This document shows positions 1 to 64,000 of a stretch of DNA of 64,000 bases, one piece after another. The stretch lies in NCBI RefSeq assembly GCF_003918875.1, contig NW_025767106.1, forward strand, positions 682,001 to 746,000, written 5' to 3'. Under the pieces are notes generated by a model, which did not search any database, was not told the origin of the DNA, and saw only the letters and a list, made by a program, of their open reading frames with translations. The position numbers and the translations under genes were made by a program. Every line of letters starts with the position of its first letter. Position 1 is the first letter of the stretch. Source of the stretch: Haliotis rubra. Lineage: Eukaryota.

Positions 1-148
1 TCCTGCTGGCTAAGCCAAAGTTCATTCAAGGTAAATCACAACTTTTTAACCCCTGTTTCTGGATCATGACATTGAATTGAGATCAATGGAAAAAAAAAGA
101 TCTACTGTGATTTATGTAATTGCAATGTATTGTTCCCAGTAGTGGTAG

Positions 149-385
149 ACCCGTGAAGATCCGGGTTAGAATTGATATTCAGTAACCCATACTTGTTGTA
201 AGGAGCGACTAACGGGACCGGGTGGTCAGGCGATGTGACTTGTTTGACACATTTCATCTTATTCCAATTACGTAGATCGATGCTGTTGATCACTGGACTG
301 TCTGGCCAGACTCGATTATTTACAGACCGCCGCCAAATAGCTGAATACTGCTGAGTGCGGCGTAAAACTAACGTTTCTCACTCAC
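149..385 (+). mobile_element. ~240-bp head-less SINE-like element (family M)
   Basis: Starts ACCCGTGAAGATCCGGGTTAG and ends GCTGA(..)GTGCGGCGTAAAAC with a CACT tail. About a dozen copies in the window. Confidence 0.85.
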
Positions 386-400
386 CAAATAGTGGTGGGT

Positions 401-925
401 GGAGGCGTGGTGGGCGAACTGTCTAAAGCGCCAGGCTAGTGATCCAGCGAGCTTTAGGTGACGGGATCGAGCCCACCTGTGACCGGGTGTAAAAACCTTG
501 GAGTCCACTTTGTGTGCAGACTCTTTCAGTGTTGTCACAACCCCTAGTGTACAGTACAGAACCCTGTGCACTTAAAAGAACCCACGAATTCGTTGGTATA
601 TGACAAGATGGTGTCCACATGAATACGTGCAAACAACTACTTGCGGGTACAGCAACGTGCAGTAAAACTTGGACGAAGTACTGTGACTATGTGTCCCAGT
701 CCACCCAGCTGTGAATGGATACCTCGTAAGGATAACTCGGTGGGCCTAGTGGCTGCAAGAGTTGTATGATCCCCAGGGAGTTTGACAATACGATGTGCCG
801 TTGAGATTGACATCCAGTGAACGAAGGAAAAACAAAGCGCCCTTGAGCAGTTGAGCTGAGCAGGATATCGGCGCTATACGTACGCACGTATGTATGTACG
901 TATGTACGTATGTACATATGTATGA
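401..925 (+). mobile_element. tRNA-derived SINE with Deu/Nin-like core and L2/CR1-type tail
   Basis: tRNA-like head (B-box-like GGATCGAGCCC), core CCACCCAGCTGTGAATGGATACC, tail AAGCGCCCTTGAG...GGCGCTATA plus (GTAT)n. Core assignment is from recall. Confidence 0.6.
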
Positions 926-1879
926 GTGGTGTGCACGAACAGTCACAAGATATTCTTCGTGTCCTAAAATTGAATGAAGACTGTTCAGAGCTAATAAAGT
1001 TACGTGTTTTAAATGTATAAGGAATAATATTTAAGCACTGCATGTCGTGATTGGGGTTGCGAAGTTTAGACGGAAGCAAACACGAGTTCCAGCTTCGTAA
1101 TAGCCGCAACATGGTTGGTAAAACAATATTATTTTATATGCATGCATACATTTCGTGACTTTAATCAGTATCATGAGTACTGACAGAAAGCCCATTCTCC
1201 TGTTTTACGGAGAATGGAGAACGATCTTGCACTAATGGTATACGTAATAAGTAATACTTTACTTACAACGTATATTACATACTGGTAACTGTAACAAAAT
1301 TAGATATAAGTCCACTGCTGATGTTCAGTGTTCAATTTTGAAATTGCTGGTTTAGGTTAAATTCAAGCAAAGCCAATGTCACTGACGCCTATCATTGTCT
1401 TTGAAGGACAGCCTATTGGAAATGTTGGTTAGGAGTGGGATTAGTAATTTCTTCGAAATAAGCTTCTGTGGATCGTGGGTGAATTTGAAATACACTTTCT
1501 AGCCCTGAAATCTGATTTGGCCATAAAAGTCTGATAAGCTTAAAAAAAAGTCAATTAAGCGAATCATTGTTTTCATTTTCTTTCTTTTAATAACAATCAA
1601 CACGTCAGAAACATATTTAATTAGAAGATGGAGTAGTACATCTACTATGCGGTCATTTACTTTCTGACTAGAGATGAACATGGATTTGTAGGTAAGAAGT
1701 GCATATAAAGATAGAACATTGTCAAATGCATAACAGATTACCGTCCTCCCACTTCTAAGAAATAATCTGTATCAAATGCTCAAGTACTCTTATCTCTCTA
1801 CGCTAATGGATTTGCTAGGATTTCTTATAGTCAGTGATTTCAGAATCCATGCTGGCAGAACTGAGAACATTTTTGCGCA

Positions 1880-3085
1880 GAAATGTCATGACTTTACACT
1901 TTAGGTCTACAACAGCATCAATTTCAACCAACTCATAAAAGTGGCCACACACTTAGACTTGGACCTATAATGTACACAGTTACAGAATTTTGACGACTGT
2001 TCATTATCCAGTAAAGCGAACATCAAGGCTAAACTCTGTAATAGGACAATGTAGAGCTAGTAAGATATCCGTCACGTCGGAATGCTGTGAACAATCGTCT
2101 AAGGAAAGCAAGATTGGACTACAAAGTTTATCGAATAAACAAAGGCAACAAAAGACAGCTTGTGGCTTAACCCAAGAAGCTCACAGATCCCAAACCTCCT
2201 CCAATGGCTACTTCAGAAAAGGCGTCAAGTGATCAAGCAATTGACAAAATCAGAGAAAGTATATAGCGGCTCTAATCTCCTCCACAAAATGCCTTTCAAA
2301 GAAGCGATTGTCAGGCCACTGATCCCAAATTGGATCCATCTGTTTCAAACACTATCCAATGTCAACCTTCTCTTTCACGTGTAAGCCAATGATAACCAGC
2401 TGTATATCGGCGTCAAGCTTGGAAACTACAAACCCTCCAAGAATGTCCTGTTCATCATCACACTGTCCTCAGATGTATAAGCCATTACTACTGCACCTAC
2501 GTTTCACCTCTACAGAACAGGGAAAATCCGCCGCTACCTAGATGTTGATATGACTAAGCTTCTTAATTGACTACGGTAAGTCTCTTGTATCAGACACAGC
2601 TGTAATCACCCATCGCCAACAAGTACATAACAGAGGTGCCTGGATCATCACAAGAACCAAACGCCAGGATCATATAACACCTGTGATCCAGTCCCTCCAC
2701 TGGCTCCTAAAAAACCCCAACTAATTATTGTCAAGATCCTCTGAATCACCTACACAGCACTTAATGACATCAGATCTCCACAGTGCCCTAAGGATATCAT
2801 CAGCATTTACCAGTCATCAGACATCAGAACATACATGCCAGTTATCTGCTCCAGTCACAGCTATGGGAGACAGAGCGTTCTCTGACACTGATCCAGTTCT
2901 GTTGACCACTGTTCCTTAAAACCTTAGATATGTTCAAGACACTCTTAAAAACACACCTCTTTCAAGACGCTTGCTCTCTTTGATCAATCTCCATTGTCTT
3001 ACAGTTTATATCAACCTGCTTTTTTTATCTCAAAGGGCCACTAAGCAGCACCATACATTGTTAATATTATTATTTATCATTATTA
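1880..3085 (+). mobile_element. Decayed L2/CR1-type LINE remnant
   Basis: QQVHNRGAWIITRTKRQDHITPVIQSLHWL and MGDRAFS resemble the L2 RT C-terminal motifs (LQRVQNAAAR..DHITPVL..LHWL, GDRAFS). (ATT)n-like tail. Confidence 0.7.
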
Positions 3086-3772
3086 TATCATATCAACAGC
3101 CGGGTGAGATATATTTGCAATCGCATCTAGTGAACTAAACTGAGGCTTGATAGATGGTAGATTTTCACATGAAATAATTCAGAATATTACTGTTAGAATT
3201 TACACAAACCTAAAATCGAGATAAGAGAAAATATCAAACGTCTGAACAATTCTAACTATATACCCCTCTATTGCCCTACATTATCTATTAGCTGTTGATT
3301 TTATGTCAAAGCTCCACTGAGAAGCTCTAGTTGGACATTAGGCGCTATAAAGGTGCCTTGTTAACATTTTTTATCATTATTACAGGGACTGCGGATAACG
3401 GGAAAATTGCTGATGTGGCGTAAAGCAATGTTCATTCATTCCCCTGCAGGGAAACATGAATGATGCACTTGCACAGGGAGCCCATCAGCCTCAATGCCAA
3501 ACTGGAAACCTGAAACAAGTTCGAGTACCATAAACCCATTCCCCCAGTTCCTCATCATGGGTCACCAATATCGTCACAACATGTCGTGCAAACTCCATGA
3601 CCCGCTGGAAAAGCCGTAAACACACATGCTTTTATTATGAAAACATTCACATATTGACAACCTAGTTAAATATACTTTTCGAAAACAAAATTCCGCTCCA
3701 TAGACAATGACAACGCTGTGGGGTTAAATAAGGGTTGCGTGCGAGTAAATCGTCTCGAGCGGCATAGGCAGA

Positions 3773-3819
3773 ATAGTAGTAGTAATAGTAGTAGTAATAG
3801 TAGTAATAGTAGTAGTAGT
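3773..3819. repeat. (TAG/TAA)n microsatellite next to a tRNA-like SINE head fragment (3822-3880, minus)
   Basis: Directly visible; adjacent B box GGTTCGAATTCCC on the minus strand. Confidence 0.9.
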
Positions 3820-4750
3820 ATCTATTTGGGAATTCGAACCCCGGGTCTACGTCGTTACATGCGAACACTGTAATCTTACTAAAACACCCAGTTGAACCTT
3901 CGACATACTGTGTATATCATATACACTGTAGCATCTAAACAACATACACCATCCACACACAGTGGCGCATTGTCCACACCCAACAACACCAGAACTGTAA
4001 CACATTACAGAGGACTTATCAAATTTGAAAAACAAATATAACTCCCTAACCGGTTTCACCTGATGGACCTAGTCGTGACGAACTGAATGCATTGACTTTA
4101 AATACTGTCTACAAAACCCTGATATGACATCTTGAAAGAAAATATAACATATCCCTCAGTCTCTGTCATTTTCTATCAATAAAATACCCAAATGTGCTCC
4201 CGTTGATGGATCCGGAACCACATCTTCAGGATTACTAAAACTTCAACTTCATTTACACAGCAGAATCAAATCCAGTATTGACAGTCTTCTTTGATTGGGA
4301 TTCTAGAAGTTGAGGAGATGAAGAATTGGGACATTTTTATGGATGTACAACTTCGAAACGTTGCCTATACAGAATAAAAAAGTTGTATATCCATAAAGAT
4401 TGTTCTCTTTCTTCAGTATTGACAGTCCTCAAATATATTAGTAAAGCGCCTATTTCTTCCGGCTATCAAAATACCAATTGCAGTCACCCAATTTACAGCA
4501 ATTATAGATTTTTTTATTGTAGATACGCTATGGTCTTTGTTTGTTACTCAATCATGTCTGAATCGTTGGCAACAACGTTCTTAGACGTTCTTTCATAAAG
4601 GATTGTTTTAATTATACAAGTTATCATTTCATTATTCTGTTTAGAGATAAGATGAACCTAAACATTTCGATTTACAATCTGTGTTTATTGTTCATTTCAA
4701 ATTGGAAATATGTGATATTTAACTACGGATGATAGTGACTTGGTTCTCTA

Positions 4751-4987
4751 TTTGTTTGTTTGTTGTTGAACACCGCACTCAACAATATTCCAGCTATATG
4801 GCGGCGGTCTATAAATAATCGAGTTGGACCAGCCAATCCAGTGATCAACAGTATGAGCATCGAACGACGCAAGTGGGATACGATGACATGTGTCAACCAA
4901 GTCAGCGAGTGTTACCACCCGATCCCGTTAGTCGCCTCTTACGACACGAGTTACGGAAGATCAATTCTAACCTGGATCGTCACGGGT
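4751..4987 (-). mobile_element. Family M element
   Basis: Full-length copy with (AAAC)n tail; a partial copy lies at 5670-5810. Confidence 0.85.
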
Positions 4988-6384
4988 CTTATCACCATAC
5001 CTTGAATCGTTTGAATTGTAGGTAATAACATGTCACTGATGCAGTAAACGCGTAGCACTGATTCTGTGTGTTGTTATTGTGTTATAATTTCTTTTTGCGC
5101 CCTCGATAATATTCAGTTTACTATGGAATCCTGGAAGGGACATTGACATACTTTTACAGACAACCCATCATAGTGCCATTATCACAGATATACCGAAAGG
5201 TTAAACAAATGGGACATCAGAAGACGTTGTATCCATGGTTCACTCAAATGCAAAAGTAGATGTGTTATCATTTTATAAGATGGAATGTACATCATTTGTC
5301 TTTGGCCAAAGACTTACAATGGAGAAAAATAACATATCTAACCAGTCTGATCCGAATTCTTCTTCAAATTGGCTGTCCAATACTAAAATATTACCAAGTA
5401 CGTCATAGAATGAAAATTCGCTTTAAATTGAAACATCACAGATGCAGCTCGAGATGCGAGATAAACACTTCACTAACCTTTCTCTACCATTGTGTAAAAT
5501 ATACGATGTAAAGTTATACGATGTTTAAACCTACATGACTGACTTTTGATTTTGTGCACTCAGTATTTCACAGGTTAATTTACTATTGAAAATAGGTATT
5601 TTCAAACCACCATATGTGTTCGAGTTTCAGTAAGTGAGCGTAAATAGTGAGAAACCATACATGTTCCCGTGATCCAGTGATCATGAACATCGATCTACGC
5701 AGTTAGGACACGATGACATGTGTCAACCAAGTCAGCGAGCCTGACCACTCGATCCCGTTAGTCGCATCGGCTCTTCCGACAGGCGTGGGTTACTGAAGAC
5801 CAATTCTAACAAGGAGTCTGTGGCAGTAAGAGGGTTAGAGGTACACCGTGTACTTCTGGGTATGTTATTTGTTGGTGATGCATTCGGTCGTTGACCTTGC
5901 ATGATAGAACATGATTAGAACATTTTACAGCCGCTTCGCGAGGTTATGGTAGTCAAACTGTTTGCAGCTGTGTGACCGCATCTATAAACGGTAGTTGCAT
6001 TAATCTCTAATCTTTGTGACATAATTAATGCATCGAATGATGGATATTTGTAGGTGTGACAAAAAGGATAATACCTGATACTCCTCTAGTCACAGACAAC
6101 TGATGTAAATTCGCACAGTTTGCAAATTATTGTTGAAGCAGCTGGGGAGATAAGACGGAATAACAATCACAGCATATTTAAATAAATGCTTTCACGTACC
6201 CTATGAATCCAGATAATATATATAAAGTAAGCTGAACCCCTCACATCGAGTGTGGCTGTTTTAACACATATGTAATAATAAATTACAAGACAACTTGCTG
6301 CCCCTAAATCCATGGACGTATTTTGCTATTCCTCTGCAAACATAGTGTCTGCTTTAAGGGTGGTGGGGGTTGTCCTTTGCACAC

Positions 6385-8480
6385 ATCAGTCCTGTAGTGC
6401 AGAGTAGGGGATGGAGGGGGCTAGGGCGCTAGATATGTCTCTACAAGGGTAGTAGGGCGATAGCAGTACAACTCACTCTCTCTCTACAGGGGTGGAGGGG
6501 CTAGGGCGATAGATATGTCCTGTAGTACACTACAACTCTCTCTCTACAGGGGATGGAGGGGGCTAGGACGATAGATATGTCCTGTAGTACAGTACAACGC
6601 ACTCCTCTCTACAGGGATGGAGGGGGCTAGGGCGATAGATATGTCCTGTAGTACAGTACAACGCACTCTCTCTACAAGGGATGGAGGGGGCTAGGGCGAT
6701 AGATATGTCCTGTAGTACAGTACAACGTACTCTCTCTACAGGGGATGGAGGGGCCTAGGACGATAGATATGTCCTGTATTACTGTAGTCTCTACACTACA
6801 ATGGTCTCTCTACAGCACCCTCTACAGGGATGGAGGGGCCTAGGACGATAGATATGTCCTGTAGTACAGTACAACTTACCCTCTCTACAGGGGATGGAGG
6901 GGGTGATGACGACGAGATATGTCCTGTAGTACAGTACAACTTCTCTCTCTCTACAGGGATGGAGTTATAATGGGACTAGGACGATAGATATGTCCTGTAG
7001 TACAGTACAACTCTCTCTCTACAGGGGTGGAGGGGACTAGGACGATAGATATATACTGTAGTACAGTACAACTGACTCTCTCTACAGGGGTGGAGTTATA
7101 ATGGACTAGGACGATAAATATGTCCTGTAGTACACTACAACTACCCTCTCTACAGGATGGAGTTATAATGGTGGGACTAGGACGATAGATATGTCCTGTA
7201 GTACAGTACAACTCACCTCTCTACAGGGGATGGAGGGGATGCCTAGGACGATAGATATGTCCTGTAGTACAGTACAACTTACCCTCTCTATACAGGGATG
7301 GAGTTATAATGGGATGCCTAGGACGATAGATATGTCCTGTAGTACAGTACACCTCTCTCTCTCTACATGGGTTATAATGGGGATGCCTAGGACGATAGAT
7401 ATGTCCTGTAGTACACTACAACTTACTCTCTCTACAGGGGATGGAGTTATAATGGGATGCCTAGGACGATAGATATGTCCTGTAGTACAGTACAACTACC
7501 CTCTCTACAGGGGATGGAGGGGCCTAGGACGATAGATATGTCCTGTAGTACAGTACAACTCACTCTCTACAGGGATGGAGGGGGCTAGGGCGATAGATAT
7601 GTCCTGTAGTACAGTACAACTTACCCTCTCTACAGGGGATGGAGGGGACTAGGACGATAGATATGTCCTGTAGTACAGTACAACTCACTCTCTCTACAGG
7701 GGATGGAGGGGCCTAGGACGATAGATATGTCCTGTAGTACAGTACAACTCACTCTCTCTACAGGGGATGGAGGGGCCTAGGACGATAGATATGTCCTGTA
7801 GTACAGTACAACACTCTCTCTCTACAGGGGGTGGAGGGGACTAGGACGATAGATATGTCCTGTAGTACAGTACAACTCACTCTCTCTCTACAGGGGATGG
7901 AGGGGACTAGGACGATAGATATGTCCTGTAGTACAGTACAACTCACTCTCTCTACAGGGGATGGAGGGGACTAGGACGATAGATATGTCCTGTAGTACAG
8001 TACAACTCTCTCTCTCTACAGGGGATGGAGGGGACTAGGACGATAGATATGTCCTGTAGTACACTACAACTCACTCTCTCTACAGGGATGGAGGGGCTTA
8101 GGGACGATTGATATGCTACGACAGTCGTAACTCCCATACTTTAACATAGACTTACGACTGTCGTACACGATCGGGATGGGGACGGGGCCTAGGACGATAG
8201 ATATGTCCTGTATTACAGTATAACTGACTGTCTCTACACGGGATGGAGGTATAATGGTGGGGCTTAGGACGATTGATATGTCCTGTATTACAGTACAACT
8301 TACCCTCTCTACAGGGGATGGAGTTATAATGTTGATGCCTTGGACGATAGATATGTCCTGTAGTACAGTACAACTTACCCTCTCTACAGGGGATGGAGGG
8401 GCTTAGGACGATTGATATGTCCTGTATTACAGTACAACTTACCCTCTCTACACGGGATGGAGTTATAATGGTGGGGCCTA
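6385..8480. repeat. Minisatellite, about 60-70 bp unit, about 30 copies
   Basis: Unit GGGGATGGAGGGG(G/A/C)CTAGGACGATAGATATGTCCTGTAGTACAGTACAACTCACTCTCTCTACA; some variants carry a TTATAAT insert. Confidence 0.95.
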
Positions 8481-8699
8481 ATGTGATAAATATGTAACCA
8501 CTATTCAGTTAAACAAAGTATTGGAAGTAGGACACTAATTTGGTGCAGGAACAAACGTATCCAAGGTAAGAGTGACTACCCCTGACACACCTGTCGTCGA
8601 GGAATGCATATAGAGATGCATTGCCCTGTCGTTCTGTGATGAATTGGACATCCGGGATCAGAGCCTGTGTGCCAAAGACATCAGTAAGAGGAAATCTGA

Positions 8700-9230
8700 A
8701 CGGACAACCCAGATAACCTTTGAATTAATCTTCCTCAACCTTCCATTTCCCCGTTCCCCGTAATACTGGGCTTGACCCCTTAGTGACATAATATATGTAT
8801 TTGTGTCGAGTTGAGAAGCGGATAAGAGGTGAAAATGATTAATGAACATATCATCGTCGACCTTGAGGACCATCTGCGTGTNNNNNNNNNNNNNNNNNNN
8901 NNNNNNNNNNNNNNNNNNNNNNNNNNNNNNNNNNNNNNNNNNNNNNNNNNNNNNNNNNNNNNNNNNNNNNNNNNNNNNNNNNNNNNNNNNNNNNNNNNNN
9001 NNNNNNNNNNNNNNNNNNNNNNNNNNNNNNNNNNNNNNNTCTATTACGGACTGGCCTGGGACCGACTCATTTGTCCGGAATGTAAAACAGTCCGGATCAG
9101 ACAACCTTTGTCCGTTACCGTGTTCACTGCCACGATGAGTTACCTCCCTTTGTTAAGGACAACCAACAACTTGAATCGTTCTTTTGTTTTTTATTTATAC
9201 TCAATATATTATTTATACTTTCATTGAAAA
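8700..9230 (-). pseudogene. Beta-1,3-galactosyltransferase-like (GT31) relic, interrupted by an assembly gap
   Basis: VLKVDDDMFIN resembles the GT31 DxD motif (K.DDD.F.N). A shifted frame gives SPVLRGTGKWKV, resembling P.R...KW.V, followed by a stop. Confidence 0.45.
8882..9039. other. Assembly gap (N run)
   Basis: 158 N. Confidence 1.
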
Positions 9231-9532
9231 AGTATGTTAACATGAACAGCTTCTGCCTCTGTAAATTTCCAAGTAGTCTGTTTTCAGTCATTAACCATTG
9301 TGAACAGAAGTGACAGAGACGTTTATTCAACGGACTGTTATTTTAGTCAACTACGTCGGATTGCAAAGCATTGTTCTCATAGCAAGTTGGTTGTCGGGGC
9401 TGTTATGTTAGTCAACTGCGATCGGATTATAAAGCATTGTTCTCATAGCAAGTTGATTGTCAGGAATGTTATTTTAGTCTGTAATACGTAACTGAGCGAG
9501 TCCGGACTATAAAGCACGCTTGAGATTCCACT

Positions 9533-9675
9533 GAGTGAGTGAGTGAGTGAGTGAGTGAGTGAGTGAGTGAGTGAGTGCGTGAGTGAGTGAGTGAGTGAGT
9601 GAGTGAGGAGTGAGAGTGAGTGAGAGGAGGAGTGAGGAGGAGGAGTGAGTGAGTGAGTGAGTGAGTGAGTGAGTG
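9533..9675. repeat. (GAGT)n microsatellite
   Basis: Directly visible; same motif as the LINE/SINE tails. Confidence 0.95.
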
Positions 9676-11746
9676 TGTCCTCGGCCATTACTATGCTGTA
9701 ACAGACGACAGACATTGTAATGAAGCAAATATATTCAATTGTATAATATATATTTAAGTCTTGTTGCGTGCAAATTACATCTTGAAAGATGGAATGATTA
9801 TGCATCTCTCATAAAGGACAAGATAAATAAAAGGTATACTGTTTTCATTCATCGAGGTTTTGTGTGTAAAACCGGAACCGTGCACATGGGGAAGCCGAAT
9901 AATTCTCGGAAGTTATCCGTACGTCACATAACATATTGTTTTAAATGTAAAAAGGTCTCTGGCATACGAAAACATTTCTCTCTTTCAGTACCTCAATAAG
10001 TGAGAGATCTACGATCTTCAGCCTACGATTGAACTTATTCAGCCTACGAACATGTGCGGAAGAGGACATGAACATAACTGGAGGATCACACATATTGGTA
10101 CATAACTAGTACGTAAGCAGTAAAATGTGCTTGATCAGAGCATTACATTCTAAAACGTGACTATATATCATCAGCTGCCGAAGTTTAGGCCACCACGTGC
10201 ACATAGGGGATGTACATCACATCACACGAGAGACAGTTCAGTCCTAGTTTCTGATAACGTTTGAGTGTTCATGCCAGTCTCTTGTACCATGGACCATACG
10301 TTGTTGACAAAAGAGTCAGTAATACTGAATGAATATTACCATCACTCTCCGTTTTCCAATGCCCACAAATTGACGCATGACATAATACTCTTACGCAAAA
10401 TTCGTAGAAGCTGGAGGACAGCAAGTCTGGGTCGTTTGATGAAATCTTCCGGAGCAAATGTACGTGCTCGAGAGTGTCAGCCCAGTGTGACCCCTGATTA
10501 AATATTCCTTACGATTGCTGTTACTGTCAGTTCGTCATTGGTATATTTCATTTTCTCCACCGTCAAAGATATGAACACGCTGAAGGAGTTGTCATTGATA
10601 ACACAAGTCTGTAGACATAACGTTGTTTATTTCTGTAATACATGGCGTTGATATTGTTAAACAGAAGTCACAGTAAAGCAGTACTGACACAACTGATGCA
10701 CCTTGTTAAATCTGTGCTGATCTTCGCTGTCTTCATTTGACTGACACTTTTACAACTCCGTCAAGCTTGTAGTCTCTGCTCAAGGTCTGCACTGTGGTGT
10801 CCGCCAGTGGGGTGTTGTTTGTCTCGGGCAACAATAATGCTAATAGTGTGCTAAGTGCCATAATAACAAAAGGCGGCAGGAAGTCCTCCCCTCCCTGAAA
10901 AGTTTATCAAATGTAAACATTTGATTAGATGAACAGTAGCTGTTGCTGTCTCACATTACCAAATTAAAGAAATACATGTATGAATAATTGGGTACTTTGA
11001 TCGCCTGTTTCACAATATTAGATTTGAGTCGTCTGTGTTTGGATTAAACAGAATTCAAATTTATGACATCAAGTACCTTTCTAAAATTGTACATCCTACA
11101 AGAAGAACTTAGACGAGAACATCGTATTTACTCTATTATGTTCCTTCCCCGCTTATTGTCATTCAATTAAAGGCGATTAAGTTCTCCGCACTTTCCCAAT
11201 TGGGACACACGCACTTATTCATCTTGCTCTCTCGGAATATTTCACTCGTGGAATGACGACTTGCAGCAAATACACTCACCGAATCGTGACAATACTCACC
11301 ATGGCAAATGCATAAGAAGACACGATACTGCCTACTCGGGCAGCAGTGTTTGCAACACCATAGCCCATATTCCTGGACGAAGGATGAAAGGTAATGATAA
11401 ATCCCATTTCTGACTTGGTGCAAATGTCGGACCTATCATTACGTAAATTTTACTGGTATGTAACAGTACAGTACAGGGCACGAGGAGCATTTCCAGCTAG
11501 GTGAAATATCGGACCTATTATTACGTAGAATATAGTGGTATTACCTAGTAAAGTAGAGGGCACTCTGGTGAATTAAGATACCGTTCAGTTATAGAATGCT
11601 CACCGACTCTTCATATAATAGCCACTCCAAATGCCCCTATAGTAGCTACTGTAAAAAACGAGAACGTTGTCCATCTTCTGACGATTCTGAAAGAGAGAGA
11701 GGGTTTTCATTCAGTGGGGATAGTAGAAAGCATTTAATTTTTTTAA

Positions 11747-14291
11747 AGGTCACATAAACCCTAGGGGGTACAAATACATAAATCTCTAACTGGCATCGTT
11801 ATAAATGAAACCCCGTCATTAAAATTACTCATTTCGACCTTTAATTGACTTAAATCGACCTTTTTGACAACAGTGCACAATTCTCACCCGCGAACGAAAT
11901 TTCAACCAATCAGAGCGGCGCGCCTATGTGACGTCATATGAGGAATAGCTTTGAGGGCCGATGCAGAATTCATCTAAATTTTAGGGTTAAATTATCTTGT
12001 TTAAAGGCTTGTATAAACCTGAAATCGTGACAATTATTGTGGAAAATAAAAGCTATATGTTCTCACAATCTACTGTCATTTAATTTTGTCTCATGCTTTG
12101 CCTAGTTTCCGAGTTACAACTTGTTTTCATAGACGATTCTGTCAAAATCGATTGGTGTCGTTAGGCCCTATTTGTATAATGACTGATCCAAATCGATCCC
12201 ATTTCTGTGTTTTTTTTAAATCGACATTTAATCATGTCATGTAAAAATCTGTTTGTATTCTCAAAACTGTGTCGGCCCATAAGTTTTCACATGCAATACA
12301 GCAATTAATACTCCCTTGTTGTAACCCGTGTTAGGTGGTATAAACCTACACATGTTATTTGTCATCATTCACTTGATGGTCAGTTAATGAATTTATAACA
12401 GGTATAATTAGTGGTAACACACTTAGATTACCCGACAAAGGTTCCCATTTGGCAATTCTTGTCTCTGGAGTAAATATTCAACATTATAAACATCGATCAG
12501 AGGATTAACCGATAACACGCTGATTGATTAATTACTTTATCTTACACAGCGGAATTGTCAAAAGGTAGCGTTTATGTATGTAGATTTACTAATCTATACT
12601 GAATACACTCTGTCGTGTCGGTGTCTGCGTAAAAACAACGTCCTTCTTTCAAAGGATTAACCGGCAATACATTGATTGATTGCCCATTATTGGCTAACTA
12701 AATTACTGTTTTTAAAGAAAGGCGGACATTATGCAATTAGTTGCCAGGTGTGCTATCTTGGGTAACCAATGAGACTACACACCAATACCTGAAAAGATTT
12801 ATCACTTTTTCGTATATTAAACTGTTAAAAGACACATCATTTGGAACAGTTTTGTGGATATTGATGGATACATTCCTCGAACAAGGTAATGGCCTGATAT
12901 TGTTCCTATAACTTTAATCTGTTTTAATTTTAATATTTGCATTTTGATTTTATTCATTTGTCGTAGCATTCAACAGAATCATTGTTTTCGCCGTGAAGTG
13001 TAAAGAGTTAGACAACATGCACTAGGGTGTGTGTGTGCGAATTATGATTCACATTGGCAACAATAAAATGTCTAGATATTACAGTTCTGTTATAAATTCA
13101 CTATAAGTATCAGCAGATCGTCTGCTTTTTATTTAGTTTCAAAATCATACAAGTATGATAATTTACTAATTAGGATTATAAGACCAAATATAAAGACGCA
13201 CATTGACTAGTATCTACATACTGGTGAGTGGACATTAACCATGGGAATGTAGCAAGAAATTTATCGCGCAGTATTGTGATTTCGCCCCCCACCTCGCTTC
13301 TGTGGAAGAAATCGTAATGTTATAAATTGTGTCATGCAAAATCTCTTTGGTTATGATTCCAATACATATTTAACTACGAGTAGAAAGTAGTCTTGATTAT
13401 CTAACTTGATCAAAACAAACTATAATCTCATTAATTCTAACAGATTTTTTAATTTTTTAAGAATGGCGGCGCCCTGTCAGGAACATCCGCCAGTCTGAGG
13501 ATAAATGCTATTTAGGTTTGTTTTCACCGAGTTACAAAATCAAAACTACTTTCTACTGGTAGTAAAATATGTATTTTATTGATGGCCAATAGGATTTTGC
13601 ATGACATAGCGTATATCATAACAATTTCTCTCGTGGCAGCGAGGTGGGTGTCAATATAATACTACATTTACAATATTATTGTTACTTCGACCACAACCTC
13701 ACTTCCGAGGAAGAAATCGTTATGTTACAAGTTGTGTCATAGAAAATCTTTATGGTCATCAATCATATGCATATTTTACAACAACTAGTAAGTAGTTTTG
13801 ATTCTTTAACTTCAGTGAAGCGATCTGAACACAAGTAAGATACCGTTTCAGGCTTCCACAACGCTCGCTTCGCACTCACAAACATAACCGATTTAGCACG
13901 AACTGCGGGGTCCTGTGGAAATCTGTGCATGGGGACACCATCGCCCGACCCCTAGGAGCAATTGACGACAAAGCAACGATTCGGCATGTCATCGTTGATG
14001 TCGAGAAATCATCAAAATGATGAGCGTGCTACACATTTTCTATACAACTAACTGAAAATCGTTCCTCATATGACGTCACTGCAGTGCTCTGGCGACAGAG
14101 TTACGTAACCTGTCTGTGGTTTCGTTGGCGGGCGAGAGGGAAGCAGGCGACTTTTTGGCCACTTTTAATCGCTCGGTATTAATTAACCACAAATTTTTAA
14201 AGAATAAATTTGGTGTTCCGCATAAGACTAACCACAAATCTTTCATATGTAATGGTTAAAAGAGTAACAAAAAACAAAGTTTAGTGGTTCT
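11747..14291. mobile_element. Non-autonomous DNA transposon with TTAA TSD (Kolobok-like)
   Basis: TTAA at 11743-11746 and 14292-14295. AG...CT termini with imperfect TIRs, plus subterminal inverted repeats (GTGACGTCATATGAGGAA; TCTCRCCCGCSAACGAAA). The empty site is visible in the homologous introns of B and C. No transposase ORF seen. Confidence 0.72.
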
Positions 14292-15111
14292 TTAAGAACT
14301 TTCAGTCCGTCCATTTATATTTGGATTGTTCAACGTTCAACTCGGTAATAGTCCAAATAAGTCTGGGATACGATAACAAAGGGCTAACCACCCGATACCT
14401 ATAGCCGTCCATCATGACAAGATAGTAGCGATCGCTCGGGAACCCTTGTCTTACTGGTAATTCACACGGATTTGCTTGATGTATGTATATGAAGAAAATA
14501 TCAAATGAGTGAGTGAGTTAAAATTTAAAGTCACATCGGCAGTATTTCAACCATATCGTGACTAAGAAAGTTGTAAGTTTATAAATGAATAAAAGAAGAG
14601 AGAATATACTTATCTGTCTGCAAAAGGCAGTAAAACAACTAGATTATCTCTCAAATAAATTTAAAACTAGTAATTAAATCTAAAATACTTTAAATATAAA
14701 TGACAAGACAATATAAACAGGCTATAGATCGCCAACAATTGAAGGTAGATCACCATACTAGGGACCATGGGGAAGAAAATATCAAAGAAGACATTTACTA
14801 CTATAACTTCTGTATTAAGATGAACACGATGTTTCGGAGGGCATACTACATCGGACCTCCTACATAGGGAAGCTAGGAAGAACGGATACTAGTATATTTA
14901 TAGATGTACATATCAGAACAACAAAAGTGATCAGACAACGAGGTGGATTCTTATCAAATCCTCAGTAATTAATTGTAGTTGGTTTGTAATAGCAGAGAAC
15001 ATGAGGAAGTCCGGAGTAAATCCAGGCGTATTGACTGTAAATGATAGCCTTACAAAGTTTTGATAGTATTTTTCTGCACTTGTAAACATTTTCAGTTTTT
15101 GAAAAATAATA

Positions 15112-16650
15112 TGCTCTCCCCAAAAAGAAACGCATCATGAAAATAGCAATTTCATGTAGCAATGAATTGAAACGTCATTCATTTTACAAAAGGTTTTGCT
15201 CTGTTTATGAGTCCCATGGTGTTTATGTTTTGAATCATCACAACAAAACGCACCATCCGTAAAATACCCGTATTTAACAGCATGATTGTCAATTTCGGCG
15301 TGTAGTGTCACAGAATACACAATTCACATGCAATGCACGTGGAAGTTAGGGATCAGATATTCTCAATGATGGGTATAAAAGGTTGATCACTGTCTGTCGA
15401 TTATTCACTGTATTTGGAATATTGTTGACGAACGCAAAATGTCACGTCTAAGTGAAGCCAACCGTCATATCGCCATTGGTTTGCTTGAAGCTGGCCAGTC
15501 TCAACGTGCAGTTGCCCGACGCATGAATGTTCACCAAAGCACCATTTCACGGCTCTGGGAGAGATATCGCCGGCAGAATGCAGCAGCAGATGCCCCTCGT
15601 AGTGGGCGACCTCGAGCGACCACTGCGGTGCAGGATCGCTACATCCGGGTACATCACCTGCGTCATCGAACAGCTACGGCGACCAGTAACGCTCGACAAA
15701 TACCCGGATTGAGGACGCTTTCTGCACAGAATGCCAGGAACAGGTTGGGAGAGGCCGGTTTACGTGCCAGAAGACCTTATTTTTGCCCTGTGCTTCGACA
15801 ACAACATCGTCGACATCGAGTTCAATGGTGCACCAACGTTCAGGTCTGAAACCAACCGAATTGGCGTAGAATCTGGTTCAGTGATGAATCACGATTTCTA
15901 TTGGAACGACGCGATGGAAGAATGCGGGTGTACAGACGTCGACGTGAACGTTTCGCCGACGCTTGCGTTCCCAAAGTGAACAGATTCGGCCGAGGCAGTG
16001 ATATGATGTGGGGAGCGATCACCTGCCGTAGGTGAAGTGATTTGGTGATGATCCAGGCGACCTGACAGCTCAACGGTACTGTGACAAAATCCTACGCCCA
16101 CTCCTCCTTCCAATCATTGATCGCAAGAGGGAGTTGTTTCAACAGGACAATGGATATGCCAGGCCCCACACAGCACGTCACACTAGAGACTTCCTCCAGA
16201 ACCAAAACATCAATGTGCTCCCCTGGCCCTCCAGATCACCGGACTTAAACCCAATCGAACATCTGTGGGATGCCCTGGACAGACGGGTGCGACGTCGTTA
16301 CCCTAGCCTCAGCCCCAGACACTTCAGCAACTCGCACAGGCACTACAGGCAGAGTGGGCTGCGATTGGGTAACACGAAATTCTGAGACTTATTCGTTCGA
16401 TGCCGAGGCGATGCCGTGCAGTTCTGGATGCCAACGTTGGTAACACGAGGTATTGACTTCAGCGCCACCACACGTCTCTATGTGACACTCAAACTGACTT
16501 TCCTCGAGTTGGTGCCAAAGACGGATAAGTCTGCATTCCCAGTGTGCAATTTCGATATATTTCATTGACTAATAAAGCCTACAAGATGTTTCAAAATAAA
16601 CATATAAATACAGTTTAAATTCCTATATGCGTTTCTTTTTTGGGAGAGTA
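15112..16650 (+). mobile_element. Tc1/mariner DNA transposon, full-length, defective DD34E transposase (15439-16456)
   Basis: TIRs (T)GCTCTCCCCAAAAAGAAACGCAT / ATGCGTTTCTTTTTTGGGAGAGTA with TA flanks. HTH N-terminus, PRSGRP, FSDESRF, FQQDN, WPSRSPDLNPIEHLWD, GNTRY*. Internal stops and frameshifts. Confidence 0.93.
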
Positions 16651-19600
16651 TATTAATTTCTGGAATCTCCAAAAGTATAAACATTTTACACCAATGGTTT
16701 GACATAAATGACACCTAACATTTGTTTACTATACGGTATACCGTGAACGTACAAACAAACCTGCTACTTAGGAAGAATACCATAATTTCTCAAGGCGCTC
16801 CTATTACAGAAACAAGGAATATGTTGAGGTTAAGGTTCCCCATCAGGTTTTCCACGCGGAATGTAATTCCAAAAAATGCAAAGGACATGCGCATCCTGTT
16901 GGGAACAGTACACATAAAAAATACATTTGGGTTGTATTTATGATCACGGATTAGAAACAATCAGTCACTAAATCTCAACTCACCAAATTACCCGAATAAC
17001 CAGGGATTTCCAGCAAATATTCCAGTGACGATACATGTCAAGAAAGTTGTATTTGTGATCAGATTCCATCACTTTCTTCTCTAGTTCTGAAAGTTTCTTC
17101 ATGAGGATGGCAGTGTTGGTTGGCTTCTCTATGTTGTTGTACCGAGCCATCTGATCTACCACCTTCTCTGCATCCTCCAGCTTACCATGAACTGCAAGCC
17201 ACCGCAACTCTGTGGAAGGTTAAAAGGTGGTGTCGAACAATTCATATCTAGATTCTATTAATGATGAAAGACCACAAATCTAAAAGAAACGAAACAAGAG
17301 AAATTACATGCAGTGATCAATTTGGACAAATCACGGTCTTTACAGAACAATATTTTCGACAAATGCTGATCACACTTTGTGGTTGCATATATATGAACGG
17401 AAACTCACAACCAACAAGCGAAGAAAGGGATATGTAAGGCTGCTAGTATGATATGTTGATCTGACCAGTCCGGACGCAGCCAACAAGACATTGCAAACAG
17501 GGCCGATCCAACTTGCCAGAACGGACATGCAGATGTTATCTGGCGCAAACTCCTTCCTATGAACTCCATTGCATAGGGATAACTAACTCACCACTAAGTT
17601 TGAACCAACCATTGCTCCAATAAGAAACCTGTAAAATGTAGATACCTGTTAGAAGTAATCCAGATTTGCTTCAAGTTCATTGTCACGAAAGACAAGGAAC
17701 CAAATATGTTTTCGGTCAATTATGCAAATATATTTTATTAGCCTACAGTCTACCCTAGTACAATAAACATCTGCCATGACACTGAAAACGCAGCCACAAA
17801 GTTGAATCCTCCGTGTAACAACAGAGCGATGTAATAGCTGCCAGTAACATCAGCGGACTGGCCGCGTAAGAGGGCTCCTACCAAAACACCTCCCATTTGT
17901 ACTGATGTGATGAACACCCGATTCCTGCCCTGTCGCAGACAAAGTCCCACTGAAACAGAATTTTGAATACCACTAAGATCGCAAACTCTTATTGCACATA
18001 TTATGGTTCAACAACATTACGATTAATTTGCACAAGACATAAAGCATTCTCAAAATGCAGATAACTTATAAGACATCCTCATTTATGTATGTATAGAGTA
18101 TAGAACGTCTTCCCGGTCAGATCCCTTGGCTTTGCATACTTGGTGTGGGGGTGTGTGGGGTGTGGGAGTGTGGGGTGTAGGGTTTGGGGGTTAATGGGTT
18201 CTCTCGTCGCACCGGATTCCTTGTTACCCTGGTGTCAAATCCATTTCTGCTGTCACCTGCAGTAATATTGCTGGAATATTGCTAAAATCGGTGTAAAACC
18301 ATACTCACTCACTCGCCACACCTTAATAAGTAGAAAAATTGTGACTGTTATTACTGTCGCTGACCTTTGGTATTAAGAGTATAAACACACATATTGTATA
18401 GTGGCTCTGAATTGGGTATCCATGTTAAACTGGAATCTGAGTTTGCTGGTACTAGTGTGACACAGGTCTTGTACAAATAGCTACACACACGTGCATGTCG
18501 GTTCGTTTTAGCAATACAGGGTATTTAAGCGGATCGTGTGGCTAGGCTCGCTTACTTGTATCCCATTTACGTAGATCGAAGCTCATCATATCATTCACTT
18601 GTTCCTGGTTCAATTATTTGCATATCGCGGTCACTTATAGCTGGACAATTGCTCCGACGTAACATAAGAGACAAACCAGAAGTTATCTTGGACAACACCT
18701 GACACCCAATGTCCTACTAAACACTTCCACAGCTCTTCATACAGCGCAGACCCTGTAGGATTGTGAACTTTCGGAGTTGAAGATGACAATGAAGTCGAGT
18801 TTTGTATTCTATAAATACCATACTTCATAATATTTGGGGAAAATCTCACCTCATTTACAACGGTGTTTTTCTCCTTGCTGTACACAAAAGAGCACGGAGT
18901 GCTGTCGTTGCCAACTGAGCACTGCTTCAATCCTGTGTAATTACTGGCGCCGCTGGTCATTTCGCTTACACACCACCCGAGTTGAGGGATTACCCCAGCG
19001 AAAGACATCATCAACATTCCCCAGGACGTGACCAGTCTTGGTCCCATAAACAGAAATAGTATCAGGAACTGGAACTTGGACATTCCTCCCACTCCATCGA
19101 TGATCTCATCAGAATACATCTTCACAAGTGCTGATCAAACTGGAATAAGATAATCATCTCAAATATAGTATGTATATACCATCATTCATTGTCATGATCC
19201 GTTCTGCTTTTATTTACGATACGCCGAATTCGGTTAAAGTAACAAGTAAGTCTGTGCTACAATAAATTCACAAGCATTTTAAAACATATGAAGAATTATG
19301 CTGGGAAATGAAAATGAAACCAACAGATAAACCAATATATGATCTGTAGCGTGGATCACACGTTCAGCATCGATCCTTATTGTTGGAGAAACACGAGTAC
19401 TTCATATCATTAGAAAAACTTGAAACAGTATATGGGACAGCGATTTGAATGTGCTAGGTCCATTCAATCTTGACGATTCACCCTCGTTTCCATGCGAGTA
19501 TTTCCAGATGACGTCATACAGCATCAATACTTCTGAGGCATTAAACAATAGTGAAGATGAGCAAAAATCGCAGCCTCCAGATGGGAAAGCCTATAAAGTT

Positions 19601-19979
19601 TTTTAAAAAGATTAACTATATTTTCACGGCAATTTAATAATAGAGAGATAAGTGTTGGAATACACGCATAACTTTAAGACGAAGAGCTGCATTACCGGTG
19701 TGTGGCTGTCGTTTGGGAACAGCCTCGAAACGGACTGATGAATCGGGCTTAACAGGACGCCTACTTATGTTACTTGTCCTTTGTAAGGAGCCTGCATATG
19801 TATTTGACATTACGAGCAAGGTGACAAAGAAGTGGGTCGCAATACCGAATCTTGTTTGTCCTTTTTGTTTGTTTCAGCATAAGCATCGTATTATTTGTTG
19901 ACATGTTATAGATATTATGTTTTCAAACATGAGGATGCAAAATTGAACTGTGTTCCCTTCCACTTCATTACGCTTTGGC

Positions 19980-20207
19980 GAGTGAGTGTACTTTTACGCC
20001 GCACTCAGCAATATTCCAGCTATATGGCGGCGGTCTGTAAATAATCCAGTCTGGACCAGACGACTCAGTAATCAACAGCATGAGCATCGATCTGCGCAAT
20101 TGGGATACGATGACACTGCAGCGAGACTGACCACCCAATCCCAATAGTCGCCTCTTACGATAGGCATGGGTTACTGAAGACCAATTCTAACCCGGATCAT
20201 CGCGGGT
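19980..20207 (-). mobile_element. Family M element
   Basis: Full-length; TSD about ATYACGCTTTGG. Confidence 0.85.
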
Positions 20208-20779
20208 CTATCACGCTTTGGTATATCGCTAGATCAGTGTCGAGGAAAATGTTAAGTTAGACTCAGTTGGAGAATACCTTCACTGATATTGGTGACTTTG
20301 GTAGTCATGTTTTAATAAGTTAACAATGACAGTCAATTGAAATTACGTAGATATGGACAGTTAGTATTGTTTAAGTAGATAGCGTGCGAGTGAGTGAAAA
20401 TTTAAAGTCACATCGGCAGTGATTAGAAAAGTTTGCATACATAAGATGTAAGTAGTTAACATATAATCCTGCCATTTAACCGCTGTAAAATAATCAGACT
20501 ATCACAGATGTGACAAGTGACAAGTTTAGTCTGTGATAAGGCCTCATGGCCAAAAGTACATGAAAGTATATAATTTTCAATATCGTATGCGTGACAACTC
20601 AAGTTCGCAGATTTCGTTTGAAGTATATGGACAGAGTTTTTATATGTTCGGGATTGTTAGACGTTAACAACTGATACAACAATATTACCCAATTTTATCA
20701 CAGATGTTATACAAACTATAGAACGTAACCATATTTACAATAACATGTAAAAATGAGCTGTAGTTCGCCAGCAGCTAAA

Positions 20780-23700
20780 GTGAGTGAGTGAATAAGTTAA
20801 GATTTTAAGTCACATCGGCAATATTTCAGCCATATCGTGACTAAAGCAAGTTATACATATAAGTAATTGAAAATTTGTATAAACCTGTCAACGAAGGATT
20901 GTAAAACAACTTGATTATCACAGATTTATATTTAAAACAAGCAATTAAATCTACAATCCTTTAACCATAGAAAACGATACAATATATGTAAAACCAGGTT
21001 GTAGGTTGCAAAACAATTGAAGGTAGATCACAATACTAGGGACCATGGGGACTTACAGTACTTTAGCTACCTGCATGGACCCTAGCTGGATTTACACAAT
21101 CCCTTCAGCCGCTGGCGATTGCAGGGAATTTTGCCGAAATTTAAAAGCACAGAAATACTACGTTTAAAAAACCTGGTAAGTTTAAATTTCCTTTGATGGT
21201 TTTGGGACTTACGTTAGGAGGACAATAAGTTTACAGTACTTTAACTCCCTTTGAGGATTCAGCCACCAGCCTGCCTTGGAAAATTTCCATCTTGTGTAAG
21301 ATGGAGAATCAGATGGATACAGTTCTGATAGAATAGTTGGAAAGTGGCAACTTCCACAGAGGTCACTGTGGACTGACCAATCATGTTCATTGAGGAGGTT
21401 AGAGTCTGCAGAAGACAAATCTAAAGAAGAGTAGGTGCCGGATGCAGATAAGTGTTTGAATAGTTATTGTATATACACAAGTCAAATCTTCCAGTATTTT
21501 ACCTTTAAAGTTAGCGTTTGTACCAGCCCCAGATCGGTTTATGGCCATTGAGATCACTCATTATAATACAGGATTTTGGAAGTTGGTCATAGAGAGCTTG
21601 AAGATCAGACTGGTGGAGTATAACGTATAGACGAAGGCGGAATATACAGAGAGCATAATGTAAAGGTAACGTGAAGACTCACTGCAACGGCTTGGAGATT
21701 AGTTGTGAGTGTTACAGGGCTATGGGTAACATCCTGCTTTACAAGGATTGAAGATCCTCCAGTAGCCCTGTCACCCTTAGGTGAAAAATAATTATATACA
21801 TCGAACTGACGTAAATTATATGTATCTGTCTGCCTCAGATAGGTTTCCAGCATTCTGTGAGCAGGAACTAATATCGGGACTCTGCTAAACATATCAGTTG
21901 ATAACAGGTTGGTAGCTTGTTGTTTTCTGTTACATTCAATTAACAGCGATCCTGAGCGCAAGCGTTTGATGTTTTTTTACTTCACCTGCTATGCCAGAGA
22001 CACAAATTACTCCACCAGATTGGCTAATGAGCCACCGCCGTCTGGGCATAGGACTCTAGGCAAATTACAAAACTGAAATATTTCCAAATTCAAATATATA
22101 CCGCACCACCTGTAAATTTTGAAATATTGTAATAGGATTGTGAGCGTGAATATGAATGTTGGAAATGTTGTTAATAACACAAAAGACAATAAATTGCCCG
22201 AACACATCAGGGAACACATCACACAACAACAAAATTCATGCACAGCACACACGAAAAGCACAAAGTGCATGCGTAAAACATGCTGATCAGGGGCATAAAT
22301 GACAGTCGGCAAAAATTCGTTCTCATTTCAGCTGAACCTCCGCAAGTAAAGTTTATTTTGCAATGCCAAGATTGTCACCGGAGGAACGAGAACGGGCGTT
22401 GGGCATGTTGCAGGTTGGCACATCAAGCAGGATTATTGCCAGACGATTTGGTTGCCATCATTCCACCAGCATAAGACTTGCCAACAGGTACTAACAAACA
22501 GGAAGCACCAGGGACCGCCAACGTCCTGGCCAGGCACGTGTTACCACCCCTCACCAAGATCGAGACATTGTTCGGCGCCATATTCGGCATCGTACGTCGC
22601 CGGCTGCTAGAACTGCCAACGCTGTCCAAGGCCGACGTGGTTTGATCAGTGCTTCCACCGTCCGACGCCGTCTCCGTGCGGCACGATTACGGTGTCGACG
22701 CCCTTATGTTGGACCCATCCTGACTGATAGACATCGCCGTGAACACCGTCGATGGTCCGAACAGCATTGTGTTGTGTTCTCCGACGAGTCACGTTTTCAC
22801 TTGCGAAATGCTGACGGGCGTATACGGATATGGCGTCGACGGGGAGAACGTTACCATCAGGACTGTGTTGTGCAAACAGATCGGTGGGATGGAGACAGCT
22901 TTATGGTGTGGGGGAAACAGTTATCATCACAAAACCGCTCTGGTAGTTTGTCGTGGCAGAGTGAATGCCCTCTACTATCGTGACACCATTCTTCAGGTCA
23001 ACGTCGTTCCCTTTCTTAACCAACATCAAGATCTGCACACATTCCAGCAGGACAATGCTCGAGCACACACTGCACGTGTTGCAACACAGTTTCTGGCAAA
23101 CAACAAAATTCATCTACTTCTATGGCCTGCATTGTCATCAGATTTGTCTCCCATTGAACACTTGTGGGATTACATCGGCCAACGCCTCTCACGTCGCCCA
23201 CAGATCAACAACCTTAGGGAACTTGAGAATGCCTTGCAACAAAAGTTGAAAGCATTGCCTCAAAACATTATTGAGAGACTGATCAGTTCAATTAGGAGAC
23301 GTTGCAAAGCTTGTGTTGCTGCTAACGGTGGTCATACGCGTTACTGACTTCCCAATTTGACTCCATCTTTCTTTCATGGTCAGCTGAATTAAAACTTCAC
23401 AGTTTTGCTGGATTGGTGCTTGTTTCTTTTCTTTACCAATCATTGGACTGAAAACGTATGTACAATTTACACCGATTGCTCATTTATGCTCTTGGAAATC
23501 CAAATTAATACAGTATATAATCATAAGCCAAGTCATCTGACAAAACTAAAACTTGTCTAGCAAAATAAACATACACAGAGCTTGGCATGACCAGCCGATA
23601 GATACAACCGGGCCAATTCTACCATCCGTCTAGGTGAAGTGGTGTGTTGGGAAAAAGGAACACAGTTGTTCCTGGTCCCTTTGCCCTCAACCACCAGACT

Positions 23701-23814
23701 CCCGTCCTCCATCGACACAGGGGGCGCAACCCACGGCAAACAGGTTGCCCACTTCGGTCTTACGACAAGCAATGGGATGCTGTGGACCTATTTGCCCCCG
23801 GGGCCACAAGGGGT
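20780..23814 (-). mobile_element. Internally deleted I/Nimb-like LINE (5' UTR, ORF1 and endonuclease fragments, 3' UTR), split by a Tc1 insertion
   Basis: ORF1-like GIAGEVK..KRLRSGSLLIEC is joined to APE-like ETYL...GGSSILVK...LQAVAV...CSLYIPP (21605-22000). 3' UTR with (CACT)n tail at 20780-21270. GC-richer 5'-UTR-like segment at 23560-23814. Confidence 0.72.
22046..23516 (+). mobile_element. Tc1/mariner DNA transposon, defective transposase (22363-23347), nested in a LINE remnant
   Basis: MPRLSPEERERALGML start, FSDESRF, FQQDNARAHTA, WPALSSDLSPIEHLWD, GGHTRY*. Frameshifts present; left TIR not recognisable, boundaries approximate. Confidence 0.88.
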
Positions 23815-24221
23815 TAAAGAGCAGCATCCCTCCAGCAGCATCCCTCCAGCAGCTGGTGATTAGCCAAGTCTAATATTGAAACCCTGGCAAAACGTGCCCA
23901 GAATGATGTAGTCTTACATACCCCCTACAGTGGCAATTATTGTATACTACTTGCACCCATTTTGAGGATACAGTCACTAACGATCTTAGTTATTCCATTC
24001 ATTTAACCAAATGTGTAATACACCCGAGACCATAGATGACCTGATGGTGTACGTATCCTACCTCTTTAAGTTATGAACTTGAACAAAAAATACTTCACAC
24101 ATGACATTTTTCGATTAATCCATTTCGGGCAAAGCAATAATGGACTTACAGACGAAAATAAGGTGCAGATGAAATAGCGTAGTAAGTGACATAATAAAAA
24201 TGTCATAATTGAATACCAGTA

Positions 24222-24468
24222 ACCCGTGAAGATACGGGTTAGAATTGGTCTTCAGAAAACATGCTTGTCGTAAGAGGCGACTAACGGGATCAGGTGGTCA
24301 GGCTTGCTGACTTGTTTCACAAATGTCGTGGTATCCCAGTTGCATAGATCGATGCTTATTATGCTGATCACTCAACTGTCTGGTTTAGACTCAATTATCT
24401 ACAGACGGACGCCATATAGCTGGAATATTGCTGAGTGCGGCGTAAACAACAAACAAATCAAACAAAAC
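24222..24468 (+). mobile_element. Family M element
   Basis: Full-length, core GTCGTAAGAGGCGACTAA, (AAAC)n tail. Confidence 0.85.
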
Positions 24469-24579
24469 TACCAACTACCATGATCATCCTGAAAACATAC
24501 CTTTAAATTGTGCAGCATGCTTCAGACATCCGAATCCTGATTTCAGCGTATTCATATTACCTAATCGCGTCATATCAGA

Positions 24580-24938
24580 GGTGAGGTGAGGTGAAATTGG
24601 ATTTAACGTCGTGCTTGAGAATATTTCGCTCATATGACGACGTGCATGCGCGTGTGTGTGTATGTGCGGGTGCTTGTACTAGCCAGGACTTAAGCTGGTT
24701 TTATAGTGCTAGCCCACTGAAATACCATGCCGCAGTGAAGCATGGATACCTCACTCAGACACATTATACTGACTCCGAGCCGACCAGTCCTTGTTGTACC
24801 CATTAATGCCGAGCGCCAGGCAGGGACCAACAAGTACCATATTTAAACGTCTTTTTTGGTATGACGCGGTCGGGGATCGAACCCGCGACCTTCCGCTCTC
24901 CGGGCGGACACTCTAACCACTACACCACGGAGGCGGTC
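24580..24938 (-). mobile_element. tRNA-derived SINE (RUDI/V-SINE-like), full-length
   Basis: A box TGGTGTAGTGG, B box GGTTCGATCCC, (CACCT)n tail, perfect 12-bp TSD CGTCATATCAGA. A 5'-truncated copy lies at 32550-32800. Family name is from recall. Confidence 0.85.
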
Positions 24939-26554
24939 CGTCATATCAGAATAAGAAATAATACTTATTGTTATGTTGCCTGTTGCGGTCAGTATTATGT
25001 GTCTGTGTGGGGTGTACATATAGACACCAGACCAACGCGTTTATGAACGTCATTTATTTGTTGAATAAAAATTGACGCGGCGCTATGTTCAATGTGACCT
25101 TAACTCTCATATTCATCTGTACCACATAATAACCTGCCTCACTTATACATATATGGATGTCACGCAAATTCAACCCCGTTCTAATGAAAACCATGCTTGT
25201 TTGAAACTATAAAGAAGATATATTTCCCTGTGTTGTGCACATGATTTTTTTGTGTAGGCCTTTAGCTATTTCGACCTCACACTCAAGGAGTCAACAAACA
25301 TCTACCGCATACATTTCAGCCTGAAAAAGAAAACGTGTTTATGGCGTACAGTCAGAGCAGTTAGAATGGCTGGATTGTTTTTTCCGTAGAACATATATGC
25401 ATGAACTCGTGATGATGCTTGCACACTGAATACTCGTGACGACGTCTGCATTTGTGGAGAGTGTTGTGGATGTAACTATGTAAAGTTAATACGAACATCA
25501 AGTACTTGGAAAAACGATATTATGAGAATGACCCAGACGTATGTCAGACAAACATGACATGAGGTCATATTGTGGAGACTATGTTCTCCTGCCTGCTTTG
25601 TTTACAATGCATCACGTTTAAAGTTTGCATGTGAAAGACGTACGTTTGGCCAAGGTCGTAAATGTTTACATGACCCGGAATCCCTGACAGGGCTCCCCAA
25701 AAAAACGATCTGCGCATGTTCTATTGTCTGAGCTCTTGTGTATGTTTGAAATAGGTGTATAATGATCCGTACCACGGGCAAGGGTCACCATCAAGATCCA
25801 GCACTTTACTTAACTTTACAATTTCGATGATATACCGTAAAGCCGAAGTCAAAAGATTACCCCTTCAAGAGTACATGAACTGTGATATTTTACTACTAAT
25901 TGAGTAAACCGAAACCATTTCTTGAATTTATATGTATGCTTTGAGCGTTTAAACCAAGTATTCGTGATGGAGTATTATTGTCATAAAAGAAATCAAAGTG
26001 ACCAAAGCGACAGAAGGACCTTGTATAATGTCTTCAGCAATCTGTGTGCCACTATTTAAAACTCGCAAGTTCAACGACACTTTAGGTCGCACGATATACA
26101 CAAACGGTCGTTTTGTTGACCATAGATTTTTTTAGGTTGAACACTTTTTAACCGACTAGTACTTCAATTCGTTCGTTTCTGAACAAGTGGTATGGCGTCA
26201 GAATAATGAATAATAGGCAGTGCAGACATGAACTTTGGCATGGTTTGCTTATTGGTTTCAAGGGCCCCACTGCATGCTTAAGATGTTAAACCAATACAAG
26301 GAGTTTGTCATAAACATGAATCAACTTCTATGATAGCATAATTCTATTATTACATTAGAAGATCGACCACACTGAACTTATGTCTAGTATATGGACTCTT
26401 TAATCAAAAGGAACAGGTACAAAGTGTGATATATGAATGCGTGTGACCAATTTTCAAACGAATCGTCTCCGGCCCTGCATTGTGACTGGAGTTATCAAGA
26501 TTTCACTTTCAAATTAATAGCAAAACCAAGTTATGATTGTGTCAGATGAAAGCA

Positions 26555-26690
26555 TCATGTCTGGTCATATCGTTGCAAACAAAACTTGTGAAAGAATTCT
26601 GTTCCATTTATTGTGCTCCAATTTGGAACTTGATGTGGCTGAATTTCGTAAGACCTGACATTCATGGCAGATTGTTGTGAAACCGTGTCA
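26555..26690 (+). mobile_element. Gypsy integrase relic, paralogous to 35560-35690
   Basis: MSGHIVANKTCERILFHL...LDVAEFRKT*HSWQIVVK aligns with the relic downstream of gene C. Confidence 0.65.
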
Positions 26691-26952
26691 ATGTAGAGCA
26701 GATACAACAACACAATGCTAACGACAGAGTGATGTGGGGTTTTCCTGGTACACCGCTCCAGCCTGTAATAATAACTGGACTTCTACTGTTCAAACTACAC
26801 ACTAGATGCAGCTGTAAATTACACACTTCAATAGACGCACAGTTCCATAAAAGCTGGTCTGATTATTATAATATTAACCCTGATTAAAACAGGAGAGAAC
26901 ATAGATAGTACAGAAGTCACAGTAATGTAGTACTGAAGACTGATGCACCTTG

Positions 26953-29900
26953 TTAAATCTCCAAAGTGCTGACTTTCTCTGTCTTCTTTTGACTGACATC
27001 TTCAACAGCTCTGCCAAGTTCGTAGTCTTTTCCCAAGGTCTGTACTGTGGTGTCCGCCAGTGGGGTATTATTTGTCTCGGGCAATAATACTGTTAATAAT
27101 GTGCAAAGTGCCATAGTGGATCCAACAATAACAAACGGAGGCAATAAATCCTCTCCTCCCTGAAAAGTTGATCAAAAGTAAACATTTCATTAGATTAACA
27201 ATACCAGTTGCTGTCTCAGTAACCATCAAAAGAAATAATAGGATAGTTTGATCGACTCTTTCACAATGTTAGATTGGCTTCGTCTTTTGGGGGTTCAACC
27301 GAAATCAAATTCTGACATTAAGTACCTTCATAACATAGTACAGTTTACAATAGAAAAATCGAATCTGTGAAAAGGATCTTCTCCTTGAACTGGACACCCA
27401 CTATAATGTACTCAATGTATTACTTTACTGTGCTGTTTCCTTTGCTGTCCTCAGACGTCTCCCTATTGGGACACAAACACTCAGTCCTCTCATTTTTACA
27501 AGTTAGTAGCGTTTCTTGAAGCAAACACACACCCCAACACTTACCATGGCAAAAGCATAAGGAGACACGATACTCCCTACACGGGCAGCAGTGTTTGCAG
27601 CACCATAACCTAGATTCCTGGAAGAAGGATGAAAGCAAATTACAAATCCGATTTCCAACTAGGTGCAAATGTCGGACCTATTATTACGTAAATTAAACTG
27701 GTATGGAACAGTACAGTACAGGGCACGAGGAGCACCATGGGTCACAGATGCATTGACGAGTCCACCTGTTACCCGTGCAATGGTTCTATAATAATGTACG
27801 ATCCCTATATTTGCCTAGATTTGTATTATTAATCTGTCAGAAACATAGCCATGCTCATGGCCATTGGTTTCACCCAAGCAACATTACACTTCATAATATG
27901 AAGCTTTCAAGCTGTTAGAGAATACATCATGCTGCTCCTTGGTACTAGTACCTGATAACTGTCGGGTATGTTTCACTTGTGGAAATCTGAAAGGAGTTCC
28001 AGGCTGTCGCTACTCCAAGCCTACAGATCAGAGTCATGGTTGTTGTTGCTGGTCCACGGATGCTGTCACTGGAAGCTGAAATGAGCACACATGGTACCTC
28101 AAAGTTCGAGCTTATAGCATTCATGTTGTTAATGTGTTCCCAAATAGCACCATCAACCTTCCATTTCAAGACAGAATGAGACTAGACTCTAAAGTTCTAT
28201 GTCTATCACAGAATATGTTTGTAACATATTCAGTTATTTGTTATGCCGACATCATTGCATATCAAAACGACTAATACTATTAATACTCTCCAGAGTACGA
28301 CTAATACTACTAATTTGGACAATCATTGACACGTATAAACCAGAAGAAAATACATAATCGGTCACGAAATTAATGTCCTTTGCCAACTGTTTTACTAATG
28401 CGCTCACGTGAATTAAGATACCGTTCAACTATAGAATGCGTACCGACTCTCGATATAATAGCCACTCCAAATGCCCCTATAGTAGCTACTGTAAAAAAAC
28501 GAGAACGTTGTCCATCTTCTGCCGATTCTGAAACAGTGGGAGCTTTCATTTACTGTCAACGTTTTAAAGAAGAAGTTTCAGAAAGTACATTTATATTTGG
28601 TTTGTTCAACTTTGCATTGGAAATATTCCAAAGAATAACATGTATTAACTCTTTAATACTTTACATGGAATATTGTGTGTTTCCTGCTTTTGTGTGAACA
28701 TTTTTGTTGTTGAAAAATATTAAATCCTGTCAACTCCAAAAGTATTAACATTTCAGAACAGTCTTAATTAGCTTTTTTGCCATACATGTAAACTAACATT
28801 TGTTTGTGCATTTACTGTATACCACATAGCAAACAAACCTGCTACTTAGGAAGAACACCATCACTTGTCCAGGTATTGATATGACAGAAACAAGGAACAT
28901 GTTGAGGTAAAGGTTCCCCATCAGGTTTCCCACGCCGAATGTAATTCCATAAAACGCAAACGACATGCACATCCTGTGGGGAACAATGACAATGAAAAAA
29001 TGCACTTTGGTTGTAATTATGTTCGAGTTAAGGGAAAGAACGTCTCTGAATGTCAACTCACCAGATCACCTGAATAACCAGGGATTTCCAGCAAATATTC
29101 CAGTGACGATAAATGTCAAGGTAGTTGTATTTGTGATCCGATTCCTGCCCTTTCTTTTCCACTTCTGATAGTTTCTTCAGGAGAATGGCAGTGTTGGCTG
29201 GCTTTTCTCTGTTGTTGTACCGAGCCATCTGATCTACCACCTTCTCTGCCTCCTCCAGCTTACCATGAACTGCAAGCCACCGCAAACTTTCTGGTGCCAC
29301 ACTATAGAAGGTTAACATTAGTGCCCAAACAATTCATGTACATATCATGTTGATGAAGAACGATCAATAAGAAACGAGAGAAGGCAGGTTACTGTTTTTA
29401 CTGAACAACATGATTTATTTTTGACAATGTTGATAATATTTGTGGGTTCTATAACACTTTAGAATTATGTTGCTGATCACACTTTGTGTTTACATATATA
29501 TGAACGGAAGTTACTCACAACCAACAAGCGAAGAAAGGTATATGTAAAGCTGCTAGTATGATATGTTGATCTGACCAGTCCGGACGCAGCCAACACGACA
29601 TTGCAAACAGGGCCGATCCAACTTGCCAGGTCGGAAATGCAGATGTTATCTGGCGCCAACTCCTTCCTATGAACTCCATGGCATAGGGATAACTTACCAC
29701 TAAGTTTGAACCAACCATTGCTCCAATAAGAAACCTGTAAAATGTAGATACCTGTTAGAAGTTATCCCATGCAGCTTTGTTTAAATCCATATGTTCATAG
29801 CTGCAAACCACAACCACTAACCAAACATGTTTTATAAACGTGTATGTTTTCGGACAATTATGCAAATATATTGTATCATTATATATGAACGTATTTGTTT

Positions 29901-30752
29901 ATAGTCTACCTTAGGACAATAAACATCTGCCATGACACTGAAAATGCAGCCACCAAGTTGAATCCCCCGTGTAACAACAGAGCGATGTAAAAGGTCTTCT
30001 TTCTGCCAATAACATCAGCAGACTGTCCGCTTAAGAGGGCTCCTACCAAAACACCTCCCATTTGTACTGATGTGATGAACAACCTGATTCCTGCTCTGTC
30101 GCAGACAAAGTCCCACTGAAAAGGGATTTTGAATATCACTAAGTCCGCAAGCTCTAATATCATAGAATACGGTTCAATAACATTGCGATCAATTAACACA
30201 AAACATTCACAAAATGTAGGTAACTTATAAGACGTCCTAGATTGTGTGTGGCTAGTCTTCCCGGTACTATCCCATGGGCTTGTCACACCCAATTACTATA
30301 GTAATTGTTCTTACTGTCGTTGATACTTGGCATTAAATGGATAACACATGGACTGGTCGTATTAGAGTCAATGCATTGTCTCAGACTGGAGTATGCACAC
30401 ATTCTAGCGTAGGGGTGTAAATGATTATGATATGGAGATCCTATAAATACCATGCTTCATAATATATCGAAAAAAATCTCACCTCATTTACAACTGTGTT
30501 TTTCTCCATGCTGTACACATAGGAGCATAGAGAGCTGTTGTCATCAACTGAACAGTGCTTCAATCCTGTGTAATTACTGGCGCCGCTGGTCATTTTGTTA
30601 ACACACCACCACAGTTGCGGTGTCACCCCAGCGAACGACATCATCAACATTCCCCAGGATGTGATTAGCTTTGGTCCCAAAAACAGAAAAAGTGCCAACA
30701 GCTGGAACTTGGACATTCCTCCGACTCCATCTATGATCTCATCAGAATACAT
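26953..30752 (-). CDS. SLC22-family transporter, paralogue B (complete exon set; one +1 frameshift in an A7 run, real or sequencing error)
   Basis: Exons 30752-30483, 30115-29910, 29734-29519, 29301-29062, 28973-28839, 28527-28444, 28075-27952, 27617-27545, 27159-26953. Lengths match C except 28527-28444 (84 vs 83 nt; A7 at 28493-28499). Confidence 0.8.
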
Positions 30753-31394
30753 CTTCACATGTGCTGCTCAGACTGAAACAAATAATCATCTAAATATAGT
30801 ATGACTTTACCATCGACCCTTATCTGCTGTTGTATACGATTCAAGAGATCCAGTTAAAATACCAGGTAAATCTGTGCTACCATAAATTCACAAACAGTTT
30901 ACAATAGTAATTAATATTTATTCACGGCTCATTGTGTGTGTATATATAGAGATGCTGGGTTTTGTAAATACATGCTCATTTTTGTGTGAATAACATTTTG
31001 CAATCAACAGACATCATAACATATCATGTGTTCAAGTATCACACCTGCCTGTCTGTGTAATTACATAATGTGACAGAGACCGAATTCGGGCCATAAATCA
31101 ATGCGTTTTGTTTATGGTGTATAGCCTGATTGGTGTTAAGTTCAAATTGCATGTGGTCAGTGATCGCATTTGTGTATTGAAAATTGTCATTAGCAGACAG
31201 GCAGGCAGACAAACAGGTGTCAATAAAACAAGACATTGAGTTTTGTCTGTGACAAAGACATATCTATATCACGGTTAGAAATTCTGTCAACGTTAAATAA
31301 TGACATTGCTTTTAAGTATCGAACTGAGAAAGTGACTCGGTAAGAAGAACGTGTGGTGAAATAGACAAATGAAATTATATAAACAGTTTATTTA

Positions 31395-31746
31395 CTGTCA
31401 TAACATATGAAAAGCTCGCGCCTGTGAGATATCAACAAAACATTAGGAAAATAGCTCACACCAAAGCCTTCACCGAGTATTCACCAGACAGCCCGCTTCC
31501 AAGTTGCGCGAACCTATTTCACTGCGCACGTGCTATGAGCGCAGCCCAGCTGTTGAAACCAGTTTTCCCCCGAATAGTCGGGGAAAAATTAGTGAATCGT
31601 TTGAAATCCGATTCGCGCGTTTTTTTCATCGTGTTACTTTTCAACTTTATAAGTTGAATTTGCATTTTTGATGATTTGTTTTAGTAAGTCAATACCGAAA
31701 GGTATCAGAATCTGCAAAGTTGTGTTTTAAGTTGCATGTGACCTTA
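31395..31746. mobile_element. One end of a Kolobok-like DNA transposon
   Basis: Terminus ...TTGCATGTGACCTT (reverse complement AAGGTCACATGCAA) resembles the 11747 terminus AGGTCACATAAAC. Left boundary approximate. Confidence 0.4.
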
Positions 31747-31778
31747 TAGAAATCATTCATATCAATGACGTGTTTCAG

Positions 31779-31937
31779 AGGTGGTTGGATAGCCTAGTTG
31801 TTAAAAGGTTCGCGCGTCACGCAGAAGACCTGGGTCTGATTCCCCACGTGGGTACAATGTGTGAAGCCCATTTCGGGTGTCCCCTGCCATGATATTGCTG
31901 GAATATTGCTCAAAGCAGCGTAAAACTAAACTCACCA
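31779..31937 (+). mobile_element. Short tRNA-Asp-derived SINE
   Basis: Head with GTC anticodon-like loop, A/B-box remnants and the shared GCTGGAATATTGCT tail. A degenerate copy lies at 18170-18315. Confidence 0.75.
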
Positions 31938-32024
31938 ACGTATCTCAGAAATATAAGGAATTCATTCCGATTCCTATGAAAACGTTACTGGCTTTAAAAT
32001 GTAAAGAAATGCAATGAAATTTAC

Positions 32025-32365
32025 CTGTGTTGTGCAGGTGTGCCGTCCTTTACCTAGGAGTCAACCGTCATCCACAGCATACATTTAAGTGGTTAAAAAG
32101 GAAACGTGTTTATGACGCACCATGGGAGCAAAAAGAATGGCTGGATTGTTTGTTTTTTGTATCACATGTATGTATGAATTTAAGATGATACTTGTTTTTT
32201 TGTATCACATGTATGTATGAATTTAAGATGATGTTTGCTTAAGAATCACACATATATATGGCAGACAAACGTGACATGAGGGCACATTGTTCTTCTGTCC
32301 TCTTTGTTTACAATCCATAGGTTTAAACTTTGCTTGTGAACGGCTTACGTTTGCGACACGGTCGA
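32025..32365 (-). promoter_or_regulatory. Putative non-coding first exon and proximal promoter block of paralogue B
   Basis: Conserved with A (about 25150-25660) and C (about 44860-45455); its distal part is also conserved with E (about 60440-60600). CAG|GTAAAT donor near 32025. A splice acceptor about 20 nt upstream of the ATG in A, B, C and E implies an upstream exon. Confidence 0.5.
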
Positions 32366-33819
32366 ATATTTTACCTTCCACGTATACAGGCTTACATGCA
32401 GATTTATACCTGAGATATTCAAAATTAGAAAAGACAGCTTCTTACTGTTCCTTCCAAATGTATTACACATTTAAGGTGTTGACGTGGAACAAATACCAAG
32501 AGTGTGTCATAAATATAAATTAAATTATATCATCTTGTGCATACTTCTAAGAGGTGAGGTGAGGTGAAATTGGGTTTAATGTCATGCTTGAGAATGTTTC
32601 GCTCATATGACGACGTGTGTATGTGTATGTGCGGCTGCTTGTACTAGCCCAGACTGAAGCTGGTTTTATAGTGCTAGCCCACTGAGATACCATGCCGCAG
32701 TGAAGCATGATTACCCCACTCAGACACATTATACTGACTCCGAGCCGACCAGTCCTTGGTGTACCCATTAATGCCGAGCGCCCGGCAGGGACCAACAAGG
32801 ACCAACGAACTGTGGCCACCAAAAACAGTCATGGTTCTGTCAGAAATATCAACATGAATGATAATTTTGAAACTGAAAACACGGTGTTCACGAAATTCAT
32901 GACTGAAGCCCAACAGGTACCTGAAATCACACTGGTGGCTTGCAAAATGTAGCATCCACAGAAATTCGAGGTTGTCTGTATCATTCAGTTGGTCGTTATC
33001 GGGAGAGCATGTAAGCCCCAAGTGACCAAATAACACTCGCTTTTGCAGTGTGGATCTAAGATCAACGGCCATCCATCTACTACATAGCCACAGAACAATT
33101 CGATAGTGACATGTGTTAATGAAAATGCGATCTTTTTATGGGTAAAAAAACCCCACCCAAACTGCATTTTATTTTATCTTCGCTTTTGATTAGCAACAAT
33201 AAAAACAACATATTCAGAACGAGGTTTCTAAAACTCTAAGCATTCCGTGTACTGTAAATATATAGCATTCATCGATGTAATCGATGCACGGAGCTTCACT
33301 CCTGTAAGGCGAATCGCCAGTTTGCGGTCAGCGAAGACTGGATGGGATTTTTGTGGGTAATTAAAAACTACAGCTGTGAGTAACGTACAAAATCAATACA
33401 TGAACGATTGTTTCATCTTTCATAGCAGATTGGACTTCTTCCGCCTTTTTCGTACATATACAAAAGATGGCTAAACGTTTAAAATGACCTGTAAATGAGT
33501 TCACCATGTTCCAAAGTGTTTATTCTGCCTAACCTGATGGCAGGAGTCCTGATTCTCAGAATGCCAAGGCTGTTGTTTTATAGGCTTGTGAACTGGCAGA
33601 AGTTTAGTTCTGCCGACATAAGGGACTGTTAATTCTGCTTTTTTGAGTTAGCTGGGGAGAGGACATTTTTGTTTGATTGGTGGTGTACTTCGAAGGAGGC
33701 CAGTGGTCATAGTTGCAGCAGTTGGTTACAGGCGGCAATGATGGATGATGATTGTTCGCAAACGTATAGGATAGTGTGTTAGACTATCAGATATTCAGGC
33801 AGGAATTACCACAGTGTTA

Positions 33820-34017
33820 GACGCCAGCTATATGGTGGTGGTCTGTATACAATCGAGTCTGGACCAGACAATCAAATGATCAGCAGCATGACCATTGATC
33901 TACGCTATCAGGATACGATGACATGAGTCAGCGAGCCTGACCGTCCGAACCTGTTAGTCCCATCTTGCGACAAGCATGTGTTGCTAAAGACCTATTCTTG
34001 CCCGGATCTTTACGGGT
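33820..34017 (-). mobile_element. Family M element (degenerate 3' end)
   Basis: Aligns to the other copies and has the same 5' terminus. Confidence 0.75.
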
Positions 34018-34033
34018 CTATCAATTGGAAAAG

Positions 34034-34740
34034 AGTGAGTGAGTGAGTGAATGAGTTAATATTTAACGTCACATCGGCAATAGTTCATCCATATCGTGAC
34101 GAGAACAAGTTAATCTATATCAATATTAAAATCAATAAATTTAGAACATAAAAACCTGTCATCGAATGAAAGTAAAAAAACTAGTGCATCAGAGATATAA
34201 ATTTAAACATAGTACGCTGTCATAAAATTAAATCAATATAGACAGTACAAAATAAAAACGGGCTATAGATCACCAACAACTGAAGGTAGATCACCATACT
34301 AGGGCCCATGGGGACTTACAGTACTTTGGCTACCTGCATGGACCCTAGCTGGAATTACACCATCCCTTCAGCTGCTGGCGATTATGCTGAGTTTTAGCCG
34401 TTATTAAAAACTACAAATATACTACGATTAAAAGTTTGGTAGAGCTAAATTGACTTTGATGTTTTGGGACTTACGTATCCTCTCAGGGGGACAATAATAT
34501 TACGATACTTTAATCCCCTTTGAGGATACAGCCACTAACAATCGCAGGCGCTAATTCATACTACCGTATTTAAAATAACATTCATTTCTTTACGAAACAT
34601 ATTATTCCACATTTATGTAATAATTCTATTTCCTTTAAAAATTCAATTTTTAAATGATAATTAACATTGTAAAAAAATATCCTAAACTGTTTGGACATTG
34701 AAATATTTATCCCTTGTGATGGAAAAATCAGTTGTAAAAG
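34034..34740 (-). mobile_element. 5'-truncated I/Nimb-like LINE 3' end
   Basis: (CACT)n tail, conserved 3'-UTR blocks and ORF2 C-terminus-like DFSITRDKYF...EFLKEIELL. Related fragments at 14507-14772, 23820-23990, 41146-41326, 43605-43865, 52220-52700, 59468-59730 and 63955-64000. Confidence 0.75.
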
Positions 34741-35042
34741 AGAAGACTAGCATATTGAGGAAACAATTAATGGGGTGAACATGTTTGGATGACCATGTTG
34801 TTTGTCATGAGACTTGCTCTCACAGAAATATGGAAGAAATCCCAGGTGCGTGTTGTGTTGCTACCAGTGCTTATGCTCAGCATAGATCTGGGATAAAACT
34901 GGTATTTCATGATGCATAATCTATTCTTATTGTAGGTGGCGACTAATGAGATCATGTGGTGAGAATCGCTGACTTAGTCGATGTATGACATCGTATCGCT
35001 ATTGTGTAGATGGATGATTATGGTATCAATTATCACTGGACT

Positions 35043-35125
35043 AAGGAAAACCAAGTTCTAAGGATAGTCAACTTCTTTATTGCAATGAGTGCGACCTTTC
35101 GGTGTAGGTACTAACACAACAAAGC
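35043..35125 (-). mobile_element. 83-bp Penelope-like terminal repeat fragment with 12-bp TSD
   Basis: TSD TATCACTGGACT (35031-35042, 35126-35137). Minus strand reads GTGT-TAGTACCT-ACAC-CGAAA-GGTC...AATAAA. Confidence 0.45.
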
Positions 35126-35329
35126 TATCACTGGACTGTTTGGTCTAAACTAGTTATACAGCCGACAAAAGTGCTGAGTGCTGTGTTGAACAAGCGATAC
35201 AAACTGATAGAGCTATTTTCATTTTCGGACCATGATCTGAATTAGGATGACTGACTCTTTTGTTGATCAATCGTTTGACCTGTATACATTTCTAGAGAAA
35301 GTACTCTAAACTTTGACAAATTGACTGGT

Positions 35330-36000
35330 GAGGGATTAGTTCTCAAGGGGAGAAGACCTGGATCCCAAAGTTCTTTCCAGTAGGGCTGGGGCTTTACGCA
35401 GATCTGATAGGGATCCAGTTCGCCGCTATTTTAAGGATAGTGTTTTGATGAGGAATGGGTTCATTCAGATCGACCTGCCCATAGTAAATGGGAAAATATC
35501 CAGATTGTACTCTCAAATTAATAGCAAAAACAATTTATGATTTCGGCACATGAAAGGTTCATGCCTGGTTATTTGGGTGTGAACAAAATTTGTGACAGAA
35601 TTCTGTTCCATTACTTCTGGCCCAATTTGCCAACTTGATGTTGCTGAAATTCCTAAGGCCTGACATTAATGCCAGATTGTTGTCAAACTGCTCAAGAAAA
35701 AAGGCATTCCAGAAACTTTTAGCAGGGTCATCATTGATTGTGATTGTCCTTTGCCTAAACCAAGGTCAGGTAATCAATTTGTAAATCTATGTGCTTCCAC
35801 AATGTTTCTACGGGATATTCACGTACTGAAAATTAGGGCTCAAGTAAAATTCTTAACTCTGTTTGGTTTGCCTAAGACTATAAACTCAGATGAGCGCTCC
35901 AATTTCACGGCAGATCTTTCCCGAAAGGCAATGCATCTGTCAGCCATAACTCAGGTTAAATCTTATGCATATTGTCATGAATCTTGGGGTTTCTCAGGAT
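35330..36000 (+). mobile_element. Gypsy/Ty3 LTR retrotransposon integrase relic
   Basis: AHE..PGYLGVNKICDRILFHYFWP..C (HHCC zinc domain), FSRVIIDC..PLPK.RSGNQF, FGLPKTINSDERSNFT. Multiple stops. Confidence 0.8.
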
Positions 36001-36468
36001 AAGGTCACAGTAATTTACACAAAAACATCAAGAGCGAGATTACATTCTTCTGATGTCATATTAACCATGTCTGTCATTGTCATTGTGACTGTAGTACAAA
36101 CTCTAATCTGGGGGTCTAAGAATGTTGATGGTTACATGCATACAGACATGAACCACTGCCACTTACCCAATACCAAAAGTAAACGACCGTGTCGACAGAA
36201 TTGGTCAAACTAAGTACGTCATCAAGTTTGACCGAACAAAGGTGTATTGGTATATTCGCGTGTCTCAATTTGGAGATACCAGATGGAATTAATCATTGCA
36301 AGTTTTTGCCGATACCCTTACTCATTCTATGGAGCAGGACTTGAAGAGGGTCCATGCCTTCTTCTGAAGACTCACTCAGGAAGACTTCATACATTGTTTA
36401 AGTTGGTAAGTTTATCTTTGATACATCAGAGGTCACTGTAATGTAGTATTGAAGACTGATGCACCTTG

Positions 36469-39400
36469 TTAAATCTCCAAGGTGCTGACTTTCGCTGTCT
36501 TCTCTTGACTGACATCTTCAACAGCTCTGCCAAGCTCGAAGTCTTTTCCCAAGGTCTTTACTGTGGTGTCCGCAAGTGGGATATTATTTGTCTCGGGCAA
36601 TAATACTGTTAATAATGTACAAAGCACCATAGTGGATCCAACAATAACAAACGGAGGCAATAAATCCTCTCCTCCCTGAAAAGTTGATCGAATGTTAACA
36701 TATCATTAGATAAACAATACCAGTCGCTGTCTCACACAACCACCAAAAGAAGTATGAGTATATTGGGTAGTTTGATCGACTCTTTCACAACATTAGATTG
36801 GATTCGTATTTGGGTGTTCATACGAAATATAATTTTAACATTAAGTATCCCACAAAATACTTCGAATCTGTAGATATGATATATTTCTTACACTGGACAC
36901 CCATAGATATTTACGCAGATTATTTACTTCACTGACTGCTTAGACTTTAACAGTTGTAGGGGTGCTTAAGCCATCTGACGTTTCCCTTTTGGGACACAAA
37001 CATTTAGTCCTCTCCCTCTTACAATTTCGTTGTGTTTCATGCAGCAAACACACTCCCCAACACTTACCATGGCAAATGCATAAGGAGACACGATACTCCC
37101 TACACGGGCAGCAGTGTTTGCAGCGCCATAACCCAGGTTCCTGGAAGAAGGATGAAAGGTAATCACAAATCCGCAAGAGCAAATGTTGGTCTATTGTTAT
37201 GTAAATTACATTGGCATGACTTAATAAAGTAGAGATGACGAAGGACAACATGAGTCAGATATACAGTGACGTGCACACCTGTTTTCCGTGCAATGGTTCT
37301 GTCATCATGGTACGATCCCATGGTACGATCCCTGCCCAGATTATGATTACTGATCTGTCCAAAACAGACCCGTGTTCATGACCATTGGTTTCACCCAGAC
37401 ATCATTACACTTCATTACACAAAGCTATCAAGCTGTTAGAGAATAATATCCTTGTCATTCGAGCTTATCTCACTGACCCTGTGCTACTAGTACCTGATAA
37501 CTGTCGGGTATGTTTCACTTGTGGTCATCGTAAAGGAGTTCCAGGCTGTCGCTACTCCAAACCTACAGATCAGAGTCATAGTTGTTGTTGCTGGTCCACG
37601 GATGCTGTCACTGGAAGCTGAAATGAGCACACATGGTACCTCAAAGTTCGAGCTTATAGTATTCATGTTGTTAATGTGTTCCCAAATAGCACCATCAACT
37701 TTCGACTTCAAGAAAGGTTGAGACGAAGCTCTGGCAGTGTCCTCCCTTAGTAAACGTTTCTGATCATTACGCATTTAAGTCGTCAAAAGAGTACGAAATG
37801 GCAAGACACTGAACATTCAATCAAAATACACATACATAATTAGCAAATACCTTCATTACAGGAGTATACAAGGAAAGCGTTGTTATTACAATATACGCAT
37901 GACCATGTGTTAACGATACGACCCTTTCTCCTCGGTTGACTGCGTTTTAATTACTAATATAATTAATTTTGAGATTCCATGACATGTATAGAACCAAGGA
38001 AATTATAAAATATATATGATGAAACGAATATCTTTTGCCAATCTATTACCAATGCACTCATGCAAATTAAGATACCGTTGAACTATAGAATGCGTACCGA
38101 CTCTCGATATAACAGCCACTCCAAATGCCCCTATTGTAGCTACAGTGAAAAACGAGAACGTTGTCCATCTTCTGCCGATTCTGAAAGTGTAAGAACTTCA
38201 TTCACTATATATTTTATGACTATTTTAAAGAAATAGAGATATCAGTATGTACATTTATATTTCGTTTGTTCAACGTTGCACTTGATAATATTCCAAATAA
38301 ACCTGGGATACATTCATGGCTAACCGCTCAATATCACTGTAGTCTTTGCTGATGTATTGTACATGACAGGCTTATTACTTCTTTGTTCTTGACATGAAAT
38401 AGTTTGTGATTTCCGATTTTGTGTAAAGATTTTAGGATTCTGAAACAATAATATTAAATGATGAAAACTCCAAAAGTATTAACCTTTTGCAACATTGACA
38501 TTTGACGTATTTGACACAAATGTATTGAACGTATATAGTAAATGTACAAACAAACCTGCTACTTAGGAAGAACACCATCACCTGTCCAGGTAATGATATG
38601 ACAGAAACAAGGAATATGTTGAGGTAAAGGTTCCCCATCAGGTTTCCCACGCCGAATGTAATTCCATAAAACGCGAAGGACATGCACATCCTGTGGGGAA
38701 CAATGGAAATAAACAAACATGCATTTGGGTTGTAATTATGTTCGAGTTAAGGAAAAGAACGTCTCTGAATGTCAACTCACCAGATCACCTGAATAACCAG
38801 GGATTTCCAGCAAATATTCCAGTGACGATAGATGTCAAGATAGTTATATTTGTGATCCGATTCCTGCCCTTTCTTTTCCACTTCTGATAGTTTCTTCAGG
38901 AGAATGGCAGTGTTGGCTGGCTTCTCTCTGTTGTTGTACCGAGCCATCTGATCTACCACCTTCTCTGCATCCTCCAGCTTACCATGAACTGCAAGCCACC
39001 GCAAACTTTCTGGTGCAACACTATGGCAGGTTAAGGGTAGTGTCAGACAATTCATATATAGATCATGTTGATGAAGAACGATCAATAAGAAACGACATAT
39101 GGTAACTTACATGTATTCATCAATTCAAGTAGCTTAGTGCTTTTACTGAACAATATAAGTTACCTTTGACAACGTTGATAATATTGCAGGATGTTTACAT
39201 GTCTATGAACGGAAATAACTCACAACCAACAAGCGAAGAAAGGGATATGTAAAGCTGCTAGTATGATATGTTGATCTGACCAGTCCGGACGTAGCCAACA
39301 CGACATTGCAAACAGGGCCGATCCAATTTGCCAGGTCGGACATGCAGATGTTACCTGGCGCCAACTCCTTCCTATGAACTCCATGGCATAGGGATAACTC

Positions 39401-40963
39401 ACCACTAAGTTTGAACCAACCATTGCTCCAATAAGAAACCTGTAAAATATACATGATACTCGATAGTTTTGTGCGATACAGTTTTATTAGTAGCCACACA
39501 AAAAGAAAAACGAAGCAAATGTGTGTTACATATTTGTATATTTTCGTTTAATGATGTAAAATTGTTAACGCAATTTTTATAGTCTACCTTAGCACAATAA
39601 ACATCTGCCATGATACTGAAAATGCAGCCACCAAGTTGAATCCTCCGTGTAACAACAGAGCGATGTAAAAGGTCTTCTTTCTGCCAATAACATCAGCAGA
39701 CTGTCCGCTTAAGAGGGCTCCTACCAACACACCTCCCATTTGTACAGACGTAATGAACAGCCTGATTCCTGCTCTGTCGCAGACAAAGTCCCACTGAAAA
39801 GAAATTTGCACAAAAAGTTTACAATATTCAGATAACTTATAATACCTTCTCATTTCTGTGTGGAATAACGTAATCTCGGTTCGGACACCTTAGCTCGTCA
39901 TTGATAAATGGTAACTGTTATTGCCTTCGCTGTCACTTTCAATATAGGGGATAACGCTGGGACATGGCTCCGTCAGAAGTGCAGCTACCGTGAACAAGAC
40001 ATGATACCAAATGTCATCTAAAACAATTTCAACGCTCTTTACACAACTGCATCTTCACGACATCTTCTTGGCGGCCATCTTTGTTTACTTTAAGAAAATT
40101 CTTCGTGCTTAAGTAACCCATGGAGGATTCTTAAGTTAAGAAAAAATCAAGCACTAAGAGGTTTGATGAATATTAAAAATCTTAGTTTTAGATAGGTTGC
40201 TATGGAAACTAAGAATTCTTACCAGACTTAAGAATTCTTAAGGCTTAAGATTATTCTAAGAAATTTAGTGAATCTGGCCCCTGTATCTATATCCCACGTA
40301 GTACTACGCGAAAAGGGAGCGCACTACAAACAAACAACTTTCATAAATCGTGCTAGTAATAAATAATGACACTCAAATGGTGTGTCGGTGCGCAATGCTG
40401 TCTTGTGAATGAGTTGATATTAATTTCTGGCTAACTGTTTTGCCACTTTAATTGTAAAAGAAATGAAGGATCAATGGGTTATCTGTAACCGTGTTTTGAA
40501 AGACACGTGGAACAATATGTCTGTCTTTTTTGAGAAAATATACGTCATCCAGTGGATGCTCCTTCATTTTAGTTTGTTACAAAAAGCAATGACGCAGCGA
40601 CCATGCGCGATTGTGAATTGTTATGAGATGGAGATGGAGGCGCGTTGTGTATCCTACAAATACCTCACTTGATATATTTTGGGAAATTCTCACCTCATTT
40701 ACAACTGTGTTTTTCTCCGTGCTGTACACAAAAGAACACGAAGTGCCATTGTCACCAACTGAGCACTGCTTCAATCCTGTGTAATTACTGGCGCCGCTGG
40801 TCATTTCGTTCACACACCACCACAGTTGCGGTGTCACCCCAGCGAAAGACATCATCAACATTCCCCAGGACGTGACCAGTCTTGGTCCCATAAACAGAAA
40901 TAGTATCAGGAACTGGAACTTGGACATTCCTCCCACTCCATCGATGATCTCATCAGAATACAT
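36469..40963 (-). CDS. SLC22-family organic ion transporter, paralogue C (intact, 9 coding exons, 517 aa)
   Basis: Exons 40963-40694, 39793-39588, 39439-39224, 39020-38781, 38690-38556, 38180-38098, 37617-37494, 37140-37068, 36675-36469. All introns GT-AG, phases join to 1554 nt. SLC22/MFS motifs: WDFVCDR, ADVIGRKK (motif A), MEFIGRSWR, APESLRWL, IGRRW, SETYPTVIR, AARVGSIVSP, LLPET. Confidence 0.92.
40040..40284. mobile_element. PIF/Harbinger-like MITE fragment
   Basis: Terminus TAGTGAATCTGGCCCCTG; internal CTTAAG-rich inverted motifs. Left end unclear. Confidence 0.45.
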
Positions 40964-41326
40964 CTTCACAAGTGCTGATCAAACTGGAATAAAACACATA
41001 TAATAATACAGTTGAAGCATATACCATCCATTGTCATAGCCCTTTCTATTGAAGTATATGATACATATACCATACATGGTTACCACGCTTAAAATATCAC
41101 GTAAATCTGCCCTGCCGCGAGTTCACATACAGCTTTCATCTTCTGGAGTGAGTGAGTGAATGAGTTAAAGCTTAAAGTCACATAGGCATTATGACAGTCA
41201 CATCGTGTCTATGTGTGTTGTAAACATGTATATCAAAATGAGATTAGACAATATAAATATATGTCGACAAAGGACATAAAAAATAACTAGACTATCATAG
41301 ATAAGGACGTAAAACTAGCAATTTAT

Positions 41327-41469
41327 ACCCGTGACGGTCCGGGTCAATCGATGCTCATGCTGTTGATCACTGGTTTGTCTGGTCCGGCTCGATTATTTAC
41401 AGACCGCCGCCATATAGCTGGAATATTGCAGAGTGCGGCGTAAAACTAAATTTTATTCACTCACTCACT
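41327..41469 (+). mobile_element. Family M element, internally deleted
   Basis: ACCCGTGACGGTCCGGGT is joined directly to the 3' half and (CACT)n tail. Confidence 0.75.
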
Positions 41470-42164
41470 TAAATACCATTGGAGATTTTATGCCATTAGA
41501 AGAACAGCGGTTTGAATAATAGGTCGATTCAGTGGTGACTATTCATTTTTCCACAAGTGACACCTACAAAGACACGAACGTTTCCGTGTGTCTGATGTCA
41601 TCGATATTAACAGAAAATATCAGAACAATATTTTCGACGATATACATTAAACGGGCCAAAAACACATGACAACACAAGCAGCGTTTCTCCTCAGACATTT
41701 ATGTATGTGTATTTAGAAAGTAGTATTTACGGGATGCATTACAGTAAATTAATTGATCATGACTCTCAACCAACCTACATCGTTTTACTTGAAACACTTT
41801 TAACTTTTAACATATATTTGAGTGTTTATTTTGTCCCATTATTGTGCTGACACACGAATAAAATAAAAAAAGCCATAGAAATGATCCATTATCCTCCATG
41901 TTTCATGTTAGTATGAATTAATCAAGAGTTTACACAGTTCAGAAACAAAACAAACCCACTTTGATGTTGTTCATGCCTAATCATATTTACTCTCAATATG
42001 TGCACCGCGCAATCGAAAAAAAGCAAAGTGTCGATGCAGTAATCCATGGATGTTTTGCATACATACGAAAGGGATGTAGTTAATGCATGTAGTAAAATCT
42101 AGACTATCACATAAGTTGTTAAAAACCATAAGAAATGTCTATCCATAATTAATAATGCTGTATA

Positions 42165-43604
42165 TACTGAACCACAAAAGAAACGTCGCCTTTCAAAACC
42201 AAATGCACAAGTTTGTTCTTACAAGGTGGTAGTTTTGTTATGATTGTATCGTTTTGTTACCATGCTTTTCAATCCAAATTGACAGTTATTACAATCATCA
42301 GCATATCCACCAAACGCACCGAAAAATGCAGACATGGTGAAAGGTTCCGTATTACATTCGTGAAAATGAAAATGCACGTGCGTGTTGTGACAACCCTATC
42401 AATGAAAGCGAGTCATTACGTCGCCTGGAATCATTTTTATTTCAACACAATCACCATGCAATAAGAGGAACCAAGTCTTGGAACGATTGCAAGTTAGTCC
42501 GACTGCACGGACGGTAGCCAAGTATTTTAATGTTCATGTTAGGACAATCTACCGACTGCAGGAGTGGTATCAGCTCACTAACAGCATTCCAGACCGTCCA
42601 CGCAGTGGGCGACCTTCAGTAACATCACAACATCAAGACCGACAGATTGTGCGCAACCATCTGCAGATCACTTCCCCAGAGCGACGGAAACAGCATGCAA
42701 GACCTTCCGGACTAACAACAGACCCATCAGGGCCGATACAACTTTACGTCGACGTTTGCGCGGAAAAAACCCTCTGCTGTCACAGACCACATCGTAGTCC
42801 TGTCCTCACCGCTCGTCACCGCCAAAACTGATTGCAATGAGCAACTCAGCATCGAAATTAGCGTTATCGACAATGGAGAACTGTGCTTGTGCCTCACGAA
42901 AGCCGATATTGTGTTTCGACAGTCGATGGCAGAGTGGGAGTATGGTGATGGCGTGGGGAACTGTTTTCCAATGAGTGTACTGTTGAAAGAGACTCATGAG
43001 TGGTTCAAGCATCATGGTTCGGGGTGCAATCAGTCTGAACCAGTTAGTTGACACCGTTGTGTCCAAGTATGGAGGTCCAGGATGCGGAAATGACGTGACA
43101 ACTGCTCGCGATATTGATTAAGTCATAAGACCCCTCGTTGTACCACACTTTGGACGTTACAGAAATCACATCTTCCAGCAAGACAGCGCTCGTGCCAGAG
43201 CAACATTGGACTTCCTAATTGGACATCGTGGCATCCAAACCCTACAATAGCCTGCAGTCCGGATTTAAATCCAGTAGAACACCTTTTGGACGCGATTCAA
43301 AGAAGACTGAATGACCTCCAACCAATGCCGACAACTGCGGCTGGACTCAACTGGCATTGCGCAGAGTACGAGCCCAAGTGCCCCATGGCCTTCATCAAGC
43401 GGTTAATTCATTCCATGTACAGACGATGCAACGCGTTCATCGATGTCCATGGACACCACACACATTACTGACTTTGGATTATCTTCATGGTACCATTTTA
43501 TGGCGATTTTGTTTGCGTGAACTCTAAATGTGATTACCGAAAATGAGTCAACCATAATTGCCAAGTTATCGCTATCGGTGCGACATTTCTTTTATGGTTC
43601 ACTA
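42165..43604 (+). mobile_element. Tc1/mariner DNA transposon, degenerate
   Basis: TIRs TACTGAACCACAAAAGAAACGTCGC / GCGACATTTCTTTTATGGTTCACTA. DRPRSGRP, FQQDSAR, PDLNPVEHL, GHHTHY*. Many disablements. Confidence 0.88.
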
Positions 43605-43963
43605 GAACACGGGCTAAAGATCGCCAGCAACTAAAGTCAGATCACTTTACTATCGACCATGAGGACCTGCATTGACCTCAGCAAGACCTCTCTAGAAGCG
43701 GGCGATTATCAGTATATTTAACCTAACATAAATACAAATAATCTACGATTAATATATTGGCAATGATAAACATACCTTGAACGATGTGGCCTAACGGACC
43801 TGTCCCGGAGAACATATATTTTACACTACTTAATCCTACATTGAGGGTAGTCACAAACAGTCATAGTTATTTAATCATTTGAACCAATTTGTAGCACACA
43901 CGAGACGATAAATGTCATACTTGTCACCGATTCTTGTGCGTAGTATTCATCTTTAAATTATGA

Positions 43964-44236
43964 GTGAGTGAGTGAGTGAGGTTAGTTTTACGCCGCACTC
44001 AGCAATATTCCAGCTATATTGCGGCGGTCTGTAAATAATCGAGTCTGGACCAGACAATCCAGTGATCAACAGCATGAGCATCGATCTGCGCAAATGGGAA
44101 TCGATGACATGTGTCAACCAAGTCAGCGAAACTGACCACCCGATCCCGTTAGTCGCCTCTTACGACAAGACAGTCGCCTTTTTATGGCAAGCACATGGGT
44201 TGCTGAAGACCTATTCTACCCCGGATCTTCACGGGT
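43964..44236 (-). mobile_element. Family M element with duplicated hairpin module
   Basis: TSD TAAATTATGA; contains a tandem second copy of CTTG..TAA.A.GGCGACT. Confidence 0.88.
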
Positions 44237-44903
44237 CCTCTAAATTATGAAGCTGAATGAAAAAAGAAAATACACTTCTCATGTAATATATTTCACTGAT
44301 GTGATTCTAAAGTAATTCTTTTATAGATTAGGCTAATAGCCCATTTCAGCACTGTCCCATAGAAAAGTAAGGTACTTTGACAACGGCGTCGTTAATTTCA
44401 ACTTTTGAAATATAATAAATATACACCGGATACACCGCTTTATGAAAACCAAAATATTCATTCTGAAAACATGCTGCATGTTTCATAAATTACTTTAACA
44501 TGAAATCTGAACTTTCCGACATTACATCTTTTGTAGGTCGGTAATGAGACACCGACTTTTAACATCACACATATTACTAATTAGTTGGAATATAGACATT
44601 ACTGATTTCATCTTTTATCACCCAGTCATATCAAAAGAAGACAAGAGATGATACTGTTATGCTGGCTGTCGGTATGATATGTGTCTGTGTGGGGTTTACA
44701 CAATTATTGATCATTTATAAAAAGAACAAAGTCCGAATAAGAACAATAAATCACATACACGCGTCCATGAACGTCGCTGATTTCTTGCATAAAAATAGGT
44801 TATATTGTGTTCCATATATCACATCACTCATCATATCTAGAATATAATGACAACTTATCTAAATCCGGTTCTTATGAAGACCATACTAGTTTGAAAATGT
44901 ACA

Positions 44904-45056
44904 GTGAGTGAGTGAGTTTGGTTTCACGCCACTTTAAACAATATTCCCGCAATATCACGGCAGGGTACACCAGAAATGGGCTTCACACGCTGTACCCACG
45001 TGGGGAATCGGCGAGAAGAGCGAACGTTTTAACCACTTGGCTACCTCACCGACCCC
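44904..45056 (-). mobile_element. Short tRNA-Asp-derived SINE inserted in the upstream block of C
   Basis: Same family as 47665-47820; absent at the homologous positions of A and B. Confidence 0.8.
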
Positions 45057-46540
45057 GATGTGTTGTGCATATATGTAGTCGTTCACCTATTTCGATCACT
45101 CAATGAGTCAACAAACATCTATCGCATACACGTAAGATTTTTAGAGGAAAAAATTACTTACCTCGGAACAGCAAGAGTGGCTGAATTGTTTTTCTGCAGA
45201 ACATGTATGCATGAACTGAAGTTAATACACCTTATGACGCCCGTATTTGCAGAGAGTTTTGGGTATGTAAATGTGTAAAGTGAATGCGAACAACAAGTAC
45301 TTGGAAACATGTTTGCATGGCATGCTTGAATGACACATACGTACATCAGACGACACGAGGGCATGTGAGGAGACTATGTTCTGCTGGCCTCTTTGTTTAC
45401 AATGTATCAAGTTTAAAGGTGCATGTGAACGGTGTACGTTTGTGTCAAGGTCGTGTATTTTATCCCACCTGGAATCCCTGACAATATATCTCAAACATGA
45501 TCAACAACGGCAGACAATATGACAAATGTGACAATAATATGTATCGGTACCACAGGAAGGCGTCACACCCCGAGATCCATCAGTTGACGTATCTCCGCTT
45601 CGAATGATCTGAATTATTCGGATTTGAAATATGCAGTGAAGTCAAATTGAAATGAAAATAACATATACCCTAATCGATGTATATAAACTGGGGTATCTTA
45701 GACTTCAATAACGGAGACCATTACTTATAATTTTAATTTTACATTGAGCATCCTAGTGAACGGGTGCAGGAAATTCATGAACGATTGTGCTGTATAGATT
45801 TTGTAAAGTTTGACCGACTGTTCGTGTCTCAATAAATGGTATGAAGTCAGAATGAATAAATAGTTGTTAGTACATACATACACGTTGTCATCGTTTGCCT
45901 AATCGTTTTATGGGCCCCACTACAGGTTGCTACATCTTTCAGTGTATAATGTATGTCGAATGAATTATGATTTGAGAATTCATAACTAAAATCTAAGCAT
46001 CTGTAACGTGTTGTAAATACTGGGGACAACCAGTGATTACTCTTTATTACTCTCAAACACTTTTCGACTATGAAATGTGGCGGCGTCATTGTAGAATCGA
46101 GCTATAGTTTCCGCGCATACACGGCTAGCTTACATGCAGATTAACACCTGAGAACTGCAAACTTAGAAAAGAAGCTGAACGTTCGTTTCCAATTCAGTAC
46201 ACGCACAAGATGTTGATATGGAACAAATACCAAGACCCATAAATAGGAATCAAAACGATACGATCTCGTATGTATTTCTATAATTACAATAAACGATCGA
46301 TTGCATTTGCACCTGCGTTTTAGTACATGGACTCTTGAATCAAAAGAGCAGAACTGATGGAATGTGTGATGTAAGGATGTGTGTAATGCATTTTAAGCGA
46401 GAGTATACCTGGAATCAAAAGAGTCCATCAGATTTCAGGTTATTATGAGCAATGATGATGATACCACGTGGCCTCGTTTATCCTGACCAAGCAGTTTTAC
46501 TTGTGTAAGGGAAGCTAGCTAATGCCTTTGATTCACATTA

Positions 46541-46760
46541 ACCCGTGAAGATCCGGGTTCAAATTGATCTCCAGTAATTCATGCTTGCCGTAAGAGGCGA
46601 CTAACGGGGTCGGGTGATCAGGTTCGCTGACATGGTTGACGCGTCATCTTATCCTAGTTGCATGGATTGTTGCTCATGCTGTTGATCACTGGATTGTCTG
46701 GCCCAGACTCAATTATTTAAAGACCGCCACCATATAGCTGGAATATTGCGGTGTAAATAT
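46541..46760 (+). mobile_element. Family M element
   Basis: Near full-length copy just before the N gap. Confidence 0.82.
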
Positions 46761-46799
46761 CATTTGTATATCTACAGATCTAAGAGAAGACAAGGATGA

Positions 46800-46955
46800 N
46801 NNNNNNNNNNNNNNNNNNNNNNNNNNNNNNNNNNNNNNNNNNNNNNNNNNNNNNNNNNNNNNNNNNNNNNNNNNNNNNNNNNNNNNNNNNNNNNNNNNNN
46901 NNNNNNNNNNNNNNNNNNNNNNNNNNNNNNNNNNNNNNNNNNNNNNNNNNNNNNN
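46800..46955. other. Assembly gap (N run)
   Basis: 156 N. Confidence 1.
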
Positions 46956-47664
46956 CTCTCCTAAGGACTGATTCATGGTTAAGCTTTTAGTGTCAACTTG
47001 CGCAGCAACACGTAACAGAAGGCAATACACGCAAATTTGACGTCTTTACTGACAAAGTCGCTTTCTGTTGTTAGTTGGCGAAAGTGTAACCCATAGATAA
47101 GCCGACCAGTGTCTACGGTAACGGACAGTAAGTTGTCCAATCCGGACAAATGAGTCGGTCCCATGCCAGTCCATAATAGACAGATTCCATTGTATATTGG
47201 TTAAACCTGCTGGAATCAGTGGGAGTTAATTATCTCTGCAGTCTCTAATGAATGAACGACCTCGGTGTGGCTAGATCAGGGAAAATGGGAGCTGTGGAAC
47301 TATCCTAAATAAATATTATCCGATGGACACTAAGAAATAGACGAACACGCCTGAAAAGCTATTTAGCATTCAAGACGAACATCATGTGGGCCGAAAATGA
47401 AAATTCCACTTTCAAATTAAACAAATACTTGTTCAACGCAGGTCCTTGACTTCAAACAATACAAAAATACTTGATCTTAAACTGACAGTTATTCTCTATT
47501 TATTCTGAGTTATTCTCAGATTACTAGAAAAGGCGGGAGGTGTTACTTAGATATATTGCCAAGCGAAACCAACCCCACACAGCATCAGAGCGAACCATTA
47601 AGGTTCATGTACCGGCGATGGCTACACCCGGTTGTGATAAACTATTTGAGCAAGACTGACTAAC

Positions 47665-47820
47665 TGAGTTTAGTTTTACTTCTCTTTTAGCAATATTCCA
47701 GCAATATCACGGCGGGGAACACCGGAAATGGGCTTCACACATTGTACCCATGTGGGCAATCGAACCTGGGTCTTCGGCGTGACGAGCGAACGCTTTAACC
47801 ACTGGGCTACCCTACAGCCC
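47665..47820 (-). mobile_element. Short tRNA-Asp-derived SINE
   Basis: TAGCCCAGTGG A box, GGTTCGATTGCC B box, GTC loop; TSD-like AGCAAGA(A)CTGA. Confidence 0.82.
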
Positions 47821-48549
47821 GCTCTAGCAAGAACTGAGGCTTACCGAAAATACACTATTGAATATTAATTTGTCCTATTTACATTTACAGTCACTACTTC
47901 TGTGAGGTATCTTTGGGTGTAGAAAGGAGGGTACTGGAAATTACTATCGGGACAACCTATTGAGTGTTTGCATTTAAGGATATGATGGCAACATGTTTGA
48001 CGTCAGCGTCACTTTGCCTGATTGAAGTTGGGCAGGCACTGCACGAGGAGTGGAATAAGTGTTTTGGGAGATTCACACCAAGTAGTCCGCTTCGGGTTGA
48101 CGGATGTTGGACACGTTGTGGTGGTACCGGTATTACGGACTAATGTACACGAAACGTCAACAATTTTACGCGTTGCCCTATCGTTCTCCGGTAACGTAAC
48201 ATTAATGGAGACATAACATTATTGTCATAATTCACTAACAGTTGTATTGTGCTACCATTTCATTTATTAAAATCATACTGCTATTACCAGAAGCCAATGT
48301 ACCCTTCAATATTAAAAGTATATATCTACTAGTAAATCTACTAATCCCAACGAATCTGTATGATTTAGGATATAAGCTCCCTTAATGTCCCAACACTGTA
48401 GGTCAAAGCGTTTCGTTGTAATCATACGCAAAAATAAAATAACTCTTTAAGTCAGCTCCCTGGTTACAATCGCCACTCTTTGATTAAACAAAAGTACATT
48501 GTGCAGCAGAACCGCAGTAACCTCCAGTATTGATGACTGATTTACAGTA

Positions 48550-51500
48550 TCAAATCTCTAATGAACTGTCTTTAGCTTTCTTTCCTTCAACATCTCCATC
48601 AATCGTGTAGCGTCTTCCCGACGTCCTGTCTGTGGTGTCAGCCAGTACGGTATTATTCGTCTCAGGCAACAATAATGTTAATAGTGTACAGACTACCATA
48701 GTGGATCCGACAATAACGAATGGGGGCAAAAGGTCTTCACCTCCCTGAAAAGTTACAGAACCTAAGATCAGATGTGAACATTTCATTCGATAATGTTTTT
48801 AATGTGAAGAATTATGCATAGTCAATGAATTTGTTAATATTTCATTTGGGTTGATTTGACATTTAACACCAACAATATTATACTTCTGACAAAGCATCCA
48901 GCTGCAATATCGATATTGAGAAACTATGTGATGTAAAGTGAGTGAGTGTGTGAGTGAGGTTAGTTTTACGCTGCACTCAGCAATATTCCAGCTATATGGT
49001 GGCGGTCTGTAAATAATCAAGTCTGGACCAGACAATCCAGTGATCAACAGCATAAGCATCGATCTGCGCAATTGGGAACCGATGATATGTGTCAACCAAG
49101 TCAACGAGCCTGATCCCGCAAGTCGCCTCTTACGACAAGCATGGGTTACTGAAGGCCAATTCTAACCCAGACCGTCACGGGTTATGTGATGTAGAGACTT
49201 GAATAACGTAAAAAATACACGTTAATATAATAAATGTTGTGTCATCGATAACATAGAGGTTGTAAATATGATATACTACTAACAATTGTTATCGACGGGA
49301 AAATAATACACTCTTTCAGTTCTTAGTATCTCTTAGTATACTCACTCAATATTTAGATCATAGTACCACTCACCATGGCAAATGCATAAGGAGACACGAT
49401 ACTCCCTACACGGGCAGCAGTGTTTGCAGCACCATAACCCAGATTCCTGGAAGAAGAATAAACCGCAGTTTCAAGTGAGAGCAACAGTCGGACGTGTTTG
49501 CAATAATACTGGCACGTGACAGGGTGGAATTGGAGTTACAGGGGCCATGGGGCCCGATCCACTAAACACTCGTAAACCTATGATAAACATAGAGTTAGGA
49601 CAGGTTGTAACGTTATGAACCCTTTGTGAAATGGGACTCACATACCCAAGAAGCCATAATTCGCAGTGAAGGATGCACCTCTTACACATGTAGTTGTTCT
49701 CTTGGCATGGCTCAAGTCCCATATCTGTCCATCATCACGTGTTTAACCCGACCACCATTACTGTCAAAAACCCTGGTTACTCAACAGTTCGCTCTCGCTA
49801 AGGTATATCTAGTACCTGATAACTGTCGGGTATGTTTCACTCGTAGTCATCTGAAAGGAGTTCCAGGCTGTCGCTACTCCAAGCCTACAGATCAGAGCCA
49901 TTGTCGTTGTTGCTGGTCCACGGATGCTGTCACTGGAAACTGGCAGTGAACCACCATTTGTAGAAAATTCATGTAGCCGGCATGATCCCAGATCTGAACG
50001 TTTACTTTGGATTTTCCAGAGGACGTATGGCACAACTGGAAAAATCTGCCTTTGTCCACTCTAAGTAAGTGTCAGTAACCAGCAACGCTAATGTTGCATA
50101 CTCGTCATATGTGTCAGGATAATCAAAACTGATAAAGAATTGGCTTTAAGCAATCTGTTCAAAACACAATAAACACGCATGCACCACCAATACCTTCGTT
50201 CTGACGATAAAACCAGAAAAACATTAATTGTAGCAGTCGCGAAATTTCTGCAATTTTCTGTGATTTTATATTTAGTAAATGTAACTCGCGTTCACTGACA
50301 GAAACCAAACTACAAACGAATACATGCATAGATATTTGTAAAATACTCTTGAATTATGGAATGCTCACCGACTCTTGATACAATAACCACTCCAAATGCA
50401 CCAACAGTAGCTACAGTGAAAAACAAGAATGTTGTCCATCGCCTTCCGATTCTGAAAGATTAAGAACTTCACTGAAAACATCAATACTGTTTGTTGCTTA
50501 AAGCCGCCTTCAGCAATATTCCTGATTCGTGAGTGCGTGTTGTTTCAGAGGAATCATATAAACATTTATTTGAAATGAATAATAGTATATGCTAGAAACT
50601 ATTAACGTACAACACCACTGTTGATTTACGTTTTTGAATATGCAAACTAGCATTTGTTTTTGGTATGGTATGGTATGCTGTGAATGTACAAACAAACCTG
50701 CTACTTAGGAAGAACACCATGACTGTTCCAGGTACAGCTATGACAGAAACCAGGAACATGTTGAGGTAAAGGTTCCCCATCAGGTTTCCCACGCCGAATG
50801 TAATTCCATAAAACGAAAACGACATGCACATCCTGTGGGGAACAATGGAAATAAACAAACATGCATTTGGGTTGTAATTATGTCCGAGTTAAGGGAAAGA
50901 ACGTCTCTGAATGACAACTCACCAGATCACCTGAATAACCAGGGATTTCCAGCATATATTCCAGTGACGATAGATGTCAAGATAGTTGTATTTGTGATCA
51001 GATTCTTTTCCCCTTTTCTCTTCTTCTGATAGTTTCTTCAGGAGAATGGCAGTATTGGCTGGCTTCTCTCTTTTGTTGTACTGAGCCATCTGATCTACCA
51101 CCTTCTCTGCCTCTTCCAGCTTACCATGAACTGCAAGCCACCGCAAACTTTCTGGTGCAACACTATGGAAGGTTAAAGGGGGTGTCAAATAATTCATATA
51201 TGGATTATGTTTATTATGAAAGATCAAATCCATCAGAAATGAAACGAGATAAATTACATGCATTGATCAATCCTGGAAGGTAACCGTTTCTACAGAACGA
51301 TAACATTTATTTTCAACGGTATATGTATCAACAGATAAAACAAGCGAAGAATTAAACCAAGTCATAAATAGATGATTATTCATCAATACACCAATAGTTA
51401 TGACAAAACTTACAATAACAATATATGTATTGATCAACGATGATAGCCATCGTTATTACCTCATTTAATATGGACATAATTTTGTCAATAAACGTCATTG

Positions 51501-53200
51501 TTACCCTGGGAGGTTACATGTAAAGCAATGCGAATCACTCACAACCAACAGGCCAAGAAAGGGATATGTAAAGCTGCTAGTATGATATGTAGATCTGACC
51601 AGTCCGGACGCAGCCAACACGACATTGCAAACAGAGCCGATCCAACTTGCCAGAACGGAACAACAGATGTTATCTGGCGCCAACTCTTTCCTATGAACTC
51701 CATTGTGTATGGATAGCTCACCACTAAGTTTGAACCAACCATTGCTCCAATCAGAAATCTGTAAAATATACATATGCTTTATGCGATACCATTTTGTTTA
51801 GTGGCATATGTTAGTGGTAAATCGAACCAAATGTGTGTTAGATACTTGTATTTTTTCGTTTAACGGTGTAAAACGATTAATGTATTTGTTTATAGTCTAC
51901 CTTAGCACAATAAACATCTGCCATGATACTGAAAATGCAGCCACCAAGTTGAATCCTCCGTGTAACAGCAGAGCGATGTAAAAGGTCTTCTTTCTGCCAA
52001 TAACATCAGCAGACTGGCCGCTTATGATGGCTCCTAGCAAAACACCTCCCATTTGTACTGATGTGATGAACAACCTGATTCCTGCCCTGTCGCAGACAAA
52101 GTCCCACTGAAACGTAATTTTGAATGTCACTATGAAGCAAACATGGTTCAGTAGGACTTCTTCCTACATCAAACACCACCTTCAATTAAGATGTTACATT
52201 CTATTTCAAACTATTAAAATGTAAAGTCACTTCGGCAGTATTTCAGACTAAGAAAGTTGTAAATTTATAAAAGAATAAAAACAAAGTTTGCTAATATACT
52301 TCCCTGTCTGCAAAGGACAGTAAAACAACTAGATTGTTCAATATAAGTTTAAAACTATTAACTAAATCTAATATTTTGACTATAAAGGACAATATACAAT
52401 ATAAAAACAGGCTATAGATTGCCAACAACTGAAGGTAGCTCACCATACTATGGACCATAGGGGCTTAGAGTACATTTGCTTCTTGCATGGACTTTAGCTG
52501 GATTTACACCATCCCTTCAGCCGTTAGCAATTTAGACAAATGTAGCCATACATTTAAAAGAGACATAGTGTGCGATTAAAAAGGGGAAAGTTTTAATTTA
52601 CTTTTAATGTTATGGGACTTACGTACCCTCTCAGGAGGGACAATACTTTTACAGTACTTTAAGCCCCTTTGAGGATACAGCCACTAACAATCTAAGTTTA
52701 CTTATTTAAACTTCCAATCATAAAATATTTATCTATTTTATATGAAACAGACGTACCATACTATTTGTATGAAATGTGATTGAATAAATTCAACATTTGG
52801 CCTTTACATTTACTGGTTTCGAAGTTTGTTAATCGACAAAGGATACCGGAAATAGATTTATTCATTGTTACAAAATACTTCACAGATATTCAGATAAGAT
52901 GCAAGGTTCATTTGATAACAAGTCCGTCTGTCTCGAAATAGTGTAGAAAATAGTGGGATAAGGACTTGATATGAGACGCAAATCTTTGGTGTATACTTTC
53001 GAAACAAATCTAAGACAGTGCTCACATAATTTCCTTACCTCAGTTACAACAGTATTTTTCTCCGTGCTGTACACAAAAGAACACGAAGTGCTATTGTCAC
53101 CAACTGAGCACTGCTTCAATCCTGTGTAATTACTGGCGCCGCTGGTCATTTCGTTCACACACCACCACAGTTGCGGTGTCACCCCAGCGAAAGTCATCAT
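48550..53200 (-). CDS. SLC22-family transporter, paralogue D (first coding exon 5'-truncated; other exons intact)
   Basis: Exons 53200-53039 (starts MMTFAGV, about 36 N-terminal codons missing), 52106-51901, 51758-51543, 51162-50923, 50832-50698, 50451-50369, 49939-49816, 49446-49374, 48744-48550. Canonical splice sites; no stops or frameshifts seen. Confidence 0.78.
48938..49182 (-). mobile_element. Family M element in last intron of D
   Basis: TSD TATGTGATGTA; full length. Confidence 0.87.
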
Positions 53201-53387
53201 ACTTTGATTGCATTTTTCTTGCTTTTAACGCCGCACTCATCAATATATTGCTCAATAATGGAGGGACTGACATCATGAGCGTTGATCTTTGCCTTTCTGA
53301 TATTACGTATGTGCATATTGATGGATTTTGACAGAATAAGCTACGAAACGTATATTTAGCTGTTTCCAAGTATAGCGTAATTCTAAC

Positions 53388-56300
53388 TTGTTGTTCAAGA
53401 AGAACACGGCCATTTCGCTGGGCAAAGAGATCACCGATACGAGGAACATGTTGACATATAGGTTCCCAGTCAAGCGCCCAACGCCGAAGGAGATGCCATA
53501 GTATACGAAGGCCACTAGTAACCTGCAGCAAACAAGGCACATTGATCAAAGGACACAAACAGCAAAATGAAAGACATTAAATATTTGGTTATTTGAAATC
53601 ATCCATCTTTCAGATTATGTTAGGCTGTTGAATGTTTTTGTTTGGTGTGCAATAACATTTGACTAATCCGAAAATATCATGTTGTTTAAGATGACCCGCA
53701 TCTATATTATACCTACATGACCTGTCAATAATCAAACCTAGAACATTGACAAAGTCTAGTGTCTGATGTCATGAGCAAAGATACACACCAACGATGACGT
53801 TGGTCACTGAACCGGATCATCTGATCAAGTAGGTAAGTTCTTACAACATGTTATAAGGATCGAAATCCGAAGACCATATACGAGTCATGCAGATGCGATT
53901 ATTATCAGAAATATTGCTGAGTTCGTTTTTTTAATCTGGAAAAACCAAGACATTTTGTTTGAAAATTTCTTTGCGGTGTCGTATCAGTTATATTAATGAT
54001 AACCCCTTCCTACATAGTTTTGCTTGAATAAAGCTGCACATATTGAATTATATAGAATGATAAATACATCTCACCATATAACTTGGTGAACAATAGATTT
54101 CCTGAACATACTCCAACCACGATAGATATCCAAATAGCTGTATTTACGGTCGGAGTCGCCGCCTCTCCTTTCTTCATCTGACAGTTTCTTCAGGAGGATT
54201 GCGGTGTTTGCTGGCTTCTCTTTCTTGTTGTACCGAGCCATCTGATCTACCACCTTCTCTGCTTCCTCCAGCTTACCATGAACTGCGAGCCACCGTAAGC
54301 TTTCTGGCACAATCCTAAAGATGTACAGTGCAGCTACTGAATGTTGTATTTCATACCCTGACAGTTGGTTGCATCGTTAAATTCATTGCTGAGTGTAATG
54401 CTTCAATAGACATATAAAATGTCATTTACATTTCACAGAGAGATTCAACAACAGGTAAAATATTCATCCATTACAATCTGACTGAAAAAAGGATGTTCTC
54501 ACCACTGATATTCCAATATGCTCATCATAAATACCGCAGAACATAAACTAAAGCTGCAATCTAATAAGTTAAACATCGTGATGTCTGCACAAGGCGTATA
54601 TACACATATGGGTTGTTTACTCCCGCAAACAAATATGTATTTATGAGAACATTAAAGAGTAGCATCAGAAGAGGTCAAATATTGAAATGTTACAGAAAAG
54701 CAGGACATATATTATGTATAGCGCCAGTACTGAGTATATGTGTGCGAAATTATATTCCAGTTTGGGCATAACTGACTGTGTAGCATGTTAACTTGGCTGA
54801 CGGGTTAACTCTTTTGAAAATTCTCTATTCGAAACTCTTAAACAAATAGGGGTGTCATGATTGAAGGAACTAAATGTATGAATCCCTGTCCAGCTATATA
54901 CATACCAATGGCAGCGTAATGGTCATACACAAGACTTAGAATACTGTATTACGTAGTTGGTAACTCACATAATCGTTTCATCATATATACATGTAGCTTC
55001 TAAATACCACTCACATTTGCACCAGATACAATATACAGTATATATTACTAACAGATAACCAAAGAAAAAGGGAACTTGAATGGCTGCCAGTATGATGTGA
55101 AGATCGGACCAGTTTGGACGTAACCAACAAGTGAGAGAAAGCAGAGCAGATCCACGGGCCAGAAGGGAATAGCGGCGATGATTGGACGCCAGCGGGTCCC
55201 TATGAACTCCATTGTGTAGGTAAAGCTCACCACCAGGAATGAACCAACCATCAATCCAATACAAAATCTGAAAAAATATTCTCCATCAGATGGGGACACC
55301 GAAAACGAGTGAATAATAGTTGAACCTGCTTTCAGTCATATTCGATTGCTTCTTTTCCGAATGGGAAAATGATGAATTCCATGCATTATGGACATGCTGA
55401 GGTTTAAAACTTAAACCAATAGGCTGTTCATGGACCCTGATGGGATATAATCAGTATGTTATATATAATAAAATAATAATATAATTAACTGAATAAGAAC
55501 GAGTGGGCATTGCAATGGCAGGCAATGCAGGCACCTTTAGTGTTAACTTTAGAATGATTTCATACATGCCTTAACGCAATAAACATCTGCCATGATACTG
55601 AAAATGCTGCAGTCAAGTTGAACCCTGCGTGGAGGAACAAAGATATGTAGTAGGTCTTCTTTCTCCCAATGACATCAGCAGATTGACCACTAATGAACGC
55701 CCCAATCAGCACACCCGTCATCTGAACTGCTGTTATCAATGGCTTGATCCCTTCCATATCACATAACAGGTTCCACTGAGAACAAAAATGTGTATCTGTA
55801 TCATGTGATGTAATAATTGACATTTTAACGGACGGGAACTGATCAAACTACTTTAGTGTTTTCAATATGTAGTTTTAAACATCTAATGGTTAATGTAAGG
55901 CTGATCAGGGGAATGAGTGTGTACACACTCAAAAACAGGATCCACTTGCTGAGTGTTCTAATCCCAGATACACTTTTGTGACAATATTTCTGTTAGAGGC
56001 ACAAACACACTTCTGGTTTTAATACACTTTGTATCCAATGCGTAACGTACTTTTAAAAATAAAAATCCCCTAAATTTGGTTGCTGGTGGTGATGGCATTG
56101 TAACAGTGTTAAAAGAGAAAAATAGATGTATGTGTTGCTTGAATATTTCATAATTTGAGATGTTAATGGCTAGAATCGAAATGTATGAGGTCGTGCTAAT
56201 GTTTTTCAGTCCATTGTATATTTATCAACTGATGTCTCCTGATGACATTAAACTTCAACTCACTCGTAAGCGGATCCTTTTGTAATTATTTCATGTAAGT

Positions 56301-59300
56301 AATCGATGTAACTTGGGATATTAGGGGCCATATTTGTATATGTTATGGCAGTTGATGTCTATACGGATACCTGAAGCACCATATCCTACACTGATATCTA
56401 GAGAACGATAACGAATACCAAAGAACCATTTGAAAATGACCGTAAGCACCATCCACTAATGATACCTGGGCGATCATCATATAATGATGTATGCTCAAGG
56501 AACAAACTTCACCACCCCATATTTTTCAAACTATCAATATGTTACAATTAGCCACAGCGGAGGAACCTTAATCAAACCTCACTGTCACGTAATATCCGGA
56601 TACAATGATGCTAAAAAATAATTACATGACAACTCACAACTAAGAAAGAACCAAAACCGTAGTTTATATAAAGATGCCTACATGGCGAAGAAATGCATCT
56701 AGCTATGGTCGTCTGACGTGAACAAATGTTTACATATACAAGATTCTGGCAAACAATCCTCATGAAATTACCTAAGTATCAATAATCGAGCACAATATCA
56801 TTATCAGGTGAAACCTCCGCCAACATTCTTGTGTATTGCAATGCGTTATGATAATGTAACGAAAGACCCATAATGTCCCAAACCTGCTCCATGGAAATGA
56901 GGTTTGGAGGCGACGCGCATTTGATCGTAGGACGTGCATATCTAAAATCAATGTGTGGTGCTCTTGACGCGTCAAAATAGTCATACAATACAATAATTAT
57001 ATCATGACTAGAAATAGCTATATGGGGCTTAACATCAGTAGGTGTTGCGGTACGTTTTTTTCCATATGTATCCTGTGTAACAAGCGCACCATCTAATCAT
57101 TTTGAGAGATCTTCTTCTGATACTTGGGGATAGTTTTATCAAACTATAATGCTAGCTACACCTTGTGGACAATCTTCTGCTGATGCTTGGGGATAGTTGT
57201 AAAACTATAATGTTAGATACCTTGAGGTCACTGTTAACATGATTCGTGGCCAACCATACTACCACGATATACACAAGAAGCTGCACCCCAGTATTACACG
57301 ATCCTATAATGCCAAACTAAGCACTATCTTGCAATGACATTTGACACCCTGTAATGATATATACCTGCAGTTCCATCCTGTAATGCAATACACTTGGTTC
57401 ACAATGATATATACCACAGGGCCTAGATTTTCGATGCTCTCTTAGCGCTAAGGTAGTCGTATGTTAATGTATGGCACTTACAACTATCTTAGCGATAAGA
57501 ATGTCTAGACCCAGGAATACTACTCTTTGATAATACGTCACTGTCCGAATGTCGGCACATATAAAACAACTCGGACCATTTCGACACAGCTGAGCACCTT
57601 GATATTCATTATGGGAATTTGTTTTCTGTGACATTTATTCACTAAATGTCTTATCGTATACATTTTCGTCATACTATTTGCATACTTGATCTAACATGTA
57701 GGTAGGTTTATGCATGTAATGTTTCAGTGCCCTTGATATCATTTGTAGATATTAGATATTGTTTTAATGATTAGAAGTTTAAATTAGTAACTTAGATTGC
57801 TAGTGGCTGTACCCTCAAGGGAGGTTAAAGAGTTGTAAAATATTGTCCCAGTGAGAGGGTACGTAAGTCCCTAAACTTTCAAAGTATATTTCAAACTTAC
57901 CAGGATTTTTAGCATAGAAGTTCTGTGATTTTTAATTATGGCTAAATTTGACTACAATCGCCATCGGCTAAAGGGATGATGTAAAAAATCCAGCTATGGT
58001 CCATGTAGGTAGCAAAAGTCCTGGAAGTCCCCTTGGTCCCTAGTATGGTGATCAACCTTCAGTTGCTCTTGATCTATAGCCCATTTTTATATTGTACTGT
58101 TGCCTCTAGCGATGTATATTTATGATAGCGTACTAGTTTTAAATTTAAAGCTGTGATAATCTAGTATTTTTACTGTCCTTCGATGACGTTTTTTTACATT
58201 CTAACTTTATTGATTTTAATATTGATATAAATTAAATTGGTCTCTTCACGATATAGCTGCAATATTGCCGATGTGACGCTTAATCTTAACTCACTCACTC
58301 ACTATGATACTATGTAGATTACATTGTTTTATATTATTTTACAGGACCACCATCGTATAAAGTTACCGTAAACATATTATTTTCCCGGATATCTGGAGTG
58401 AGTGAGTGAGTTATTATTTAACATCACATCGGCAATATTGCAGCCATATCGTGACGAGAACATATTTGATTTTGAAGTGGAATATATTTATATTATAAAA
58501 ACCTGTGGACGAAGGACAGTAAAACAACTAGAATATCACAATTAGAATTAAAACTAGCGTGGAAAGTTTAAAACTAATAGCACTATTGGGGCAATACAAT
58601 ATAAATACAGGCAAGATCTCGCCAACAACAGAAGGTAGATCACCATACTAGGGACCATGGGTGTTTAGAGTACCTTTGCTACCTGCATGGACCCTAGCTG
58701 GATTTACAACATCTCTTCAGCCGTTGGCGATTGTAGGAGAATTTAGCCGGCAGTTAAAAGAACAAAAATATTACGATTAAAATGTGGTAAATTTACATCT
58801 TACTTGAAAGTTTTGGGACTTACGTACCCCGGATATCTGGAGCAACACCAAGATGATGCTTGCATTATAGGATAACAACACCTTGGGAACCATCACTTAA
58901 TGATACAAGCCTGAAACACCATCCTGCAATAGTAAATGCCGAAAACATCTTAGCACAGACCCATTATATTCCTGGGAAAGAAGGTAACTCCATATTGCTG
59001 AATGTGCAATTCGTAATAAATACTTCTGAGTTAACAGTCCCAATCATGCCAACGTATATGCAAAATACTTAAACACATCAAGGCTGTTTCTTTAATGAAT
59101 TTAATGGTAACTTACTTCACTGATGGCAGTGTTCTTCTCTTGGCTGTACACAAAAGTACATGTGCTTTCGTTGCCTGTTGCCGGACACGCCTTCAGGCCA
59201 GTGTAGTTGCTGACGTCGACGTTATCAGCAGCATCGCTGACGATGTCCGTGCACCACCATTTTTCAGGGTCCACTCCCACGAACGACATCATCAACATTC

Positions 59301-59400
59301 CCCATGCTATCAATCCTTTAGGAACCATGACCAGCAGCATGATGGTGATCTGGAACCGTGACATTCCCCCCACACCGTCTATGATCTCATCAGAGTACAT
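53388..59400 (-). CDS. SLC22-family transporter, divergent paralogue E (first 5 coding exons only; 1-nt deletion; may splice into D)
   Basis: Exons 59400-59116; 55775-55570 (GC donor); 55267-55053 (215 vs 216 nt, missing G near 55152); 54314-54075; 53522-53388. Motifs WNLLCD, ADVIGRKK, VPESLRWL. No E-specific downstream exons before D begins. Confidence 0.68.
56740..57060 (-). mobile_element. Highly decayed Tc1 transposase fragment
   Basis: RAPH...ASPPNLISMEQVWDIMG resembles ARPH...SPDLNPIEQVWD. Confidence 0.45.
57418..57513. mobile_element. ~95-bp palindromic MITE
   Basis: GGGCCTAGA...TCTAGACCC ends; internal CTTAGCGCTAAGGTAGTCGTA / TACAACTATCTTAGCGATAAG inverted repeat. Confidence 0.55.
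57790..58282 (+). mobile_element. I/Nimb-like LINE 3'-UTR fragment
   Basis: Same 3'-UTR blocks in + orientation, ending AACTCACTCACTCACT. Confidence 0.75.
58399..58827 (-). mobile_element. I/Nimb-like LINE 3'-UTR fragment with 15-bp TSD
   Basis: TSD CCCGGATATCTGGAG at 58384-58398 and 58828-58842. Confidence 0.8.
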
Positions 59401-61869
59401 CCTTGTGTCTTCTCTTAGATCTGGAGATATACAAACATGTATCATTTTGTTTCAGCAACAAGATAATAAGTGAGTGAGTGAGTTTAACGTCATCCCGGCA
59501 ATATTTCAGCCATATAGTGACGGGAAAGGTTTTGCATTCACAATAAATACAAGCCGTTAAATAGCCAGCCATAGAAGGACTGAAAAAATAACTAGAGTAT
59601 CACAGACGGTGTTTAAACCTAGCATGTGAATCTAAAACTAGTTTAGTTACGAAGACGATATACTATAAAAAAAGGCTAAACATCGGCAACAACTGAAGGT
59701 GGATCACCATATTAGGGACATGGGTACTTACATGAGATTTGTAATAAAGTAAAAACTTAATATAATGTTTCCATTAAGAATACAATTTACACAAAACTAT
59801 GCTGTTTGTCATTCGACTACACACAAATGTATATAGACCACAATTTGTGCCCAGCCAAGCTAACGAAACAGGGCAAAGGGACATCAGAGGAAATCATGCA
59901 TAATGTAAAACATGACCTAATGACCCCACTTGTAATTTATGCTAATTGTAATAGGTAAAACATGGCAATGGTCACATTTATGTACTTGTGAGAGGACAAC
60001 ATGTAATAGCCGCGACCATAAATGTTCCCCCTGGGGCCGGATGATGTATATAATCGTGTCATTCTTCTCCCAACTGTCATTCTGAAGAACACTGAAAACA
60101 CATGACCGTTGGCAAGCGAATTCAATCCGGTTCCCCTGAAAACATGTCACATTAGAAAATGTAGAAGATTGCATAATGCCTGTCAATGTGAAGTACCTTA
60201 CCCAATTCGACCTCATTTACAAAGGTAAGGACCTATCTGCCACATTTAATATTGCGTAAAATATATTTATGTTTATGACGTACCTTCGAAGCAGTTGGAA
60301 TGTGCCGAGTTTCAGAGGTATGGCATCTGTAGGCAATACAAGCTTCAGCTCAAGACAGTGTGCTCACGTTGTGTGTTCGTAACGGCCTCCACGTGTATTG
60401 CAGGGCGGCCTGTATGTAAATATGTAAAGTGACTGCGAGCTTCAAGTACTTGGTTTAGTGATTGAGTTAATTTGCATTAGAATGTGTCTGAAGTATGTCA
60501 GACCAACGTGACATGAGCCAAGATAAGGAGCCCATGTTCTTGTGGCAGCCTTGTTTACGATGTATCAAGTCGCACATATAAGGAATGTATTTGTGGTACG
60601 CTCGCTGGCTTTATCTGACCTGTATCCAGGGCCCTTAGACAAATCCGTCTATATGTATTATGCTGAGTCCCATTGCAATTCGTGTTTGAGCAAATGTTTG
60701 AGGATCCTGTACAGCGGATATGCGTCACACTTATTACAAACAGTATATTTATGTAGCTTTCTTTCTTTAGTATTTTCACACATTGCTATAAACGGAAGCC
60801 ATACCTTATACATGTACAAAATGTAAGCTACATGTATGTTCGGATTATGAACGATAACGTGAAACCGTCACCATAACAAATGGGTGATTTGTTTTAAACT
60901 CTTTGCATGTGTTGTCTTTGTTACGTTGTTTCAGTGAACCAAGTGACACCCATTTGAACTAAACATTTGAATTTCATACATATATCTGAAATATTTGTCA
61001 AACATACCTTGTTCCCGATCACACGACCTTATGCTTTGAGCATGTGAAATCATCTATTTCTAATGAAATAATATTCATGATGAAGAACAATTGTCACTTA
61101 CATGATACTATACACGTTACAGCAGCAGAACCACGAGTACATGACATTTGTGACAAAGTGAAAGACCTTGCATTTACTTCGGATGTAACTGTATCGAATA
61201 GAATGAACTTTGAGCATCAATAAGAAGAAACTTATTTATGCATTAGTGAATTTCTGATGAAGCGAAGAGAAATATTTATATGTCCCCAAATGAATTCGTT
61301 TTAAAGAACCAATATAGTTTAACAGAAGCTCTAACTGTCGTAACAATCAGCGGGCATTAGCTTAGTGATTCGACTGAGCTTCTCATGTTTGAAGCCACTG
61401 GACCGTTACACAGCTTACCAGATATAACCACACCACTGTGTAACATTAATGTTTTATACGCCATATAAATGGAATAGACTGCGATATAATACAGTACTCC
61501 CAAATTCACATTTATCCTTTGTTAAATGATCCTATATTGTACCATATGTCTTTATGTATATGGGCCTACGGTCTTTCATACAATAAATATTAGAAATAGA
61601 ATAAAAAATCCCATTATATTCATGGCTTGCTTGCCAGTCACTGTGATGATCACCGCATGACCATCGACGATACACTTTGTCGTGTAATAACTATGCCATG
61701 TGGATTTAGCAAGATATATCTGATGTTTAAACAGCGGTACACGTTGTCGAACGCACGGTTTCTCCACGTGGGGTCAACAAGAGTTCATCTCGAGGTCGCG
61801 CATACCTACAATAACGTATAGTCAAAGTAAAGTATTCACTCACACATAAACACGTGTCAACGTGCGTTA

Positions 61870-62195
61870 AGATGGCTGGGGGGAGGGGGTGTGTGATGAT
61901 GATTTCTGTGGCGAAGCATGTACAATGTGAATGACCACCGCCCTAAAATTTATTTACAAAATAAGTGACCCCCCTTCCATATCATGTACAAAATCAGTGA
62001 CCCCCCCTCCCCTTTCCATATATTCTAAGCATAATTTTAAACATATTCTTATGTACAAAATTTCTGACCCTCCCTAGTTCGTGTGTACAAAATCGCTGAC
62101 CCCCCTAGCTCCCCAGAACATAATGAGCTACCTCCCCTTAAAATCATCAAACAACCCCAACATCCCCCCAACCATAAATTATGAACGGTCCCTTA
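61870..62195. mobile_element. PIF/Harbinger-like MITE with internal dispersed repeats
   Basis: Right terminus AAATTATGAACGGTCCCTTA; four copies of TACAAAAT..TGACCC(CC). Confidence 0.5.
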
Positions 62196-62199
62196 TCTG

Positions 62200-63700
62200 G
62201 TTTTGTAAGGAGGACACATGGATAACATCGCCCCTTTCAGCTCTCTGAACAGATTGTTTACAAGGCTAATATTAACATTGTAAACTGTTTGGTGGTATTG
62301 GATGTATCCTACTTCAGGCTGCACAAACAAACATGCTCAACACTGAGTAGACTAGATCCCAAGCAGTAGACACCTCAGGGGCATGTAAATATGTGCACAT
62401 TTTATTTGTAGCCGCCTTTTAGCATTTTATAATCAGAACTGGTTCGCCTAATGTTTTGCTGCAATTTTCAGCATTAGCGAATGAGTTAGTTATTTCAATG
62501 TAAACATCGCATCGGCAATATTACATAGTCTGTTGAAAAATGACAGTAAGTAAACATTTTAATTACACAATAATATAAGGTCTCATTTTAAGGTCAGATG
62601 CTAACCTATAAAGTACACCTGTACTTTGGTTATTTTAATGTTGTTTGCCAAAAGGTTCTAAATACTCTGAATTGTGGATTATTAATGAATAAATGTGTTA
62701 CAAGCACAAAGTAGCTGTGCAGTTGCCAATGTGACTTTACATTTTAACTCACTCACTCTTGCGAGGATAGAAATTGTGCAATACTTTAACCCAAGAATGG
62801 CCCTCTCGTCACTAATCTGAGTTCTTGATGACATCACATTAATCTAAACAACCCACAAGACTTCGGTGGTAAGTGGGTTGTATAATCATTGAGGTAGAAA
62901 TCCGGGTCATTTGATGTTCTGGCATTAAAGTCGCCAAAATATAAACATACTCATATCTCCATAGTCACATATCATTTGCAACAGAATATCTTCCAGCTTT
63001 CCAATTCCGTTGTTTTCTGAACTTTCATACCCGGACGATCAACATGGGTGAACATAAATGAAACCGATGTAAATCTTTGCAGCTTAAGGTTTTCATTTTG
63101 TATAGACCCTATTTAAGTATTCAACAAGTTCTCTTTTTACATACACCTGTGCCACCATAATAGCGTCCTAAGTTTGATGATCGAGATGGTTTATATACGT
63201 AGTAGTCATACCCCGCAAAGGTTGTTCGTAAACTATCTAAAGCATTTTTAAACAGAGTTTCAATGAAACAGAACATGTCATATATACGGAAAAAGTCAAT
63301 TAATTGATAACCACACAGCTTAGATATCAAACCGCTAATGTTGCAACAACAAACATTTAATTTCCTCTCAGAACAGTCAATAACATTTGAATCTTGATCT
63401 GGATAGACAAAAGTTGTGTTATTGAGGCCACGGCCAAACCCTTATGTAGATTTATTGGTGTTGTCTGTTGAAGAAGTTGATGATGTTGGGACATGTCCAG
63501 TCCATATATCAGCTAGTGGTAATATTTTCTTCTGGTTATTTCTGTTGCCAGTATAAGTATGCAATGGGTCCTACGACCCTCCTTTTGCCGGAGGTCATTA
63601 ATATGCATGAAACTCATTAATATCCAAATGAATGCATGACGTCATAGGTCGGTGGGGTTAATCAGTCGTAGCTATGACGGCAGGAAGATAGAATTGTGGT
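62200..63700 (-). mobile_element. Decayed CR1/L2-like LINE remnant (endonuclease N-terminus, ORF1 end)
   Basis: NISGLISKL...DMFCFIET...GRYYGGTGV and FGDFNART are APE motifs. Upstream GIHL resembles an esterase-type ORF1 motif. Boundaries approximate. Confidence 0.55.
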
Positions 63701-64000
63701 TTAACACATACATCGCTTGTCTAGAGGCGCAATGGCAAACAAATCTACCTATTCAGCTAGTGACCTCAGCTTCTGAATTATTTTAACCTGTCAGCATCGA
63801 CCTAATTTCTCCCAACTATCCACTCCAAAAGTGTGAGTAGAGGGTATAGTGTGAGTGTGTTGAAAATACTTAAATGCCACACGAGCGGACGGGCTTGTGT
63901 CAACACGGTTTGGGGGCTGTTGCGCATGCGCGTGATTTCAGCTAAGACGTCGGATTGAGTGTGTGAGTGAGTGAGTTAAGATTTAACGTCTAATCGGCAA

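Follow-up and report, generated by a model that had tools for sequence, protein, structure and literature searches.

Within a tandem array of SLC22/OCT-like genes of the blacklip abalone (Haliotis rubra), the first five coding exons of one copy, here termed E, run directly into the truncated exon 1 of the next, D, which raises the question of whether this is a new gene with alternative multi-exon cassettes, a dead fusion or a fault of the assembly. An initial annotation of the sequence had proposed that a deletion created one transcription unit with alternative cassettes, with two dead halves or a mis-assembly as its fall-backs. Our analysis of the window (the whole stretch of 64,000 nucleotides, RefSeq scaffold C2216:682001-746000) leaves these fall-backs as the likeliest readings: the E-D locus is most probably either a dead fusion of very recent date or a fault in the assembly, rather than a new alternatively spliced gene.

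A tandem array of SLC22-like copies

The minus strand of the window carries five SLC22/OCT-like copies:

19119-10748, minus strand: copy A, SLC22-like
30752-26962, minus strand: copy B, SLC22-like
40963-36478, minus strand: copy C, SLC22-like
53200-48550, minus strand: copy D, SLC22-like
59400-53388, minus strand: copy E, SLC22-like, coding exons 1-5 only

Profile and structure-guided matches place the copies as predicted members of the SLC22/MFS organic ion transporter family: Pfam PF00083 (Sugar_tr) and PF07690 (MFS_1) match their exons (and also P0216, P0147 and P0072), exon 2 of E alone matches OCTN2 (9pdq) with E = 7.5e-12, and the E orthologue aligns with the same structure over residues 90-491 (E = 1.4e-54). 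Solved structures of human SLC22 proteins comprise OCTN2 (9pdq), URAT1, OAT1 and OCT1-3, from which the abalone copies differ in a shorter extracellular TM1-TM2 loop. The TM helices were placed by alignment to OCTN2 (9pdq), a crude hydropathy count being too insensitive. We found no literature on abalone SLC22 arrays.

The array shows a birth-and-death pattern. Copy A is clearly dead: its exon 3 carries a 4-bp insertion and its exon 6 an in-frame TGA, its exon 2 is 10 nt shorter as aligned than those of B-D, and no exon 7 is detectable; B is frameshifted by a 1-bp insertion in exon 6, which lies in a homopolymer, a T-run at ~28490; C retains a complete 517-aa frame; and exons 2-9 of D are all open and separated by GT-AG introns. 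At the E-D locus no single gene holds a complete 12-TM reading frame: E ends after TM8 and is frameshifted in exon 3, and D lacks TM1. A search for tandem repeats across the E-D locus found none.

Copy E ends after its fifth coding exon

The components of copy E are as follows:

60411-60570, minus strand: upstream block, conserved and non-coding, ~1 kb ahead of the first E coding exon
59400-59116, minus strand: E1, 95 codons, phase-0 end, conserved acceptor about 24 nt upstream of the ATG
55775-55570, minus strand: E2, 206 nt, GC donor (AAG/GCATGT)
55267-55053, minus strand: E3, 215 nt rather than 216
54314-54075, minus strand: E4, central cytoplasmic loop
53522-53388, minus strand: E5, TM7-TM8, phase-2 end, the last E exon present

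Exon mapping and a genome-wide search bear out the earlier description of E as an upstream block followed by exons 1-5, lacking exons 6-9. E-type exons 6-9 were found neither in the window, nor in the 10 kb upstream, nor in the whole 1.38-Gb assembly, where residues 361-520 of the E orthologue find nothing closer than paralogues (50-72%) and where there is likewise no displaced E 3' half or second haplotig. Alignment to OCTN2 (9pdq) places the end of E5 beyond TM8, within the cytoplasmic loop between TM8 and TM9. The upstream block has counterparts with 68-71% matches ahead of copy C (45263-45412) and copy A (25467-25617). It does not recur as a repeat across the genome, where it is single-copy at the sensitivity of the search; it probably represents a promoter or a 5'-UTR exon. 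E1 is 88% identical to residues 1-96 of XP_067661284.1 of H. asinina, and a search of the protein collection with it retrieved distant representatives only (best 41% identity).

The E2 donor is GC, and GT in all paralogues. We rejected it as a lesion, as the Logan ORF P0217 from another Haliotis species is a matching read-through peptide whose end (..ALRHV) implies that an intact orthologue uses this GC donor too; E intron 2 is thus probably a genuine GC-AG intron. In E3, by comparison with A-D and the orthologous proteins, 1 bp is deleted (GGG to GG at ~55152, in a short homopolymer), which as assembled shifts the frame into a stop at codon 236.

The joint and the remnant of copy D

Downstream of E5 follow the joint and copy D, and further on a second trace of E-type sequence:

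53201-53387, minus strand: joint, 187 bp between E5 and D1'
53200-53039, minus strand: D1', exon 1 remnant, codons 37-90
52106-51901, minus strand: D2
51758-51543, minus strand: D3
51162-50923, minus strand: D4
50832-50698, minus strand: D5
50451-50369, minus strand: D6
49939-49816, minus strand: D7
49446-49374, minus strand: D8
48744-48550, minus strand: D9
46763-46799, plus strand: second, inverted copy of the E-type exon-1 start, 35/38 nt, running into the N stretch 46800-46955

The homology of D with C, B and A begins abruptly at 53200, in agreement with the initial placement of its edge 187 bp beyond E, midway through exon 1, which we locate at codon 37. D1' is 96% identical to copy C, and its first bases are an in-frame ATG ATG; it lacks TM1 as well as the 5' acceptor and an upstream block. 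D had been described as having neither an acceptor nor an upstream block of its own: the block is indeed missing, but an AG is present at 53203-53202, albeit as a very poor acceptor. We estimate the chance of a break falling exactly before the in-frame ATG ATG at ~1-2%, and this coincidence speaks against the loss that we propose below.

The joint consists of 85 bp of unique sequence, presumably the beginning of E intron 5, together with a decayed piece from the 5' part of a SINE-like family M element. This fragment, which the first reading had also reported, is real: it occupies 53203 to ~53300 on the plus strand with its 5' end abutting the breakpoint, and over its 100 bp it resembles other M copies at only ~70%, the match being interrupted by a 37-nt gap, a state of decay in which it could not mislead an assembler. 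There is no second copy of the E-D junction in the assembly.

Hybrid genes arise by unequal crossing-over in tandem arrays, as in the Lepore delta-beta globin, CYP11B1/B2 and the red-green opsin hybrids. Like these, E-D joins the 5' part of one paralogue to the 3' part of its neighbour by loss of the interval; unlike them, with their in-register homologous breakpoints and normal-length product, it is joined out of register at points that lack homology, and its joint contains a SINE fragment. The joined points (E intron 5 and codon 37 of D exon 1) share no sequence, E and D being ~75% identical in exons with no identity in introns. In-register NAHR of the Lepore type and paralogue collapse were considered and are unlikely, given that an intron 5 and an exon 1 are out of register.

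The inverted fragment at 46763-46799, whose 28-nt core is found only twice in the genome, is possibly a further trace of rearrangement. It shows that the event was more than a simple deletion, or else that this part of the assembly is disturbed, and in either case it sits awkwardly with the loss proposed below.

Orthologues and a proposed recent loss

The E orthologue is XP_067661284.1 of H. asinina (520 aa; 94.2% identity, tree support 99/97); XP_048244246.1 of H. rufescens (517 aa, 90.4% identity) is likewise orthologous to E, and a full-length version also occurs in H. cracherodii. The D orthologue is XP_067660441.1 of H. asinina (517 aa; 92.5% over 477 aa, support 96/92). The comparison with related species that had been suggested as a check thus went against the fused arrangement as a conserved feature: at the protein level, E and D each have a full-length counterpart of their own in H. 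asinina. The H. asinina and H. rufescens orthologues belong to the same family of SLC22/OCT-like genes with nine coding exons and are complete, whereas H. rubra lacks the 3' half of E and the 5' end of D. As the orthologues are separate and full-length in H. asinina, the fusion is derived in H. rubra.

Neither half has evolved faster than its intact orthologue, and there is no sign of the relaxed constraint expected of a pseudogene: lineage-specific residue changes number 6 in E versus 8 in the H. asinina orthologue and 9 versus 18 for D, and the terminal branches in H. rubra are 0.016 versus 0.064 (E) and 0.032 versus 0.049 (D). The missing acceleration implies a lesion that either arose very recently, is polymorphic or is an artefact; if the locus is a pseudogene, unrelaxed constraint would be compatible only with a very young one. 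Disabling lesions are present, namely the 3' truncation of E, the 5' truncation of D and the 1-bp deletion in E3, all on the assumption of a correct assembly. The dN/dS of D versus C is 0.27, exon 1 shows species-specific concerted evolution, and the intact frame of D could have been kept through gene conversion with C and B, a point against the reading proposed below. For E, the lack of acceleration is equally compatible with an artefact and with continued function.

We propose, with a probability of about 0.5, that a very recent non-homologous loss gave rise to a young fused pseudogene from which no normal transporter is made. About 8-11 kb would have been lost, either in the H. rubra lineage or merely in the haplotype of the sequenced inbred animal, removing E exons 6-9, the E-D intergenic region, the upstream block of D and codons 1-36 of its first exon, with the break falling beside the decayed SINE fragment. 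What is left is a single contiguous E(1-5)-D(1'-9) locus under the promoter region of E. The frameshift in E exon 3 would, as assembled, lead to the stop at codon 236; were the indel not there, E5 would be expected to splice to the strongest acceptor, that of D2, out of phase, so that read-through transcripts would carry premature stops and be degraded. A protein joining E5 directly to D1' would, by the known SLC22 topology, place the extracellular loop of D inside the cell and invert TM2-12. The locus would thus be a fused pseudogene within a birth-and-death tandem array. If the junction is real, it offers a datable case in which fusion led to gene loss, in a transporter array with rapid turnover and in a mollusc of commercial importance.

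The assembly

The H. rubra assembly was built from Nanopore data with wtdbg 1.2.8 and DBG2OLC, merged with QuickMerge, polished twice with Racon and once with Pilon, and passed through Purge Haplotigs; two individuals were pooled, BUSCO completeness is 91.6%, and RNA scaffolding added 29,200 bases over 292 joins (PMC6774278). Given these totals, which amount to 100 N per join, we rejected the N stretches (156 and 158 N) as RNA-scaffolding gaps.

With this background, it is conceivable, though on balance unlikely, that E and D are complete in the animal, and that the ~10-kb gap and/or the E3 and B6 indels were introduced by the Nanopore-based meta-assembly, by limited polishing in a paralogous array, or by a purge of haplotigs in which a faulty or rare haplotype was retained. 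The Nanopore-based wtdbg/DBG2OLC/QuickMerge pipeline with its single Pilon round and pooled individuals (PMC6774278) would be prone to such faults; both 1-bp indels lie in homopolymer runs; amino-acid change in E and D is not in excess of that in the intact orthologues; and the stray inverted E exon-1 start differs at 3/38 positions, resembling consensus noise. On the other hand, a collapse has no substrate where the joined points lack homology, the missing E 3' half is nowhere else in the assembly, a same-orientation loss between direct neighbours resembles a true deletion, and the BUSCO value (PMC6774278) speaks against rampant errors. If it is an artefact, the locus marks a part of the H. 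rubra reference where both assembly and annotation are wrong. For the preferred reading, a recent genuine loss, the error-prone pipeline and the shared homopolymer context of the E3 and B6 indels are points against.

Splicing across the joint

Joined models were built with local scripts only (phase arithmetic, local alignment and tree), bridging the E frameshift with N/X, and acceptors were scored with a PWM under which 28 true sites range from -1.2 to 12.9 (mean 8.2). The phase arithmetic of the initial annotation is correct throughout. E1 joined to D2-9 gives, as it had stated, an open 518-aa frame as assembled, and so does E1-E2 with D3-9. Its two further proposals hold once the ~55152 indel is bridged, and only then: E1-5 with D6-9 yields 518 aa, and E1-5 with D3-9, D4-9 or D5-9 the longer frames of 715, 643 and 563 aa; as assembled, all four E1-5 chimeras stop at codon 236. 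Joining E1-5 to D2-9 leads to a stop at codon 385 even if the indel is bridged. Of the acceptors that follow the E5 donor, that of D2 scores highest (10.5), and it is reached out of phase (phase 2 into phase 0).

The locus does hold phase-compatible alternative exon sets with usable splice sites, and a functional single unit driven by the E promoter would be predicted to make 12-TM 518-aa chimeras by choosing exons 2-5 of E or of D (E1>D2, E1-2>D3, E5>D6), two of these frames being open as assembled and the third if the indel is an error. Such chimeras would retain a regular 12-TM layout, judged by the OCTN2 alignment and the known topology; constraint is unrelaxed in either half; and RefSeq annotates a single gene. 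Nonetheless, we regard functional cassettes as very unlikely: at least four well-defined exons would have to be skipped, although the acceptors of E3-E5 and D2-D5 score 4.7-12.6, and to our knowledge there is no mechanism for excluding a whole multi-exon cassette. Moreover, the arrangement is absent in H. asinina and H. rufescens, where the genes are complete, and E3 is frameshifted as assembled. What stands of the deletion hypothesis is the loss of sequence and the contiguous locus, consistent with the separate orthologues and the single RefSeq gene; the alternative cassettes are unsupported, though not refuted, in view of their lack of conservation, the predicted out-of-phase E5>D2 junction and the E frameshift.

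Mutually exclusive exon clusters arise by tandem exon duplication, for example in Dscam1, and resemble E-D in having paralogous, phase-compatible exon sets in one potential transcription unit. The known cases, however, involve single exons that are conserved and transcript-supported, whereas E-D has putative four-exon blocks in a species-specific arrangement. If, improbably, a functional chimera were made, it would represent a one-step origin of alternative multi-exon cassettes, the only reading of wider interest. Exact look-ups of ten exon or junction ORFs in the protein collection, control exons among them, found all ten absent, so that this blank carries no information, and a word search with the D1' ORF gave no candidate there.

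A different route to a product would be a new start site in the joint or the SINE fragment, predicted to drive D1'-D9 as an 11-TM protein without TM1. D1'-D9 alone forms an open 477-aa frame (53200-48550), whose ATG ATG coincides exactly with the breakpoint, and the D lineage appears constrained (dN/dS versus C as given above, short terminal branch). We consider this highly improbable, however, as loss of TM1 would be expected to invert or misinsert the remaining helices of the MFS fold, and the signals of constraint may predate the break or stem from gene conversion with C and B.

The RefSeq model

RefSeq represents E and D as one gene encoding XP_046581230.1, 'solute carrier family 22 member 15-like' [Haliotis rubra], of 827 aa. 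It maps exactly to E1, E2, E3, a shortened E4, E5, 53201-53039 and D2-D9, carries two MFS/Sugar_tr stretches and matches none of the isoforms proposed earlier. Its frame is kept open by 37 residues from the wrong frame of E3 and by two cryptic acceptors: that of E4 at 54284/54283 (exon from 54282; PWM -4.5) and that of D1' at 53202 (exon from 53201; PWM -8.2, rank 54 among the 76 AGs in the interval), both scoring below every true site. That the model is literally right, predicting an internally duplicated transporter spliced through 54283 and 53202, is exceedingly improbable despite its exact fit to the E and D exons, given these acceptors, the out-of-frame E3 residues and an arrangement in which a displaced loop stands between 8 TM and 11 TM and which would be topologically frustrated. 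The 827-aa entry is probably an ORF-preserving construct that corresponds to no real product, and it calls for caution if the junction is real.

State of the SLC22 array

The 1.38-Gb H. rubra assembly (2855 records) includes the window as G000:C2216:682001-746000, in which tblastn with exon ORFs recovers five SLC22/OCT-like copies, all on the minus strand:

19119-10748, minus strand: copy A
30752-26962, minus strand: copy B
40963-36478, minus strand: copy C
53200-48550, minus strand: copy D, beginning with D1', a remnant of its exon 1 (53200-53039)
59400-53388, minus strand: copy E
53387-53201: the joint between E exon 5 (E5) and D1', ending at the break at 53200

Exon bounds were set from sequence context and the GT-AG rule; database searches were run exon by exon, with joined spliced models used only in local scripts. 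The array exons match the Pfam Sugar_tr and MFS_1 domains, and, among solved SLC22 structures, E exon 2 matches OCTN2 (9pdq, E = 7.5e-12). Only copy C has a clean 517-aa frame, spread over nine exons with GT-AG introns (36478-40963); its RefSeq model (XP_046581229.1) has only 292 aa, skipping the end of exon 3 and reaching a stop via read-through of the exon-4 donor. Copy A (10748-19119) is clearly a pseudogene: exon 3 carries a 4-bp insertion, exon 2 as aligned falls 10 nt short of its length in B-D, exon 6 is interrupted by an in-frame TGA, a 5-kb gap separates exons 5 and 6, and exon 7 could not be detected. In copy B, a T-run in exon 6 (28444-28527) has a 1-bp insertion, which may be a polishing error; in the model, the resulting frameshift leads to a stop at codon 387, and the RefSeq counterpart (XP_046581228.1, 516 aa) stays out of frame for about 26 residues until a shifted donor restores the frame. 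By the lesions in A and B, the array is decaying.

Two complete nine-exon paralogues lie outside the window, viz., the E-like F on another scaffold (G000:C2072:209600-216351; RefSeq XP_046574105/6; 75% identical to E) and G, 48 kb below the window (G000:C2216:618000-633929; about 50-70%). Within the window, a long array of ~60-95-nt repeats with many 85-94% matches occupies 6500-8500, just before an N stretch (8882-9039), and 9040-9088 is the reverse complement (90%) of 47132-47180, near another N stretch.

Anatomy and origin of the E-D locus

As the initial annotation had claimed, E comprises coding exons 1-5 only on these exon bounds, and D begins midway through exon 1, 187 bp beyond the E5 donor, with similarity to C, B, and A setting in abruptly at 53200 (codon 37). 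An acceptor ~20-24 nt 5' of the ATG is common to A, B, C, and E, and a conserved non-coding upstream block (in E, ~1 kb 5' of exon 1) to E, C, and A; D was rightly described as lacking both, although a weak AG at 53203/53202 had been overlooked. The repeat reported near the junction is a decayed 5' fragment of the SINE-like family M (53203-~53300, plus strand) and lies with its 5' end directly against the break. The E exon-2 donor (55568-55569), also overlooked, is GC, as against GT in all paralogues, and the GC-AG intron 2 is probably conserved in the E lineage.

Haliotis proteins were reached by a representative search started from E exon 1, and E was compared in local alignment only, with X bridging the break. 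E is 94.2% identical to H. asinina XP_067661284.1 (520 aa) over 359 residues and 90.4% to H. rufescens XP_048244246.1 (517 aa), while D is 92.5% identical to H. asinina XP_067660441.1 (517 aa) over 477 residues; the ML tree joins E and D to their H. asinina counterparts with support of 99/97 and 96/92, respectively. As E and D are orthologous to separate complete genes, the sequence comparisons point to two genes as the ancestral state and to a fusion derived in H. rubra. The single fused locus proposed earlier holds, but its mechanism of alternative cassettes of exons 2-5 is unsupported. Across the whole assembly we found neither E-type exons 6-9 nor a second copy of the joint; for residues 361-520 of the E ortholog, the highest-scoring hits are paralogues (50-72%). 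Judging by the coordinates of the other copies, the lost stretch would amount to ~2-3 kb of gene plus a 5.7-7.8 kb spacer, or roughly 8-11 kb.

Within intron 1 of E, the stretch 57763-58829 holds an inverted repeat pair (57776-58303, minus; 58396-58829, plus), both arms of which match the LINE 3' region at 34042-34562. A Logan ORF of another Haliotis species ends in the same read-through peptide (..ALRHV) as the E exon-2 GC donor.

Reading frames, splicing, and the RefSeq model

E exon 3 has one G fewer than all paralogues (GGG to GG, ~55152). The phase arithmetic of the initial annotation for its E1-D2, E5-D6, and longer duplicated products proved correct.

Reading frames recomputed on the fixed exons
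E1+D2-9: open, 518 aa, no frameshift
E1-2+D3-9: open, 518 aa
E1-5+D6-9: 518 aa only with the E3 indel bridged
E1-5 with D3-9, D4-9, or D5-9: 715, 643, or 563 aa, only with the indel bridged
Any E1-E5 product as assembled: stop at codon 236
D1'-D9 by itself: open frame of 477 aa, starting at the ATG ATG at the break

Acceptors were scored with a local matrix from 28 true acceptors of the array (-1.2 to 12.9, mean 8.2), which are paralogous and hence not independent. The D2 acceptor is the top-scoring of the 76 AGs between E5 and D2 (10.5), and that at 53201 ranks 54th. By default, a transcript from the E promoter would be spliced through E1-E5 and then to D2, a phase 2 to phase 0 join predicted to bring a stop at codon 385 even with the indel bridged; as assembled, it would stop at codon 236. 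The open chimeras require the skipping of at least four good exons, and a functional cassette chimera from this locus is very improbable. That D functions alone from its truncated start is also very improbable, even with its open frame from the ATG ATG. The break immediately precedes this in-frame ATG ATG and follows an AG by 2 nt, for which we estimate a chance of about 1-2%; its position leaves the D frame open and permits the in-frame join of the RefSeq model.

That model, XP_046581230.1 (827 aa, same contig), retrieved by cluster look-up and missed by the initial annotation, means that the locus was already annotated. It maps exactly to E1, E2 with the GC donor, E3 (out of frame past the 1-bp deletion), a shortened E4 from 54282, E5, 53201-53039, and D2-D9. 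Its special acceptors score -4.5 (54282) and -8.2 (53201), both under all true sites, and it therefore looks like an ORF-preserving construct; we regard a real 827-aa protein as extremely improbable and the RefSeq annotation as probably wrong. In the alignment to OCTN2, E5 extends past TM8 and terminates within the cytoplasmic 8-9 loop; given the established SLC22 topology, a direct E5-D1' protein would have the extracellular loop of D inside the cell and TM2-12 inverted.

Age of the lesion and the assembly

Lineage-specific residue changes number six in E, all conservative, versus eight in the intact H. asinina ortholog, and nine in D versus 18; the corresponding ML terminal branches are 0.016 versus 0.064 and 0.032 versus 0.049. 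Against C, D has a dN/dS of 0.27 in exons 2-9, with dS of 0.30 there versus 0.06 in the extracellular-loop part of exon 1 (53039-53200 vs 40694-40855 in C; 96% identical). The H. asinina paralogues have their own species-specific residues in common in this part, which indicates concerted evolution or gene conversion of exon 1 of B, C, and D within each species; hence, D may have been homogenized by gene conversion. E has no close paralogue and, with its few changes and short branch, constraint on it would appear to have been lifted very recently, if at all. Three readings remain: a young, perhaps polymorphic deletion, an assembly artifact, or retained function.

We favor a real, young, dead fusion, with a probability of about one half. 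An assembly artifact is less likely, but is suggested by the meta-assembly pipeline with its limited polishing and two animals (wtdbg 1.2.8 and DBG2OLC, two Racon rounds, one Pilon round, QuickMerge, and haplotig purging; PMC6774278), by the location of both the E3 and B6 1-bp indels within short homopolymers, and by a slightly different inverted E exon-1 start beside an N stretch. Against it, the joined points have no homology in common, the M fragment is too decayed for misleading an assembler, the missing piece is absent elsewhere in the assembly, and the loss sits between direct neighbors of the same orientation. The locus would represent either routine turnover within a gene family or a fault of the assembly.

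The inverted second copy of the E-type exon-1 start (46763-46799, plus strand; 35/38 nt), with acceptor region and ATG, lies 1.75 kb downstream of the D stop, between an M element (46533-46749), which it directly follows, and the adjoining N stretch 46800-46955; the whole 1.38-Gb genome contains the 28-nt core of this start just twice.
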